A stretch of DNA of 64,000 bases from Ignavibacteriaceae bacterium. Its GTDB lineage: Bacteria; Bacteroidota; Ignavibacteria; Ignavibacteriales; Ignavibacteriaceae. The stretch spans positions 1,447 through 65,446 of the forward strand of contig JBATOT010000125.1 in assembly GCA_049291095.1 (NCBI GenBank). The letters run 5' to 3'. How positions within the stretch are numbered: the stretch's first letter is position 1; each line of letters opens with the position of its first letter. A model generated the notes under the pieces. The model ran no database searches and was not told where the DNA came from. It worked only from the letters and a program-made list of their open reading frames with translations. The position numbers and the translations under genes were made by a program. This document shows positions 1 to 64,000 of the stretch, piece after piece.

Positions 1-939
1 CTTGGTGGAACAAATGCGAGGTTAGGTAACGGAGAATTTATTGTTGTTGAAGCAGATGAATTTGACAGAACATTTTTAAAGCTAACACCAACAATTGCAG
101 CGCTAACAACTTTAGAAAGTGAACATCTTGATACATACAAAGATCTTGATGATATAAAATCAGCATTTATTGAATTTGCAAATAAAGTTCCTTTTTATGG
201 TTTTGTAACATTGTGTTTGGATGAACCTGCATTGCAGGATATAATGCCAAACATCAATAAAAAAATTATTACTTATGGATTAAATGTTCAGGCTGATGTT
301 CGTGCAACAGAAATAACACATAATGGATTTGCAAGCACTTACAAAGTAAAATATTTTGGAAAAGAACTTGGCGAGATAACTCTTAAGATTCCTGGTAAGC
401 ACAATATTAATAATTCTCTTGTCGCTGTTGTTATCGGCACTGAACTTGGGGTTGATTTTAAAATTATTAAATCAGCTTTGGAATCTTTCTCCGGTGTTTA
501 TAGAAGATTTGAAGTAAAGTATAATAAAGAAATTTTAGTGATTGATGATTACGCACATCATCCAACAGAATCTGCAGCAACATTAAAAGGAATTAGAGAC
601 GGCTGGGATAGGAGATTGATTGTAGTTTTTCAACCGCATCTTTATTCGCGTACAAAAGATTTTTACCAGGAGTTTGGAAGAGCGTTTCTTAATTCAGACG
701 TTTTTATTTGTACTGATGTTTATCCGGCAAGAGAACTTCCTATTGAAGGAGTTACTGGAGATTTAATTGCCTCAACAACAAAAAAGTTTGGGCACAAGAA
801 TGTTCATTACGTTGCAGATAAAAATGAAGTTCCTGCTTTGTTAAATGAAATTAAAAAAGATGGTGATATAATTGTTACGATGGGCGCAGGTGATATCTGG
901 AAATTTGGTGAACAATTTGTTGCGATGTTAAAAAAATAA
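1..939 (+). CDS. murC: UDP-N-acetylmuramate--L-alanine ligase MurC, C-terminal part (5' end lies upstream of the window)
   Basis: Frame 1 is open from nt 1 (LGGTNARLGNGEFIVVEADEFDRTFLKL...), so the ORF-track Met at 211 is internal. Mur-ligase motifs are present (EADEFDR, DDYAHHPTE, FQPHLYSRT). The gene sits directly upstream of ftsQ-ftsA-ftsZ. Confidence 0.9.
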   Translation, partial: LGGTNARLGNGEFIVVEADEFDRTFLKLTPTIAALTTLESEHLDTYKDLDDIKSAFIEFANKVPFYGFVTLCLDEPALQDIMPNINKKIITYGLNVQADVRATEITHNGFASTYKVKYFGKELGEITLKIPGKHNINNSLVAVVIGTELGVDFKIIKSALESFSGVYRRFEVKYNKEILVIDDYAHHPTESAATLKGIRDGWDRRLIVVFQPHLYSRTKDFYQEFGRAFLNSDVFICTDVYPARELPIEGVTGDLIASTTKKFGHKNVHYVADKNEVPALLNEIKKDGDIIVTMGAGDIWKFGEQFVAMLKK

Positions 940-941
940 AA

Positions 942-1709
942 ATGAAAAAAGATTTTGGAAAAATATTTGGTGTCATTTTTTTATCGGTTCTGGTGCTTTC
1001 GATTTTGTACTTGTCTCTTTTTACATATAACGAAAAGGGAAAAGAGGAAATTAAAATGATAAATGTTTATGGAAATAACTTGTTGAGTAAAGAAATCTAT
1101 ATGCGGTTTGCGGATATGGATCAATCATCTGTTTATGATGATTTAAATCTTAATATAATCAAAAGAAGAATTGAAGAACATCCATATGTTGCAAAAGCAG
1201 AAGTAAAATCTGATGGACGAGGCAATGTTGAAGTGAGAATTAAAGAAAAAGATATTTATGCGGTATTATTAAGCAGAACTGAACCATACTTTTTAACAAA
1301 CGATTTTGAATTATTAAAGATTCATGAGTTTACAACTTATTCTGATATTCCCGTGATTAGCAATTTCAGATTATCTGAGAAACTTATTCCAGCCAAAGTT
1401 TATAGAAGTGAAGATATTGTTGATGCATTTAGGATTATTGATGCAGCAAAAATCACTGATATTGAATTAGCAAAAAAACTTTCTGAAATAAATCTAAAAA
1501 ACGGCGGCGATGTTGTGTTAACATTTTCAGGTGTTAATTATCCTGTTGTATTTGGAAGAGGAAATGAATCGAAAAAAATGATTTACTTAAGTTTGGTTTG
1601 GGAAAGAATTAATAATTTAAAAGCAAGTTTTCAAAACACAGAATACATAGATTTAAGATTTAATAACGAAGCTTACATTGGAAGCAAAGAAAACACAGGC
1701 TTGATTTAA
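942..1709 (+). CDS. ftsQ: Cell division protein FtsQ (POTRA-domain, single N-terminal TM helix)
   Basis: 255 aa with an N-terminal TM helix (IFGVIFLSVLVLSILYLSLF). It lies between murC and ftsA as in conserved dcw clusters. The sequence itself is only weakly diagnostic. Confidence 0.75.
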   Translation: MKKDFGKIFGVIFLSVLVLSILYLSLFTYNEKGKEEIKMINVYGNNLLSKEIYMRFADMDQSSVYDDLNLNIIKRRIEEHPYVAKAEVKSDGRGNVEVRIKEKDIYAVLLSRTEPYFLTNDFELLKIHEFTTYSDIPVISNFRLSEKLIPAKVYRSEDIVDAFRIIDAAKITDIELAKKLSEINLKNGGDVVLTFSGVNYPVVFGRGNESKKMIYLSLVWERINNLKASFQNTEYIDLRFNNEAYIGSKENTGLI

Positions 1710-2959
1710 TGAAAAAAGATATTCTAGTTGGATTGGATTTAGGTACAACAAAAGTTTGCGCAGTAATCGCTGAAAAGATTTCTGAACAAAATAAAATTGA
1801 TGTACTTGGATTTGGTGTGGCTCCATCTGAAGGATTACATAAAGGATTGGTTGCAAACATTGGCAAAACAGCCGAAGCAATTAAATCAGCAATGGCTATC
1901 GCATCTAACAGAGCTGGATTTGAAGTTACCACAGTCAATGTTGGTGTTGCCGGCGAACATATTACAAGCATTCGCCATAGAAATTATGTAACGATCAATC
2001 GTGATGAAAAAGAAATTACAAAAGAAGATTTAGATAGATTAGAAGCTGATGTTCGTACAATTAGAATTCCAAGTGACAGACAAATTCTTCACATAATTCC
2101 TGAAGAGTTTTCTATAGATCATCAAAGCGGAATTGAAAATCCAATTGGAATGTCTGGATCGAGATTAGAAGCAAGTAATCACGTTGTTCTTGCATCAATA
2201 CCAGCTATGGAAAATATTAGAAAATCAGTTGAACGAGCTGGTTACCAGGTTCAGGATTATATCTTACAACCAATTGCATCAAGTGCATCTGTGCTGGAAG
2301 AAAGTGAAAAAGATCTTGGAGTAGCTTTAATTGATATTGGCGGCGGAACAACTGATATCGCGATCTATCATAAAAAAGCAATTAAACATACAAGAGTAAT
2401 TGGTGTAGCCGGAAATCAGGTTACAAATGATATTCGTGAATCACTTGGTGTTATGACAGATGAAGCTGAGCGATTAAAAAAAGAATATGGTTATGCAAGC
2501 GAAAGTGCAATCATAAAAGATGAAGATATTTTAATTAAAGGTGTTGGCGCAAGAGGGAATACAAAAATTCCAATTTCTTTGCTTACACAAATTATAAGTT
2601 TAAGAATGAAGGAACTGTTTACTTTAGTTGATAATGAATTACGCACAGCAGGATTCAAATCCAAAATTAAAGCTGGAATTGTGCTTACTGGCGGAGGGTC
2701 ATTGTTAAGAGGCGTAACAGAATTAGCAGAAGAAGTTTTTGGTTTACCAACCAGAATTGGTGTTCCGCAGGAATTAGGTGCAGGGTTATCAAATGAAATT
2801 GAAAGTCCTGAGTTTGCAACTGTAGCTGGTTTGATAAGAGGAATACCAGGAGGAAAATCGAGTGAATACCAGGTTTTGATTAAAAAGCAAAAAGAAAAAT
2901 CCAGTAATCAACTCGGCAAGATCATAAAAAAAGTGCAAGATTTTTTTAACGAATTATAA
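1709..2959 (+). CDS. ftsA: Cell division protein FtsA (actin-like ATPase)
   Basis: Actin/HSP70-fold phosphate motifs are present (VGLDLGTTKVCAV, DIGGGTTDIAIY, VLTGGGSLLRG). The start overlaps the ftsQ stop, and the gene is immediately upstream of ftsZ. Confidence 0.95.
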   Translation: MKKDILVGLDLGTTKVCAVIAEKISEQNKIDVLGFGVAPSEGLHKGLVANIGKTAEAIKSAMAIASNRAGFEVTTVNVGVAGEHITSIRHRNYVTINRDEKEITKEDLDRLEADVRTIRIPSDRQILHIIPEEFSIDHQSGIENPIGMSGSRLEASNHVVLASIPAMENIRKSVERAGYQVQDYILQPIASSASVLEESEKDLGVALIDIGGGTTDIAIYHKKAIKHTRVIGVAGNQVTNDIRESLGVMTDEAERLKKEYGYASESAIIKDEDILIKGVGARGNTKIPISLLTQIISLRMKELFTLVDNELRTAGFKSKIKAGIVLTGGGSLLRGVTELAEEVFGLPTRIGVPQELGAGLSNEIESPEFATVAGLIRGIPGGKSSEYQVLIKKQKEKSSNQLGKIIKKVQDFFNEL

Positions 2960-2978
2960 AATCATTATAGGAGGACCT

Positions 2979-4250
2979 ATGTCGCGATTCGCAACCATCG
3001 ATAAAGAAAAACCGATGTCAGCAGTGTTAAAAGTTGTTGGTGTTGGCGGCGGAGGCTGTAATGCCATCGAAAGTATGATTGCACGCGGATTAAGTGGTGT
3101 AGAATACATCGCTGTAAATACTGATTCACAGGTGCTAAGAAGCAGTACTGCAACTTTAAAAGTTCAGGTCGGTAATGCAATTACCCGCGGCTTAGGTGCC
3201 GGTGCTGATCCTAACATCGGAAGAAAATCTGCTGAAGAAGATCGTGATCAAATAGCAGATGTACTTTCCGGAAGTGATATGGTATTTATCACAGCTGGTA
3301 TGGGCGGCGGAACAGGAACTGGCGCTGCTCCAGTGATTGCATCAATTGCAAAAAGCATAGGAGCTCTTGTAGTTGGTATCGTTACAAAACCTTTCCGATG
3401 GGAAGGCAAAACAAGAATGATGAATGCTGAAAGAGGAATACAGGAATTGCGTCAGCATGTTGATAGCTTGATTGTTATTCCTAATGAAAGACTATTAAAT
3501 ATTTTGGATAAAGCAACAAATGCATTTGCAGCTTTTGATAAACCAAACGAAGTTCTATACGAAGCAACTCGTGGTATTGCAGATATCATTACGATTGAAG
3601 GATTGATCAATGTAGATTTTGCAGATGTACGTGCAGTAATGAATTCAAGCGGTGAAGCTTTAATGGGATGCGGAATTGCAAGTGGTGAAAATCGTGCAAT
3701 TGAAGCAGCACAAAAAGCTATCTCGAGTCCTTTACTTGAAGGTGTAAATATTAAAGGTGCAAAGAGTGTACTTGTTAATGTTACAGGATCAAGCAGTATG
3801 ACAATGCAGGAAATTAATGAAGGTAATAATGTTATCTTTGATGCCGCTGGTGATGAAGCAAACGTAATATTTGGCGTTGTTAAGAAAGAAGAAATGAATG
3901 ATTACATTTCTTACACAGTTATTGCAACAGGATTTGATAGTGCAAGAGGAAACAACTTTGCTAATAAAAATGTAACAATAAAAAAACAGCCAACTTCACT
4001 TACTGATAAGATTCACAGTGGTTTTAGTTTATTTGGACCAGAAAATGTTGACTCAAATGATCTGGATGTTCCAACAATTTTAAGAGTTAACAGTCCAAAA
4101 ACTTCAATCGAAGATGATGAAGAAAAAAATACTCCAAGTGGATTTGCTGTTGAAAACTCCAGATATTCTTGGGCAAAAGAAAGAAACGAGAAAAAGGATG
4201 ATTCTAATGATGACGATAGCTCATCATTCTTAAGAATGATTATGGATTAA
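2979..4250 (+). CDS. ftsZ: Cell division GTPase FtsZ
   Basis: Tubulin signature [20 protein letters not shown] and NTDSQVL. A long acidic linker is followed by the conserved C-terminal peptide [15 protein letters not shown] Shine-Dalgarno at 2969-2974. Confidence 0.97.
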
Positions 4251-4260
4251 GTCATTAATA

Positions 4261-4373
4261 ACATCTGAAAAATAACTTTACTTGAGTCATCCTGAATTTA
4301 TTTCAGGATCAAAAAGTCAGATTCCGAAATATATTCGGAATGACAAAAAGAAGGCTTACAATTTTTCAGATGT
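4261..4373. repeat. Compound palindromic REP/MITE-like element: perfect 13-bp terminal inverted repeat enclosing two internal hairpins
   Basis: ACATCTGAAAAAT (4261-4273) is the exact reverse complement of ATTTTTCAGATGT (4361-4373). Two inner hairpins lie inside: ATCCTGAA..TTCAGGAT (about 4288-4309) and ATTCCGAA..TTCGGAAT (about 4321-4340). The element is downstream of ftsZ, so it may also act as a terminator. Confidence 0.7.
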
Positions 4374-4417
4374 AAAAAAATTAAATATTTTTTCAGTAAG
4401 TAATTCAGAGAGGATTT

Positions 4418-4615
4418 ATGAGTGATAAGCATTCAAATTCTGAGTGTGAGAATATTCTCTCTGCAAAAGAGATTGAAAAAAATCTGTTTAACAGTAAAGA
4501 GCACTCCGAACAATTAGACCGCATTATCAAATCAAAAGGTAAACTTGTTGTTTACCTTTCCATCATCTACGGTGCAATAATATTTTTAGGGTTGGTTTAT
4601 TTGTTCGTAATTTAG
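4418..4615 (+). CDS. Small hypothetical membrane protein (one C-terminal TM helix)
   Basis: 65-aa ORF preceded by a purine-rich GAGAGGA. It has a hydrophilic N-terminus and a C-terminal hydrophobic helix (LVVYLSIIYGAIIFLGLVYLFVI). I recognise no family. Confidence 0.4.
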   Translation: MSDKHSNSECENILSAKEIEKNLFNSKEHSEQLDRIIKSKGKLVVYLSIIYGAIIFLGLVYLFVI

Positions 4616-4621
4616 TTTTGT

Positions 4622-4831
4622 TTATTCATCAATCAACCTCGATTCAATCATAACATTCTCATCGTAATCCTGTACAATTATAACGCGGTTTGGTCTGCAG
4701 CAGACTCGGCAATCTTCCACAAAATCCTGCTTCCCTTCAATTGTGAGATCAACCCACACAGAATTTTCTACTCCACAATACTGACAAACCCAATTTAAAG
4801 TATCATCCGTTTGCATTTTATCCTCACTCAA
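4622..4831 (-). CDS. CPXCG-motif cysteine-rich zinc-ribbon-like protein
   Basis: 69 aa with two Cys pairs, CQYCG near the N-terminus and DCRVCCRPN. The spacing and size are typical of the small CPXCG-motif protein family. Confidence 0.7.
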   Translation of the reverse strand: MSEDKMQTDDTLNWVCQYCGVENSVWVDLTIEGKQDFVEDCRVCCRPNRVIIVQDYDENVMIESRLIDE

Positions 4832-4952
4832 AAATTTACACTTCTAATAAGGCATTTAAATTATTTAAAATCAATTTTTTTCAAAACTATTGCTTCTAAG
4901 CTTTAAATATTTTATATAGTGTACAAATGTTCACCTAATTTATGTATGGTAT

Positions 4953-6617
4953 ATGGAAGCCGAAGAATTAACATATCAACTACCAAAAGAGTGGCGTGGA
5001 AATAAAAAAGTTATTTCACTTTATCCGCCGATACCACGAAATACTGAATCGGTCGATTTTGATATTTATGATTTTGAAATGCTCTTTAACGATGAGGCTA
5101 CAAGCAATCTTATCCGCACAGGGCAAACTATTGGATGCTTTTACATTGAGTCTCCTGGTATGCGCTCGTTGCTTCGTAAGCTTGATGTACACGATTTTGA
5201 GCTGCTTACTGCGGCAAGTTCAATCATTCGTCCTGGCGTTGCAGAAAGTGGAATGATGCAGGAATTTATTGCGCGCCATAAAGATCCCAGCAGAAGAAAA
5301 TATCTTGTGCCGGAAATGGAAGAAGTTCTTGGTGAAACTTACGGAGTTATGATTTACCAGGAAGATGTAATAAAAGTTGCAAACAAAATTGCGGGCTTAT
5401 CAATGGAAGAAGCTGATCTTCTGCGCCGTGCCATGAGCGGTAAAATGCGATCACATTCTGCAATGGAAAGTCTGCGTTTTAAATATTTTAAATCGTGTAA
5501 AGAAAAAAATCTTACAGAGGAACAGGCAAGCGAACTTTGGCGGCAAATAGAATCTTTTGCGGGATACGCATTTTGTAAAGCTCACAGCGCGTCTTTTGCG
5601 CTGCTTTCTTACCAGGTTGCATTTCTTAAATCACATTATCCGGCGGAGTTTATGGCAAGCGTTTTAAGCAACATGGGTGGATTTTATTCTGCAGCAGTTT
5701 ATATCTGGGAATGTAAGCGATTGGGATTAAAAATTCTGCTTCCATCAATCAACAAAAGTAATTACGAGTACACGGGAAATAAAGATGAGATTCAAATCGG
5801 TTTAATGGCGATTAAGAATCTCTCGCGTAACTCTATCCAAAATATTTTGGATGAAAGAAAAAAAGATGGCGAGTATCATTCGCTGGCAGATTTTCTTATC
5901 CGCACAAAGTTGGCATTTGAAGAAACATCAATCCTAATTAAATGCGGAGCGATGGGATGTTTAAAAAAAACAAGACCGGAGCTTTTACGTTTGCTGGATA
6001 TTTACATCCACAAAAGAAAAATTCTTAATGAAAGTTATAACGATTTGTTCTTGCACGAAACTTTTGTGATGGAAGATGAAGTTAAGACAAACATAAACTT
6101 TAGTGTTGAAGAAATTTGCAAAGCCGAATACGAAACGTTTGATTATATGGTTACGCGTCATCCTCTTTATTTTTATAGAAGCGAAACTGAAAAACCTGAA
6201 GTTGTAAAAGCAAAAGACTTGCAAAATTATCGCGGCAAAAATGTAAAGCTGATTGGATGGTATATGACATCTAAAAGAATTAAAACAAGAAAAGGGCAGA
6301 TAATGAAATTTCTTTCGCTTGAGGATACAACGGGAACTTTTGAAGCAGTAATTTTTCCGCGCGAGTATGAGAAATTTGCTGAACACACAATGTCTATGGG
6401 TCCATACATTATTGATGGAAAGGTTGATGAAAATGATGCTACAAATGTTGTTGTAAGTTATTTAGAAGTTGGGACATCTTCGTCTGTAAAAGTCGCAGAT
6501 CAAAAAGACAGTGTTGAAAATAAATATTATGGCGATGTTGGAGCAATTAGAGAAGAAGATTTTATGCTTCTTGATAATGCTACTAAGGAAAAGTTAAGAT
6601 TGGCTTATGCGAGTTAG
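4953..6617 (+). CDS. dnaE: DNA polymerase III alpha (DnaE/DnaE2-type) C-terminal half only: fingers, HhH and OB-fold; N-terminal PHP/palm missing (truncated gene or pseudogene)
   Basis: DnaE fingers motifs are present (TIGCFYIESPGMRSLLRKL, SIIRPG, VMIYQEDVIKVA, EADLLRRAMSGK, GYAFCKAHSASFALLSYQ). An OB-fold region follows (KGQIMKFLSLEDTTGTFEAVIFPREY). The frame closes at a TAG at 4917-4919, and the upstream neighbour is an unrelated gene on the opposite strand. Confidence 0.85.
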   Translation: MEAEELTYQLPKEWRGNKKVISLYPPIPRNTESVDFDIYDFEMLFNDEATSNLIRTGQTIGCFYIESPGMRSLLRKLDVHDFELLTAASSIIRPGVAESGMMQEFIARHKDPSRRKYLVPEMEEVLGETYGVMIYQEDVIKVANKIAGLSMEEADLLRRAMSGKMRSHSAMESLRFKYFKSCKEKNLTEEQASELWRQIESFAGYAFCKAHSASFALLSYQVAFLKSHYPAEFMASVLSNMGGFYSAAVYIWECKRLGLKILLPSINKSNYEYTGNKDEIQIGLMAIKNLSRNSIQNILDERKKDGEYHSLADFLIRTKLAFEETSILIKCGAMGCLKKTRPELLRLLDIYIHKRKILNESYNDLFLHETFVMEDEVKTNINFSVEEICKAEYETFDYMVTRHPLYFYRSETEKPEVVKAKDLQNYRGKNVKLIGWYMTSKRIKTRKGQIMKFLSLEDTTGTFEAVIFPREYEKFAEHTMSMGPYIIDGKVDENDATNVVVSYLEVGTSSSVKVADQKDSVENKYYGDVGAIREEDFMLLDNATKEKLRLAYAS

Positions 6618-6638
6618 GAATGTCGGAAGAAAAAAATA

Positions 6639-6665
6639 CCACGACCTAAAGGTCGTGGCAATAGA
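6639..6665. terminator. GC-rich hairpin CCACGACC-TAAA-GGTCGTGG (+CAATAGA) between convergent genes; repeated at 56929-56956
   Basis: Perfect 8-bp stem located between the 3' ends of the dnaE fragment (+) and yajQ (-). The same core, CCACGACCT..AGGTCGTGGCAATAGA, recurs at 56930-56956. Confidence 0.6.
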
Positions 6666-6686
6666 TAGTAAAAAACTAAAAACAAT

Positions 6687-7184
6687 TTACTTCATATTCA
6701 CAAACTGAGTAGGGAATTCTAATTCAGATTGTTTCACCAATGTAATAACAGCTTGAAGATCATCAATCTTTGCACCTGTAACTCTAACTTGTTCATCCTG
6801 AATTTGGGCACTTACCTTTAGCTTGGATTCTTTAATAAGCTTTGTAATAATCTTTGCGTTCTCTTTTGAGATTCCGCTTTGAAGATTGATAATTTGTTTA
6901 AGCCTTCCACCAGATGCGGCTTCTGGTTCATTAAAATTTAAAGCCTTTATAGAAATGTTTCTGCGGATAAATTTAGTCTCTAAAATATCAATTGCAGATT
7001 TTCGTGAATAATCATCTTTCGTATTCATAGTAATGAGCTTATCTTTTTTGTTAAGCTCAAGTTCAGTGTTAGAATCCTTAAGATCATAACGCTGATGTAT
7101 TTCTTTTAATGCCTGGTTAACAGCATTATCTGCTTCCTGAAAATCAATTTCAGAAACTATATCAAATGAATGATTTTGTGCCAT
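6687..7184 (-). CDS. yajQ: YajQ-family (UPF0234) nucleotide/cyclic-di-GMP-binding protein
   Basis: 165 aa. The N-terminus (SFDIVSEIDFQEADNAVNQALKEIHQRYDLKDS) and the overall length are characteristic of YajQ. Confidence 0.85.
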   Translation of the reverse strand: MAQNHSFDIVSEIDFQEADNAVNQALKEIHQRYDLKDSNTELELNKKDKLITMNTKDDYSRKSAIDILETKFIRRNISIKALNFNEPEAASGGRLKQIINLQSGISKENAKIITKLIKESKLKVSAQIQDEQVRVTGAKIDDLQAVITLVKQSELEFPTQFVNMK

Positions 7185-7221
7185 AACTTCTTAGTATTTA
7201 TTGTTATCAAATATTACGACA

Positions 7222-7289
7222 GGAATAATGGAATTTTGGAGTATTAGAAATTCAAATCTCAAATAACAATTATCAAATTCCAATATTCC
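7222..7289. repeat. Imperfect long inverted repeat between tRNA-Pro and yajQ
   Basis: GGAATAATGGAATTTTG (7222-7238) pairs with CAAATTCCAATATTCC (7274-7289), leaving a loop of about 35 nt. It is possibly a terminator for the tRNA transcription unit. Confidence 0.4.
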
Positions 7290-7308
7290 ATTACTCTCGA
7301 TTAAAGAG

Positions 7309-7382
7309 TCGGGGTGATAGGATTCGAACCTACGGCCTCTTCGTCCCGAACGAAGCGCGCTACCGGGCTGCGCTACACCCCG
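7309..7382 (-). tRNA. tRNA-Pro (anticodon CGG)
   Basis: The minus strand reads CGGGGTG-TA-GCGC-AGCCCGGTA-GCGC-G-CTTCG-TTCGGGA-CGAAG-AGGCC-GTAGG-TTCGAAT-CCTAT-CACCCCG-A. This is a full 74-nt cloverleaf with anticodon loop U-CGG-G. No CCA is encoded. Confidence 0.93.
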
Positions 7383-7386
7383 AATA

Positions 7387-7650
7387 CTATTCATTTAAAA
7401 AAAACTCTGAGTATTCGTTTCTAATAAATTTTTTATTTCTAACTTTTTTGAGTTTTAACTCAAATCGATTTGCCTCTAAATTATTATCAAAAGTTCTTAA
7501 AAAAATCAACTTCCAAGGTCCTTTTCCTTTTGTCGATTTATTCTGTCCTGAACCATGCTCTGTTAACCTTTTGGCAATATCATAAGTATGGCCGATATAC
7601 CATCTTTGATTGACAACTGATTCAATTATATATGTATAATAATTTTCCAC
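7387..7650 (-). CDS. Small GIY-YIG nuclease family protein (UPF0213/YhbQ-like)
   Basis: 87 aa with the GIY-YIG core (YYTYIIES...RWYIGHTYDIAKRLTEH...G). It starts with GTG at 7650 and stops with TAG 4 nt before the tRNA-Pro 5' end. Confidence 0.8.
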   Translation of the reverse strand: MENYYTYIIESVVNQRWYIGHTYDIAKRLTEHGSGQNKSTKGKGPWKLIFLRTFDNNLEANRFELKLKKVRNKKFIRNEYSEFFLNE

Positions 7651-7699
7651 GGCCTTCCCGACTTATCGGGACGCGCTACCGGGCTTGCGCTACACCCCG
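7651..7699 (-). pseudogene. 5' fragment of a tRNA (acceptor 5' strand, D-arm, aberrant anticodon arm, variable loop) abutting the GIY-YIG start codon
   Basis: The minus strand reads CGGGGTGTAGCGCAAGCCCGGTAGCGCG-TCCCG-ATAAGT-CGGGA-AGGCC. Its first 28 nt match the complete tRNA-Pro apart from one extra A, and the variable loop AGGCC(GT) is identical. The anticodon loop has only 6 nt. No T-arm or 3' acceptor strand follows. Confidence 0.7.
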
Positions 7700-7806
7700 A
7701 AAAGGTGTTTTATCTACAAAGCAAATATAAAAATATTTTCAATCAAAGCTGTTTTAATCTTTACTTTAAAAATTAATACCCTTAAGTTTGGTTCAAATAA
7801 AATTAA

Positions 7807-7904
7807 CCTTTAACTCTATCCAGTGAGATGGAAAAGGATGAACAAAATTAAAATAAACGATAGAAGGTAACCTCTGAGGATAATTAATCCGAAGAGGCTT
7901 TTTT
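7807..7904 (+). promoter_or_regulatory. Putative PyrR-dependent attenuator leader (binding-loop hairpin plus intrinsic terminator)
   Basis: The hairpin CCTTT..ATCCAGTGAGATGG..AAAGG (7807-7837) contains a UCCAG(U/A)GAG motif like the PyrR binding loop (UCCAGAGAGG). The second hairpin CCTCTGAGGAT..ATCCGAAGAGG (7871-7897) is followed by CTTTTTTG, directly in front of pyrR. Confidence 0.5.
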
Positions 7905-7908
7905 GTAT

Positions 7909-8454
7909 ATGGATGTAAAATCAAAAATAATAGACGCTGAAGGATTTGACCGAATCCTTACAAGAATGGCTCACGAAATTCTTGAAAAAAACAAAGGCTC
8001 ACATAATCTTGTTATAATGGGAATGAGAACTCGCGGTGAGTTTTTAGGTAAACGAATTGTTGAAAAGATAAAACAAATTGATAATGCCGATTTACCTTTC
8101 GGAGTTCTTGATGTAACACTTTATCGTGATGATTTTAGAACAAGATTAAAGCAACCAGAAGTTTCTGTCTCAAACATAACTTTTGATATCAATGAAAAAG
8201 ATATAATTCTTGTTGATGATGTTTTGTTTACAGGCAGAACGGTTCGATCTGCATTGAATGCAATTATGGATATGGGCAGACCTGCTTCAATCCAGCTTTG
8301 CATATTGATTGATCGAGGTCATCGTGAGTTACCAATTCGTGCGGATTATGTTGGAAAGAATATTCCCACATCACACAATGAAGAAATAAAAGTAAAAATT
8401 AAAGAACACGATGGCGAAGATGCCATCTACATAATTGAATCAGAAAAGAAATAA
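7909..8454 (+). CDS. pyrR: Bifunctional pyrimidine operon regulator / uracil phosphoribosyltransferase PyrR
   Basis: PRTase motif ILVDDVLFTGRT, and N-terminus ...KIIDAEGFDRILTRMAHEILEKN typical of PyrR. I prefer the ATG at 7909 to the TTG at 7903, which lies inside the terminator U-tract. Confidence 0.9.
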   Translation: MDVKSKIIDAEGFDRILTRMAHEILEKNKGSHNLVIMGMRTRGEFLGKRIVEKIKQIDNADLPFGVLDVTLYRDDFRTRLKQPEVSVSNITFDINEKDIILVDDVLFTGRTVRSALNAIMDMGRPASIQLCILIDRGHRELPIRADYVGKNIPTSHNEEIKVKIKEHDGEDAIYIIESEKK

Positions 8455-8459
8455 AAAAT

Positions 8460-9380
8460 ATGTCATTATCAAGCCGACATTTATTAGGATTGAAGGATAT
8501 TCCCAAAGAAGATATCCAATTAATATTAGATACCGCAACAACCTTTAGAGAAGTTTTAGAACGACCGATAAAAAAAGTTCCAACTTTGCAAGGAAAAACA
8601 ATTGTAAATCTATTTTACGAAAGTTCTACTCGTACAAGAATCTCATTTGAGCTTGCTGAAAAAAGATTATCAGCAGATTCAGTAAACTTTGCTGTTTCGG
8701 GAAGCAGTGTTAGTAAAGGTGAGACATTGAAGGATACCGTCCGAAATATCGAAGCTATGAAAGTTGATATGATTGTAGTTAGACACGCTTGTGCAGGAGT
8801 TCCGTTGATGCTTACCAAGTTGTCTGATTCAAATATTATAAATGCTGGCGATGGAATTCACGAACATCCAACTCAGGGTTTGCTTGATATGTATTCGATC
8901 CGAGAAAAACTTGGAAAAATAGAAGGATTGAAAGTTTGTATTGTTGGCGATGTTGCTCATAGCCGTGTAGCGCTTTCAAACATTTATGGATTAAAAACTA
9001 TGGGCGCAAAAGTTTCTGTTTGTGGCCCATCAACAATGATCCCAAAATATTTAGATGAGCTTGGTGTGGATGTAATTCATAATATCGATGAAGCGATTCA
9101 GGAAAATGATGTGCTTAATATTTTAAGAATACAACTTGAAAGAAAAGCACGTGAATACTTCCCTTCAATCAGAGAATACTCTAAGTACTTTGGCATTGAT
9201 AGAGAAAGATTAGAAAAAAATGGTAAAGATATTGTGATACTTCATCCTGGTCCTATAAACAGGGGTGTTGAGATATCTTCAGAAATTGCTGATGGAAGTT
9301 CACAAATTATTTTGCAGCAGGTTACAAATGGAGTTGCGGTTAGAATGGCAGTCCTTTATTTACTTGGAACATTAAACTAG
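8460..9380 (+). CDS. pyrB: Aspartate carbamoyltransferase catalytic subunit
   Basis: ATCase motifs are present (FYESSTRTRISFE carbamoyl-phosphate site, HPTQGLLD, HPGP). Confidence 0.95.
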   Translation: MSLSSRHLLGLKDIPKEDIQLILDTATTFREVLERPIKKVPTLQGKTIVNLFYESSTRTRISFELAEKRLSADSVNFAVSGSSVSKGETLKDTVRNIEAMKVDMIVVRHACAGVPLMLTKLSDSNIINAGDGIHEHPTQGLLDMYSIREKLGKIEGLKVCIVGDVAHSRVALSNIYGLKTMGAKVSVCGPSTMIPKYLDELGVDVIHNIDEAIQENDVLNILRIQLERKAREYFPSIREYSKYFGIDRERLEKNGKDIVILHPGPINRGVEISSEIADGSSQIILQQVTNGVAVRMAVLYLLGTLN

Positions 9381-9400
9381 ATAATTAGAAAGCTTTGAAA

Positions 9401-10693
9401 ATGAAATTAGTTTTAAAAAATGTTAACGTATTAAATCCACATCAAAATGTTAACGAAAAGAATGTGAGCATTTTGATTGAAGACGGTAGATTCAAAAATA
9501 TTGGCAAACTAACTGATGCAGAAATGAAAGATGCCAAGGTTTTAGAATTAGATGGAAAGTATATAGTTCCAGGATTTTTTGATATGCACGTGCATTTGCG
9601 TGAACCAGGAAGAGAAGATGAAGAAACAGTTGTAACAGGTTGTAACAGCGCTGCAAATGGCGGATTTACAGGAATCGCATGTATGCCAAATACTGATCCA
9701 GCAATTGATTCTGCTGAAGTAGTAACATTAATAAAAAAACAATCTGCGAATCACTTGGTTGATGTTTATCCGGTTGGCGCAGCAACTGTAGGAAGAAAAG
9801 GTGAAGTACTTTCTCCTATGGCTGAATTAAAAGATGCTGGTGTCGTTGGTTTTTCTGATGATGGAATTGCAATTAAAACTGCTTCAATTTTAAAAAGATC
9901 TCTCGAATATGCTAAGATGTTTGATCTACCGATTATTGAACATTGTGAAGATGAATCTCTTGCAGGTGGAGCAATGAACGAAAGTATTAATTCAACATTG
10001 CTTGGTCTTCCGCCAATTCCTTCTGTTGCTGAAGATTTAATTGTGATGCGTGATATTTTAATGGCAGAATACACTGATGCTAAAGTTCATATAGCACATA
10101 TCAGTTCTAAAAAATCTGTCGAGATGGTTCGTGATGCCAAGAAAAAGGGTATTAAAGTTTCTGCAGAAGTTGCACCTCATCATTTCACTTTAACAGATGA
10201 TGCAGTTAAAACCTATGATCCAAATGTTAAAATGAATCCACCATTAAGAACTAAAACAGATGTTGAAGAAATCATTAAAGCTCTTAAAGATGGAACAATT
10301 GATTGCATAGCTTCTGATCATGCACCGCATTCTTTAGAAGAAAAGGAAATGGAATTTGAGTATGCACCAAATGGAATAATTGGATTGGAAACTCAAATTG
10401 GCTTAGCCTTTACAGAATTATATCACAAAAAAGTCTTAACTCTTGAACAGATGATTGAAAAGCTTTCAATCAATTCGCGTAAAATTCTTAGTCTTCCAAT
10501 TCCAGAAATCAAACAGGGAGAAATTGTTAACTTAACAATTTTAGATATTGATTCTGTTTGGACGGTTGATAAAACAAAATTCAAATCTAAATCATCAAAC
10601 TCTCCATTTGATAAAAGATTATTGACTGGAAAATCAGTTGGAGTTATCAACAAAGGACAAATGTTTTTTGATGGTAAGTTCACGAAGATCTAA
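9401..10693 (+). CDS. pyrC: Dihydroorotase (amidohydrolase superfamily)
   Basis: Metal-binding motifs are present (DMHVHLREPG, ...IASDHAPH). The gene follows pyrB. I prefer the ATG at 9401 to the TTG at 9395. Confidence 0.9.
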   Translation: MKLVLKNVNVLNPHQNVNEKNVSILIEDGRFKNIGKLTDAEMKDAKVLELDGKYIVPGFFDMHVHLREPGREDEETVVTGCNSAANGGFTGIACMPNTDPAIDSAEVVTLIKKQSANHLVDVYPVGAATVGRKGEVLSPMAELKDAGVVGFSDDGIAIKTASILKRSLEYAKMFDLPIIEHCEDESLAGGAMNESINSTLLGLPPIPSVAEDLIVMRDILMAEYTDAKVHIAHISSKKSVEMVRDAKKKGIKVSAEVAPHHFTLTDDAVKTYDPNVKMNPPLRTKTDVEEIIKALKDGTIDCIASDHAPHSLEEKEMEFEYAPNGIIGLETQIGLAFTELYHKKVLTLEQMIEKLSINSRKILSLPIPEIKQGEIVNLTILDIDSVWTVDKTKFKSKSSNSPFDKRLLTGKSVGVINKGQMFFDGKFTKI

Positions 10694-10774
10694 CTAAAAT
10701 TGATTTAGTTAAGTGCTCAGAGATTGTCCATTTTATTATACAACTCATTCAAATAAATAGCTTTTTTATTAAAT

Positions 10775-10804
10775 AATGCCACTTATTTTAGTGGCATTTC
10801 TTTT
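10775..10804 (+). terminator. Rho-independent terminator after pyrC
   Basis: AATGCCAC-TTATTTTA-GTGGCATT followed by TCTTTT. Confidence 0.7.
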
Positions 10805-10848
10805 GGCTCACCTAATCAGAAATCGAAATTATACTAAAGGTGAACAAA

Positions 10849-11661
10849 ATGAAAAAGACAGCATTACTAACAGTTTTAATCGCATCAGCATTTATTTTAA
10901 GCTCTTGCGATATTAATGATTATTACGATGAATATGACTATACTGCTCCAAATCCTCCGACCAACATTCAAGTGTTAAATGGTGATAACAGAGTCGATAT
11001 CTATTGGGATAGAAATCGTGAATCTGATGTTGCAGGATACAATATTTACTTTAACTATACTTATGAAGGTAAGTATGAGTTAATTGGTTCAACGTCCGGA
11101 ACATACTTTGCGGATCTTGAGGCTGTGAACGGTAATAAATATTATTATGCAGTTGCCGCTTATGATTACAATGGAAACGAAAGTGAACTTAGTTATGATG
11201 TAATCTACTCAACACCAAGACCTGAAGGTTTTAATCAATCAATTTTTGATTACATAAGATTCCCAAATAACTCAGGTTATACATTTACTACTTATTCCAC
11301 TGTTCCTTACGATGATCAGGAAACTGATTTCTTCTTCGAACTTTATCAAGGTACAGGTTATATAAGAGTTTATGATGATACAGATATTCAAGATATGGGA
11401 TTGACCAACGATATTTACGATATTCCTTATGCACCTGCAAACGGTTGGAATCCTAACAAAGAAGAGATTGCACAAATTGGACATACATATGTAATCTGGA
11501 CTTATGATAATCACTTTGCAAAGATTAGAGTAAAGAATATAACTTCTGATAGAATAGTATTTGATTGGGCTTTCCAGTTAGTTGAAGGTGAACCACAATT
11601 AAAGCCAGTTGTTAAAGGAATTGGTGAACGTACTTTAAATAAATTACAATTGGCGAGATAG
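10849..11661 (+). CDS. Lipoprotein with fibronectin type III-like domain
   Basis: Lipobox signal peptide MKKTALLTVLIASAFILSSC. FN3-like segment PPTNIQVLNGDNRVDIYWDRNRESDVAGYNIY...YYYAVAAYDYNGNES. I prefer the ATG at 10849 to the GTG at 10840. Confidence 0.6.
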   Translation: MKKTALLTVLIASAFILSSCDINDYYDEYDYTAPNPPTNIQVLNGDNRVDIYWDRNRESDVAGYNIYFNYTYEGKYELIGSTSGTYFADLEAVNGNKYYYAVAAYDYNGNESELSYDVIYSTPRPEGFNQSIFDYIRFPNNSGYTFTTYSTVPYDDQETDFFFELYQGTGYIRVYDDTDIQDMGLTNDIYDIPYAPANGWNPNKEEIAQIGHTYVIWTYDNHFAKIRVKNITSDRIVFDWAFQLVEGEPQLKPVVKGIGERTLNKLQLAR

Positions 11662-11663
11662 TT

Positions 11664-11726
11664 AAGAATTTATTACTTTTGTCGTGGATTTGTACCAGAA
11701 ATTGGAAACGAGCCCACGACATTCTT
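11664..11726. repeat. Palindromic REP-like element (GTCGTGG...CCACGAC with outer AAGAAT/ATTCTT arms)
   Basis: AAGAAT (11664-11669) and GTCGTGG (11681-11687) pair with CCACGAC (11714-11720) and ATTCTT (11721-11726). The element creates the spurious N-terminal extension (MSWICTRNWKRAHD) of the ORF called at 11679. Confidence 0.6.
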
Positions 11727-11732
11727 ATATAT

Positions 11733-12176
11733 ATGAAAAAATATTTTTACATAATAATAATCTTACTTTCAGTTTCAGTTTCCTTTTCTCAAACCTCTAA
11801 TCTTACCAGGAAAACTGAAACAAGAAAAGAATCTCAACAAGAATATCCGATTTTTAAAGAAATTGAAACTGGAATTAAGGAAGCAAAAGTTAACAGAATT
11901 TCAAAATACTTTGGACAGCAAACTTATTTTAGTTTTTCAAATGGAATAAATGGGTACTATAGCAGTAACCAGGCTTTTTATGTTTTGCAAGATTATTTTA
12001 ATCTCTATAAGGTCACTTCATTTAAATTTGATTATATAAAGGCAGATAAAATTAGTGGACATGCTACCGGTAATTATAATTATGATAATAAGGGACAGAG
12101 AAGTACTGCACAGGTTTACATTTCGATAAAAAAAATTGGCAATAATTGGATTATAACTCAATTTACAATTAACTAA
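11733..12176 (+). CDS. Secreted hypothetical protein (possibly DUF4783/NTF2-like fold)
   Basis: Signal peptide MKKYFYIIIILLSVSVSFSQ starting at ATG 11733, which lies after the REP hairpin. The family call is from memory of similar small Bacteroidota proteins and is weak. Confidence 0.45.
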   Translation: MKKYFYIIIILLSVSVSFSQTSNLTRKTETRKESQQEYPIFKEIETGIKEAKVNRISKYFGQQTYFSFSNGINGYYSSNQAFYVLQDYFNLYKVTSFKFDYIKADKISGHATGNYNYDNKGQRSTAQVYISIKKIGNNWIITQFTIN

Positions 12177-15100
12177 TGTTTAAGAAGATAGTCGGAAAAT
12201 TCAAAGGCGATAGGAAATATTTCTCTATCGTCTTTTTTGTTTTAATTCTATTTGTAGTTTCAGGTTTTGTTACTGAATCGGTGATAAATAGTACTAAAGA
12301 TAATTGGGATAACATCTTAATTGATAAAATTTCTAATCTTCAAGAATCAATTGTAAATGATTTTAACATCAGACAAAATGAAATACAAACAAAACTTAAT
12401 ACTGTCAGACAGGATTTAAGAAGTTCTTTAAAACCAGAAAATGAATCGTACAAAGAACTGGTAAAGTTAATTAATAGTGAATCACTTGGTGATTTTTCTA
12501 TTGAAATATTTGCCCCAAATGGTAAACTGATAGCCTGGAACCAAACCATTGCTATAAATCAAGATGAGCTTTTTCCACTCAGCTTTCCTTTAGGTGAAAC
12601 ATATTTTTTCACAAACGACTTGTATACCTATCTATCAATAATCGACACAGCTCATATACAATCAGATATATTTTATATTGCTATTTCAACTCCTATTGAA
12701 GAACATTATAAATTAAATAATCAGTATTCAAAAAATATCAGTTTTAATAATTATCTGATAAGCAAGTATCAAATAGATTTATCAGTCGAATACAATCCGT
12801 ATGCGGAACGTGTAAAGGACGGAAGAAAATTTTCTTTGGAGTTAAGCAACACTAAAGAAAATAAAATTGGTATGTTATCATTTCTTAAACCACAATTAAG
12901 TAGTTCAATAAACCAATTAAAAGAAACAGCTTCTAAAGTTCAATCTTTGTTAATTGTATTAGCTATGGTTTTTATTGGATTTGGGTTAAACAGTGATTTT
13001 AAGAAATTAGATTCATATTTATTTAAATTTATTTTATTAGTGCTTTACCTTGGTGTATTGAGGGCATTGTTTTTTTTCTTTGGATTTCCTTCAAACTTTA
13101 TTAATGGCGTCTTATCAGATTCCTCTTTTTTCTCTTCTCCCTTTGGATGGGGAATTGTTAAGTCTCCGATTGAATTTTTTACAACTATTGTTTTTATCCT
13201 CGTTATTGCATTTCAAGCTTTCAGATACACAAGAAAATATCTTTTTACAGAACAAAAAAATAAATTTGGAATTATTGGGATAACTAATGCAATATTTTTA
13301 TCTGTATTAATATTCCTTGTAATAAGAGGTCTAAGTGCTTCCATACGAAGTGTAGTTTTTGATTCAACAATTCGCTATTTCAAAGAACCAAATATTCTTC
13401 CTGATCTTCCATCACTGGCAATGAATTTGAATTTATTACTTTTATCCTTTGCTGTGATTCTTATAATTAATGGTCTGATAAATCTTATATTAAAATTCTT
13501 AAACATTGATCTGAATAAAAGTGACAGAAAAAAGTTTTTTGCAGTATTATCAATTGTTGCAATAATTATTTGCATATCTTTTTTCATAAGCAAAGATCCA
13601 CTTATAACTCCAGTAATACTTTTAATAATATTGCTTTTATTATTTTTAATATCATTCCAGACACTCATTAAAAATAAAAATTCAAAATATATTTATTTAC
13701 TTATCCTGCTTGTTGGTTCTGTGATTTCAATTGTGTTATTAAATTATTTTAATACTAAGCTTGAAAGAGAATCTTTAAAGACAACAGCTTGGGAAATAAA
13801 CAGAACAGATTCGAATCTTCTTTCTTATATGATTGATGAAACTCTAAGAGGGATAAAAAATCAAAAAGATATCGTGCGAATCTTTGGTGATAAACACACA
13901 AATTATGATGCTCTTGCATTTATAATTTGGGGTAAAAGTTCGATGCAAAGAGAATCTTTGAATTCCGGGATAAAGTTTTATGATAAAAACAAAAAAATAT
14001 TAGGTCAATATTCTATCGGATTAAATGTTGGAGAGGAAATATTTAAGTATTTAAGTGATGATGATGAAATTAAAATTGTTGAATTGAATCCTGAAAATGA
14101 TAATTCAACAAAATATTATTCCGGAATTATTAAAATTGAAGAACGTGGAATAACTCAAGGATATATTTCTGCATTTGTAAGTTTTGATATTAAATCAATA
14201 GATGCCGATAATTTTCCGGATTTTGTGGAATCGAATTTCTCGATATTAAATCGTGTAATTGATGTTAGAAAATTAAAAATATTTCAACTAAATGACATAA
14301 AATTAGATCGTGTTTATGGTGACATTTATCCTTCGCGTGATCAGATTAAACAAATATTGGATACCAAAACTGATAGTACGTTTTATGATGCTTGGTTTAA
14401 GTTAAAGTTTGACACAGAAACTTACGAGGCTTTTTTACTTAAGATCCCAAATGATAAATCATATACATACACAACAGTAGCTGTTGAAGAAAAAGCTTTT
14501 TCGTGGAACCTTTTTAACTTTTTTAAAATATTTATAGTTCATTCTCTATTTATTATTATTGCTTTTATCCTAATTCTTATAAGCAGACTGAAAAAAATCA
14601 ATCCTAGTTTTAAATCAAAATTATTGATTGCATTTTTAGTCATTTCGATAATCCCAGTTGTAGTTTTGGCATTTTATAATACAAAAATAGTAGGCGAAAG
14701 GGCGAGAGAAGGAATATTAAATGAACTAAGTCAAAGAGCAGACTATGTAGAAAAACACCTGACTACTCAATTGGAGAAAAATAAAAACCGGGACATAGTT
14801 ACTGCTTCACTAAATGCAGCAAGAGAGTTAGGTATTTCGTTCTCAATCTATTCTTCAACTGATCAAATTTATAATTCGCAGGATATTTATAATAGAATAG
14901 GGTTGTTTAACAAAAAATTAAACCCAAATGCTTATTATCATCTTAATTATTTAAGATACCAGGAATATGTTGCCAATGAGAAATTAAACAATTACAACTA
15001 TGATTCTTATTTTAGATTTGTCCATTTACGTGATGCGGATTATATCTTATCTGTTAATGATGCTTTTAACAAAATCAGAACATCATTAACTACAACAGAA

Positions 15101-16015
15101 ATTAATGTTGTAATATTTGGAATTTATTCATTTGCAGTAATTATTATCATTGTAATAAGTACGTTTTTTGCTAACCAGATTTCTCAGCCAATTCAAAGAT
15201 TGACCGAAGCTACAGATGCTGTTTCCAAGGGCGATCTGAATGTTAAGATAGATCATAATGAACGCGGCGAATTAAAAGATTTACTCGATGGTTTTAATCA
15301 AATGACATCGGAACTAAAGAAAAATCAAATTGAACTTGCTGAAATGGAAAGGGAAGCAGCCTGGAAAGAAATGGCCAAACAAGTTGCTCACGAAATTAAA
15401 AATCCATTAACTCCGATGAAATTAGCATTACAACAGCTCATAATATCTTATAAGGATAAAAGTAAAGATTTTGATAAACATTTTGAAAAAATTTCTAGCA
15501 CTGTTCTAAACCAGATCGATAATTTAAATCAAATTGCATCGGAGTTTTCACGTTTTGCAAAAATGCCGAGTTTAAAGATTGAATCAATTGATATGCTTTC
15601 ATTGTTGAATGATACAGTGAATATGTTTGTACACGAAAAAACAGTGATACAAGTAAAAACTTCATTAACTTCTGCAATCATTGATGCAGATTTAAGTCAA
15701 CTCCGAAGAATGTTTATAAACTTAATTAGAAACTCAATGCAAGCTAGTGCTGCAAATATATTTATTGAAATTATTGATAATAAAACAGAATATGTAGTAT
15801 TGTTTAATGATGATGGACTTGGAATAAAAGAAACTGAAAAAGAAAAAATATTTGATGATAATTTTACAACTAAAAAGCAAGGTATGGGTTTAGGTTTAAG
15901 TCTTGCAAAAAGATTTATGACAAGTATTAATGGTGAAATAAAATTACAGTCAAGTTCACCCACCGGAACAACTTTTGAACTTATTTTTAGAATAAAATCC
16001 AATAGTACAAACTAG
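12176..16015 (+). CDS. Large multi-TM sensor histidine kinase (HAMP-HisKA-HATPase), no adjacent response regulator
   Basis: 1279 aa. Many TM helices and large non-cytoplasmic segments fill the first 980 aa or so. HAMP (FANQISQPIQRLTEATDAVSKGDLNVKI), H-box VAHEIKNPLTPM, and ATPase N/G boxes (FNDDGLGI, GMGLGLSLAKR). Confidence 0.85.
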   Translation: MFKKIVGKFKGDRKYFSIVFFVLILFVVSGFVTESVINSTKDNWDNILIDKISNLQESIVNDFNIRQNEIQTKLNTVRQDLRSSLKPENESYKELVKLINSESLGDFSIEIFAPNGKLIAWNQTIAINQDELFPLSFPLGETYFFTNDLYTYLSIIDTAHIQSDIFYIAISTPIEEHYKLNNQYSKNISFNNYLISKYQIDLSVEYNPYAERVKDGRKFSLELSNTKENKIGMLSFLKPQLSSSINQLKETASKVQSLLIVLAMVFIGFGLNSDFKKLDSYLFKFILLVLYLGVLRALFFFFGFPSNFINGVLSDSSFFSSPFGWGIVKSPIEFFTTIVFILVIAFQAFRYTRKYLFTEQKNKFGIIGITNAIFLSVLIFLVIRGLSASIRSVVFDSTIRYFKEPNILPDLPSLAMNLNLLLLSFAVILIINGLINLILKFLNIDLNKSDRKKFFAVLSIVAIIICISFFISKDPLITPVILLIILLLLFLISFQTLIKNKNSKYIYLLILLVGSVISIVLLNYFNTKLERESLKTTAWEINRTDSNLLSYMIDETLRGIKNQKDIVRIFGDKHTNYDALAFIIWGKSSMQRESLNSGIKFYDKNKKILGQYSIGLNVGEEIFKYLSDDDEIKIVELNPENDNSTKYYSGIIKIEERGITQGYISAFVSFDIKSIDADNFPDFVESNFSILNRVIDVRKLKIFQLNDIKLDRVYGDIYPSRDQIKQILDTKTDSTFYDAWFKLKFDTETYEAFLLKIPNDKSYTYTTVAVEEKAFSWNLFNFFKIFIVHSLFIIIAFILILISRLKKINPSFKSKLLIAFLVISIIPVVVLAFYNTKIVGERAREGILNELSQRADYVEKHLTTQLEKNKNRDIVTASLNAARELGISFSIYSSTDQIYNSQDIYNRIGLFNKKLNPNAYYHLNYLRYQEYVANEKLNNYNYDSYFRFVHLRDADYILSVNDAFNKIRTSLTTTEINVVIFGIYSFAVIIIIVISTFFANQISQPIQRLTEATDAVSKGDLNVKIDHNERGELKDLLDGFNQMTSELKKNQIELAEMEREAAWKEMAKQVAHEIKNPLTPMKLALQQLIISYKDKSKDFDKHFEKISSTVLNQIDNLNQIASEFSRFAKMPSLKIESIDMLSLLNDTVNMFVHEKTVIQVKTSLTSAIIDADLSQLRRMFINLIRNSMQASAANIFIEIIDNKTEYVVLFNDDGLGIKETEKEKIFDDNFTTKKQGMGLGLSLAKRFMTSINGEIKLQSSSPTGTTFELIFRIKSNSTN

Positions 16016-16018
16016 ATA

Positions 16019-19000
16019 ATGAGTTTACTTACTCCACATCAATCATCAGCACTAAATACTAGTGGCCATATGGCACTTACCGCAAATGCCGGTTCTGGAA
16101 AAACTTTTGTGCTTGCACGAAAGTATCTTGATGCTCTCATCAAAGATAATCTTGATATTTCGGGTGTAGCGGCAATAACTTTTACTGAAAAAGCTGCAAG
16201 CGAATTATACTTAAAAATATCATTGTTGATTGATGAAAAACTTAATGAGTGTGAAAACTTTTCTGAGAAAAAACGATTAGAAAAAGTACGAAGACAGCTT
16301 GTTTCGGCTAACATTTCAACTATACATTCATTTTGTATAAGTATTCTAAGGGATTATCCTGTTGAAGCTCAACTTGATGCCAGATTTGTACCTATCGATG
16401 AAAAATTATCTGAAGAATTAATAGAACTTTCAGTTGAAGAAATGATCCGTTCATCTTTTGATGATAAAATGCTTAGTGAAGAACTAAAGTATTTAATAAG
16501 AATATTATCATCAAAATCTAAACTTCAAAATCAAATTGTAAAACTTATACAGAATAGAAAAAATGTTTATACCTTGCAAAAAAACTTATATTCCTCAGAT
16601 ATAAAATCAATTGCAGAATATTTTTCTAAAATCTTTGAAGATAGTTTTATTAATATCTGGCAAAAAAAAGAAAAAGATTTTATAAAGGCTATGCAGATTA
16701 TCAATTCACAAGTGCTCAATGATGATAATTCTAATTCAAGTGCACTTGAGATTCAATCAGAGTTAAATTTGATTGATAACCAAGTTGATATTAGCCTAAT
16801 TCTGAAATCTTTTGAAAGAATAAAACGACTTGCATTTACAGATAAATTAACAATTAGAAAACGCAGCTATTTATCAAATGATTCAGTTAAATTATTGGCA
16901 AATCAAATACGCAAAGTTGAATCAATATTAGATGAATTTAAAAATATTGAATTTCATGAAGACTTTAGTGTTGTTGAATTGGAATTAGCAAAGTTTGGTA
17001 AAACTCTCTTATCATTTTTTGATTTTGCGATTAAAAATTATGAAGCCAAGAAACGTCTTGATGGATATATTGATTTTGAAGATATATTATTACACACAAA
17101 ACTATTACTTCAAAATTCTGAAGTACAAAAGAAACTTGTAGAAAAATTTAAGTTTATTATGGTTGATGAATTTCAGGATACTAATGAAATTCAATATCAA
17201 ATATTTTTGCCAATTCTTGATCACCTAAAAGGTGGTAAATTATTTATAGTTGGAGATGAAAAACAGAGTATCTATAAATTTCGTGATGCAGAGATCGAAA
17301 TATTTAATCGTACTAGAAATGATATTAAAAAATCTGTAGGCTTTTCTAATCTTTTAGTGCTGCCTGATAGTTTTAGGATGGCACCAAATATTTGTGTTTT
17401 TTGTAATTATATATTTAAAGAACTTTTTAATGAACCTGATGAACAGTTTGGTGAGGTACCGTCTACAGATTTAGTCTGCGCAAGAATTGATGATGTAAAA
17501 GGCAAAGTACAATTCCTGGTTTCAATAACAAATGGGGATAATGATTCAATTACCGAGAGTGAATTAATTGCAAGAAAAATTTTAGAGATAATAAACGAAG
17601 GATTATATTCGTTTAAAGATATCTCAATTCTTGTTAGAAAAAGAAAACACTTTAATGACTTAGAAAAAATATTTATTAAATACAAAATTCCTTATACAAT
17701 TATTGGTGGCCGTGGTTTTTACCAAAGACAAACAATTTCAGATATTTATAATTACTTATCTTTTTTAGCCGATAAAAATAACAACAAAGCACTAATTGGA
17801 ATATTACGTTCACCATTCTTTAATGTTTCAGATTCAAAGATATATCAACTATCACTGGGGCAATCGAAAAATTATTGGGCAAAACTGAATAATGTTGAGG
17901 ATGACAATCAGATAAGGACAATTTGTAATATACTAAAAGAAAATCTAGCTCTGTGCAGTTCTATGAGTTTGCCTCAATTGATATATAAAATTATTACTGA
18001 TACAAATTATCTTTTGGTATTATCAGCTAGAAATGATGGTGAACAAGAAATAGCTAATATTACAAAACTTGTTAATATTGCTAGAAATTTTAATGCTTCA
18101 GGATTTAGAAATCTTTATGATTTTCTTAGTTACTTAAATGATTCTATCGAAAATCAAGCTGATGAATCGCAAGCAGGAATATCATTGAATAATAATGCAG
18201 TACAAATGATGACAATTCATCAATCAAAAGGACTAGAATTTCCGATTGTTTTTCTAATTAGGACTGATGAAAGCGGATTATCAAGCTCAATAAAATCCGG
18301 AGAAGTTAAAGTTGATAAAAAATATGGATTATTAACCAAAGTACCGCTTAATCAAAATTATTTTGAAGATTATCATTCTGCTCCCATTACATTTTTACAT
18401 AATTATTATGAAGAAAAGAAAAGTAATGCTGAGTTAAAACGACTTCTTTATGTTGCCCTTACACGAGCTAAAGATGAATTGTATATTTCAACTACAATTA
18501 AAAAGGATGCATCTTTTAAGAAAGATTCATTTATAAATCTTTTAAGCAGGGGAATAAAAAATGATCTATTATCAAATGAAGTATTAATAACGGATAATTT
18601 AGAATATTTAAAATTGGATGATAATCATTACAAGAATATCAGAAATAGTGTTGAGTTAAAAATTCCTATTATATGTGAAATTGAAAATGTTATTTATACG
18701 CAAAGCACAAATTTGGAAAAAGAATATGATATTGAAATTAATTTATCATCTATATCTACTCCTGAGAAAGGGGAGATTATTTCTGCATCCAAAGTATCAA
18801 TCTACAATCAATGTCCTCTAAAATATATACTCACGTATGATTATGGTTTTAGCAAACTTAATTCGGAATATAAAACCTACTATCTTCAACCCAGTAAGGG
18901 TTATTCAAATGATTTTACAGAGCATGAAGAGGATCATTCAGATGATAGATTCATAACCTTTGGAAGTAAAATGCAAAACAATGATAGTGCTTTGTATGGT

Positions 19001-19600
19001 AAAATATTTCATAAGGTAATGGAAGAATCCATTTCAATTGAAAAACTGGATGATTTTATTATGAATAAATTGGATATTTATTCAGAAAGTTCTTCAATGT
19101 CGAAAAATAATATCGATAGATTAAAAATTGATTTAGGAAATTATTTTAAATCAAAAACGTGGCAAATGATTTCTCAATCCAAAAACTTTAAAAATGAATT
19201 TGAGATTTATGTTAAAGAAAAAGATTACTATTTACACGGAATAATCGATAAGATAATTTTTGAAGAAAACAAAATATTGATTTATGATTATAAAACTGAT
19301 GATATTGAGAAAAAAGAAATTAAAAAACACGCTGAATATTATTTAATGCAATTGAAATTTTATTTATATATTGCAAGCAGGTTATTTACTCAGTTTGACA
19401 CTTATGAGGGTAGTTTAGTTTTTGTAAAACATCCCGATGATATTGTTACCCTAAATTTTAATAAAAATGATATCCAAAATCTTGAAAATGAAATCTCTGT
19501 CATCATTGAGTTTATAAGAAATAAAAATTCGGAAAAGAAAATTAGCCACTGTAATGTGTGTTCTTTTTCTGATTCATCAAATAAATGTATAATTAATTAA
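16019..19600 (+). CDS. UvrD/AddA-type superfamily-1 helicase fused to a RecB-family PD-(D/E)XK nuclease domain with flanking Cys cluster
   Basis: Walker A ANAGSGKTF, MVDEFQDTNEIQ, YVALTRAKDELYIS. C-terminal nuclease motifs GIIDKI...IYDYKTD and QLKFY. Cys residues at NQCPLKY and HCNVCSFSDSSNKC. Confidence 0.85.
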   Translation: MSLLTPHQSSALNTSGHMALTANAGSGKTFVLARKYLDALIKDNLDISGVAAITFTEKAASELYLKISLLIDEKLNECENFSEKKRLEKVRRQLVSANISTIHSFCISILRDYPVEAQLDARFVPIDEKLSEELIELSVEEMIRSSFDDKMLSEELKYLIRILSSKSKLQNQIVKLIQNRKNVYTLQKNLYSSDIKSIAEYFSKIFEDSFINIWQKKEKDFIKAMQIINSQVLNDDNSNSSALEIQSELNLIDNQVDISLILKSFERIKRLAFTDKLTIRKRSYLSNDSVKLLANQIRKVESILDEFKNIEFHEDFSVVELELAKFGKTLLSFFDFAIKNYEAKKRLDGYIDFEDILLHTKLLLQNSEVQKKLVEKFKFIMVDEFQDTNEIQYQIFLPILDHLKGGKLFIVGDEKQSIYKFRDAEIEIFNRTRNDIKKSVGFSNLLVLPDSFRMAPNICVFCNYIFKELFNEPDEQFGEVPSTDLVCARIDDVKGKVQFLVSITNGDNDSITESELIARKILEIINEGLYSFKDISILVRKRKHFNDLEKIFIKYKIPYTIIGGRGFYQRQTISDIYNYLSFLADKNNNKALIGILRSPFFNVSDSKIYQLSLGQSKNYWAKLNNVEDDNQIRTICNILKENLALCSSMSLPQLIYKIITDTNYLLVLSARNDGEQEIANITKLVNIARNFNASGFRNLYDFLSYLNDSIENQADESQAGISLNNNAVQMMTIHQSKGLEFPIVFLIRTDESGLSSSIKSGEVKVDKKYGLLTKVPLNQNYFEDYHSAPITFLHNYYEEKKSNAELKRLLYVALTRAKDELYISTTIKKDASFKKDSFINLLSRGIKNDLLSNEVLITDNLEYLKLDDNHYKNIRNSVELKIPIICEIENVIYTQSTNLEKEYDIEINLSSISTPEKGEIISASKVSIYNQCPLKYILTYDYGFSKLNSEYKTYYLQPSKGYSNDFTEHEEDHSDDRFITFGSKMQNNDSALYGKIFHKVMEESISIEKLDDFIMNKLDIYSESSSMSKNNIDRLKIDLGNYFKSKTWQMISQSKNFKNEFEIYVKEKDYYLHGIIDKIIFEENKILIYDYKTDDIEKKEIKKHAEYYLMQLKFYLYIASRLFTQFDTYEGSLVFVKHPDDIVTLNFNKNDIQNLENEISVIIEFIRNKNSEKKISHCNVCSFSDSSNKCIIN

Positions 19601-19625
19601 GGGGAGACCTCAATTAAGGTTCAAT

Positions 19626-20081
19626 ATGAAAAAACAAATAACACAACTTAGAGACATTGCCGAAATTGAAAAGCAGCTATTAAAAGCTCAATCTGGCATT
19701 TTATGTATACATCTGTCAAATGAAAAACTTATGCAATTTGCATGCAATTTTGTATATCTGGATAAGAATATTTATACATATCTTGACAGCACAGTTGAGA
19801 ATTTTGAATATGTTAAGTATGGTTCAGCAGGAACGTTTTCAATATCTTCTAACGAAACCAACGTAAATTCAAAAGAGTTTACATACAGATTGTCGTTTAT
19901 AACTATTAATGGTGAAATAAAAGATATTGACGATACTAAACTTCGTGAACAAATAACTGAGTTATACAGATTAAAATATTCTGCAAAAATTAATGCAAGT
20001 GATTATATCCTCAGTGATAACCTGAAACCAATTATTCTAGACACGAATGAAATCAAAGCATTGATAGAAGAGGGAATTTAA
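19626..20081 (+). CDS. Hypothetical protein (possibly PNPOx-like split-barrel fold)
   Basis: 151-aa ORF with coding-like composition, followed by a terminator hairpin. The family assignment is a weak impression only. Confidence 0.35.
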   Translation: MKKQITQLRDIAEIEKQLLKAQSGILCIHLSNEKLMQFACNFVYLDKNIYTYLDSTVENFEYVKYGSAGTFSISSNETNVNSKEFTYRLSFITINGEIKDIDDTKLREQITELYRLKYSAKINASDYILSDNLKPIILDTNEIKALIEEGI

Positions 20082-20107
20082 ATCTAATTTAAGGTGTAAA
20101 TTATATA

Positions 20108-20142
20108 AGAGATGATATCGATTCTGTTTAAATATCATCTCT
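20108..20142 (+). terminator. Rho-independent terminator
   Basis: Perfect 11-bp stem AGAGATGATAT / ATATCATCTCT with a 13-nt loop, followed by TTCTATTT. Confidence 0.65.
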
Positions 20143-20199
20143 TTCTATTTATAATAATGACTCATTAATTTATTCTCTACTTAACTAAGGAGAATTATC

Positions 20200-21825
20200 T
20201 TGTTAAACTACGTTTGGATCTCTTTATTATTCCTTGGTCTCGCATCCGCACTATTCATAGATATATCAGACATCGCAGATAACAAATACAATAATGATGT
20301 TCCATTATCTGTAACAATTAAAACTACTAATCTAAAAACTTCCGGTGGATTTAATTGTGAAGTAAGTATTGAAAAGGAAAGCTTTAATATTTTCTTCAAG
20401 TCGAATGAAAAAGAAAATATTACTTTAAATGCGGTTGGTTCTTTTACAGAAGATCAAAAAGCTATTCAGCTTTATGTTAAAACTGATGAGAATTCTCCAG
20501 AAAAACTTATTGTTGTTGCTAAAGCATCTGGTAAAGATAATGATATACTAGCACGAGCAAGTATAATTTCTAAACAAGATAGTGTTACTTATTCATCAAA
20601 GGTTTATTTTGAAAAAATTAGTTTCCTATCGATGAAGCGTGTTACGAATGATTCTATTAATATAGCCGGAACAGCAGTCGAAATCGCGTTAGGTTTAATA
20701 GGAATTATGGCAATGTGGCTTGGAGTGATGAAAGTTGCTGAACAAGCTGGTTTGATAAAAATTATTGCGAGCTGGCTTAGACCTGTTACAAAAAGATTAT
20801 TCCCTGAAGTCCCACCCGATCATCCAGCTGTTGGATCTATGGTTATGAATATTTCTGCAAATATGCTTGGATTAGGAAATGCTGCAACTCCGTTTGGGCT
20901 AAAGGCTATGGAAGAATTGGATACGTTAAATCCAAATAAAGGGACTGCAACTAATTCTATGGTTACATTTTTAGCAATTAACACTGCGGGAATGACAATT
21001 ATTCCTGCAACAGCAATTGCAATTCGTGCTGCTGCCGGTAGCGCCGATCCAACAATTATAATTGCTACTTCTTTGTTTGGATCAACCTGTGCAACAATAA
21101 CAGGATTAACAGTTGCAAAACTGTTTGAAAGATTTCCAATCGAAAAAAATGGTTATGGAAGTTGGTTTAAAAGTAATCTTAAATTCTTGATAACAGTTCT
21201 CTCGATGATTTCTGTTTTGATTTTAACATTTGCAACCGGATTTTCATCAGTGATTGCTTCAGCATTTAGTTTTCTTCCTCCAACTTTCTTTAAAGATGCA
21301 ATTCAGATTGTATCAACATTGGCAATTCCATTTTTCATTTTTGTTTTTATTGGATACGGCGTGATCAAAAAAGTAAAAGTATATGAACAGTTTGTTGAAG
21401 GAGCAAAAGAAGGATTTAATATTGCAATAAGAATTATTCCATACTTAGTTGCAATGCTTGTAGCAATTGCAATTTTTAGAGCCGGTGGTGCAATGGATAA
21501 CTGGTTAATTCCATTATTGCGTATTGTTACTGATCCAATAGGAATGCCCGCTGAAGCTCTGCCAATGGCGCTGATGCGTCCATTATCTGGTAGCGGTTCA
21601 TTAGGAGTTATGGCAGATATAATTGCTGTTCACGGAGCAGATTCATTCATTGGAATTTTAGTTTCAACATTTTTTGGAAGTTCTGAAACCACATTTTATG
21701 TTCTTGCAGTTTACTTTGGTGCCGTAAATATTAAAAACACTCGCCACGCTTTAGCCGCAGGATTAGCTGCTGATATCGCAGGTATGTTAGGTGCATTGTT
21801 TATAGTTAAGCTTTTGTTTGGGTGA
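20200..21825 (+). CDS. Nucleoside-recognition (Gate) domain membrane protein, SpmA/SpmB-like fusion
   Basis: 541 aa. SpmA-like segment (GLIGIMAMWLGVMKVAEQAGLI..., NISANMLGLGNAATPFGLKAM) and SpmB-like C-terminal half. An extra segment of about 150 aa lies after TM1. TTG start. Confidence 0.7.
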   Translation: MLNYVWISLLFLGLASALFIDISDIADNKYNNDVPLSVTIKTTNLKTSGGFNCEVSIEKESFNIFFKSNEKENITLNAVGSFTEDQKAIQLYVKTDENSPEKLIVVAKASGKDNDILARASIISKQDSVTYSSKVYFEKISFLSMKRVTNDSINIAGTAVEIALGLIGIMAMWLGVMKVAEQAGLIKIIASWLRPVTKRLFPEVPPDHPAVGSMVMNISANMLGLGNAATPFGLKAMEELDTLNPNKGTATNSMVTFLAINTAGMTIIPATAIAIRAAAGSADPTIIIATSLFGSTCATITGLTVAKLFERFPIEKNGYGSWFKSNLKFLITVLSMISVLILTFATGFSSVIASAFSFLPPTFFKDAIQIVSTLAIPFFIFVFIGYGVIKKVKVYEQFVEGAKEGFNIAIRIIPYLVAMLVAIAIFRAGGAMDNWLIPLLRIVTDPIGMPAEALPMALMRPLSGSGSLGVMADIIAVHGADSFIGILVSTFFGSSETTFYVLAVYFGAVNIKNTRHALAAGLAADIAGMLGALFIVKLLFG

Positions 21826-21830
21826 GATTG

Positions 21831-22781
21831 ATGAAAGTATTTATAACCAGAGATATTCCTTCTATTGGAATTGATTTGCTTAGAAAAAAAGGTTTTGAAG
21901 TTTCTGTTTATAAAAAAGATCAACCAATTTCTAAAAATGAACTTGTGAAATCTGTTAAAAATTGTGATGGGGTGATTTCTATGTTGTCTGATAAATTTGA
22001 TAAAGAAATTATTGATTCAATAAAGAATTGCAAGGTTATTGCAAATTATGCAGTTGGTTTTAACAATATTGATGTTGAATATGCAAAGAGTAAAGGAATC
22101 GTTGTAACAAACACACCGGATGTTCTTACTGATTCAACTGCAGATTTAACGATGGCACTTGTATTAGCCTGTGCAAGAAAAATTTCGGAATCAGAAAAAC
22201 TAGTAAGAGATAAAAAATTTGTTGGATGGAAACCAAAATTACTTTTGGGAATGGAATTGCGAAACAAGTATTTTGGAATTCTTGGCGCTGGTAGAATAGG
22301 AACGGAGGTTGCAAAAAGAGCACATTCTTTTGGTTGTAAAATTATTTACTATTCTAATTCTAAAAACAAGTTTCTTGAAAGCGAATTAAAAGCAAAAAAA
22401 TTATCACTTACCTCAATCCTAAAAAAATCTGACATAATTTCGTTACATCTACCTTTAAATCCGAAATCAAAAAATCTTTTAACCAAAGAAATGTTAGATT
22501 TGTTAAAACCATCTTCAATATTTATAAATACTGCTCGTGGGGAAATAGTTGATGAATCCTACTTGATTAAAATGCTAGAGCAAAATCAAATTGCATCTGC
22601 GGGATTTGATGTTTACCAAAATGAACCCGATCTAAATAAAGAATTTTACAGACTTAAAAATATTGTTTTGTTGCCTCACATTGGTAGCGCAACTATTGAA
22701 GCCAGAAATAATATGTCATTACTTGCGGCAAAAAATATAATTGCCGTTTTATCAGGAAAACGGGCAATTACTCCGGTTTAA
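21831..22781 (+). CDS. D-isomer-specific 2-hydroxyacid dehydrogenase (glyoxylate/hydroxypyruvate reductase-like)
   Basis: NAD-binding motif GILGAGRIGTEVAKR, catalytic region NTARGEIVDE and LPHIGSAT. The ATG at 21831 lies just after the upstream TGA at 21823-21825. Confidence 0.85.
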   Translation: MKVFITRDIPSIGIDLLRKKGFEVSVYKKDQPISKNELVKSVKNCDGVISMLSDKFDKEIIDSIKNCKVIANYAVGFNNIDVEYAKSKGIVVTNTPDVLTDSTADLTMALVLACARKISESEKLVRDKKFVGWKPKLLLGMELRNKYFGILGAGRIGTEVAKRAHSFGCKIIYYSNSKNKFLESELKAKKLSLTSILKKSDIISLHLPLNPKSKNLLTKEMLDLLKPSSIFINTARGEIVDESYLIKMLEQNQIASAGFDVYQNEPDLNKEFYRLKNIVLLPHIGSATIEARNNMSLLAAKNIIAVLSGKRAITPV

Positions 22782-22851
22782 TTTCCTTTATATTTGATTG
22801 CTAATCAGAGATACCAATCGTAATTTTGAAACAAAAAAAAGAGAAGTTTAC

Positions 22852-23973
22852 ATGAGATTTGGAATACCAAAAGAAACTCTATATGAAGAAAAAAGAGTTG
22901 CATTAGCTCCTGCTGGAGTAGATGCTTTAGTAAGAGCCGGTCACACAGTTTACATTCAAAATGGGGCAGGTGAGGGTAGCCATTTTAGCGATGAAGAGTA
23001 TCGTAAAACCGGTGCCCAAATTGTTTACTCCGCAGAAGAAGCATTTGCCAGAGCGGAAGTGGTTGTAAAAGTTGCACCGCTATCAGAAATTGAAGCAGAA
23101 TATCTTCAGGAAAATCAAACTCTTTTTTCTTTTCTTCATCTTGCGATTGGCAAAAGAAAAATTATTGATCAACTACTTAAGAAAAAAATTACTGCAATCG
23201 GTTATGAGTTAATTGAAGAAGAAGACAGGCTTCCTGTTTTACATTCTATGAGTGAAATTGCCGGTCAGCTTTCCATCCAGGTTGCTGAAAGATATCTTGA
23301 AAGTTTTAGTGAAGGCGGCAGAGGTATTTTACTTGGTGGTATTACAGGAGTCGCACCTGCAGCTGTTGTAATTCTTGGTGCCGGAGTTGTTGGTGTTACA
23401 GCTGCGCGTGCAGCTCTTGGCAGAGGTGCACAGGTAATTGTTATTGATAAAGATTTAAATCGATTAAGAAATATTGATCTTACCTTTAGTAAAAATGTGA
23501 CGACGGTTGTTGCAAATCCTTATACAATTTCTCGCGGTGTTAGGTTTGCAGATGTTTTAATTGGAGCAGTATTAATTAAAGGCGAAAAAGCTCCTAACAT
23601 TGTTACAGAAGCAATGGTTAAAGAAATGAAAAAAGGTTCTGTAATCGTTGATGTGTCAATAGATCAGGGAGGTTGTATTGAAACTAGTCACATAACAACT
23701 CAATCGGATCCTGTTTACAGAATGCACGATGTAATACACTACTGTGTTCCCAATATGCCAGCTATTGTATCCCGTACTGCAAGTTATGGATTGAACAATG
23801 CATCGCTTGGTTACATACAGGATATTTCAGAAAATGGTTTATCAAATGCTTTACTTGGTGATTCAGGATTATCAAAAGGTGTTTGTACTTACAATGGATA
23901 TTGCTGTAATGAATCCATTGCACATACGTTTAATGTAGAGTATAGAAGATTACATATTTTTTCCAGCAATTAG
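22852..23973 (+). CDS. ald: Alanine dehydrogenase
   Basis: N-terminus MRFGIPKETLYEEKRVALAPAGV and Rossmann motif VVILGAGVVGVTAARAALGRGAQV. The ATG at 22852 gives the canonical N-terminus, and the extension back to 22798 has no homology. Confidence 0.85.
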   Translation: MRFGIPKETLYEEKRVALAPAGVDALVRAGHTVYIQNGAGEGSHFSDEEYRKTGAQIVYSAEEAFARAEVVVKVAPLSEIEAEYLQENQTLFSFLHLAIGKRKIIDQLLKKKITAIGYELIEEEDRLPVLHSMSEIAGQLSIQVAERYLESFSEGGRGILLGGITGVAPAAVVILGAGVVGVTAARAALGRGAQVIVIDKDLNRLRNIDLTFSKNVTTVVANPYTISRGVRFADVLIGAVLIKGEKAPNIVTEAMVKEMKKGSVIVDVSIDQGGCIETSHITTQSDPVYRMHDVIHYCVPNMPAIVSRTASYGLNNASLGYIQDISENGLSNALLGDSGLSKGVCTYNGYCCNESIAHTFNVEYRRLHIFSSN

Positions 23974-24022
23974 TTTTTAGAATTTTATATAAAGATTTGA
24001 ATTATTAAAAAGAGAATTTGAA

Positions 24023-25378
24023 ATGACATCAACAGAAGAGATAGTAGCAAAAAATCCAATACCAACAAATTTACTTCGTATCTATAATCAAAAATTAGTT
24101 AGCTCAGATGAAGCAGTTAAACAAATAAAATCGGGTGATAATGTAATAGTTCAACCAGGTTGTGCTGTTCCATCTGAACTGATCAGAGCTTTGGTACGAA
24201 GAAAAGATGAACTTGAAAATGTAACAATGTATCACATTCTTATTGTGGGTGATTTACCTTACCTTCAACCAGGAATGGAAAAACATTTTAAACATAAAGC
24301 TTTTTTCATCGGAGCTAATGCAAGAAAATCAATTAATGAAGGAAGATCTGAATTTATCCCAATATTTTTATATGAGGTTCCATTACTATTTAAATTAGGA
24401 AGAATAAATACAGATGTTGCATTATTAAATGTTTCGCCGCCGGATGAACATGGTTTTTGTAGTTATGGAGTTGATGTTGGCACGATAAAAACTCCTGCTG
24501 AAAAATCTAGAATTATTATTGCACAAATAAATAAACATCAGCCAAGAACACTTGGTGATTGCTTTATCCATATCAATAAAATTAATTATATAGTTGAGTA
24601 TGATGAACCATTAAAAGAGCTTCCACAAGTTGATCCTGATGCAACTCCGGAAGTTTTAGCGGTGTTTGATAAGATAGGACAAAATGTTGCAAATCTTATT
24701 GAAGATGGTTCAACATTACAAATGGGTATTGGTGCAATTCCTGATTCCGTTATGAAATATTTATTTGATAAAAAAGATTTGGGAATTCATACGGAGATGT
24801 TTTCTGATGGAATGATTGATCTTGTTGAAGCTGGAGTGATTAATGGTGAAAAGAAAACACTACATCCAGGGAAAATTATTGCAGGTTTTGTTTTAGGTAC
24901 AAGGCGAGCATATGATTACATTGATAACAATCCGGTTTTTGAATTTCATCCGCAAGAATATGTAAACGATCCCTTTATCATTGCAAAGAATAATAAAATG
25001 GTTGCAATCAATTCTGCTTTAGAGATTGATCTTACAGGCCAGGTTTGCGCTGATTCTATCGGTACAAGATTGTATTCTGGTATAGGCGGGCAAGTTGATT
25101 TTATTCGTGGTGCCTCAAAATCTGATGGTGGTAAACCAATCATCGCACTCCCAGCCTCAACTAAAGATGATAAAATATCACGTATAGTTCCTACATTAAA
25201 AACCGGTGCTGGTGTTGTTACATCAAGAGGTGATGTTGATTATGTTGTTACTGAGTACGGCGCTGTAAATTTATGGGGAAAAACTATTCAGGAAAGGGCT
25301 AAAGCATTAATCTCTATAGCTCATCCAAAGTTTAGAGACGAATTGACAAAGTACGCAAAAGAAACTTTTTATATTTAG
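24023..25378 (+). CDS. Acetyl-CoA hydrolase/transferase family protein (4-hydroxybutyrate/succinyl-CoA:acetate CoA-transferase-like)
   Basis: The length (451 aa) and motifs (LQMGIGAIPD, HTEMFSDG, NSALEIDLTGQVCADS, GGQVDF) are typical of this family. Confidence 0.85.
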   Translation: MTSTEEIVAKNPIPTNLLRIYNQKLVSSDEAVKQIKSGDNVIVQPGCAVPSELIRALVRRKDELENVTMYHILIVGDLPYLQPGMEKHFKHKAFFIGANARKSINEGRSEFIPIFLYEVPLLFKLGRINTDVALLNVSPPDEHGFCSYGVDVGTIKTPAEKSRIIIAQINKHQPRTLGDCFIHINKINYIVEYDEPLKELPQVDPDATPEVLAVFDKIGQNVANLIEDGSTLQMGIGAIPDSVMKYLFDKKDLGIHTEMFSDGMIDLVEAGVINGEKKTLHPGKIIAGFVLGTRRAYDYIDNNPVFEFHPQEYVNDPFIIAKNNKMVAINSALEIDLTGQVCADSIGTRLYSGIGGQVDFIRGASKSDGGKPIIALPASTKDDKISRIVPTLKTGAGVVTSRGDVDYVVTEYGAVNLWGKTIQERAKALISIAHPKFRDELTKYAKETFYI

Positions 25379-25383
25379 ATAAA

Positions 25384-26091
25384 ATGGTAGCAGTAATTGG
25401 AGATATTCACGGTTGCTATTTTACTTTAAAAAATCTGGTTGAAAAAATTATAGTCAAGTATCCGGATATTCCGATTTATTGCGTAGGTGATCTTGTGGAT
25501 AGGGGAAATTACTGTTTTGAAGTGATAGAATATATAAAATCTAAAAACATTCAGTGTGTTATTGGTAATCACGATTATATGTTTTACTCTAATATGCGAG
25601 ATCCATTTAGCATAATGGCAAAATCATGGAACTATAATGGGTCTGAAACTACTCTGATATCCTACAAAGACAAACTTAACCAAATGGATGAACATCTAGA
25701 TTTTATTATAAGCCTTCCTCTCTTTTACAATCTTAATGACTGTTTTATTTCGCATGCAGGAATTGCAAAATCTATAAAAAGTAAACTTCCTGAAAATATT
25801 TTGGATGATGATGCCAAGTTGAATAAAATATTAAGTGATGATTTATTTAACCAAAATAGTATAATCTGGACGCGGAGTGATTTACTAAATATCGGCAAAC
25901 TTCAGGTAGTAGGGCACACACACCGCAAAGAAGTTTATTTTGATAAAGATTCAAATGCAATATTTATCGATACAACAGCATTTGGTAATAATATGCTTAG
26001 TGCCGCAATAATTGATCAAAGCTGCCTGGTAGAAATTATCTATGAAAAAACTTGTATTGACGATGTAAATAAAAATTGGATCAGATTTTAG
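25384..26091 (+). CDS. Metallophosphoesterase (PPP-family Ser/Thr phosphatase / ApaH-like)
   Basis: Motifs GDIHGC, GDLVDRG, GNHD and ..VGHTH. Confidence 0.8.
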   Translation: MVAVIGDIHGCYFTLKNLVEKIIVKYPDIPIYCVGDLVDRGNYCFEVIEYIKSKNIQCVIGNHDYMFYSNMRDPFSIMAKSWNYNGSETTLISYKDKLNQMDEHLDFIISLPLFYNLNDCFISHAGIAKSIKSKLPENILDDDAKLNKILSDDLFNQNSIIWTRSDLLNIGKLQVVGHTHRKEVYFDKDSNAIFIDTTAFGNNMLSAAIIDQSCLVEIIYEKTCIDDVNKNWIRF

Positions 26092-26113
26092 TTTTTAGAT
26101 TATGCTGTAACTA

Positions 26114-27478
26114 TTATTCTTCCGGGAATGATTGTATAGAAAGCTTATCCAGTTTACTTCTAAGAGTTGTGCGTGGAATTTTTAAAATCTTTGCTGCGCC
26201 GGTAACATTATTTCCGGACTTATCTAATGCCCAGTTAATTATTTGTTTCTCTTTTGATAAAATGTACTTATCAAATCCATCATATTCTGCAAAAGAATCA
26301 GTTTTTGATTTTTCAATTTCCTTACTGTTTAACAATGGATCTAGAACAGATGTATTTAAATATTGATTGGGTGACAGTGCAATAATCCTTTCTGTTATAT
26401 TTTCAAGTTCTCTTACATTGCCTGGCCAATCGTATTTGTTAAGTAATGAATAAATGTTATCATCCACATACTGAATTTTTCCTTCAGCACCATGTTTTTT
26501 TAAGAAATGTATAAGCAATTCAGGAATATCCTCTTTTCTATCTCTAAGAGGTGGAAGAACAATTGGGATAATGTTTAATCTGTAATAAAGATCTTCACGA
26601 AAAAGTTTTTTGTCGACACGTTCTTTAAGATCAACCTTTGTTGCACAAACAATTCGCACATCAATGGGTATATTTTCAGTGCTGCCAACACGCGAAATCT
26701 CTTTTTCCTGCAGCACACGCAATAATTTTACTTGCATAGTCAAGGGAAGATCATCAATATCATCAAGCAGCAATGTACCGCCGTTGGCTTTTTCAAAATA
26801 TCCAATATGTCTTTTTACTGCGCCAGTAAAAGCCCCTTTCTCGTGCCCAAACAATTCACTTTCAATTAGTGTTTCCGGAATTACGGCACAGTTAATTGCA
26901 ATAAAATCTTTCTCCTTCCGTAATGAAAGATTATGGATTGTTCGTGCACATAATTCTTTACCTGTTCCGCTTTCACCCTGGATTAAAACGGTATAATCTT
27001 GTGGAGCGATCATATTAATCATATCAAGAAAAGCTTTTACCTTTGTAGATGAACCGATTATATTCTTCTTTTCAAAAAGTTCTAGCCTGCTTTTTAGCTT
27101 TACATTTTCTGAGAGTACATTACTTAGCTGCTCAATGTGTTTTAAAATACTTAATAACTGCTCAGGTGAAAAAGGTTTAAGCAAGTAATCATATGCTCCA
27201 AGTTTTAATGATTCGATTGCTGTTTCGATGGTTGCATAAGCGGTAATAATTATCACAATAATATTCGTATCAATCTCTTTTGCTGATTTTAAAATATCCA
27301 GGCCATTAGTACCTGGTAACCTAAGATCAGTTACTACAACATCATACTTATTGCTTTTTAATGAATTAAGTGCTTCAGTTCCATCTCCGAAGCTACTCAC
27401 ATCGTAATTCTCTTTTTTTAGAATATCTGTTAAAGTTTTTCTAGTAATTTTTTCATCTTCAACTAACATTATTTTCAT
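26114..27478 (-). CDS. Sigma-54-dependent response regulator (NtrC family: REC-AAA+-HTH)
   Basis: Receiver domain (VVVTDLRLPG), Walker A GESGTGKE, sigma-54 contact loop GAFTGA (EKGAFTGAV), and a C-terminal Fis-type HTH (AAKILKIPRTTLRSKL). Confidence 0.93.
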   Translation of the reverse strand: MKIMLVEDEKITRKTLTDILKKENYDVSSFGDGTEALNSLKSNKYDVVVTDLRLPGTNGLDILKSAKEIDTNIIVIIITAYATIETAIESLKLGAYDYLLKPFSPEQLLSILKHIEQLSNVLSENVKLKSRLELFEKKNIIGSSTKVKAFLDMINMIAPQDYTVLIQGESGTGKELCARTIHNLSLRKEKDFIAINCAVIPETLIESELFGHEKGAFTGAVKRHIGYFEKANGGTLLLDDIDDLPLTMQVKLLRVLQEKEISRVGSTENIPIDVRIVCATKVDLKERVDKKLFREDLYYRLNIIPIVLPPLRDRKEDIPELLIHFLKKHGAEGKIQYVDDNIYSLLNKYDWPGNVRELENITERIIALSPNQYLNTSVLDPLLNSKEIEKSKTDSFAEYDGFDKYILSKEKQIINWALDKSGNNVTGAAKILKIPRTTLRSKLDKLSIQSFPEE

Positions 27479-28934
27479 ACTTAACCTCTGTTGGTAGAAT
27501 TACAGTAAAAATTGTTTGATTGTTTGGAATAGAACTAACAGTTATTTGTCCGTTATGATTTTCAACAATCCCAAGACTAACCCAAAGACCTAATCCTGTT
27601 CCTTCACCTTGATCTTTAGTTGTGTAAAATGGATCAAATATTTTATTCAGTTCATTTTCATTTAATCCGGTACCATTATCGCTGATAGAAAAGAAAATGT
27701 ATTTAGGGTCTTTAACACCTGTTTGAATTTTTATTTTGCCTCTATCTGCAGTTGCATCATAAGCATTGATTAAAATATTCATAATAACTTCCTGTATTAG
27801 CTGACTATCAGCACTGATTAGTGGAATATTTTCCAGTAAATCTAAATCAACAACAGTTTGTTTTTGCTTTAATTTATACTCAAGAAGTTTGTAAACATTA
27901 ATTATCAATTCATTAATATTTATGGAATCGGTTATCTGTGTTTGCTGTCGAGCAAAGCCGAGCAGCTTTTTAATTACATTTTCTATGTAATTCATTCCTT
28001 CATTTATAAGAGATAAATATTCAGTGGTTTGCTCTTTATTATCAGGCTCCTTTTGGATTGCATACAAACAGTTTTTTATACCATTTAACGGATTATTTAT
28101 TTCATGAGCTACTCCGGAGGCAAGCCTTCCGATTGATGCCAATTTTTCTGATTGATAAACTTGTTTTTGTGCTGTTGCCAACTGCTGTTTAGATAACTTC
28201 AATCTTTTTAGTAAATCATCAAACCGATTGATAAGAAAACCAATCTCATCCTTGTTACCTTTAAGAGTTATCTCCTCGATGGATTTAAAATCAATTTTGT
28301 CAATCTGATTAACCAAACTATTTAATTTATATGTTACTTTGTCAATCAGAAAATATAAGACAGTTAGTGTAACAATTGAGAGTAGAATTGTCAGTGAAAG
28401 GAGAATAACAAAAATACTATTTATTTCTCCCCTTATCGGTTCAGCATCAAACCCGATTTTTACAACGCCCCATTTCTTTTTAGCAATTTTTAGTGGAGCG
28501 TAAGCATCAAGCAGCCAGCCGTATTCCTTAGATTTATAAATTATACTTTCATATCTGTTTGATTTTATGTTTTCATCAGTTTTATTATTTGGAAAAGATG
28601 TTATTCCACTTCTATCTTTCCCGGCGATAATCCAATTGTTGATATCGTATATTTCAATATACTTTATGTTTGTAACTCTTTGCATGTAATTATCAATATA
28701 CGATTCAAGTAAATCATCTTTTAATAATTCCCGCTGCTCTGCGTAAATAAGTGCATCAAGCGCCGGAACTGTAAAAGCATCTACAACAGATTGAGCGTTG
28801 ATAACTTCTTTTTCAATGAGAATTTTTCTCCATTGAAAAAGAATGGCTAATGAAATCAGCATCATTATTAATAGAATTACAGAGCCAGTTACAAAAAGTA
28901 TACGTGTTTTTAAACTATGATGGATAGGAATCAT
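27459..28934 (-). CDS. Sensor histidine kinase (2 TM, periplasmic sensor domain, HisKA-HATPase)
   Basis: H-box SGVAHEINNPLN and G boxes (DNGTGL, GTGLGL). It overlaps the downstream NtrC-type gene by 20 nt. Confidence 0.9.
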   Translation of the reverse strand: MIPIHHSLKTRILFVTGSVILLIMMLISLAILFQWRKILIEKEVINAQSVVDAFTVPALDALIYAEQRELLKDDLLESYIDNYMQRVTNIKYIEIYDINNWIIAGKDRSGITSFPNNKTDENIKSNRYESIIYKSKEYGWLLDAYAPLKIAKKKWGVVKIGFDAEPIRGEINSIFVILLSLTILLSIVTLTVLYFLIDKVTYKLNSLVNQIDKIDFKSIEEITLKGNKDEIGFLINRFDDLLKRLKLSKQQLATAQKQVYQSEKLASIGRLASGVAHEINNPLNGIKNCLYAIQKEPDNKEQTTEYLSLINEGMNYIENVIKKLLGFARQQTQITDSININELIINVYKLLEYKLKQKQTVVDLDLLENIPLISADSQLIQEVIMNILINAYDATADRGKIKIQTGVKDPKYIFFSISDNGTGLNENELNKIFDPFYTTKDQGEGTGLGLWVSLGIVENHNGQITVSSIPNNQTIFTVILPTEVKYENNVS

Positions 28935-28936
28935 TA

Positions 28937-29890
28937 TTATTGCCCCGAATATTTTCTTATCAAATCATAATCACTGTCTTTTGCTTCAACAAAACCAAAT
29001 GTAAATTCACTATCCCACGATTTAACAAGCTCTTTGTATTTAGCTTCATTTAAATTGATTTTTAATAACTGTGATTTGATAGTATTGATTATTTCTTCAT
29101 CATAATCTTTTACTGAAACGATTGGTGAACCAGGAACAGGTTCGGAGAATCCGATTATTTTTATTCCCTTGTCTCTATATTCTCTAATCACTCTATCTTT
29201 AACTACTCCAGCATCAAAACTTCCACTAAGTACCTGGTAAACCACATTTTGATGATAAGCAAAATTTTTAATTTCTTTAATATCTTTTTCCTGGGTATTG
29301 TATTTCAACAGTTCGTACTTGATTAACCAGTTTCCTGAAAAAGATTCTTCCGATGGTAATGCGATTCGTTTACCCCTTAAATCTTTAATTGAATTTATAC
29401 TCGATTCGCTTTTTACAAAAGCAACAGATCTAAAAAATGGTTTAAAATCTTCATTCAACGGTTTTAAAATTGGAATTATCCCATAACGCTCGTGAGCATT
29501 TATGTAAAGAAATGTCCCAAAAAATGCAACAGCTACTTCTCCCTTAATTAATTGATTAACAGTTTCATTGTATGAAGTGCTTAGTTTTAATTCAAAATGA
29601 TATTTTTCATTTTGATTTAAATAATCAATAATAGGCTGGTAGCCTTTGAAAATTATATTAGGTGGATAGCGGGAAATTACTCCAACATAAACAACAAGTT
29701 TTTGTTTCTCTAACAAAGATTCTGCTTCTTGTTTTTTTACAGGAATTTTTGTTGAAATATCAATTGCTGAATTATAAAAAAGAAATGTTGCCGATGAACC
29801 AACTACAATAAAAAACAAAAGTGAAAGTAAAAATTCTTTTCTGAACATAAATGAATGACTATCCAAATATTTGTTTTTAACTAACTTCAA
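28937..29890 (-). CDS. PhnD-like (phosphate/phosphonate-type) periplasmic substrate-binding protein, first gene of the sensor operon
   Basis: 317 aa with an N-terminal TM/signal segment. The type-2 periplasmic binding fold pattern (...VAFFGTFLYINA..., GKRIALPSEESFSGN) resembles PhnD-family SBPs. Its stop lies 2 nt before the kinase start. Confidence 0.6.
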   Translation of the reverse strand: MKLVKNKYLDSHSFMFRKEFLLSLLFFIVVGSSATFLFYNSAIDISTKIPVKKQEAESLLEKQKLVVYVGVISRYPPNIIFKGYQPIIDYLNQNEKYHFELKLSTSYNETVNQLIKGEVAVAFFGTFLYINAHERYGIIPILKPLNEDFKPFFRSVAFVKSESSINSIKDLRGKRIALPSEESFSGNWLIKYELLKYNTQEKDIKEIKNFAYHQNVVYQVLSGSFDAGVVKDRVIREYRDKGIKIIGFSEPVPGSPIVSVKDYDEEIINTIKSQLLKINLNEAKYKELVKSWDSEFTFGFVEAKDSDYDLIRKYSGQ

Positions 29891-29948
29891 ATTTCAGTCC
29901 TAATAATCATTTCATTTTCTTTTTTTATTCCAATTCAAACCTAAATAA

Positions 29949-29994
29949 AATGACGAATAATCGCCAGACTGACGACGAAATACTGACAACGAAA
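29949..29994. promoter_or_regulatory. Candidate enhancer (UAS) for the sigma-54 activator: direct repeats plus an imperfect palindrome
   Basis: ACTGACGACGAAA (29968-29980) and ACTGACAACGAAA (29982-29994) are 12/13 identical with a 14-bp period. A weaker third copy AATGACGAATAA lies at 29949-29960. The palindrome TCGcCAGaCTGaCGA lies at 29961-29975. The site is centred about 110 bp upstream of the -24 element. Confidence 0.4.
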
Positions 29995-30079
29995 GCTTAT
30001 ATTTGATTTAATACGAGGAAAATTCTAGCGATACAATCAATATTTTAAGTTATTTATGGTTTCTCAAAGTAATTTCTCG

Positions 30080-30095
30080 GGGCATTATCCTTGCT
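30080..30095 (+). promoter_or_regulatory. Sigma-54 (-24/-12) promoter
   Basis: GGGCATTATCCTTGCT against the consensus TGGCACG-N4-TTGCW. GG at 30081-30082 and GC at 30093-30094 have the exact 12-nt register. It lies 37 nt upstream of ATG 30132, with AAGGAG SD at 30121-30126. The adjacent divergent operon encodes a GAFTGA activator. Confidence 0.65.
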
Positions 30096-30131
30096 AAAAC
30101 TTTATAACTATTTCAATTAAAAGGAGTTCAA

Positions 30132-30716
30132 ATGGAAAATATCATACCGCGCTGGGAATGGCGTACCTTTACGAACGATCTTGGAAAAGCAGAAGAAAAT
30201 ATTAAAAAACATCCTGAAGGAAAAACGCGTGAGAGTGATGAGGTCTATATTCTATCAGAAGTTAGTATGGATAATACAAAGGTGCGCGATGATTTGATGG
30301 ATATTAAAACTTTGCAGCAAGTTAATGAGGATAGATTAGAACAATGGCTCCCAATTATGAAAGGTTCCTTTCCGCTGCCGGTATCTGAAATTGAAAAAGT
30401 ATTTAAATGTTTTAAAGTAGCACTCCCGAAGTTTGACAGGACCGAATATACTTTTAAACAATATCTTGATGAAGTTATTGCTCCCTCTAAACTATTAAAA
30501 GCTGTAAATGTGCATAAGAAAAGAACAGGTTACACAATTAATAATACCATTGTAGAAATTGCAGAAGTAACAGTTGATGGTAAAGTTATTAAAACAGCTG
30601 CTGTTGAAATGGAAGATCCGGCTTTAGTTATTAAAACTGTTAGAGAACTAGAGCTAGATAAATTTCCAAATATTAATTATTTGCGTGGATTAAAAAATCT
30701 TGTTGGAATGAAATAG
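30132..30716 (+). CDS. Divergent CYTH-like (triphosphate tunnel metalloenzyme-like) protein
   Basis: 194 aa. The charged-strand pattern resembles a CYTH tunnel: N-terminal WEWRTF in place of ExExK, then VRDDLMDIK, VHKKRTGY, VEIAEV and AAVEMED. It is immediately followed by a canonical CYTH gene. The assignment is by pattern only. Confidence 0.4.
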   Translation: MENIIPRWEWRTFTNDLGKAEENIKKHPEGKTRESDEVYILSEVSMDNTKVRDDLMDIKTLQQVNEDRLEQWLPIMKGSFPLPVSEIEKVFKCFKVALPKFDRTEYTFKQYLDEVIAPSKLLKAVNVHKKRTGYTINNTIVEIAEVTVDGKVIKTAAVEMEDPALVIKTVRELELDKFPNINYLRGLKNLVGMK

Positions 30717-30726
30717 GAGTATAACA

Positions 30727-31194
30727 ATGGCAAATGAAATAGAACGTAAATTTTTGGTTAAAGGTGAGTTTAAAAATCTTGCGAGTAAAGAAACCAGAAT
30801 TGTGCAAGGTTATCTTTCCTCTGTACCGGAAAGAACAGTACGTGTTCGTATTAAAGGTGATAAGGGATTTATTACTATAAAAGGAATCGGAAATACTTCT
30901 GGTGCTACGAGATATGAATGGGAAAAAGAACTTCCGACTAACGAAGTTGAGGAATTATTAAAAATTTGTGAACCGGGTGTGATAGATAAAACAAGATATC
31001 TTGTAAAAGTCGGAGATCACACTTATGAGGTTGATGAGTTTTATGGCGAGAATAAAGGATTAACTGTTGCTGAAATTGAATTAAGTTCAGAATCGGAAGC
31101 ATTTGTGAAACCAGCTTGGTTAGGCGATGAAGTGACCGGTGATGTTAAATATTATAATTCAATGCTTATGAAAAATCCTTTTACCAAATGGTAG
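30727..31194 (+). CDS. CYTH domain protein (triphosphate tunnel metalloenzyme)
   Basis: Canonical N-terminal EIERKFLV (ExExK) motif, then RVRIKGDKGFITIKG, YEWEKE, YEVDEF and VAEIEL. The size (155 aa) is typical of stand-alone bacterial CYTH/TTM proteins. Confidence 0.85.
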   Translation: MANEIERKFLVKGEFKNLASKETRIVQGYLSSVPERTVRVRIKGDKGFITIKGIGNTSGATRYEWEKELPTNEVEELLKICEPGVIDKTRYLVKVGDHTYEVDEFYGENKGLTVAEIELSSESEAFVKPAWLGDEVTGDVKYYNSMLMKNPFTKW

Positions 31195-31244
31195 AATTAA
31201 TTTTAATATAATCATAAATTTTTTTATCAAATTATAAAAATTAT

Positions 31245-32840
31245 ATGACAAAATTTGATCCGCTTGATATGAATAACTATCGTATCGAGAAACTTCCGAA
31301 ACGTGATAAATCAAAATTTGAAAAGTGGCTTGCGATTATTGGACCAATATTAGCATTTGCTGCTTTTATTTTGTTCGCATTTATCATAAAACTACCTTTT
31401 CTTGAAACAATAAATTCATCAGATTTAGTTTCAGAATCCGCTAAAAAAGCTTTTGATAAAATTGGTTCAGCCTCGTTTATCAGAACCAATGAATTTATGC
31501 TTGCAATCTTTGCTGCTTCAATTATTCTTTGGATGACTGAAGCCATTCCAAATTATCTTACTTCTCTTTTATTAATTATAAGTCTTGTTCTAACGGGAGT
31601 ATTATCTGAAAAAGTTGCTTACGCTCAACTTGGGCATCCCGTAATGTGGCTAAATATTATGTCTTTTGTTCTAGCAAGTATGTTAGTTGTAACAGGGCTT
31701 GCAAAAAGATTTGCACTTTGGTTAATTATCAAGTTTGGAAAGAATGCCAGTACAATATTTATAAGTTTTCTAATTATAAATCTTGTACTCTCTGCTTTTA
31801 TATCTGCAACAACTGCAAAAGCTGCAATATTGCTTCCGATATTTATGGTGATAGCTGCAATTTACGGTGCTAAATCTGGTGCAAAAAGAAATAATTTTGG
31901 ACGAAGTATCGTATTGCAAAATCTTTTGTACATAAATATTGGTGCGGGTGCTTTTGTTACAGGATCAGGAGCAAATCTGCTTGCAGCAGCTATTATTGGT
32001 GGTGCAATTGGTGGTAACATTTTCTTTTCAGATTGGATGATGGCAATGTTTCCAATAATGGTTTCATTAATGTTTATTGGTTATCTATTAGCGATGAAGA
32101 TTTTTTTTCCATTGGCGCCTGAAGAACGTTTACCCCAAATTGAAGGAGGAATGGAAAGACTAAAGCAGGAATATGAAAAACTTGGTTCGATTAATTTTTT
32201 GGAAATTAAATCAGCAATAATTTTTATTGCTATACTTTCATTATGGGCTACTGACAATATTCATGGAATTAGTGCTACAGCAGTTGCTTTTGTTGGAGCT
32301 ATCGTTGCATTGTTACCAAAAATAGGAATTGTAAAATGGAATGAAGTAGATATTCCATGGCATCTTATGTTATTCTCAGCTGGTGCTTATACACTAGGAG
32401 CGGGATTGGACGCCACAGATCTTCCATCAATCGCTGTAAATGCTTTTTTTGATCATCTTGGAATCGGAGATCACACAAGTTTTTGGATTTTATACTTACT
32501 GTTAACTGGAGTTATGATTTTTAGCGCACTTATATTTCAATCAAAAACGATGCGTGCAATGATATTTATACCGATTGCAATTGGTGTTGCAAACAGATTT
32601 GGATTTGATATTGTTAGTCTTGCATTACCGGTTGCTTTTATGATTGAACATGTTTATGTATTACCATTTAATAGTAAACCAGCCGCGTTGCTTTACGAAA
32701 CGGACCAGTACAGTTTAACGGATACTTTTAAATACGGTTTTACAATGATGGTTGTTTCGTGGTTATTGATTATTGCTGCCGGCGAAACCTGGTTTAGATA
32801 TTTAGGAATTACACCAAATGGGGTTTTTGGAATCTTTTAA
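31245..32840 (+). CDS. DASS/SLC13-family anion:sodium symporter-like permease
   Basis: 531 aa and polytopic. It has the two-fold repeat architecture and segments typical of DASS/ArsB-NhaD-type permeases (ILWMTEAIPNYLTSLL..., SATTAKAAILLPI, VLPFNSKPAA). Confidence 0.7.
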   Translation: MTKFDPLDMNNYRIEKLPKRDKSKFEKWLAIIGPILAFAAFILFAFIIKLPFLETINSSDLVSESAKKAFDKIGSASFIRTNEFMLAIFAASIILWMTEAIPNYLTSLLLIISLVLTGVLSEKVAYAQLGHPVMWLNIMSFVLASMLVVTGLAKRFALWLIIKFGKNASTIFISFLIINLVLSAFISATTAKAAILLPIFMVIAAIYGAKSGAKRNNFGRSIVLQNLLYINIGAGAFVTGSGANLLAAAIIGGAIGGNIFFSDWMMAMFPIMVSLMFIGYLLAMKIFFPLAPEERLPQIEGGMERLKQEYEKLGSINFLEIKSAIIFIAILSLWATDNIHGISATAVAFVGAIVALLPKIGIVKWNEVDIPWHLMLFSAGAYTLGAGLDATDLPSIAVNAFFDHLGIGDHTSFWILYLLLTGVMIFSALIFQSKTMRAMIFIPIAIGVANRFGFDIVSLALPVAFMIEHVYVLPFNSKPAALLYETDQYSLTDTFKYGFTMMVVSWLLIIAAGETWFRYLGITPNGVFGIF

Positions 32841-32912
32841 TTCTTAATAAGTATTTGAAAAATAATTTTAACTAAACAAGAAGTTGAAATTTTATAAAAG
32901 GACGGAAGCTAT

Positions 32913-33551
32913 ATGTTTTTAAAGAAAACGAGAAAACTAGAAACTCAGATAGACGAATATCTTGATCTGGTAATAACCGGTGGACTTATTTTTAAATTAG
33001 GAATTCGATGTTATCTGGATAATCAAACCGAAGCATTTGAAGGTCATTTGAAAGATCTGAGAAAGATTGAGGACACAGCGGATGATTTACGAAGAAACAT
33101 TGAAATAAAACTTTACAGCCGAACATTAATTCCGGAAGCAAGAGGGGATGTGCTCGGATTATTGGAAAGTTGTGACAAAGTTTTAAATATCACCGAAGAA
33201 ACACTTTTAGAGTTCTCTGTTGAAATACCAAATCTATTGCCTGAACTTAAAAATGATTTTATTGATATAGCTGAAAGTTCAATCGCTTGTCTTGAAAATA
33301 CTGTTAGCGGTATAAGAGCATACTTTAAAAATGTGGATGCCGTTAGAGATTATGTAACTAAAGTTCAGTTCTACAAAAAAGAAACTAATAAAGTTGCGGA
33401 AAGAATAAAACGAACTGTATTTAGAACAGATCATGAACTAAGTTTTAAAATTCACACACGTTATTTTACTTTTCATATTGAACGAATCGCAGAGCAATCT
33501 GAGGATGTTTGTGACAGACTTTCGATTGCCATAATTAAAAGGTTAGAATAG
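32913..33551 (+). CDS. DUF47 / PhoU-like protein (PiT-associated)
   Basis: 212-aa helical protein placed immediately upstream of a PiT transporter (2-nt gap), which is the conserved DUF47-PiT gene pair. ED-rich motifs (EDTADDLRR, AEQSEDVCD) resemble PhoU repeats. Confidence 0.75.
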   Translation: MFLKKTRKLETQIDEYLDLVITGGLIFKLGIRCYLDNQTEAFEGHLKDLRKIEDTADDLRRNIEIKLYSRTLIPEARGDVLGLLESCDKVLNITEETLLEFSVEIPNLLPELKNDFIDIAESSIACLENTVSGIRAYFKNVDAVRDYVTKVQFYKKETNKVAERIKRTVFRTDHELSFKIHTRYFTFHIERIAEQSEDVCDRLSIAIIKRLE

Positions 33552-33553
33552 AA

Positions 33554-35053
33554 TTGGATATTTCAGTTTGGTTTTTCATTAGCAGTGGTTTATTTCTTGG
33601 ATGGTCGTTAGGTGCCAACCATGCAGTAAACGTTTTTGGCACTGCTGTTGTATCCAAAATGGTCAAGTTTAGAACTGCAGCTATAATATCCGGAATATTT
33701 GTTATACTCGGTTCCGTTATAAGCGGTGCAGGCACAACAAAAACTTTAACTGATCTAGGTTCTATAAACGCTATTGCAGGCAGCTTTTCAGTTGCCTTGG
33801 CCGTTGGCATTTCTGTTACATTAATGACAAGAGCCAAATTACCTGTTTCAACTTCTCAAGCTGTAATCGGCGGCATTATCGGTTGGAATATTTTTACAGG
33901 ATCGCCGACTGATTATAATTCTTTAACTAAAATTTTATTTAGCTGGGTTGCTTCTCCGGTTATAGCCGCAATATTTGGTTTTTTAATTTTTAAGCTGATG
34001 AAAAAAACAGTTTTAAAATGGAAAATCCATCTTCTTAGATTAGATAATTATACAAGAATCGGATTAATTGTTGTAGGTGCTTTAGCCTCATACTCTTTAG
34101 GTGCAAATAATATTGCAAATGTAATGGGAATGTTTGCATCAGCTCCTTTATTCAAGGATCTGAACATTGGTAATATTATAACTATTTCAAGTGTGCATCA
34201 ATTATTTTTATTGGGGGGCATAGCTATTGCAATAGGTATATTTACATACGGCAATAATGTGATGGAAACAGTTGGAACTGATTTATATAAGATATCACCA
34301 ATCACTGGTTTTGTAGTTGTGCTTGCAGAATTTATTGTTCTGTTCCTATTTACATCTCAAACTCTTGAGGCATTTTTATTAAAAAATAATTTGCCTTCGT
34401 TTCCATTAGTTCCTCTTTCCACAACGCAAGCCTTTATAGGCGCTGTAATTGGTGTTGGTGTTGCCAAGGATCCATCATCAATTAATTTTAAAGTCTTAGG
34501 TAAGATTGCAATTGGCTGGGGTGTGGCTCCGCTAACTGCAGGTCTAATCACCTTCATATCTTTATTTTTTATACAAAATGTTTTTGAACAAAAAATTATT
34601 CATCCGGTTCCTTATGAAATTACAAAATCCGTAATATCAAAGTTGAATGATGAAGGTATTGAAACGAAACGGATAAATGATTTGGTTGGTAAAAGATTCG
34701 TGAACAATAAAAATTTCTTAAACGAACTTAAAAACAGATACGATTACGATAGTAAGCAGATATACTCAATATTTAATTATGCGCTGATCGATAGTTTTAA
34801 AATAGATTCAACATTAATTAATTCTCTGCCCGAAAATTATGATTTTACTATAGCGGAAAAATTTCAGTTGAAAGAACTTCATGGCAAATCATTTAATCAT
34901 AAAATAGATTTTGAAGATGCAATTTCTTCCAATTTGCCTATGTGGAGTTTAACAGACGATAAATTAAAAAACAAAGTAATCCTCGAAAAGCGGATTATAA
35001 TTGAAGATCTTTTCAGGGTTTCTATAAAAACTAAAAGTACAAACAGTTATTAA
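33554..35053 (+). CDS. Inorganic phosphate transporter, PiT family, with soluble C-terminal extension of about 150 aa
   Basis: Both PiT signature repeats are present (GANHAVNVFGTAV and GANNIANVMGMF). The TM region ends near aa 345. The remaining roughly 150 aa are hydrophilic. TTG start. Confidence 0.85.
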   Translation: MDISVWFFISSGLFLGWSLGANHAVNVFGTAVVSKMVKFRTAAIISGIFVILGSVISGAGTTKTLTDLGSINAIAGSFSVALAVGISVTLMTRAKLPVSTSQAVIGGIIGWNIFTGSPTDYNSLTKILFSWVASPVIAAIFGFLIFKLMKKTVLKWKIHLLRLDNYTRIGLIVVGALASYSLGANNIANVMGMFASAPLFKDLNIGNIITISSVHQLFLLGGIAIAIGIFTYGNNVMETVGTDLYKISPITGFVVVLAEFIVLFLFTSQTLEAFLLKNNLPSFPLVPLSTTQAFIGAVIGVGVAKDPSSINFKVLGKIAIGWGVAPLTAGLITFISLFFIQNVFEQKIIHPVPYEITKSVISKLNDEGIETKRINDLVGKRFVNNKNFLNELKNRYDYDSKQIYSIFNYALIDSFKIDSTLINSLPENYDFTIAEKFQLKELHGKSFNHKIDFEDAISSNLPMWSLTDDKLKNKVILEKRIIIEDLFRVSIKTKSTNSY

Positions 35054-35073
35054 TAAAAGTTAGAGGAGATGTA

Positions 35074-36357
35074 ATGAATAACAAAAGAAATCTAATGCTC
35101 GTTATTGTAATCTCTCTGCTTTCAATTCTTGGATTGAATGAATTGATGGCCCAGGATTCCAAAGTGCCAGGTGGGGATCAAAGATACCCGCTTGGAGCAG
35201 AAATGCGAAATGGTAAACTTGTTTTTGAATCAGAGAACGGAGATTTCCGCTGGTGGTTCGATTCAAGAATTCAATTTGATGGCGCAATGTATTTTGAAAA
35301 TAAAAATGCAATGAGTAATGGTGTACATTTAAGAAGAGCAACATTTGCTCTTAAAGCTTTGCTATGGAAAGACTGGCAAGCCGAAGTTGATATTGATTTT
35401 GCTGAAGCTGTTTCAACTAATTCTCAAGTTGAACTTAGAGATATGTGGATTAAATATACTTTCCCAAAATTAAATTTTTCTTTGCAGGCAGGTAATTTTA
35501 AAGAACCTTTTGGAATGGAAAGGCTTAATAGTTCAAGACTACTTACTTTTCTTGAACGTACAGCAATCTCCAATGCTTTACCTATGGGAAGACGTGTTGG
35601 AATTTCTGCAAGATACTGGACTGATTTTGCTCAAGTTACAGCAGCAATTATGGGTCACGAAACCGGAACACGTATTGATAAAGGGCAACGTGATGAAACA
35701 TTTTCAACAAATATTCGTACTTCAATTGCACCAATAAATTACTTTGGACAAAATCTTCACATTGGTTTAGCGTATTCTTATAAACTGCCTGATGTTACTT
35801 CTGAATTAAGAGCAAACACTGTTGAAATAAATGCAAGAACAGAAAGCTACGTTGCAAATCCAAAATTGTTGCATACAGGTGATATTTCAGATGTTAATTA
35901 TTATAATCGCTATGGTGCCGAACTAATGTATATAAATGGTCCATTTTATTTCCAATCCGAATTTATGGGCACAAGTATTTACAGATGGTATGCTAAACCA
36001 ACCGTAAATTTAAAAGGTGGTTATGTAATGGCTGCCTGGATGATAACAGGTGAAAATCGTTTTTATTATGTGGACGAAGGTGAAGTAGGACCAATCGAAA
36101 CTCCAAAAAATTCTTTCGGTGCATTTGAATTTGCTGCCAGATATAGCGTTACAAATCTTAATGATTTGGATACAGATATTAAAGGCGGACAATCAAATCA
36201 ATTAATGCTGGGTCTAAACTATTATCCAAATCCTAATATCAAACTACAATTCAATTATTCAATTGTAAACCTTGATGAATTCGCAACTCGAAAAGGAAAT
36301 TTATTAGGTGGTGATGATCACTCATTTATTCAAATGCGTATTCAAGCATCATTATAA
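35074..36357 (+). CDS. Phosphate-selective porin O/P family outer-membrane protein
   Basis: Signal peptide followed by FRWWFDSRIQFDGAMY, FKEPFGMERLNSSR, LGLNYYPNPNIKLQFNY. The alternating beta-strand pattern and motifs are typical of OprO/OprP-type porins. Confidence 0.8.
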   Translation: MNNKRNLMLVIVISLLSILGLNELMAQDSKVPGGDQRYPLGAEMRNGKLVFESENGDFRWWFDSRIQFDGAMYFENKNAMSNGVHLRRATFALKALLWKDWQAEVDIDFAEAVSTNSQVELRDMWIKYTFPKLNFSLQAGNFKEPFGMERLNSSRLLTFLERTAISNALPMGRRVGISARYWTDFAQVTAAIMGHETGTRIDKGQRDETFSTNIRTSIAPINYFGQNLHIGLAYSYKLPDVTSELRANTVEINARTESYVANPKLLHTGDISDVNYYNRYGAELMYINGPFYFQSEFMGTSIYRWYAKPTVNLKGGYVMAAWMITGENRFYYVDEGEVGPIETPKNSFGAFEFAARYSVTNLNDLDTDIKGGQSNQLMLGLNYYPNPNIKLQFNYSIVNLDEFATRKGNLLGGDDHSFIQMRIQASL

Positions 36358-36370
36358 AAAGGAGATTAAG

Positions 36371-37291
36371 ATGAAAAGAATATTATTATTTACATTATTT
36401 GTTTTTTCAGGTTTGTTTCTATCTTGTTCCAGAGAGGAACCATTCGTTGCACCTGTTCCGCCACCACCAGAAATTAATGTTGTGATTAATGAAGTGTACT
36501 CACGTGGTAACGATGCAAATCCAGACTGGATAGAAATCTTTAATCCATCTTTAGCACAAAAGGATCTAAGTGGATACAAAATTTATGATTCAGGTGGACA
36601 GGCTGGTAGCAAACCGAAAAAAGAATTTCCCCAAGGAACAATTATTCCAGCTGGTGGAATATTAGTAATTGTTGTTGATGATACACTTGATAGTGGTTTT
36701 GGTTTATCTTCAAGTGGTGAAACAGTTTGGTTAGAAAATGCAGCCAGTTCGATAATCGATAGTGTATTTTTTCCTGTTTTAGGTGTTGATTCTTCATATG
36801 GCAGAATGCCAGATGGAGCGACAACTTGGAGTATTATTTATCCAGCCACAAAGGGTTCAAAAAATGATTCAACAATAACTGCTAATCTTCCTATTGTTGT
36901 AAACGAAATTTTCTCACGAGGAATCGCTACTGACCCTGACTGGGTAGAAATTTATAACCCTAATCAAATCCAGGTGAATGTTTCTGGTTATAAGATTTAT
37001 GATTCTGGTGGACAAGCGGGAACAAAACCAAAGAAGGAATTTCCTGTTGGTTCATTTGTTCCTGCAAATGGTTTTTTAGTGATTGTAGTAGATGATACTG
37101 CATCAAGTGGTTTTGGATTATCGAGTGGTGGTGAAACTCTATGGTTTGAAAAACCGGATGGATCACTAATTAACGAAGTTCAGTTTCCTGCAATGCCAGT
37201 TGAAACAACTTCCTATGGAAGAATTCCGGATGGTAGTGAAAACTGGTTGATTTGCAATACAATTACAAAAACTGCACCTAATCAACAGTAA
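36371..37291 (+). CDS. Lipoprotein with two lamin-tail domains (LTD)
   Basis: Lipobox FSGLFLSC. There are two LTD repeats, VINEVYSRGNDANPDWIEIFNPS... and VVNEIFSRGIATDPDWVEIYNPN..., and each contains GYKIYDSGGQAG(S/T)KPKKEFP. ATG at 36371 after GGAG. The 36308 extension overlaps the porin gene. Confidence 0.85.
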   Translation: MKRILLFTLFVFSGLFLSCSREEPFVAPVPPPPEINVVINEVYSRGNDANPDWIEIFNPSLAQKDLSGYKIYDSGGQAGSKPKKEFPQGTIIPAGGILVIVVDDTLDSGFGLSSSGETVWLENAASSIIDSVFFPVLGVDSSYGRMPDGATTWSIIYPATKGSKNDSTITANLPIVVNEIFSRGIATDPDWVEIYNPNQIQVNVSGYKIYDSGGQAGTKPKKEFPVGSFVPANGFLVIVVDDTASSGFGLSSGGETLWFEKPDGSLINEVQFPAMPVETTSYGRIPDGSENWLICNTITKTAPNQQ

Positions 37292-37300
37292 AAAATAATA

Positions 37301-37340
37301 TGAGAATCAGGCTTACCTGATTCTCATTTTATTTATTTTT
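37301..37340 (+). terminator. Strong rho-independent terminator closing the sigma-54 operon
   Basis: Perfect 11-bp stem TGAGAATCAGG-CTTA-CCTGATTCTCA followed by TTTTATTTATTTTT. Confidence 0.85.
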
Positions 37341-37345
37341 AATTA

Positions 37346-38107
37346 ATGAAAAAAAATATAATTCTAAAAAGATTTGCTAATCTACTAATTATAATCATTT
37401 TATTAGGTTGCTCCAGAGATGATAGTTATAATAATACAGATCCTCCGGAAATAGAGTTAATTAATCCATTACAAGAATTCAGTCTCACCATCTCTGAACC
37501 TTCAGCAGTTGCGTATAATTCTGTTAACAATTCTTTAATGATTGTATCTGACGGAAGCCCAATTATATATGAGGTAGGTTTTGATGGTTCAGTAATTTCA
37601 TCCTTCACTACAACTTGTTCTGATCTTGAGGGTATAACGCTCTCAAAAAATTGTGACACGATTTATGTAACACAAGAAAAGAAAAAACTTGTAACAGCTT
37701 TAAACCTTAGTGGTAATACTCTGTATTCCTTTTTAGTTGATGTTGCTATATCTGATAACAGTGCTTTGGAAGGTATATCAATCAATAAAAATAATAACCA
37801 TTTATTTGTGATAAATGAAAAAGATCCAATAATGTTGTTGGAATTTCTTGGAACAACAGAGATTAGCAGAATATTGATTGATAAGGTATCAGATATTTCA
37901 GATGTGTTTTATGAAGAATCGTCAAATTCAATATGGATTATTAGTGATGAATCCCAAAAAATTCTCAAATATTCTTCCTCCGGGGTGTTTATTAAAGAAT
38001 GGAAAATTCCCTTTACAAAAGGTGAAGGATTAACAATTGTTGGCAATAAGATGTATATAGTAAATGATAGTAATGCAAAACTGTATGTTTTTAACAAAGC
38101 AAGTTAA
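37346..38107 (+). CDS. SdiA-regulated / YjiK-like beta-propeller lipoprotein
   Basis: Lipobox IILLGCS. Repeated motifs (EPSAVAYNSVNNSLMIVSD, DLEGITL, ALEGISINKNNNHLFVINEKDP, SDISDVFYEESSNSIWIISDES, GEGLTIVGNKMYIVNDSN) are typical of the SdiA-regulated domain family. Confidence 0.7.
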   Translation: MKKNIILKRFANLLIIIILLGCSRDDSYNNTDPPEIELINPLQEFSLTISEPSAVAYNSVNNSLMIVSDGSPIIYEVGFDGSVISSFTTTCSDLEGITLSKNCDTIYVTQEKKKLVTALNLSGNTLYSFLVDVAISDNSALEGISINKNNNHLFVINEKDPIMLLEFLGTTEISRILIDKVSDISDVFYEESSNSIWIISDESQKILKYSSSGVFIKEWKIPFTKGEGLTIVGNKMYIVNDSNAKLYVFNKAS

Positions 38108-38253
38108 AATGTAATTGAATGATCTTTAATCAATTATGATTATACGATTTCGAGTAAATTAAAATTATCTTTGAAATGGAAAATGAATTCTATTTGTTTA
38201 ACGTCTAAAAAATGGATATGTCCATGTTTTCTGAATAAAGAAAAGGATTAGTT

Positions 38254-39834
38254 ATGAAAAAAAATGTTTTACTTTTAATTGTTTCGCTATTTGTAATTTT
38301 AATGATGCAAACCAGTTTTGCAATTTCACCTTTAATGAACGAATTATTCTCCAGGGGGACCGCAGTAGAATTGGACTGGATTGAAATTTATAACGCATCT
38401 TCTAACCCTTTTGATATCTCTGGATATAAGATTTATGATATTGGTGGACAGAGCGGATCAAAACCGAAAAAAGTTTTTCCAGCAGGCAGTATTATTCCAG
38501 CAAATGGTTTTTTAGTTATTATCGTTGATGATACTTCCGAGAGTGGTTTTGGCTTATCTAGCAATGGTGAACGAGTTTGGTTTGAAACTGATGCGGGCTT
38601 AATCATTGATAGTGTGGATCTAATTGCAATTACAGATCTCGAGGCATCTTATGGAAGAGTTCCTGATGGAAGCTCAAACTTCCAAATAATTTCTCCAAGA
38701 ACTCGTGGAACAGCTAATGGTACTTTGGATTTTCCGGTTGTTATGAATGAGTTATTTTCGAGGGGCACAAATGATGAACCCGATTGGATAGAAATTTACA
38801 ATTCTTCAGCCACGTCTTTTGATATTTCAGGATGCAAAATTTATGATAGTGGCGGATTTAATGGAACAAAACCTAAAAAAGAATTTCCTGCTGGATCTGT
38901 TATACCTGCAAATGGATTTTTAGTGATTATGGTTGATGATACTGCTGCTAGTGGTTTCGGGCTTTCGAGCAGCGGAGAAAAAGTTTGGTTTGAAAATGCT
39001 TCAGGAGAAATTTTAGATAGTGTTGATCTAATTGCTATCACTGATACAGCAGCATCCTATGGAAGATTACCGGACGGAAGTGATAACTGGCAAACATTGG
39101 TACCGAGAACTCGCGGTTATTCAAATGTACCCGTTAGTGCTGTAGTTTTGATCAACGAGTTGTTTTCAAGAGGAATAGAATCGGAACTTGATTGGATAGA
39201 AATATACAACTCTTCAGTGTCTCCCGTAGATATTTCAGGATATAAAATTTACGATGGTGGTGGAAATGCTGGAACTAAACCTAAAAAAGAATTTCCGGCT
39301 GGTTCAGTTATTCCTGCAAATGGATTTTTAGTAATTATTGTAGATGATACTGCTGCAAGTGGTTTTGGATTATCAAGCGGTGGAGAAAAAGTCTGGTTTG
39401 AAAATGCAACTGGAGCAATAATAGACAGTGTAGATTTGGTTGCTATAACAGATACAGCTGCTTCCTTTGGAAGATATCCTGATGGAAGTGCAAACTGGCA
39501 GATACTAATTCCGAGAACCCGTGGAGTTGCAAACATGTTGACTGCTGTTGAGGATGAAATTCAACAAATTTCTGAGTTTAGATTAAATCAAAATTATCCA
39601 AACCCTTTTAATCCAGCTACAACAATAAGTTTTACTATTGCCGCAACTAGTGATGTTACATTAAAAGTGTTTAATGTCCTTGGAAAAGAAGTTGCTACTG
39701 TTGTTAATGAAATGAAAAGTGCCGGAAATTATTCTATAATCTTTAATTCTAGCGGATTAAGCAGTGGAGTCTATTTCTATCAGTTAAAAGCTGATAATAT
39801 TGTTTTAACAAAGAAATTTGTTTTGATGAAATAA
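38254..39834 (+). CDS. Secreted protein with three tandem lamin-tail domains and a T9SS C-terminal sorting domain
   Basis: Signal peptide, then 3 LTD units of 136 aa each, then a C-terminal NQNYPNPFNPATTISF...GVYFYQLKADNIVLTKKFVLMK typical of T9SS CTDs. Confidence 0.9.
   Translation: MKKNVLLLIVSLFVILMMQTSFAISPLMNELFSRGTAVELDWIEIYNASSNPFDISGYKIYDIGGQSGSKPKKVFPAGSIIPANGFLVIIVDDTSESGFGLSSNGERVWFETDAGLIIDSVDLIAITDLEASYGRVPDGSSNFQIISPRTRGTANGTLDFPVVMNELFSRGTNDEPDWIEIYNSSATSFDISGCKIYDSGGFNGTKPKKEFPAGSVIPANGFLVIMVDDTAASGFGLSSSGEKVWFENASGEILDSVDLIAITDTAASYGRLPDGSDNWQTLVPRTRGYSNVPVSAVVLINELFSRGIESELDWIEIYNSSVSPVDISGYKIYDGGGNAGTKPKKEFPAGSVIPANGFLVIIVDDTAASGFGLSSGGEKVWFENATGAIIDSVDLVAITDTAASFGRYPDGSANWQILIPRTRGVANMLTAVEDEIQQISEFRLNQNYPNPFNPATTISFTIAATSDVTLKVFNVLGKEVATVVNEMKSAGNYSIIFNSSGLSSGVYFYQLKADNIVLTKKFVLMK
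38335..39550 (+). repeat. Three tandem 408-nt coding repeats (LTD units)
   Basis: Units start at 38335 (MNELFSRGT), 38743 (MNELFSRGT) and 39151 (INELFSRGI). Long identical peptide runs occur, e.g. GTKPKKEFPAGSVIPANGFLVI and VDDTAASGFGLSS.GEKVWFENA. Confidence 0.85.
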
Positions 39835-39860
39835 AAGTTTTTAAAAAACTATTTCTGATT

Positions 39861-39897
39861 GAGTTCATTCTGCCAAAGTGGAATGAACTCTTTTTTT
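39861..39897 (+). terminator. Rho-independent terminator (between convergent genes)
   Basis: Perfect 10-bp stem GAGTTCATTC / GAATGAACTC with a 10-nt loop, followed by TTTTTTT. Confidence 0.8.
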
Positions 39898-41587
39898 ATA
39901 CATCCACTTTAAATGATTTAAATCCAATTCTAATTGAAGTGAATGAAATTATGAAGGCAAGAATTCCCAGGATTACACTTGTAATAATCAGATTCCAGGA
40001 AGAAATCAATAATCCTTGTTCAACAGAAAAAAAATAATTTGAGACTGGAATAAATAGTATTGCAATTATTAAAACCAGATAGAATAGTGTAAACAGAAAA
40101 GTAATTGACGCTCCTTGTGATGAGGCTAATCTTATTGCATTTTTTTCTTTGTAGTTCGCAAAAATTCCGCCCATACCAAAGTTTAAACTAACTAAAGTAA
40201 TTGTTGTAATAGCAGCATTAATTTGCGCAATTATAGATAGTTGAAAAGGGAATTGATAGTTTGAAAAAAAGCTAATTAGTTGTCCAATAAAAAATATTAT
40301 GGAAAAATATATTAATAATCTTTTGGATAATAACTGACTGAAATCAATTGGAGCGCTTCTAATTTTCCAGAGCGCCTCACCTTCAAGACTAATTAATGGG
40401 AACACGAATCTTAAAGACAAAGACGCAACCAGGAAAACATTAAAGAGTGTAACAATTAAATAAACAACCGTTTTTAAATATTGATTGTAAGCTTTCAGGA
40501 TTATTATATCGATGCCTGAAATGCTGGAAACAAAAATTGTAATTAAGAATATCATAACTAGCATGTGCAGCCATTGACTGGGTTCACGAAAGAAAAGCCA
40601 AAACTCTCTTTTTAATATTGATTCATCAAAACCTTTAACCCATGAAGTTCTCTCGAATCCAAAAACTTTATTTTGTTTTCTACTTCTGGATTTTAACTCA
40701 GCTGTGATTTTTAACGATGTTAACCATGTCTGATAATACCACTTATTAGCCAGCCATAGAGTTATACTGAAGATGAAAATTGAAGTAATTAAGTTTGCAT
40801 AAATAAATGGAATAGCTCGTTCAATCCGGTTTTCAGAAATCCAGTAAAGTGATTCTGCTACCCAGTAGTTTGGCATAAATTTTACCAAACCATTCTCTAA
40901 AAATCCAAAGTATTGATCGATGTGTGGATAATAATCAAATACGCGTTCAACCAGTTTTATTGGATTGCTAACAAAATAAAAAGTTATAATTCCTATCCCA
41001 TAAACACTGCCAATTATTCCAAGAACTTTTTTAATTCCCCATCTTGAAGACAATTTTAAAATTGCCAGTAATACTATTGCCCCGGCAGAACCGGCGGTGA
41101 ACATAAATGGTAAAATCAATAAGAAAAAAACAAATGGATAAACCCAAATAGCATAGTTAAAATAATTTCCATACCCAAGTACTACAGCAGATATTATCAG
41201 AAGTAAAGTAGTTGAACTGTAAAAAAAGTTATCCAAAAACTTGATTAAAAATATTTTGGTGAATGAAACAGGTTTTGTTATAAGATGATAGACTTCTTTT
41301 GATTTATAAAGGGTAGAAAAAGATACAACCATATTTCCAACATTTATAGCGATAAAAAAAATAAAGAGCACTACAAGAACAAACCTGTGAAGTAAAAATG
41401 TTCCAATTCTTACATTAACTAATAGGTACTCAATTGTACTTTGAGTCATTAAAAAACAGCCGTATGCAAAAATTACATAAACAATAGCTGAGCCCATACT
41501 TTTTATAAATGCAGCAAAGTTAAAAGGCGAGTTTACTTTTAAGAAAATAACAATTTTGTAATAAAGTATGTGAAATAGGTCTTTCAT
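39896..41587 (-). CDS. Polytopic membrane protein, putative ABC exporter permease component
   Basis: 563 aa with at least 12 hydrophobic helices. It is translationally coupled to the upstream ABC ATPase, whose stop overlaps its start at 41587. Confidence 0.6.
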   Translation of the reverse strand: MKDLFHILYYKIVIFLKVNSPFNFAAFIKSMGSAIVYVIFAYGCFLMTQSTIEYLLVNVRIGTFLLHRFVLVVLFIFFIAINVGNMVVSFSTLYKSKEVYHLITKPVSFTKIFLIKFLDNFFYSSTTLLLIISAVVLGYGNYFNYAIWVYPFVFFLLILPFMFTAGSAGAIVLLAILKLSSRWGIKKVLGIIGSVYGIGIITFYFVSNPIKLVERVFDYYPHIDQYFGFLENGLVKFMPNYWVAESLYWISENRIERAIPFIYANLITSIFIFSITLWLANKWYYQTWLTSLKITAELKSRSRKQNKVFGFERTSWVKGFDESILKREFWLFFREPSQWLHMLVMIFLITIFVSSISGIDIIILKAYNQYLKTVVYLIVTLFNVFLVASLSLRFVFPLISLEGEALWKIRSAPIDFSQLLSKRLLIYFSIIFFIGQLISFFSNYQFPFQLSIIAQINAAITTITLVSLNFGMGGIFANYKEKNAIRLASSQGASITFLFTLFYLVLIIAILFIPVSNYFFSVEQGLLISSWNLIITSVILGILAFIISFTSIRIGFKSFKVDV

Positions 41588-42306
41588 TATTTAGTAAGAT
41601 GAAGAAATAATGATTCTAAGCTATTGTGATTGGACCCTTTAACTTGTTCAAGAACTTCTTTTGTATCTGAAAATATCATACTTCCATCTTTAATAATTCC
41701 AATCTTCGTGCAAATTTCTTCTGCAACATTTAAACTGTGGGTAGACATGAAGACCGCCGATCCGTTATCAGCTTTTTCCTTTAAAATATTTTTTACAATT
41801 ACCGCACTCTGTGGATCGAGTCCGACCATAGGCTCATCCACTACAAGAAGTTTTGGATCGTGGAGTAGAGCAGAGGCAATTGTGATTCTTTGCTTCATAC
41901 CTTGTGAATACTCTTCAGTTCTTTTATCAACCCAATCACCTATTTTAAGCTTTTCAATTGTCTCATCAATTTTGTTCCTTAACACATTTTTAGGGATTGA
42001 ATATAGTCCACCACTGAAATAAAGAAATTCTCTACCAGTTAATTTTTCATAAATAAACGGCTGATCAGGTATATATCCGATTAATGATTTTGCTTTGATA
42101 GGATCTTTTACAATATCGTAACCATTTATAAGTATTCTTCCTTCGGTCGCAGTATAAAGTCCTGAAATCATTTTTATCGTGGTTGTCTTTCCCGCTCCAT
42201 TTTGACCAAGAAACCCAAAAAAATCACCCTCGTTAACTTTTAGATTAAGATTATTAACTGCAGTAAAATTTCCGAACTTTTTTGTAAGATTAATTAACTC
42301 GAGCAT
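41587..42306 (-). CDS. ABC transporter ATP-binding protein
   Basis: Walker A GQNGAGKTT, signature YSQGMKQR, Walker B LLVVDEP, and H-loop STH. Confidence 0.93.
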   Translation of the reverse strand: MLELINLTKKFGNFTAVNNLNLKVNEGDFFGFLGQNGAGKTTTIKMISGLYTATEGRILINGYDIVKDPIKAKSLIGYIPDQPFIYEKLTGREFLYFSGGLYSIPKNVLRNKIDETIEKLKIGDWVDKRTEEYSQGMKQRITIASALLHDPKLLVVDEPMVGLDPQSAVIVKNILKEKADNGSAVFMSTHSLNVAEEICTKIGIIKDGSMIFSDTKEVLEQVKGSNHNSLESLFLHLTK

Positions 42307-42367
42307 TTATATCCGTAAGGTTGATTGTGAAAAAAATATTAGAACAGTTGAATTGAATATAGAAAGA

Positions 42368-44695
42368 TTATGTCTCAGTTGAACGCAGGATAGTCAGATC
42401 TTCAAACGTAATCAGCATTAAATCATTTTCATTAATGTTCTGGGATTTTAAAATTCTATCCTCTTGTATTGCTATCGCTTTATTTAGAATTTCTTTAATT
42501 GTTCTGCTGTTATAAAAGTTTTTACGTTTCTCTTTTTTAAGTTCAACAATTAGTTCCATCAATTGCTGCCATGCGCCTTCATCCAGCTGATAATTTTTCT
42601 TCTGACAAATATTTAAAGCTATCTCTAATAATTGTCTTGTTGTATAAGGTTCAAAATTAAAGACATTAGGAAATTGGTTTTCTAATACAGGAAAATTATT
42701 TAACAATGATTCAATTTCCTCTCTTGATCCAGAAAGTAACGCAACAACATCATCATTAATCAGGTACAATTTTTTTAAGAAATATTGTAATAATGATTCA
42801 CTAAAATCATTTGTGCATTGTAAAGCAGCCACAGTATCATTTACTAAAATAACATTACCAAGCAGATTTTTAAATAACTCATCCATCATTAAATATGCAT
42901 CAAGTTTTCCTAACCCGAAAAAGGTAGAGCCATCAATTTCTATTAGCTGACCTTTAGTTATTCGACCCGAATCTTTCAAACTTTTTGCGTATAATCTTGA
43001 TATAGTCGATGTGCCTGATCCATGTTCTGATATAAAAATTGCATTCAAGTTTTTGTGTACAGAAGCTATGGATCGTTCTTTCTTTAATCTATCAACTTTT
43101 ATTGATGCAAGTATTCTATTAAAAACTATTTTAACATCTTCAAGTCCAACAAGATTATTTACTTCGTTTAAGTACTTTTCAACCTTTACCTCTTGTAATA
43201 AACTTCCTGTATCTCTGTTTTTAAGATTTATTAATGCGGTTTGAATGTCGTCCTTAAGTAGTGTATTTAACGAAGAAAAATCCTTTTCACTTTCTTCCAG
43301 AAGTTGATATCGTTTACTTAGTTCGACTTTAGATTCATTAAACAGATTCCTGATATATCTGGCGTTCCCAAATGTTTCATTTGCTCCAGTACAAATTGTT
43401 TCCAGTCTTTCTGTTAAAAATATTTCAGTATCGTTATCAACTAAATATTTTTCTTTATTAGAAAATAGTTTAAATATAGAAGTTAGCTCCTTTGCTGAAT
43501 AGTCATCAAATGAAAAATAATGAGTAAAACGTGATTTTAGTCCTGGATTGGACTCTAAAAAATTTTGCATTGGGGCAGGATATCCAGCTGCAATAACAAA
43601 AAACTTTCCTTTATAATCTTCCATCCTTTTAAGGATAATATCTATCGCTTCTTGTCCAAAATCTTGTCCACTTTTTTCTTTCTTTAAAGAATAAGCCTCA
43701 TCAATAAAAAGAATTCCTCCCAAAGCTTGATTAATAACTTTTTCAGTTTTTTGTGCGGTCTCACCGATATATTCACCAATAAGTTCTGCACGATCAACTT
43801 CTATAACATGCCCATTTTCCAATATTCCTATTGATTTAAAGAACTTGCCTAACAACCTTGCTACAGTTGTTTTTCCAGTACCAGGGTTTCCTAAAAATAT
43901 ACAATTAGCTGAAATACTTTCTTCTGTTTGTACACCCTGTTTTTTCCTTTCATTAACAAAATTTAAGTAAGTAATAAAATCTTTTAATGATTGTTTTAAA
44001 TTTGTCAGTCCAACCAGATTTTCAAATTCTGAGAAGAGTGAGGGTAATGATATATTTTCAAAAGAAGTTTTATGAAGTTGTGCAATTGTTTTAGGTTGTT
44101 GGGTATTTTGCTTACTCAGAAATTCATTTTCAATAGAATTAGTGTAGTTAAAGTTTACTATTTCTTCATTTCCAATTTGAAATGTGTGCCTTAGAACCAA
44201 ATTATTATCAATTAATATTTCAATTTTTCCTTCACCTTGTTTCCAAAAACCTGGTAATGGTGTGCCCCAGCTTTGTACGAATTCAACAAGTTCCCAATCT
44301 TTTTTTGCCTCAAGATTAAAAGTGTTGCGTCCAACTTCTTCATCCTCAAAATACCAAATTGTTAATCCGGCGTGGATGGAATCAACATCTTTATAATTAG
44401 GATTTTTTAGAGTAATTTCAGCTGCTGCATAACTGGTTCGCGATTCATCAAGTTGGAGTAAATAAGTTCGTTTTTCTGATTGGAGTGATTCTTCAAGGTT
44501 GAACATTCTTACCGTGTGGGTTTCGTATTTACTTGAAAAAAAGAAATTATTTCCGATCGATGATTTATCCACTTTTGATCTATTGACTAAAATCTCTGAA
44601 GATCTTACTCCCCTTAAGAGTAATTCTTTAGATTTTAAATCATTCTCTGTATTTGATTTCATATTATCTGATGCTGAATGAATGACAAAAATCAT
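42368..44695 (-). CDS. CbbX/SpoVK-type AAA+ ATPase with unknown N-terminal domain and a second, degenerate AAA-like module
   Basis: Walker A GNPGTGKTTVARLLGKFF and Walker B GGILFIDEAYSL. The second module has GSGTST (no Lys) and VILVNDT. The first 230 aa or so contain no motif I recognise. Confidence 0.8.
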   Translation of the reverse strand: MIFVIHSASDNMKSNTENDLKSKELLLRGVRSSEILVNRSKVDKSSIGNNFFFSSKYETHTVRMFNLEESLQSEKRTYLLQLDESRTSYAAAEITLKNPNYKDVDSIHAGLTIWYFEDEEVGRNTFNLEAKKDWELVEFVQSWGTPLPGFWKQGEGKIEILIDNNLVLRHTFQIGNEEIVNFNYTNSIENEFLSKQNTQQPKTIAQLHKTSFENISLPSLFSEFENLVGLTNLKQSLKDFITYLNFVNERKKQGVQTEESISANCIFLGNPGTGKTTVARLLGKFFKSIGILENGHVIEVDRAELIGEYIGETAQKTEKVINQALGGILFIDEAYSLKKEKSGQDFGQEAIDIILKRMEDYKGKFFVIAAGYPAPMQNFLESNPGLKSRFTHYFSFDDYSAKELTSIFKLFSNKEKYLVDNDTEIFLTERLETICTGANETFGNARYIRNLFNESKVELSKRYQLLEESEKDFSSLNTLLKDDIQTALINLKNRDTGSLLQEVKVEKYLNEVNNLVGLEDVKIVFNRILASIKVDRLKKERSIASVHKNLNAIFISEHGSGTSTISRLYAKSLKDSGRITKGQLIEIDGSTFFGLGKLDAYLMMDELFKNLLGNVILVNDTVAALQCTNDFSESLLQYFLKKLYLINDDVVALLSGSREEIESLLNNFPVLENQFPNVFNFEPYTTRQLLEIALNICQKKNYQLDEGAWQQLMELIVELKKEKRKNFYNSRTIKEILNKAIAIQEDRILKSQNINENDLMLITFEDLTILRSTET

Positions 44696-44740
44696 TTTTT
44701 ACAAATATTTCAAATACCTTGCCATCTCAAAAAGGCTTAA

Positions 44741-44774
44741 TAAAAACAAAAAAGGCGAGGGGAAACCTCGCCTT
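44741..44774 (-). terminator. Rho-independent terminator of groEL
   Basis: The minus strand reads AAGGCGAGG-TTTCC-CCTCGCCTT followed by TTTTTGTTTTT. Confidence 0.85.
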
Positions 44775-44799
44775 GTAAATTTAACAGAACTAAGTTCTA

Positions 44800-46440
<1,641 letters not shown>

Positions 46441-46464
46441 TTATTCCTTTATTTTGATAATTAA

Positions 46465-46764
46465 TTACTTACCTAAAATTCCGAAGATGTCACTCTCACG
46501 CATAATGAGATATTCTTCGCCATTAATTGTTACTTCAGTTCCGCTGTATTTACCGTAAAGAACTTTGTCACCAACTTTAACTTCCATTTTAATTGCTTTA
46601 CCATCGTCTGTAACTTTACCAGGACCAACGGCAACAACAGTACCTTCAACTGGTTTTTCTTTTACTGTATCTGGCAAAATGATTCCGCCAGCAGTTTTTT
46701 CTTCTGCAGCAGCAGGTTTAACAACAACTCTGTCACCAAGCGGTTTTAACTTGATTTCACTCAT
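46465..46764 (-). CDS. groS: Co-chaperonin GroES (Cpn10)
   Basis: 99 aa ([13 protein letters not shown]...GGIILPDT...GTVVAVGPG), located upstream of groEL. Confidence 0.97.
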
Positions 46765-46795
46765 AATTAGCTCCTTTTTTAGTTTATTAAATTAG

Positions 46796-46822
46796 TTAGC
46801 ACTCTCAAAAGACGAGTGCTAA
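46796..46822. promoter_or_regulatory. CIRCE operator (HrcA binding site)
   Basis: TTAGCACTC-N9-GAGTGCTAA is a perfect match to the CIRCE consensus. It lies in the groES 5' leader. Confidence 0.92.
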
Positions 46823-46849
46823 TATACACTTGAATTGAAATTTTGTCAA
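46821..46849 (-). promoter_or_regulatory. Sigma-70-type promoter of groES-groEL
   Basis: On the minus strand, TTGACA (46849-46844), a 17-nt spacer, then TATATT (46826-46821). The -10 element abuts CIRCE. Confidence 0.7.
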
Positions 46850-46917
46850 TAATCTGAGCTTTGGATGTGATATAAAATGCTTAATTTTGATTTGAAATTA
46901 AACTATTTAAGATTTAC

Positions 46918-47703
46918 GTGAAAAATATTATTTCAGACATAAAATATTTAATCCAAAAGATCAAGGAACTTGATAAAAAGACAGTAATTGTTCTTATGTC
47001 TGTAGCAATTTTACAAACAGTTTCATACTATTTTACTTCCCGCAGATTTTTTAGAGCTAATTTATTCGAGACCTTTCAAAATTATTCTCAACCATATCTA
47101 ATAGAATTTGTTTACTGGTTTGTTGGTGATTTTTTAACCTTTTTTATCCTTGGTATTCTTATCATCAAACTAATCTTGAAAGAAAATCTTAAGGATTATG
47201 GATTACAGTTTGGTGATTACAAAACAGGATTAAAGTATTCCTCAATCTTTCTGTTAGTAATGATAGTTCTAATCTGGTTTGTTTCAGCAACTCCGGCTTT
47301 TGCAGAAAAATATCCCCACCTTTCTGATGCAAAAACTAATTGGAACATTTTATTGATTTACGAATTGGGAATGTTGCTGTACATGTTTGCCTGGGAATTT
47401 ATTTGGCGTGGATTTATGATTTTTGGTCTTGAAAAAAAGTTTGGATATTATTCTGTAATGATTCAAATGATTCCATTTGTGATCCTACATAACGGAAAAC
47501 CTTTTCTTGAAACCTTTGGAGCCATCTTTGGCGGAATCGCACTTGGAATTCTTGCTTTAAGAACTCGCTCATTTTACTATTGTGTAGTTACACATATTGG
47601 TGTTATGTTCACGATAGATTTTATTTCAACTTTGCGATTTAGAGCAAACGATTATGGAATAGGATTAACATCATTTGTAAATTTGATTAAACAATTATTT
47701 TAG
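46918..47703 (+). CDS. CPBP-family intramembrane glutamic endopeptidase (CAAX protease-like)
   Basis: Polytopic. Motif 1 EFIWRGF (EExxxR-like), then FVILHNG and a later TH. GTG start. Confidence 0.7.
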   Translation: MKNIISDIKYLIQKIKELDKKTVIVLMSVAILQTVSYYFTSRRFFRANLFETFQNYSQPYLIEFVYWFVGDFLTFFILGILIIKLILKENLKDYGLQFGDYKTGLKYSSIFLLVMIVLIWFVSATPAFAEKYPHLSDAKTNWNILLIYELGMLLYMFAWEFIWRGFMIFGLEKKFGYYSVMIQMIPFVILHNGKPFLETFGAIFGGIALGILALRTRSFYYCVVTHIGVMFTIDFISTLRFRANDYGIGLTSFVNLIKQLF

Positions 47704-47711
47704 GTTTTAAG

Positions 47712-48428
47712 ATGAGACTCTCATTAAATATAGATCACATTGCAACTTTAAGAAATGCAAGAGGTGAAACACAACCTGATCCGGTAACTGCTGCTTTAAT
47801 TGCTGAGCAAGCCGGTGTGGATGGAATCGTAGTTCATCTTCGTGAAGACAGAAGACACATAAATGAAAGAGATGTAAGATTGCTTCGTGAGCTTATCACA
47901 ACAAAGCTTGATCTTGAAATGGCGGCAACTGAAGAGATTATAAAAATTGCTTGCGATATTGGACCTGAGCTTGCTACTATCGTTCCTGAAAAAAGACAAG
48001 AACTTACAACTGAAGGTGGAGTTAATGTAATTGATAATATTACTTTAATGAAAAACACTATACAGGAACTTCATAAATATGATATTGAAGTATCTCTTTT
48101 TATTGAACCTGAAATAAAACAGATTGACGCTGCTGCAGAAATTGAAAGTGATTTTATAGAAATTCATACCGGAGTTTTTGCAAATACTTTATCAGAAGAA
48201 GAACAATTTGATGAATTAGATAAGATAAGAGTTGCAGTTAAGCATGCAAAAAAACTTGGTTTAGGTGTAAATGCAGGTCATGGTTTAGATTATCAAAACA
48301 TAAAAATATTTAGAGAGTTGTCAGATATTGATGAAGTGAGTATTGGTCATTCTATAATTGCAAGATCAATGTTTGTAGGACTAAAACAAGCAATAAAAGA
48401 AATGTTTGAATTGATTAAAAAATCTTAA
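47712..48428 (+). CDS. pdxJ: Pyridoxine 5'-phosphate synthase
   Basis: MRLSLNIDHIATLRNARG, VHLREDRRHI, NAGHGL. The length (238 aa) is typical. Confidence 0.95.
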   Translation: MRLSLNIDHIATLRNARGETQPDPVTAALIAEQAGVDGIVVHLREDRRHINERDVRLLRELITTKLDLEMAATEEIIKIACDIGPELATIVPEKRQELTTEGGVNVIDNITLMKNTIQELHKYDIEVSLFIEPEIKQIDAAAEIESDFIEIHTGVFANTLSEEEQFDELDKIRVAVKHAKKLGLGVNAGHGLDYQNIKIFRELSDIDEVSIGHSIIARSMFVGLKQAIKEMFELIKKS

Positions 48429-49051
48429 TCACAATTATCATTACATGAACAAGATAATTTAGTACTTTTAGATTTTTCAATCGATTCTTTGCCTTCTCTA
48501 AAAGAGAAATAGGCAATTCCAAGCGAACCAGCTAAGTCTAAATATCCTATTTTAAAAACTTCATAACTTAGACTTGAAGCTAGAAGTATAAATGATAAAT
48601 AAAAGCAGGTCTTAGTACAATTTGCATCTGCTATAATTGCATCTGAGTTTAATTCGTTTCCTACTTTTAATTTAAAGTGTAATAATACATACATAGTTAA
48701 AATAGAAATTATTGAAATTGCGATACCAAAAATAGTTGTTTCGGGTTTTACTTCATTCAAAATCATTACTACCGAACCAATTATTAATCCTACGCTCAGT
48801 AGATAAAAACTAAATCCCGTAATTTTTAAAGCTGTCCTTTCAAATTTGTCTCTATAGATTATTGGATTTCGTTTCATTCTTATTATCATGTGAAAAATAC
48901 CAATACCAGAAATGACCTCGACAAAACTATCAACTCCGAATCCGAACAGCGCAAGCGAATCATCATTCAAACCAAAAAAAATTGAAATAAAGCCTTCTAA
49001 AATGTTATAAGCTATAGTAATAATGCTTAGTAACAAAGCAAAAGAAACCAA
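48425..49051 (-). CDS. Integral membrane protein, cation-transporter-like, Cys-rich C-terminus
   Basis: 208 aa with about 6 TM helices. The N-terminal segment (ILEGFISIFFGLNDDSLALFGFGVDSFVEV) resembles the TM domain of cation-efflux-type proteins. C-terminal CSCNDNCD. TTG start. Confidence 0.4.
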   Translation of the reverse strand: MVSFALLLSIITIAYNILEGFISIFFGLNDDSLALFGFGVDSFVEVISGIGIFHMIIRMKRNPIIYRDKFERTALKITGFSFYLLSVGLIIGSVVMILNEVKPETTIFGIAISIISILTMYVLLHFKLKVGNELNSDAIIADANCTKTCFYLSFILLASSLSYEVFKIGYLDLAGSLGIAYFSFREGKESIEKSKSTKLSCSCNDNCD

Positions 49052-49281
49052 GTGATTAAATTTTAATGATATTTCTGTTTCTGTAATTTTAATTTAGGTA
49101 CCAGTCATTTCAATTGTTAATTATTAAATTTTTCTAACTATAAATTAATAATTCTGAGATTATTTCAAATCTAAAAAAAACTTGTATATGTGCATAAATC
49201 TATTGATTAATAGAATTTTCTAGCATAAGTTTCGAGTGTCGCTAGCCGAAGGTTAACCCCCAGACCTTTTGTTAGGGCAAG

Positions 49282-49315
49282 CCCGGTAGCTTCGGTTACC
49301 GGGTTCTTTATTTTT
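49282..49315 (+). terminator. Orphan plus-strand intrinsic terminator in a 379-nt intergenic region (possible 3' end of a small RNA or leader)
   Basis: CCCGGTA-GCTTCGG-TACCGGG followed by TTCTTTATTTTT. No plus-strand ORF ends upstream of it. The next gene starts 115 nt downstream. Confidence 0.55.
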
Positions 49316-49430
49316 GATATTCTTTTGTTTTTGATCACTTAATCATTTCTTAATTATCATTTCTCAATCTATAACAATATTTTTTCAATAACGATTTTTT
49401 AATTTCTTTAAAAAACATTTGGAGTTTTAA

Positions 49431-51401
49431 GTGCAATACAACCTGATAAAAAAAACTGAGTTTGATAAAGTAAAATCATTCAATGGAAACTGGGCAACAA
49501 AGATGGAGTTGTTTGCAGATATGTGCAGATACAATACTCTTGTTGCTGTAAAGAAAGCCGGTTCAGGTCATCTTGGTTCAAGTTTAAGTGCGATGGACAT
49601 TACTACTTATCTCTACTTAAACGACATGAATGTGTTTGATGTTGGTTTTGATTCTCCTGATCGTGACATTTACTTTTCATCAAAAGGTCATGACGTTCCG
49701 GGATTGTATTCTTTGTTTTATGCACTTGGAATTATTCCAGAAGAAAAATTATTAATGTTAAGAAGATTGCACGGACTTGATGGCCATCCTGAAGTTAGAC
49801 AAAATGGAATTGAAGCAAGTACAGGTTCACTGGGAATGGGAATTTCAAAAGGTAAAGGATTTGCGTGGGCGAAATCATATCAAAAAAATAAAGGGCATGT
49901 TTATGTTCTTACTGGCGATGGAGAATTTCAGGAAGGACAAATTTATGAATCACTTCAAGCAACGGCTCACCAAAAAGTAAATAACATCACAGCAATTATG
50001 GATCATAATAAATATCAAACGGATATGCTGGTAGCTGATGTAAATAATATTGAAGATGTAGTAAAAAAGGTTGAAGCATTTGGATGGTATGTTGTTAGAA
50101 TAAACGGACACGATTACAATATATTGAAAAAAACTTTTGATGATCTAAAAAAAGTTATAGATAAACCAAAGATGATTATTGCAGATACGATCAAAGGAAG
50201 GGGAGTTTCTTTTATGGAAAAACCTCTTACTGAAACTTTTCAAGGGAAGACGCTTTACAAATGGCACTCCGGTGCACCTGATGATGAAAGCTATGAAAAA
50301 GGACTAGCTGAGTTAACCGTCACTATTAATAAACTTGCTAATAAACTTGGGATTGAAAGTATTCAGATACCTGAAAATAAATCTGAAGGTAAACCAGTTA
50401 CTAAGCTTGATAAAGAATTTGTAACAGAGGCTTACGGTGAGGTGTTAGTTGAAATCGCAAAGACAAATAAAAAATTAGTTTTACTTGATGGTGATCTTTC
50501 GGCTGATTGCAAACTCCGGAATTTTGAAAAAACTTATCCTGATCGATTTATTGAGAATGGAATAGCAGAACAGGATATGGTATCAATGGCAGGCGGTTTA
50601 GCACGAATGGGATTGATTCCAGTTGTAAATACTTTTGCAAGTTTTCTTGCTGCGCGTGCTAATGAACAGATTTATAATAACGCTGGTGAAAAAACTAAAA
50701 TAATTTACACTTGTCATTTTTCGGGAATGATTCCTGCAGGACCTGGAAAATCTCATCAAAGTGTTAGAGATATTTCATTGTTTGGTGCACTACCAAATAT
50801 TACAATCATCCAACCTTGTAATGCTGAAGAGACAAAATGGGCGACTGAATATTGTATAAATCAAGCTGAAGAAAATTGTATGCTTCGATTAGTAATCGGC
50901 CCTTCACCTGAAAAAATTCTATTACCAAGTGATTACCAATTTAAATTTGGTGTTGGAGCAGAGCTAACAGAAGGAAATGATGCAATACTATTTGGTTATG
51001 GACCTGTTATGCTGCACGAAGCATTAGTTGCTTCAGATTATCTAAAGAAAATAGGTTTTGGATTAAAAGTTGTAAACATGCCCTGGCTAAATAAGATTGA
51101 TAATATCTGGTTGAAAGAATTAGTTAAAGATCAAAAAAGATTATTTGTGTTGGAAGATCATTCTGCAATTGGCGGACTTGGCGATAGGTTATTAAATTCT
51201 TTAGTGGAAATTGGTGAAATTAGTGGCAAAGAATTTACAAACTTCGGATTGAAGGAATACCCTGAATGTGGAACGCCACTTGAGGTTTTAGAATTTCATC
51301 AACTTGATGGAAAATCTTTAGCGAAAAGAATTTCTGGTGTGCAAGATATTGAAACGGCGGAAGCTATAAAGTTTAAATACACCGCGGATGCACCACAGTA
51401 A
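49431..51401 (+). CDS. Transketolase-family protein (fused TPP-binding N-terminal and pyrimidine-binding/C-terminal halves)
   Basis: GSGHLGSSLSAMD, the TPP motif GDGEFQEG...N, and NGIAEQDMVSMAGGLA. 656 aa. GTG start. Confidence 0.85.
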   Translation: MQYNLIKKTEFDKVKSFNGNWATKMELFADMCRYNTLVAVKKAGSGHLGSSLSAMDITTYLYLNDMNVFDVGFDSPDRDIYFSSKGHDVPGLYSLFYALGIIPEEKLLMLRRLHGLDGHPEVRQNGIEASTGSLGMGISKGKGFAWAKSYQKNKGHVYVLTGDGEFQEGQIYESLQATAHQKVNNITAIMDHNKYQTDMLVADVNNIEDVVKKVEAFGWYVVRINGHDYNILKKTFDDLKKVIDKPKMIIADTIKGRGVSFMEKPLTETFQGKTLYKWHSGAPDDESYEKGLAELTVTINKLANKLGIESIQIPENKSEGKPVTKLDKEFVTEAYGEVLVEIAKTNKKLVLLDGDLSADCKLRNFEKTYPDRFIENGIAEQDMVSMAGGLARMGLIPVVNTFASFLAARANEQIYNNAGEKTKIIYTCHFSGMIPAGPGKSHQSVRDISLFGALPNITIIQPCNAEETKWATEYCINQAEENCMLRLVIGPSPEKILLPSDYQFKFGVGAELTEGNDAILFGYGPVMLHEALVASDYLKKIGFGLKVVNMPWLNKIDNIWLKELVKDQKRLFVLEDHSAIGGLGDRLLNSLVEIGEISGKEFTNFGLKEYPECGTPLEVLEFHQLDGKSLAKRISGVQDIETAEAIKFKYTADAPQ

Positions 51402-51402
51402 A

Positions 51403-52086
51403 TTATTTTTTGAACAAAGGAAGATCATCAATAATCATATACGAAAGTTTCATTAGAGCATTTTTGTAAGGCCATATTTCAGTTAGGTTATCAAATGCAC
51501 TAGTAACTTTAATTTCATTAGTGGCGATTAAATCAAGATTTCTATTATCCCATAATTGGTATTCAACAATAATATTAGTTTTAAATTTTTTATCTTTTCC
51601 ATCCTCCAAAGGTTCAGATTCATATATAGTTATATTCCGAAAATAAATTAAGTAATCATATTTATATCGAGAGCTTATCGCTTTAAGCGAATAAGGCAGA
51701 TATACAATTATTTCTTCACCGTTCTCAATTGCAAATTTATTTTCCACAATTTCTTGATCTATCTCATAACTATAATAAATCCATTCAATTTTATTAAACC
51801 TAGAGAAATATTTTATTCCTTTCGGTAACTGTTCAATAAGCTCCTTTGCAAAAAAGTATCTTCTTAAAAATTCGGCGTCTTTATCTTCTATATTTATCGT
51901 ATCCAGTCGAAGATCTTGTAAAAAAATTCCTAATGAAACATCAGTATACTTCACATCAGCGTATTTAGGATTTAAATAGCATGCTTTACTACTAAGATTA
52001 CTCGTTTCCTTAATAGATGAGCAAGAAATTGCAAACAAAATAAATACTACCAGAGTTGTACTAACTTTATTTTTAGATATCATCAC
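51403..52086 (-). CDS. Hypothetical lipoprotein
   Basis: Signal/lipobox VVFILFAISCS. No family is recognised. Its start overlaps the upstream DinB-like gene by 14 nt. Confidence 0.5.
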   Translation of the reverse strand: MMISKNKVSTTLVVFILFAISCSSIKETSNLSSKACYLNPKYADVKYTDVSLGIFLQDLRLDTINIEDKDAEFLRRYFFAKELIEQLPKGIKYFSRFNKIEWIYYSYEIDQEIVENKFAIENGEEIIVYLPYSLKAISSRYKYDYLIYFRNITIYESEPLEDGKDKKFKTNIIVEYQLWDNRNLDLIATNEIKVTSAFDNLTEIWPYKNALMKLSYMIIDDLPLFKK

Positions 52087-52570
52087 CAGACAACTTTTCC
52101 TTACTTTTAACGATAAGATTATTTAGCTGATACTCATGCCTGATTGGATGCATAACAGCGTGTTCTAACATTGCATCGATACAATATTCAACACTCCAAT
52201 TAGATTTATATGCTTTATCTTCAAATAATTCCGGTTCAACATTCGCAAGTGGAAGTCTCCATCGCTCAAATAAATGTGCAAGCTGCTCAACAGCTTTTTC
52301 TTCGATGATTTCAGCGGGTGGAGTTTCTTTTATTTGCGGATCTTCTAAACCCAACTTATCACACATCCAGATCATATATCCTCTTGCAGAACGAAGTAAA
52401 TGATACAGCAAAGTGTCTAAAGACTTATAATAAGGATCATCTGAATCGGGGAGCTTAATGTTAAGTTGTTTGGCTTCTTTCCAGGTTTCATAAAATAATT
52501 GCAAATGAATTTCGTGAAGTTTTACCATAACACTTGCACCTTTGTAACGGTATTCTGGAAAAGTATTCAT
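52073..52570 (-). CDS. DinB-family (four-helix bundle, metal-binding His) protein
   Basis: 165 aa. His-containing helices (LHEIHLQLF, LLYHLLRSARGY, MLEHAVMHPIRHEYQL) match the DinB/YfiT-like pattern. Confidence 0.45.
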   Translation of the reverse strand: MNTFPEYRYKGASVMVKLHEIHLQLFYETWKEAKQLNIKLPDSDDPYYKSLDTLLYHLLRSARGYMIWMCDKLGLEDPQIKETPPAEIIEEKAVEQLAHLFERWRLPLANVEPELFEDKAYKSNWSVEYCIDAMLEHAVMHPIRHEYQLNNLIVKSKEKLSGDDI

Positions 52571-52575
52571 ACTAC

Positions 52576-53652
52576 TTACTCCTTTGTTATTGCCGGTAAA
52601 TTCATATTAAAACATTTATCACAAAACTCAGGATTCTTTTCATCAAACCAATCTTTTCTAAAATCCTGATAATCTTTTGTGTTGAGTATCTCAATCAACG
52701 GTTGTTCAAATACGTTTCCAAAATGTTTTTCTTTTGGAAAAGGCTTAGCGCAGCAGGGGGGAACAAATCCATCCCACGTGATATAAAAATAATTCCACAT
52801 AAAGCGGCACTTCTTAAAACTAGCAGGTGATTCAAAATCATAAAAAGTTAATTCTACATTTGGATATTTTGATGCTAGTTCCTTTGTTTTGAAATACTCA
52901 TCTTTAAACTCTTTTGTGAGATAAAAATCATAGTATGAGTTATCCAGATCGGTTCTTGCAACAATGTTCATTGGATTGATGTTTAAATACTTAACTCCGA
53001 TCTCATCGCACAGCTTCAGCATATCAGACATCTGATGATAGTTTTCTTTAAGCACTACCATATTGAACATAATATCGGTATTGCTTCCTTTTGCTTTTTC
53101 TAGAATTCCTAAAGTATTTTTCAGGAAGAAATTATAATCAGCGGTTTTTCTTACTTCATTGTAAACTTCATCAATTCCATCAATTGAAATTTGAATCGTA
53201 TCAATTTTGTTAATCAGCTTTTCTGCTATCTCTATGCTTTTGGGAAGATGCGCATTAATAGAACAGGAAATTATTATTCCTTTGCTTTTACTTTTTATAT
53301 AATCAACAGCCTCATCAATTCTTTTGTAAAGAAATGTTTCGCCAAGACCTGTTAATCCAATTGCATCTACATAAGGATGAATTTCATCTATAATGGTTTT
53401 AAACTTCTCAAAATCCAAAAAACCTTTTGCCATTGCATCACCGTATGCATACTCCCGTGCGCAGGTAATACATTTTATGTTACAATGATTTGTAAGTTCA
53501 ATCATTATGGATGATGGATATGAAACTTTTAGACTTTTTGATTTATCGAGCAGAAGAGTTTGAATTTTATTGTTGGAATATCTTAGAAGATTAATTCCTT
53601 TTGGTAAGTGCTGAATGCGCTTTAATGCTTTTAGTAATTTTCTTTTAGTCAT
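52576..53652 (-). CDS. Radical SAM enzyme with C-terminal SPASM-like Cys-rich domain
   Basis: CxxxCxxC motif in ELTNHCNIKCITCAR. C-terminal cysteines in KKCRFMW...DGFVPPCCAKP...FCDKC. Confidence 0.8.
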   Translation of the reverse strand: MTKRKLLKALKRIQHLPKGINLLRYSNNKIQTLLLDKSKSLKVSYPSSIMIELTNHCNIKCITCAREYAYGDAMAKGFLDFEKFKTIIDEIHPYVDAIGLTGLGETFLYKRIDEAVDYIKSKSKGIIISCSINAHLPKSIEIAEKLINKIDTIQISIDGIDEVYNEVRKTADYNFFLKNTLGILEKAKGSNTDIMFNMVVLKENYHQMSDMLKLCDEIGVKYLNINPMNIVARTDLDNSYYDFYLTKEFKDEYFKTKELASKYPNVELTFYDFESPASFKKCRFMWNYFYITWDGFVPPCCAKPFPKEKHFGNVFEQPLIEILNTKDYQDFRKDWFDEKNPEFCDKCFNMNLPAITKE

Positions 53653-53690
53653 AACTTAAAATAAGGTTTAACACTAAAAACAAAAAGCAA

Positions 53691-54140
53691 TTAAACCTTA
53701 ACTTTAATCACCACTTTCTTTACATAAGATTTTTCATTTACTTTAATTCCCGGTAAATGAACATCTGTAGGGAAAAAGATTGCAAACATTCCTTCTTCTA
53801 CAAGCGTAAATGATTTTTCTCCACTGAAGAATGTTATATCATTTTGTTCGTTGTATTCATCAATAACTATTTGGTTTTCTAACGGAGCATAGCCCATTTG
53901 CTCACTTCCTTTTGCTACAAACTGAACATCGATATATTTTTTGTGAGCTTCAAGTTTACCTTCGCTTTGATGTTTTGTGTTGTACTCGTTAACCAGAGCA
54001 AGAATGTTGTCTCCATCAATTTCATATCTGCCTAATTCCATTTTAGAGAAATCAGTTTGTTTTAGATAAGCAAAAGCTTTGTTAATTCTTTCACCAAGTC
54101 CTGAATAGAGGTGCGAGTTTGAGAGTTTATCTATTATCAT
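53691..54140 (-). CDS. YhcH/YjgK/YiaL-family (DUF386) cupin-like protein
   Basis: 149 aa (MIIDKLSN..LYSGLGERINKAFAYL....GRYEIDGDNILALVNEYNTK...EAHKKYIDVQFV...). The pattern is characteristic of this family. Confidence 0.75.
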   Translation of the reverse strand: MIIDKLSNSHLYSGLGERINKAFAYLKQTDFSKMELGRYEIDGDNILALVNEYNTKHQSEGKLEAHKKYIDVQFVAKGSEQMGYAPLENQIVIDEYNEQNDITFFSGEKSFTLVEEGMFAIFFPTDVHLPGIKVNEKSYVKKVVIKVKV

Positions 54141-54160
54141 TGTTATCCTTTTACTTGTTT

Positions 54161-54237
54161 GTCATTGCGAACGAGTCTTCGAGTGAAGCAATCTGTTTTA
54201 TAGATTGCTTCGTTCGCAAAGCCTTACTCGCAATGAC
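54161..54237. repeat. 77-nt imperfect palindromic REP-like element
   Basis: In GTCATTGCGAACGA..GAAGCAATCT-gttttat-AGATTGCTTCGTTCGCAA..CTCGCAATGAC, the arms GAAGCAATCT/AGATTGCTTC and TTGCGAACGA/TCGTTCGCAA pair, and the outer GTCATTGCGA pairs with TCGCAATGAC. Confidence 0.75.
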
Positions 54238-54249
54238 TATTTTTAATAT

Positions 54250-55527
54250 CTAAAATAAAGAATTTAAATTATGAACATAAAGCGCTAAGCCAGTCATTTT
54301 TGTTTCCAAATAATGATCATCAAATAAATTAGTGTTGTAATATCTAATATCTATATGATCATGTAAGAAATTGGTAAGGGGATAGTTTGTCCAAAGTGCC
54401 AGGAGTTTAAAGATACCTTTTGTTCTTAGTTCATATCCATTTGTTTCTCTTTCATCAAAACCACGACCTGAAAAGTGACCGGTGCTGAAAGAAACAGTTT
54501 CGAAGAGGTCAAACTTTAAACCGATATGTGATACAATTTCTTCAGTACCTTCAATGTTTATTAAGTTTTTTACAAACTTAAGATCGCTTAGAGTTGATTG
54601 ATAATCCCAGCCAATCGTCGACCCATTAATTTCAGAATAGTGTTTTGAAAACAAAATATCTTCAGCTTCAACTGTCAATGAAAAGTTAAATACTTTCATT
54701 CGAAAATTATCCTCAAGTAAATCGAATCCTGTGGAAATACCATAACCAAGCCTATCCATTCTTGGTAGTGGATCAGCCTGAGCCGGATCGATATAATATA
54801 CTTCATCACCAATGTTTGATTTAGAATAACCGAATGAGAAATTGAAATCTGGTTTTAATTGCAAATCACCTTCCAATTCGATGAGTATATCTTCATCAAT
54901 CAACTTAGACACAGGAACATTGATCAGTAAACCAAAATCAAATACATTTGGTTCTGCCTTGCCATCACCCATTTCAGAAGCAATAGGTGGATCAGAGAGA
55001 ATTGAAGTTATACTTTTATAAGTTAATCCTGCATTAAACTGTACAAAGTAATCTATACCAATACCCAAGGAGTATGCATTGTAATAGTCCATGGAATAGA
55101 AACTCCCTAAGCCAGAGGGTGCTCTTTCATCAATTCTCAGAAATTCGCCAAAGTTTAATTCGAAGTATGAGTAACCAAATCCAATGCTTAAAGGAAAGTT
55201 TATTATATCTTTAAAATTATACCCAATGTTAAATGCTATACTTTTAATTTCTAAATCCAGATTGAATTGTGGCAGCCATTCATATTTTGATGGATAAAAG
55301 ATTAATGAAAAATTATTGTTCTGGCTTGTGTAACCTAATTGTGCGGGATTCCATAAAAAACCAAACGGGTCTTCGGTTGGCAGGGCAGTACCTGTTTGTC
55401 CCATTGCGGCAAGTGATGGTGAAGGCTGAAGTAACAGAAATGGAACAGCAGCTTCTCCCTGTGAGAATGTTTTATTGCTAATTAACAGAAATGAAAAAAG
55501 ACTAAGATAAAGAACTGTGGTTTTCAT
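54250..55527 (-). CDS. PorV/PorQ-like outer-membrane beta-barrel protein
   Basis: Signal peptide. The N-terminal motif AVPFLLLQPSPSLAAMGQTG....DPFGFLWNPAQLG resembles the conserved start of PorV/PorQ-type barrels. Alternating strand pattern and a C-terminal Phe. Confidence 0.45.
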   Translation of the reverse strand: MKTTVLYLSLFSFLLISNKTFSQGEAAVPFLLLQPSPSLAAMGQTGTALPTEDPFGFLWNPAQLGYTSQNNNFSLIFYPSKYEWLPQFNLDLEIKSIAFNIGYNFKDIINFPLSIGFGYSYFELNFGEFLRIDERAPSGLGSFYSMDYYNAYSLGIGIDYFVQFNAGLTYKSITSILSDPPIASEMGDGKAEPNVFDFGLLINVPVSKLIDEDILIELEGDLQLKPDFNFSFGYSKSNIGDEVYYIDPAQADPLPRMDRLGYGISTGFDLLEDNFRMKVFNFSLTVEAEDILFSKHYSEINGSTIGWDYQSTLSDLKFVKNLINIEGTEEIVSHIGLKFDLFETVSFSTGHFSGRGFDERETNGYELRTKGIFKLLALWTNYPLTNFLHDHIDIRYYNTNLFDDHYLETKMTGLALYVHNLNSLF

Positions 55528-55689
55528 AAATCTCCCTGAATGATGAGAGCAAATTTATAAGTGCACAATAAAATTAAATATCTAAAAATGGTTGCCCTTG
55601 ATTTTAAATGTGGCTAAAGCCAATAAGGTATTTTTAATTTTCTCAGTTGACTAAAGTTAACTGCAATAAATAGTAATTGTACTTTTTAA

Positions 55690-56886
55690 TTATAATTGAA
55701 CACCAATCGCAAGTTTAGCAATTGTCTGTTTTCTATAATCACCGGAGAAAAGATGTGAATCTGCAATTGCTAAATCGGTAAAGGAGTTATTGTAATTGAA
55801 TCGAAGTCCGGCAGTAATAAAGAATGAATTCAATCCTTCATTTAATCGTGAATAAAAATTGTCAGTGTATTCACAATCAGTTATATAAAAACCGAGTGAA
55901 GGTGTAAACATTTCATTAATCTGATAGATTGCGCTGAAAGAATAGTCAATCTGATCTTTAAGTGAATTTGTTTCATTTGCCCAAAATACTGATGTGAGAT
56001 TTGCAAGTAATTTAAGATCAGATGCTGCATCAAATGCAAGATCGATTCTTAATTCATCTGGTAAAGTATGCAGCAAATATGAATCGCTTTGTTCTACGGG
56101 TATGTAAGTATTGGTTGTGTCTTCAGGATCATACAATATTAATACACTGTTATCCACTTCATATTTTGCGTCAAAATATGTTTTGCTTTCGTAAGATACT
56201 CCGATCATTAAATGTTGTTGATCATCGAAACTGATTTTATAGTTTAAACCTGCAGCAATATTGCTGCTGTAATCTGTGGCACTACCTGTTATGTGCCATA
56301 TTTCATCATATCTGTCTAAATAATTTAGTGAATACCTGAAGCCAATGGTGATATCGTTTGAGGCTGGCAGTAAATCTTTAAATGAATACGAGGCAGTTAT
56401 TGAGTAGCTATGAATCATTGTTTCCTGTTTCATTTCAAAAAATTCTCCAGTACCATTTGGATATTCAATCGATCTAACTTCAACTGGGTCTGTATCCAAA
56501 GTTCCATTATACTTTTGTCCGAATCCCAAACCAAAAGTGAAATCATTCCATTTAATAATACCACCAACAGATTGTGGATAAAAATTATAAACACGACTCG
56601 TTCCAAAATCGGCAATCCAGGCTTCATCGGTGCTTGTGTTAATTTGATATGAAAAACCAAGTGAATAGTTTTCAAACTCAGAAATGCTGGCGGGATTCAT
56701 AAATCCTAAATTTGAAACATCATTTAAAATGGATGAGGTACCTGAGGAGTTAAGCAATTTTATTCCATAACCTTGAGGTAAAAAACTTATTACGGTTGGT
56801 CCTTCCCGAGTGTTAGTTTGTGCAGGTATTTCTGAAACACTAAAAATGATGAACTGAAGAACTAAAAATAGAGCTAACTTTTTCAT
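55690..56886 (-). CDS. Putative outer-membrane beta-barrel protein
   Basis: Signal peptide (LVLQFIIFSVSEIPAQ) and a ...GFMNPASIS motif similar to the neighbouring barrel. Amphipathic strand periodicity. No family is recognised. Confidence 0.35.
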   Translation of the reverse strand: MKKLALFLVLQFIIFSVSEIPAQTNTREGPTVISFLPQGYGIKLLNSSGTSSILNDVSNLGFMNPASISEFENYSLGFSYQINTSTDEAWIADFGTSRVYNFYPQSVGGIIKWNDFTFGLGFGQKYNGTLDTDPVEVRSIEYPNGTGEFFEMKQETMIHSYSITASYSFKDLLPASNDITIGFRYSLNYLDRYDEIWHITGSATDYSSNIAAGLNYKISFDDQQHLMIGVSYESKTYFDAKYEVDNSVLILYDPEDTTNTYIPVEQSDSYLLHTLPDELRIDLAFDAASDLKLLANLTSVFWANETNSLKDQIDYSFSAIYQINEMFTPSLGFYITDCEYTDNFYSRLNEGLNSFFITAGLRFNYNNSFTDLAIADSHLFSGDYRKQTIAKLAIGVQL

Positions 56887-56928
56887 AACGCCCCTGAAAA
56901 AAATAACAGAAAATTTTATTTATAAATT

Positions 56929-56956
56929 GCCACGACCTTGAGGTCGTGGCAATAGA
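56929..56956. terminator. Second copy of the CCACGACC/GGTCGTGG hairpin (+CAATAGA)
   Basis: GCCACGACCT-TG-AGGTCGTGGC followed by AATAGA. It lies just downstream of the 3' end of the gene at 56965-58287 (minus strand). Confidence 0.55.
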
Positions 56957-56964
56957 AAAAATAA

Positions 56965-58287
56965 TTACTTGATAATTTTTTTCTCTCTTAATATTGTTTC
57001 AATTGTAATTGCACCAATTTCCTGAAGATCATATTTAACACGTGTGCTAGGTTTTTTAATCTTAATATATCTACTAAGATCAATTGGAGTTCCGATAACA
57101 ACAGCATCACATTTTGTATTGTTGATTGTTGTTTCAAGATCTTTTAATTGTGCATTACCATATCCCATTGCAGGAAGAAGGACTCCAATGTTTGGATATT
57201 TTTCAAAGGTTGCACTAATAGATTTTACAGTATAAGGTCTTGGATCAACTAATTCCTTTGCACCAAGCTTTTGTGCTGCAACTACACCAGCGCCGTATTT
57301 CATTTCGCCGTGAGTAAGTGTTGGTCCATCTTCAACAACAAGAACACGTTTACCTCTTATCATTTCAGGATGTTCAACTGTAACAGGAGATGCGGCTTCT
57401 ATAATAGCTGCATTAGGATTTACTTTTCTAATGTTATCTCTAACTGTATTTATTCCGGCATTATCAGCGGAATCAATTTTATTAATTACAACTGCATCAG
57501 CCAATCTTAATGAAGTGTTGCCGGGATAATATTTCATTTCGTGTCCAGGTCTGTGTGGATCAACAACTGTGAAAGTTACATCAGCTTTGTAAAATGAAAA
57601 ATCATTATTACCACCATCCCACAAAATTACATCAGCTTCTTTTTCTGCTTCGCGTAAAATTGCTTCGTAATCTACTCCAGCATAAATAACTCCGCCTCTT
57701 GCAACGTGTGGTTCGTATTCTTCAATTTCTTCGATTGTACATTTGTGTTTTTTAAGATCAGCATAAGTAGCAAAGCGCTGTACTTTTTGTTTTACAAGAT
57801 CGCCGTAAGGCATTGGATGGCGAATTGCTACAACTTTTTTTCCTGCAGCAGTTAATGCCTCAACTATTTTACGAGATGTTTGAGATTTTCCGCAACCGGT
57901 TCTAACAGCTAAAACTGCAATAACAGGTTTTGTACTTTTAATTTCTGTTTCAGCAGCTCCGAGTAAACGGAATGAAACTCCGCAAGCATTAACGATTGAA
58001 GCTTTAGTCATAACATACTCAAATGGTACATCTGAGTATGAGAAAACTACTTCATCAACTTTTAATTTTTTAATAAGGGTTTCTAATTCTTTTTCTTCGT
58101 AGATCTTTATTCCATTTGGATAAAGTGTGCCGGCAAGTTGCTTTGGATAAGTTCTGCCTTCAATATTTGGGATTTGTGTTGCGGTAAATGCTACAACATT
58201 GTAGTCTTTGTTGTCTCTAAAGAAGACGTTAAAGTTGTGGAAATCGCGTCCAGCAGCGCCCATTATCAACACGTTCTTACGAGCCAT
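56965..58287 (-). CDS. Predicted P-loop GTPase of the cyclic 2,3-diphosphoglycerate synthetase-like family
   Basis: 440 aa. N-terminus MARKNVLIMGAAGRDFHNFNV and P-loop VRTGCGKSQTSRK. The family recognition is from memory and needs an HMM check. Confidence 0.45.
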   Translation of the reverse strand: MARKNVLIMGAAGRDFHNFNVFFRDNKDYNVVAFTATQIPNIEGRTYPKQLAGTLYPNGIKIYEEKELETLIKKLKVDEVVFSYSDVPFEYVMTKASIVNACGVSFRLLGAAETEIKSTKPVIAVLAVRTGCGKSQTSRKIVEALTAAGKKVVAIRHPMPYGDLVKQKVQRFATYADLKKHKCTIEEIEEYEPHVARGGVIYAGVDYEAILREAEKEADVILWDGGNNDFSFYKADVTFTVVDPHRPGHEMKYYPGNTSLRLADAVVINKIDSADNAGINTVRDNIRKVNPNAAIIEAASPVTVEHPEMIRGKRVLVVEDGPTLTHGEMKYGAGVVAAQKLGAKELVDPRPYTVKSISATFEKYPNIGVLLPAMGYGNAQLKDLETTINNTKCDAVVIGTPIDLSRYIKIKKPSTRVKYDLQEIGAITIETILREKKIIK

Positions 58288-58559
58288 AGAAATACTCTCC
58301 TTTGTGCTTTTAGATTTTGTTGTTGTATAAAATTATTTTGATTCATTTTAAATGATATTATTAAAAATTACTGTTACAAATCTAAGGGTTTTTTACAAGA
58401 GTTTCCTTGAAAAAAGTTCAGTATAACACAACATTAAATGGGTTTAATCTAAAAAGTGCGTTTAAGTTAAATAGGGCTATAAAATGAGATGCAGTATCAA
58501 AATATTTTTTTATTTAAATGATTATAAAAGAATAAATATCATAAAAATCATAAGAGTAG

Positions 58560-58579
58560 AGGAGAGGCTTGCCTCTCCT
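58560..58579. repeat. Perfect GC-rich palindrome AGGAGAGGC-TT-GCCTCTCCT
   Basis: The 9-nt arms are exact reverse complements. It lies in the intergenic region between two minus-strand genes and probably acts as a hairpin or terminator. Confidence 0.6.
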
Positions 58580-58647
58580 GTAATTGTTTTTATCTATTAT
58601 GTTGTTATACTTTCTAAAAAAACACAACGGAAAGGGCAAGTCCTGTC

Positions 58648-58750
58648 CCTACTTTAATAACATCAACTTTAAGTTTTTAAATTGTTGATTAGCCTGAATT
58701 CTTGCAAAATAAATTCCTGAACTTACATTGTTTCCTGAATTGTTTTTTCA
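58648..58750 (-). pseudogene. Decayed 3' tail of the T9SS sorting domain of the CotH-LTD gene (lies beyond an in-frame TGA and contains a 1-nt frameshift)
   Basis: After TGA (58748-58750) the same frame reads KNNSGNNVSSGIYFARIQANQQF, then TAA. Removing one T from the run at 58678-58681 continues the reading as KNLKLMLLK-TAG (58648-58650). This reconstructs the canonical CTD ending seen intact at 39730-39834 and 63613-63700. Confidence 0.75.
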
Positions 58751-61039
58751 ATTCCAGGTAACTTCATAAGTGCCTGCTGGTTTTTCTTCGTTAACTAGTG
58801 TTATTACTTCGTTGCCAAGGATGTCGTAAATTATAAGTTGTACTCGAGCCCCTTCGACTTCGCTCAGGGTGACATTCGGGATGCTGTATCTGATAGAGGT
58901 GGAAGGATTAAATGGATTTGGGTAAGCGCTTAAACTAAATTCAGTTGGAATAAATTCTTCATCATCGACTGAAACAATATTATTTGTTGTGCCTGGAGTT
59001 GGAGTCATTGTAATCCAATTGTCATTACCATCAGGTAATCTGCCAAAAGAAATATCAGTAGTCTGCGCTCCAAATGAAATTGAATCGATAACTGTTATTC
59101 CATCATTTTCAACAAGCGCAATAAATTCTCCACTTGCACTTAACTTAAAGTTTGTATGAATACCTTGTTGTTCTTGCTGCTCATCGCACCAGATTAATAA
59201 ATACTGGTTTGGATTTAAAACCAAGTTTGGCTGAGTGAATTGATACTTTGTTAAGTTATCTTTTTTATCAGTCAGATATCTGTTGGTTAAAGTAATTGGA
59301 TTTGGAGTTGGATTATAAAGCTCAATCCAATCATCATATTCGTCGGCAGGATCAGTTATTGTGCTACCATTATCAGCCATAAATTCATTTATGACTATAT
59401 CATCGGTAATAATTTGTTGTGATTGAATTTCAATTGCTTTTTTTCTTGGATAGAACTGCGATTGATTTTGATTATCCTTTACAAAAACAAAAAACTTTCC
59501 TGAGTTACCTGCACCAAGCGGAGGAATAACCCCAATCCATCTATCAGATTCATCAACGTTTTTTGTATTTGAAACCGGTGAATAACTCATCTGATAAATT
59601 TGTGTAGTTGATGATCCATTAGCTTGATAGTGAATTGAAACTTCACTTAACCCATCATTATCAAATACCGATGCGTATATAAAAATAGAATCAGTTGCTC
59701 CCGGATTTTTTGGTTCGTAATCAATCTTATAAGCTATTGGTTTTGCATCCTGATAGCTAAGCCAATTAAGCAGCTGAGAATTTTTAAGATTAACAAATTG
59801 CTTAATCCCAAATTTTACGTGTTGATTACTGTAACCGGAAGATGAGTATGAATTAAAAAAATCACCAGAATCAAATCCATAATCAAGTGTGCGAAAAGTA
59901 TCGGCTAAAGCTGATGTCGTGATCATAGATTGCAAACCATCGAGTTTATTTACCCAGCGAGAAAGTAAGTAAACATTGGTTCTATAAAATTCTAAAAAAT
60001 GTGTATAAAGATTTCTATATTGAGCATTTTGCATTAATCTTTCAGCAAGCGGGCGATAACCACCTGCAACTTTTGGATAATTATATGGATCAACATTTGT
60101 CCAGTTGATATTGAACCAATCTATTCCGAATGTGTTGTCGTAATCATAAGGAATTAAATGAAAAATATCTTTGGTTGGTTCATGATATAAATAATAATTA
60201 TTCATCAGCGACCAATAATCATCCCATCCACCAACGAGTATGTTCATCGCAAAATATTGCAGTACTCCGTGAACATCTATTATAGATTCTAAAGAGTCGG
60301 GCAATGAGCCTGTTGGAGTATTATTAAGTATCGAGATAAAATGAGCGAGTTTAGAAAAATCAGATGTGGATTCATTTGTCATTAATTCATAAGCAGGTCT
60401 TCCGCCGCTATTAATGTTTTTGTAAAGATTTGGATCACTGCCAAGATAATTCAAATCTGCCGGATACAAACACTTCCAAAGATTTCCTGTATCATCCGAA
60501 AAATTTTTGTTTAAAAATTCATCATCAATATGTTCGATAGAAATGTATAAACCGTAATATTGTCCATTAATATAAACTTCAACGTGATTAGCCCGACTAG
60601 CTCTAACTCCAATAGTCTGGTAATGATCAAAGCATAATTTACTGCGGATGATGGATGGATCGTTATGCTCGCCGTTTAGATTTAATTTATCAACACCGAA
60701 AAATTCCCTGCCTGAAACAAAAGTATTAAATGAAATTTTAAAAGATTTTTTTGCCGCTTCGCGCGATGTATTGCCGCGTAATCTAAATCCTATTGAATCA
60801 ACAGTTTCATTGATGAAAGCATTTTGAAAATGAAATGATGCTACAAATTCGGAATCGCTTTGAACATTTTGATAAAGCCATTCAATAGCAGCCGGGTCAA
60901 TTGTTATATCAACTCTTGCAACTTGTGTATCATCGTAAAGTTTATAGCTTTCATCCTGCTGCGCAATGCTATGGATTGAGATTGAGAAAGTGATCAATAG
61001 TAAGAACCTGAAATTCAGATATCTTGAGGAAAAATTCAT
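58748..61039 (-). CDS. CotH kinase-family protein with lamin-tail domain and (truncated) T9SS C-terminal sorting domain
   Basis: Signal peptide. CotH region (LNLNGEHNDPSIIRSKLCFDHYQ...VEVYINGQYYGLYISIEHIDDEFL). LTD (VINEFMADNGS...DDWIELYNPTPNPI). CTD start AYPNPFNPSTSIRYSIP...IYDILGNEV. Confidence 0.85.
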   Translation of the reverse strand: MNFSSRYLNFRFLLLITFSISIHSIAQQDESYKLYDDTQVARVDITIDPAAIEWLYQNVQSDSEFVASFHFQNAFINETVDSIGFRLRGNTSREAAKKSFKISFNTFVSGREFFGVDKLNLNGEHNDPSIIRSKLCFDHYQTIGVRASRANHVEVYINGQYYGLYISIEHIDDEFLNKNFSDDTGNLWKCLYPADLNYLGSDPNLYKNINSGGRPAYELMTNESTSDFSKLAHFISILNNTPTGSLPDSLESIIDVHGVLQYFAMNILVGGWDDYWSLMNNYYLYHEPTKDIFHLIPYDYDNTFGIDWFNINWTNVDPYNYPKVAGGYRPLAERLMQNAQYRNLYTHFLEFYRTNVYLLSRWVNKLDGLQSMITTSALADTFRTLDYGFDSGDFFNSYSSSGYSNQHVKFGIKQFVNLKNSQLLNWLSYQDAKPIAYKIDYEPKNPGATDSIFIYASVFDNDGLSEVSIHYQANGSSTTQIYQMSYSPVSNTKNVDESDRWIGVIPPLGAGNSGKFFVFVKDNQNQSQFYPRKKAIEIQSQQIITDDIVINEFMADNGSTITDPADEYDDWIELYNPTPNPITLTNRYLTDKKDNLTKYQFTQPNLVLNPNQYLLIWCDEQQEQQGIHTNFKLSASGEFIALVENDGITVIDSISFGAQTTDISFGRLPDGNDNWITMTPTPGTTNNIVSVDDEEFIPTEFSLSAYPNPFNPSTSIRYSIPNVTLSEVEGARVQLIIYDILGNEVITLVNEEKPAGTYEVTWN

Positions 61040-61148
61040 TTTAAATCCAATTGTTTTAATCTATAATTGCAACCCAAAGTTCACGAAAAGATTATTAAAT
61101 TACTACCACAAAAAATTTAATTCGCTAAAAAAAATCAGCGAGGAACAA

Positions 61149-62612
61149 ATGAAAACAATATTCTTTTTCTTAATTATCTCTATTTTAATTCTACCGCAAA
61201 GTAGTCCTAAGTTCGAAGAATACTTTTTGGATGAAACATTGCGCATAGATTATTTTCATATTGGTGATGCAAAGACAGAAATGATCACGATTGACAAGAT
61301 GTTTCGCTATGGAATATGGGCGGGAAGTCTAAATCATCTTATAGATAATTTTAACAATGGCAAATATTATCTAAAAATTTATGATTATAACTCAGGCAAT
61401 TTAATCTACTCTAAAGGCTTTGATACTTTTTTTGGTGAGTATGCTTCAGGTGATGATGGAATAAATGGAGTTACAAAAAGTTTTCACGAAACTGCAATTA
61501 TTCCTTTTCCTAAAAATAAAATTGCATTTGTGTTGGAAAAAAGAGATGAAAAAAATGAATTGAAAGAATTTTTCAGAACGCTGATTGATCCCAATAGTAT
61601 TTATGTAATTAAAGATAAAATCGCCGATGCGACAGTTGAGATACTAAAGCCTGTTAATAACGGCGACCCGCATAAAAAGGTTGATATAGTTATTTTAGCT
61701 GAAGGTTATACAAAATCAGAAAAAGAAAAATTTGAAAATGATTTAAATAGATTTGTTGGATATTTCTTTGAACAGGAACCATATAAATCACATAAAAATG
61801 ATTTTAATATTTATGGCGTCTTCAAACCTTCTGAAGAATCAGGAACAGATTTGCCAGGTGCAGATATTTTTGTTAACACCGAACTGAATACAACATTCTG
61901 GTCGCTTGGTTCTGAAAGATATTTGATGACAGAAGATAATTTATCTATGCGGAATCTTGCGGCTCACGTTCCTTATGATGCAATTTACATTCAGGTAAAT
62001 CATCCACGTTACGGCGGTGGCGGGATTTATAATCAATACTGCACTTACACGACAGATAACCAATTTGCAAAATATTTATTCACACACGAGTTTGGACATT
62101 CATTTACAGGATTAGCAGATGAGTATTACACTTCGGATGTTGCGTATAATGATTTCTTCAAGCCAACAGTTGAACCCGTTGAACCAAATATTACTGCTTT
62201 GATGGATCCGAAAAATATTAAATGGAAAAAATATTTAAGTGAAGGGATTGAAATTCCCACACCATGGGAGAAAGAAGAGTTTGATAAATTCAGTTACGAA
62301 TGGCTAAAAGAAAGAAATAGATTAAACAGTTTTGTGTCCGAGCTGAAAAGAAATCGTGCACCTGAAAATGAAATAAAAACTGCTGAAGAAGAATATGCGA
62401 TGAAAGATAAAAAGCAATCTGAGAAAGTTGATAAATATTTAATGAGCAGTAAGTACTGGAATAAAGTCGGTGCATTTGAAGGCGGTGGGTATCAACCACA
62501 AGGAATTTACAGACCAATGTTAGATTGCATAATGTTTTCTAAAGGTGATAAACCATTTTGTAAAGTTTGTGAAGAAGCAATAAAAGAAGTTATAGGCAGT
62601 TATACTAATTAG
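61149..62612 (+). CDS. M64-family (IgA peptidase-like) zinc metallopeptidase
   Basis: Signal peptide MKTIFFFLIISILILPQS from ATG 61149. Zinc motif HEFGHSFTGLADEY. The extension back to 60966 overlaps the divergent CotH gene and looks spurious. Confidence 0.75.
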   Translation: MKTIFFFLIISILILPQSSPKFEEYFLDETLRIDYFHIGDAKTEMITIDKMFRYGIWAGSLNHLIDNFNNGKYYLKIYDYNSGNLIYSKGFDTFFGEYASGDDGINGVTKSFHETAIIPFPKNKIAFVLEKRDEKNELKEFFRTLIDPNSIYVIKDKIADATVEILKPVNNGDPHKKVDIVILAEGYTKSEKEKFENDLNRFVGYFFEQEPYKSHKNDFNIYGVFKPSEESGTDLPGADIFVNTELNTTFWSLGSERYLMTEDNLSMRNLAAHVPYDAIYIQVNHPRYGGGGIYNQYCTYTTDNQFAKYLFTHEFGHSFTGLADEYYTSDVAYNDFFKPTVEPVEPNITALMDPKNIKWKKYLSEGIEIPTPWEKEEFDKFSYEWLKERNRLNSFVSELKRNRAPENEIKTAEEEYAMKDKKQSEKVDKYLMSSKYWNKVGAFEGGGYQPQGIYRPMLDCIMFSKGDKPFCKVCEEAIKEVIGSYTN

Positions 62613-62617
62613 TATAT

Positions 62618-62683
62618 CTCTGCGCCTTAGTGTCTCTGCGTGAAATTATTTTCGTTTCTCGCAAAGACGCAGAGGCGCAAAGT
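62618..62683. repeat. Imperfect palindromic REP-like element (CTCTGCGCC.../...GGCGCAAAG)
   Basis: The left arm CTCTGCGCCTTAGTGTCTCTGCGTGAAA matches the reverse complement of the right arm, CTTTGCGCCTCTGCGTCTTTGCGAGAAA. It lies between convergent genes. Confidence 0.7.
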
Positions 62684-63616
62684 TTATTTTAGTAACTCAA
62701 CAATTGAAGAAATAAACCTTGCATCTGTCCCGCAGCATCCACCAAGAATTTTGAGGTTATATTTTTTATTCAGATCAACCATTCCACGTGCCCAATCGGT
62801 TGGAGAATCAGCATCGAGTTCTTCTAAGGTATCAAGTTCTTCCGGACTTTTACTCGATGCATTAGCCTGAATACCAAATAATCTTTTCTTTAAAATATTG
62901 TCATCATCATTAAGATTAATAAATGATTTGTGAAGTACATCCGGGTGAATACAATTTGTTAAATAAAACAATGGCGGAGATGAAACCGAATCATCAACAA
63001 TTTTAATCGCATCAGTTAGTAAAGTACCATCGAGTAATTTGCCGTTATCTCTGATTACGAAGCTTATTACATAATCTTTATTTGTTTCGCTCATTGCCTT
63101 TGCAATTCCAATAGTTTCTGTTAAAGCGGGAAGGGTAGAAGCAAAAAGAAAATCAACTCCTGCTTTTGCAAGTATCTGCATTTGTCCTTTATGAAAATGA
63201 TAAGAATCGTTTTCACTTAACGCTTCTTCAGGTTTGTATGCATCACCTTTGCAGCCGGTTAATCCGCCGATAAAAATCTTTTCAGAAAAACTGCCGAATG
63301 ATTTTCTAATATTATCAACAAATAAAAAAGCATCAGTGTTGATTGTCTTCATATCAACATTAGCAATTTTTGTTCTATCGCTATTTGTCCGCCAGGTTGG
63401 AGTTAATAACATTATTGGCAAGTCTGAAGATTTAGCAATATCAAGATATTCGCGGTAGATTTTTTCTAATAAGGATTTTCCCGCTTCATCATAAATCATA
63501 AGTGCATTTGATAATGCATCATCAAGCGGATAATTGAACTCACGCTTTAATCTTTCAATTATCGAGCCCTCAGTTATTATGTGAGGATAGAAATTAACAG
63601 CTTCTTTAAATGTCAT
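62684..63616 (-). CDS. Homocysteine S-methyltransferase family protein
   Basis: 310 aa. Zn-binding Cys motifs (GLTGCKGD... and C-terminal ILGGCCGT) are typical of the Hcy-binding (S-methyl_trans) domain. Confidence 0.8.
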   Translation of the reverse strand: MTFKEAVNFYPHIITEGSIIERLKREFNYPLDDALSNALMIYDEAGKSLLEKIYREYLDIAKSSDLPIMLLTPTWRTNSDRTKIANVDMKTINTDAFLFVDNIRKSFGSFSEKIFIGGLTGCKGDAYKPEEALSENDSYHFHKGQMQILAKAGVDFLFASTLPALTETIGIAKAMSETNKDYVISFVIRDNGKLLDGTLLTDAIKIVDDSVSSPPLFYLTNCIHPDVLHKSFINLNDDDNILKKRLFGIQANASSKSPEELDTLEELDADSPTDWARGMVDLNKKYNLKILGGCCGTDARFISSIVELLK

Positions 63617-64000
63617 TTCAATAAGATCATCTTTCTTGTTTGAACAAATTCTCCGGCTGTAATTTTATAATAGTATATTCCTGAAGAAAGATTTGAAGCA
63701 TTAAATTCTATTTTATGATTTCCTGCTGACTTCTCTTCATTGACCAATGTTGTAATCTCTTTACCCAGAATATCAAACACTTTTAACTGAACAAATTGCT
63801 TACTGGCTATTGCATACTGAATACTGGTAGAAGGATTAAAAGGATTTGGATAATTTTGTTCTAAAGAAAATCTTGCTGGGGGAAGTATTTCTGCTTCAGC
63901 AATGTTTGAATATTCAAATGTCCCATCAAAATCTATTTGCTTTAACCTGTATTGATATTTTCCGGCAGAAAGATTTTCATCGTTATAAGAATATGATTTT
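63613..64000 (-). CDS. C-terminal part of a secreted protein with a T9SS sorting domain (5' end beyond the window)
   Basis: The minus frame is open from nt 63999 and reads KSYSYNDENLSAGKYQYRLKQIDFDG...FSLEQNYPNPFNPSTSIQYAI...SSGIYYYKITAGEFVQTRKMILLK, then TGA at 63613-63615. It is missing from the ORF track because no start codon lies in the window. Confidence 0.8.
   Translation of the reverse strand, partial: KSYSYNDENLSAGKYQYRLKQIDFDGTFEYSNIAEAEILPPARFSLEQNYPNPFNPSTSIQYAIASKQFVQLKVFDILGKEITTLVNEEKSAGNHKIEFNASNLSSGIYYYKITAGEFVQTRKMILLK

Follow-up and report, generated by a model that had tools for sequence, protein, structure and literature searches.

A conserved gene cluster of Ignavibacteriota pairs an XSR-type sensor with a probable phosphorus-acquisition operon under a candidate sigma-54 promoter

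We analyzed a gene cluster of an uncultured Ignavibacteriaceae bacterium, located within a 64,000-nucleotide stretch of DNA (hereafter "the window"), in which a minus-strand operon encoding a periplasmic binding protein (SBP), a histidine kinase (HK) and an enhancer-binding activator (EBP) is divergent from a plus-strand operon beginning with a gene that we call orfA (Table 1). The gene families, their conserved arrangement and the conserved promoter and operator motifs between the two operons are direct observations. On this basis, we consider the cluster to be probably a conserved phosphorus-acquisition locus under an "XSR"-type three-component system. The new element is the target, i.e., a putative operon for uptake and hydrolysis of phosphate or condensed phosphate, and its proposed wiring departs from the classical PhoR-PhoB system.

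Organization and conservation of the cluster

Within the minus-strand operon, the SBP and HK genes are separated by 2 nt and the HK and EBP genes overlap by 20 nt, which together with the Pfam matches bears out the tightly packed SBP, kinase and GAFTGA-activator operon of the original prediction. The divergent region was likewise recovered at the predicted length of 241 bp. On the plus strand, gaps do not exceed the predicted 72 nt, which is the largest observed, but seven genes rather than the eight previously counted lie between promoter and terminator, and these would be co-transcribed. Since two further conserved genes follow 3' of the terminator, the cluster extends to position 39834. HMM searches confirmed all families named beforehand for the DASS, DUF47, PiT, OprO/OprP porin and two-LTD lipoprotein genes, as well as for the second plus-strand gene (Pfam CYTH), leaving out only the first one: OrfA, also predicted to be a CYTH/triphosphate-tunnel protein, had no Pfam or NCBIfam match even at an E-value of 0.01, and its resemblance to tunnel enzymes appears only in the predicted fold.

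Table 1 Features of the gene cluster in window coordinates.
Feature	Position	Strand	Evidence or note
NtrC/AtoC-type sigma-54 enhancer-binding response regulator (EBP)	26114..27478	-	NCBI MFZ1520242.1
Sensor histidine kinase (HK)	27459..28934	-	HisKA 8.9e-12, HATPase_c 2.8e-23 (Pfam)
PhnD/ArrX-type periplasmic binding protein (SBP), membrane-anchored	28937..29890	-	PF12974 4.6e-51; NCBI MFZ1520244.1
Two candidate activator-binding sites (UAS)	29952..29987		~100-125 bp 5' of the -24 element
Sigma-54 type -24/-12 promoter, GGGCATTATCCTTGCT	30080..30095	+	36 nt 5' of the orfA ATG
OrfA, triphosphate-tunnel-like protein (predicted fold)	30132..30716	+	NCBI MFZ1520245.1, annotated "hypothetical protein"
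CYTH protein, NeuTTM-like	30727..31194	+	PF01928 1.4e-13; NCBI MFZ1520246.1
DASS (divalent anion:Na+ symporter) inner-membrane transporter	31245..32840	+	Na_sulph_symp 5.2e-53
PhoU_div/DUF47, PiT accessory protein	32913..33551	+	PF01865 1.3e-18
PiT (PHO4) inorganic phosphate transporter	33554..35053	+	PF01384 4.5e-62
OprO/OprP-family anion-specific outer-membrane porin, with signal peptide	35074..36357	+	PF07396 (Porin_O_P) 3e-54
Lipoprotein, two lamin-tail domains (LTD)	36371..37291	+	LTD 1.6e-27, two stretches (Pfam)
Intrinsic terminator or attenuator hairpin	37300..37337	+	12-bp stem 37300-37327, then T tract
Lipoprotein, SdiA-regulated/phytase-like beta-propeller	37346..38107	+	PF06977 6e-24, PF13449 9e-09
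Secreted protein, three LTD repeats and type IX secretion C-terminal sorting domain	38254..39834	+	LTD 3.8e-38, Por_Secre_tail 9e-12

The layout recurs in ~45 Ignavibacteriota species genomes. The sensor genes adjoin orfA in 44 of 53 Ignavibacteriota-type loci, 30 loci hold all 11 genes, and the core is also found in Krumholzibacteria, Eisenbacteria, Acidobacteriota and unclassified MAGs (L060, L062, L067, L074, L077, L084), so that the neighborhood conservation called for by the original prediction holds within Ignavibacteriota and reaches other phyla.

Conserved promoter and operator motifs

The proposed -24/-12 promoter GGGCATTATCCTTGCT displays the correct GG-N10-GC spacing, and the window contains two matches to GGCAYN5TTGC vs 0.38 expected. 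A comparable element lies 33-68 nt 5' of orfA in nearly all loci, other phyla included. Of the 47 distinct intergenic regions, 42 contain the core GG[CT]A[CT]N5TTG vs 0.5% of shuffles, in agreement with the predicted promoter, although a considerable minority of loci have GA, GG or GT in place of the -12 GC. Further upstream, the first candidate UAS is an exact palindrome, GACGAATAATCGCC (29952-29965), and the only exact match to GRCGAN4TCGYC in the window; the second (29974-29987), at 22 bp from the first, is degenerate here. Across related loci, GRCGR-N4-YCGYC sites were ~230-fold enriched in the divergent intergenic DNA (58 sites in 17.8 kb, i.e., 3.25 per kb) vs the flanks (12 in 843 kb, i.e., 0.014 per kb), and at least one site was present in 41 of 50 loci. 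The half-sites read GACGA/TCGTC where genomes are low in GC and GGCGA/TCGCC in the high-GC phyla, with unchanged spacing. These conserved sequence elements support a tie between the activator and the orfA operon, with the EBP as the likely palindrome-binding protein. Functional linkage, for which gene order was initially the only argument, thus now draws also on a recurring layout, a conserved -24/-12 core and enriched palindromes.

Alternatively, the genes could be neighbors without common regulation, with the sensor genes controlling another target and the -24/-12 match being fortuitous. Lone -24/-12 matches do arise by chance, and orfA lacks adjacent sensor genes in 9 of the 53 Ignavibacteriota-type loci, some of which are truncated where the contig ends. 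However, the linkage is kept across phyla, the promoter and operator statistics given above are hard to reconcile with chance, and both the -24/-12 core and the palindromes are retained in loci whose sensor genes lie elsewhere. We therefore strongly disfavor this explanation, whose probability we consider close to negligible.

A three-component sensor related to AioXSR

The EBP combines a receiver domain, an AAA+ domain with GAFTGA at residue 215, and a Fis-type HTH (Pfam Response_reg 5.8e-31, Sigma54_activat 3.1e-71 and HTH_8 8.5e-09, respectively); its top NCBIfam models were NtrC and AtoC, both under their equivalog cut-offs. For the HK, the top NCBIfam model was AtoS, hydropathy indicated two transmembrane segments (~7-40 and 167-202) on either side of a ~125-aa periplasmic domain, and Pfam returned a weak sCache_3_2 match (3e-4). 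The SBP, for which an alternative ATG start exists at ~29848, is an orphan: its neighborhood is free of ABC genes, and the HK and EBP follow immediately after it in every case; it is presumably a sensor rather than a transport component. Its top PDB sequence match was ArrX (8e-21) followed by PtxB, and its AF2 model (pLDDT 86.5) retrieved PtxB and ArrX in Foldseek with TM up to 0.83. Residues Y107, Y129, S183, S185, H213 and D226 were invariant among 27 orthologues, all of which thus keep the oxyanion-pocket residues Y, Y, SxS, H and D. Since structural neighbors in PF12974 bind ligands as different as phosphite, phosphonates, Pi, arsenate, arsenite, ATP and glycerophosphate, the family does not fix the SBP ligand.

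Contrary to the initial claim, the coupling of a binding protein to a kinase and an enhancer-binding protein has been described before. In AioXSR/ArxXSR (Badilla et al. 2018, PMC5908839), as in the window, a transporter-less PF12974 protein is encoded next to a kinase and a sigma-54 activator of AtoC type, which controls an RpoN promoter from a binding site located upstream, and the pocket Tyr, Tyr, Ser, Ser, His and Asp are common to the AioXSR/ArxXSR/ArrXSR proteins and our SBP. The systems differ in their targets, i.e., arsenic-respiration molybdoenzymes vs phosphate-related transport and hydrolysis genes, and in their hosts, i.e., Proteobacteria or Chrysiogenetes vs Ignavibacteriota. ArrR, unlike our EBP, is not a sigma-54 activator. 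An older case of the design is PgtABC of Salmonella (PMC9306846), where a third protein modulates a kinase that acts through an NtrC-family regulator on a transporter for a phosphorylated substrate, the phosphoglycerate transporter PgtP, which is induced by its external substrate. The window EBP and HK match the PgtA and PgtB models only distantly (176 and 112 bits vs equivalog cut-offs of 650 and 1000, respectively), and the PgtABC target is a single antiporter gene rather than an operon like the one found here.

With ArrX as the top PDB sequence match of the SBP, the system could also sense arsenate like ArrXSR, with the operon handling arsenate stress at the phosphate entry routes. Arsenate does enter cells via phosphate transporters. 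Yet more arsenate would enter if PiT and a phosphate porin were induced, and neither the cluster nor its conserved flanks contain any ars, arr, aio or arx gene. Identity of the SBP is merely 26-27% to ArrX and much lower to AioX, and the pocket Cys of the AioX subfamily (Cys106) is an invariant Gly in the SBP orthologues. Overall, we regard an arsenate sensor as very improbable.

Tunnel-type proteins of the plus-strand operon

The second plus-strand gene encodes a 155-aa CYTH protein whose ExExK motif reads EIERK. Its top PDB matches were 3typ and 2fbl (NE1496) at ~1e-18, the latter of which we take to be the specific inorganic triphosphatase of Nitrosomonas europaea. The alignment with NeuTTM runs end to end, with the ExExK, RxR, K, KxR and ExE signature positions aligned and kept, so that the product resembles this inorganic triphosphatase in sequence; NeuTTM itself is, to our knowledge, not known to be part of a transport operon. 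The Nitrosomonas europaea CYTH enzyme has been described as a specific inorganic triphosphatase (PMC3440374).

OrfA is not detectable as a CYTH protein by sequence, and profile-profile comparison with the neighboring CYTH family detected no relation (hhalign probability 0.2). Its AF2 model (pLDDT 78) suggests the same barrel-like fold as NeuTTM, with thiamine triphosphatase and TTM/CYTH enzymes as top Foldseek matches (probability 1.0, TM ~0.45); only in this predicted fold does OrfA look like a triphosphate tunnel enzyme. It is also the most conserved gene of the cluster, with 85-96% identity among the listed Ignavibacteriota homologues, and belongs to a family of 1326 representatives at 50% clustering that lacks a Pfam model. 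R7, E9 and R11 are invariant, i.e., RxExR replaces ExExK; because the first Glu and the Lys are missing, OrfA may lack hydrolase activity. Elsewhere, relatives of OrfA form fusions with a Ppx/GppA exopolyphosphatase or are encoded beside one, and in five other phyla OrfA is the first gene of orfA-Ppx-TctCBA operons, which again couple condensed-phosphate hydrolases with a polyanion importer. Taken together, the NeuTTM-like second gene, the OprO/OprP-like porin and the Ppx/GppA ties of OrfA make the phosphorus theme of the cluster well founded.

OrfA and the CYTH protein could instead be signaling or storage-control proteins that sense or adjust the cytoplasmic levels of PPPi, polyP or nucleotides and modulate the PiT and DASS transporters, in which case the operon would serve inorganic-Pi homeostasis only. 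The altered metal-binding motif RxExR of OrfA, the fusion of its domain to a SulP-type transporter fragment in P0353, the PhoU-like modulator role in the DUF47 family description, and the median identity of OrfA (90% vs 48% for the sensor across 30 complete loci), as expected under many interaction constraints, are all consistent with such a role. This is nevertheless unlikely in our view, given that the CYTH protein retains every aligned NeuTTM signature position, that OrfA still has a complete complement of basic and acidic residues in its tunnel, and that its regular partner elsewhere belongs to a bona fide exopolyphosphatase family.

Transporters and a putative uptake pathway

The DASS protein scored 202.6 bits against TIGR00785 (cut-off 198.6), and its PDB relatives include VcINDY, SLC13 proteins and plant DiT; we know of no DASS member that carries condensed phosphate. 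DUF47 and PiT genes are also adjacent in orfA-pit of Sinorhizobium and ykaA-pit of Bacillus, which we take to be DUF47(PhoU_div)-PiT pairs. Here, the pair is almost translationally coupled, with PiT starting 2 nt past the DUF47 stop, and unlike those pairs it lies inside a larger putative sigma-54 operon that also encodes a DASS carrier, a porin and the tunnel-type proteins. The porin matched OprO (4rjw, 3e-18) and OprP (2o4v, 4.5e-18) in the PDB, with R59, R60, S124 and S125 conserved, an R aligned to K121, and T and K at positions 62 and 114. The substrates that we assign to DASS, OrfA and the porin are putative.

In the mechanism that we propose for a phosphorus-acquisition locus, the membrane-anchored SBP would capture a phosphate-type oxyanion in the periplasm, with a short condensed phosphate (PPi or PPPi) somewhat more likely than Pi, and the loaded SBP would activate the adjacent two-TM kinase, leading to phosphorylation of the EBP. 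We infer both the ligand and the direction of this response. Bound to the tandem GRCGR-N4-YCGYC palindromes ~100 bp 5' of the -24/-12 element, the activator would then drive open complex formation by sigma-54 RNA polymerase. The resulting seven-gene transcript would provide an outer-membrane anion channel, two secondary inner-membrane importers (DASS, and PiT with its DUF47 partner), a surface LTD lipoprotein, and cytoplasmic OrfA and NeuTTM-like triphosphatase, which may free Pi from imported or cellular condensed phosphate.

Surface proteins and the Pi-starvation alternative

The predicted terminator after the two-LTD gene was recovered as a 12-bp stem followed by a T tract, and a strong hairpin of different sequence occupies the same position in ~30 of 45 related loci with a measurable gap. 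It would lower or end transcription ahead of the beta-propeller lipoprotein and the T9SS-exported LTD protein, so that these last two conserved genes may fall outside the same regulon. Both are syntenic in related loci; the former carries a lipobox (LLGC) and has a weak PDB match to YjiK. Pfam detected no nuclease or phosphatase domain on the LTD proteins of the cluster, and we accordingly do not retain the eDNA-scavenging part of the original prediction.

The synteny of the phytase-like and LTD surface proteins would also fit a Pi-starvation regulon like PhoR-PhoB built from other parts, where the SBP senses Pi, the kinase is active when the SBP is empty, and the operon acts as a low-Pi scavenging set made up of the porin, the transporters and the LTD and phytase-like surface proteins. 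Starvation typically induces OprO/P porins and secreted proteins related to phosphoesters, and the PhoR-PhoB regulon, including Pseudomonas OprO/OprP, overlaps in function with the cluster through a porin selective for phosphate, transport of phosphate, and proteins that scavenge phosphorus at the surface or after secretion. The closest solved relative, ArrX, is an arsenate/phosphate-binding sensor of an XSR system that binds phosphate, if weakly (150 uM; PMC5908839). The regulators differ: an NtrC-type AAA+ activator at a -24/-12 promoter vs the OmpR-type PhoB acting at Pho boxes with sigma-70, and sensing apparently through a dedicated periplasmic receptor vs the Pst-PhoU pathway, with no pst genes in the cluster. 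Against a starvation regulon, AioXSR and PgtABC, the characterized relatives of the design, are turned on by their ligand and not by its absence. Moreover, both importers, PiT and DASS, belong to the secondary carriers, uptake through PiT-type systems is generally of low affinity, and no high-affinity PstSCAB was found in the cluster. We thus hold a Pi-starvation regulon to be rather unlikely, though of some weight, and favor ligand-induced phosphorus acquisition. As for the boundary of the two-LTD gene, its ORF is open from 36308, and the start is probably at ~36371 (MKRILL..., lipobox LFLSC) rather than at the GTG at 36308.

Organization of the gene cluster

In this window, from the metagenome-assembled genome of an uncultured member of the Ignavibacteriaceae, the cluster consists of three minus-strand sensor genes, encoding a binding protein (SBP), a histidine kinase and a sigma-54 activator (EBP), separated by a divergent region of 241 bp from seven plus-strand genes that begin with orfA (see table). 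The layout given in the original prediction held, while its count of eight plus-strand genes and its identification of OrfA as a CYTH protein did not. On the minus strand, the EBP and kinase genes overlap by 20 nt; on the plus strand, the widest intergenic gap is 72 nt, and these genes would be co-transcribed.

Table. Positions of cluster genes, regulatory elements and other features of the window
Feature	Position	Strand	Remarks
tRNA gene	7309-7382	minus	Rfam match
Histidine kinase, 1279 aa	12176-16015	plus	
UvrD helicase/PD-(D/E)XK nuclease (AddA-like)	16019-19600	plus	
Calcineurin-like metallophosphoesterase	25384-26091	plus	convergent with EBP gene
EBP	26114-27478	minus	receiver, Sigma54_activat (3.1e-71), Fis-type HTH; identical to MFZ1520242.1
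Histidine kinase	27459-28934	minus	HisKA, HATPase_c; starts 2 nt past SBP stop
SBP	28937-29890	minus	PF12974 'Phosphonate-bd', E 4.6e-51; identical to NCBI MFZ1520244.1
Palindrome GACGAATAATCGCC	29952-29965		
Palindrome pair	29952-29987		second copy degenerate
Candidate -24/-12 element GGGCATTATCCTTGCT	30080-30095		36 nt before orfA ATG
OrfA	30132-30716	plus	identical to NCBI MFZ1520245.1
CYTH protein (gene 2)	30727-31194	plus	identical to NCBI MFZ1520246.1
DASS symporter	31245-32840	plus	family models
PhoU_div/DUF47	32913-33551	plus	family model
PiT/PHO4	33554-35053	plus	family model
Match GGCATAGCTATTGC	34217-34230	plus	inside PiT gene
Porin_O_P protein	35074-36357	plus	family model
Lipoprotein, two lamin-tail domains (LTD)	about 36371-37291	plus	
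Hairpin, 12-bp stem and T tract	37300-37327		directly 3' of LTD lipoprotein gene
Lipoprotein, SdiA-regulated/phytase-like beta-propeller domains	37346-38107	plus	directly past hairpin
Protein with three LTD repeats and type IX secretion sorting domain	38254-39834	plus	
CotH kinase domain, then lamin-tail domain	58748-61039	minus	

Strong hairpins of unrelated sequence occupy the same position as the one in the window in about 30 of the 45 related loci with a measurable gap; from this recurrence, the window hairpin is a real terminator or attenuator conserved in position. The cluster as first reported was too small: the two genes past the hairpin are conserved and syntenic in relatives and thus linked to the cluster, though their expression may be separate. 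In an Rfam scan of the 64-kb window the sole match was one tRNA gene, and neither a leader nor a riboswitch turned up near the operon. On the other side, the metallophosphoesterase gene that converges with the activator gene shows synteny in 13 of the 30 complete loci, which may reflect either a functional relation or conserved gene order alone.

Conservation across phyla

An OrfA alignment scan, with one genome kept per species, yielded 80 loci (numbered L below), which were tabulated with tblastn. Gene order was kept on both sides in contigs with SBP homologues of 64%, 49% and 47% identity. Among 53 Ignavibacteriota-type loci, the sensor genes adjoin orfA in 44, and all eleven genes occur in the same order in 30. 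The core arrangement, i.e., EBP, kinase and SBP genes divergent from orfA-CYTH-DASS-(DUF47-PiT)-porin, was also found outside the Ignavibacteriota, in Krumholzibacteria (L060, L062), Eisenbacteria (L067), Acidobacteriota (L077) and unclassified metagenome-assembled genomes (L074, L084). Conservation of the neighborhood, on which the original prediction had staked itself, was thus confirmed in relatives and in other phyla. The functional link was first drawn from gene order, which could in principle be mere coincidence; with a linkage that holds across phyla and the conserved cis elements described below, that explanation is unlikely.

Conservation was uneven along the cluster. Over the 30 complete loci, median identity was highest for OrfA (90%), followed by CYTH (85%), DUF47 (82%), DASS (80%), porin (71%) and PiT (70%), and then by the sensor proteins EBP (58%), SBP (48%) and kinase (48%). 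The DASS slot came in two variants, with ~80–90% or ~40% identity to the window protein, in otherwise near-identical operons (L004, L012, L017, L020, L023, L024 and others). Within the L004/L012 pair, L004 has an extra gene between DASS and DUF47 (6307-7095 of that locus), for a 262-aa protein with no Pfam match. In L019 (Ignavibacteriales), a second orfA-CYTH pair, with 70% and 72% identity, lies beyond the EBP gene, upstream of the sensor genes.

Conserved promoter and operator motifs

When the divergent intergenic regions were aligned on the promoter, nearly all loci, those of high-GC phyla included (e.g., GGGCACGGTCATTGCC and AGGCATGCAGATTGCA), showed a -24/-12 element 33–68 nt upstream of orfA; in the window it has the correct GG-N10-GC spacing. 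The core GG[CT]A[CT]N5TTG was detected in 42 of 47 distinct intergenic regions compared to 0.5% of shuffles, and the -12 GC varied among loci. A second exact match to GGCAYN5TTGC inside the PiT gene is probably due to chance, with 0.38 matches expected per window, and less likely an internal sigma-54 site.

About 95–130 nt upstream of the -24/-12 element, the intergenic regions contain one to three tandem palindromes of the form GRCGR-N4-YCGYC, which read GACGA...TCGTC/TCGCC in genomes of low GC content and GGCGA...TCGCC in those of high GC content. These were ~230-fold enriched, with 58 sites in 17.8 kb of intergenic sequence compared to 12 in the 843 kb that flank the loci, and at least one was present in 41 of 50 loci. 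The window palindrome is the sole exact GRCGAN4TCGYC match in 64 kb, and the degenerate second copy lies 22 bp from it. Both the palindromes and the -24/-12 element were kept in Melioribacteraceae-type loci whose sensor genes are located elsewhere. For NtrC-family activators, tandem dyad sites placed ~100 bp ahead of a -24/-12 promoter are standard, and the palindromes are candidate binding sites of the window EBP.

A sigma-54 promoter needs its sigma factor, and the intact GAFTGA motif of the activator (residue 215) suggests that the genome encodes RpoN. An rpoN probe sequence gave no match in the window or in 85 related loci, and a literature search on rpoN in Ignavibacteria returned nothing usable.

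A proposed AioXSR-like sensory system

The SBP is anchored to the membrane at its N terminus, in the kinase a periplasmic stretch of ~125 residues is flanked by two hydrophobic segments, and the best NCBIfam models for the EBP are AtoC and NtrC. There are no phnC/phnE-like genes in the cluster, i.e., the SBP is encoded without ABC transporter partners. Among proteins of solved structure, the nearest to it in sequence is ArrX of Chrysiogenes arsenatis (E 8e-21); PtxB comes next, and AioX is distant. An AlphaFold model of the SBP (pLDDT 86.5) matched PtxB, ArrX, HtxB, AioX and PhnD, and among these ArrX gave the best TM score (0.81–0.83) and identity (26–27%). Across the structural neighbors of the SBP, the ligands are diverse and include phosphite, phosphonates, Pi, arsenate, ATP and glycerophosphate.

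This combination resembles the systems in which a binding protein (X), a sensor kinase (S) and a regulator (R) act together. AioX, ArxX and ArrX are PF12974-type binding proteins that form the first component of X-S-R signaling, AioR and ArxR are AtoC-type sigma-54 activators at RpoN promoters, and the ligands of ArrX are arsenate (1 µM) and phosphate (150 µM) (Badilla et al., PMC5908839). The window likewise has a PF12974 protein without ABC partners beside a kinase and an AtoC/NtrC-type sigma-54 regulator, and the RpoN-type promoter with an upstream activator site before the target genes is present as conserved motifs. The regulatory design, which had been thought undescribed, is therefore already known from AioXSR and ArxXSR (PMC5908839), and PgtABC of Salmonella provides another precedent.

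What differs is the target set: AioXSR and ArxXSR control arsenic-respiration molybdoenzymes, whereas the window targets are phosphate-related genes. The binding pocket of the AioX subfamily is made up of Tyr, Cys, Tyr, Ser, Ser, His and Asp. Across 27 orthologues of the window SBP, Y107, Y129, S183, S185, H213 and D226 are invariant, and the pocket Cys of the AioX subfamily (Cys106) is an invariant Gly (G125), as in PtxB/PhnD. The SBP thus appears built for a tetrahedral oxyanion of the P type or As(V) type. An arsenate role would fit the similarity to ArrX, but is unlikely: no aio, arx or arr genes were found among the cluster genes, and with the pocket Cys missing as well we rejected the arsenic reading.

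The textbook account of phosphate control in bacteria is PhoR-PhoB together with Pst. The canonical Pho regulon uses the OmpR-family regulator PhoB, a Pho box and sigma-70, whereas the window operon adjoins a regulator of NtrC type and is preceded by conserved -24/-12 and palindrome motifs. A literature search of limited scope found no description of such a regulon; a phosphate-limitation study of Desulfovibrio alaskensis was the only candidate for a described sigma-54 phosphate regulon and proved irrelevant. Best supported is a model in which an XSR-type three-component system drives a sigma-54 operon that serves to acquire phosphate or condensed phosphate. Of this model, the comparison shows the sensor architecture, the linkage and the cis elements, whereas co-transcription, activator binding, ligand, response direction and substrates are inferred. 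Following the precedents of AioXSR and PgtABC, the operon would be expected to be induced by its ligand, and the main rival to this reading is a starvation regulon with inverted logic.

Transport and hydrolysis genes

The gene 2 product exceeds the PF01928 cut-off (51.5 bits compared to 23.2), contains the ExExK motif as EIERK, and aligns end to end over residues 1–147 with NE1496 (PDB 2fbl, 3typ; E about 1e-18), keeping its ExExK, RxR, K, KxR and ExE positions. PDB 2fbl (NE1496) is the Nitrosomonas europaea CYTH triphosphatase. By these sequence features, gene 2 encodes a putative NeuTTM-type inorganic triphosphatase; the N. europaea CYTH enzyme acts specifically as an inorganic triphosphatase (PMC3440374).

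For the DASS protein, scores were 181 bits for PF00939 (cut-off 27) and 202.6 bits for TIGR00785 (cut-off 198.6), and its solved relatives are carriers of di- or tricarboxylates or sulfate. The downstream DUF47-PiT genes form a standard pair. The porin (PF07396, 185 bits) matched OprO and OprP equally, at about 3e-18, and retains the arginine/lysine ladder, with R59, R60, S124 and S125 conserved in the alignment and K121 paired with R. At positions 62 and 114, by which OprP (Y/Y) differs from OprO (F/D), it has T and K in an alignment that is only indicative at such similarity; this combination fits neither, and assignment to the OprO or OprP subtype was rejected. No catalytic domain was detectable by Pfam in the LTD proteins of the cluster, leaving the suggested scavenging of extracellular DNA without support.

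OrfA, a candidate tunnel-like family

The most conserved gene of the cluster encodes an uncharacterized protein family. OrfA, annotated as hypothetical by NCBI, had no match in Pfam, NCBIfam (E 0.01) or a PDB phmmer search, and hhalign against the neighboring CYTH family gave a probability of 0.2; with all four negative, classification as CYTH by sequence was rejected. Its N-terminal motif, R7-x-E9-x-R11, is invariant in the family and reads RxExR instead of ExExK. A relationship to tunnel enzymes is suggested only by the predicted fold: the top Foldseek matches of an AF2 model (pLDDT 78) were thiamine triphosphatase and other tunnel enzymes (probability 1.0, TM about 0.45), and the top 30 PDB matches were mostly ThTPase/TTM at TM scores of only 0.4–0.5, with Mediator Med18/20 mixed in. 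The nearly invariant E37, R52, K59, K129, R131, E142 and E159 would form a tunnel-like charge set.

The family numbers 1326 representatives at 50% clustering and has no Pfam or NCBIfam model. The OrfA domain was found N-terminal to Ppx/GppA in several metagenomic proteins; in one it lies C-terminal to a fragment of a SulP-type sulfate permease (fusions noted in P0287, P0306, P0309, P0319, P0339 and P0353). Longer homologues have C-terminal extensions that share a ~100-aa segment, with no Pfam match in 4 of 10; they most likely represent pieces of the Ppx fusion. Some stand-alone OrfA copies are labeled exopolyphosphatase by JGI, probably owing to the Ppx/GppA fusions.

Beyond the sigma-54 loci, orfA is followed by a ~305-aa Ppx/GppA gene and then tctC-tctB-tctA in Spirochaetes, Clostridia, Synergistes and Atribacterota, and the orfA-Ppx pair occurs alone in Acidobacteriaceae (L059, L063, L066, L069–L073, L075, L076, L079–L083 and L085; about 10001-15500 in most). 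Sigma-54 motifs were absent at these loci. The neighbors suggest that the substrate of these tripartite transporters is a polyanion, possibly a condensed phosphate. OrfA thus repeatedly has as neighbors a hydrolase of condensed phosphate and a secondary transporter of polyanions, and it is mainly this recurrence that favors a role in condensed-phosphate handling.

A possible condensed-phosphate pathway

A more specific reading, to which we give only a small chance, is that the locus encodes a substrate-induced pathway for uptake and splitting of condensed inorganic phosphates (PPi, PPPi, short polyP). The PhnD-type periplasmic receptor would sense condensed phosphate, the OprO-like channel would provide entry through the outer membrane, and the DASS carrier would take the intact polyanion through the inner membrane, a role that the tripartite transporter TctCBA may fill in Spirochaetes, Clostridia, Synergistes, Atribacterota and Acidobacteria. 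In the cytoplasm, Pi would be freed by OrfA, as a new triphosphate-tunnel family, together with the NeuTTM-like triphosphatase, in place of which Ppx would partner OrfA in other phyla. We know of no described bacterial equivalent of such a pathway.

Whatever the substrate, the module is real and conserved, with comparative evidence for its regulation; the regulatory kind is known and the target set is new. Ignavibacteriota are common in sediments and wastewater as well as in reactors of the anammox or EBPR type. Our results suggest that this whole phylum, and several others, wire a phosphate-related uptake operon differently: signaling would run from a periplasmic receptor dedicated to this task through a kinase to a sigma-54 activator, a design documented until now for arsenic respiration. 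With operator, promoter and receptor predicted, the hypothesis can be tested directly, and these elements could give a biosensor for phosphate species. OrfA, with ~90% identity across Ignavibacteriota and a consistent linkage to enzymes of condensed phosphate and to transporters of polyanions, is a well-defined target for studying the bacterial import or sensing of tri- and polyphosphate.

Other features of the window

One further LTD protein, encoded on the minus strand, combines a CotH kinase domain with a lamin-tail domain. Upstream of the cluster, the first ~990 residues of a 1279-aa histidine kinase have no Pfam match, and its gene lies in a stretch of only 27–28% GC. The next gene encodes an AddA-like UvrD helicase/PD-(D/E)XK nuclease.
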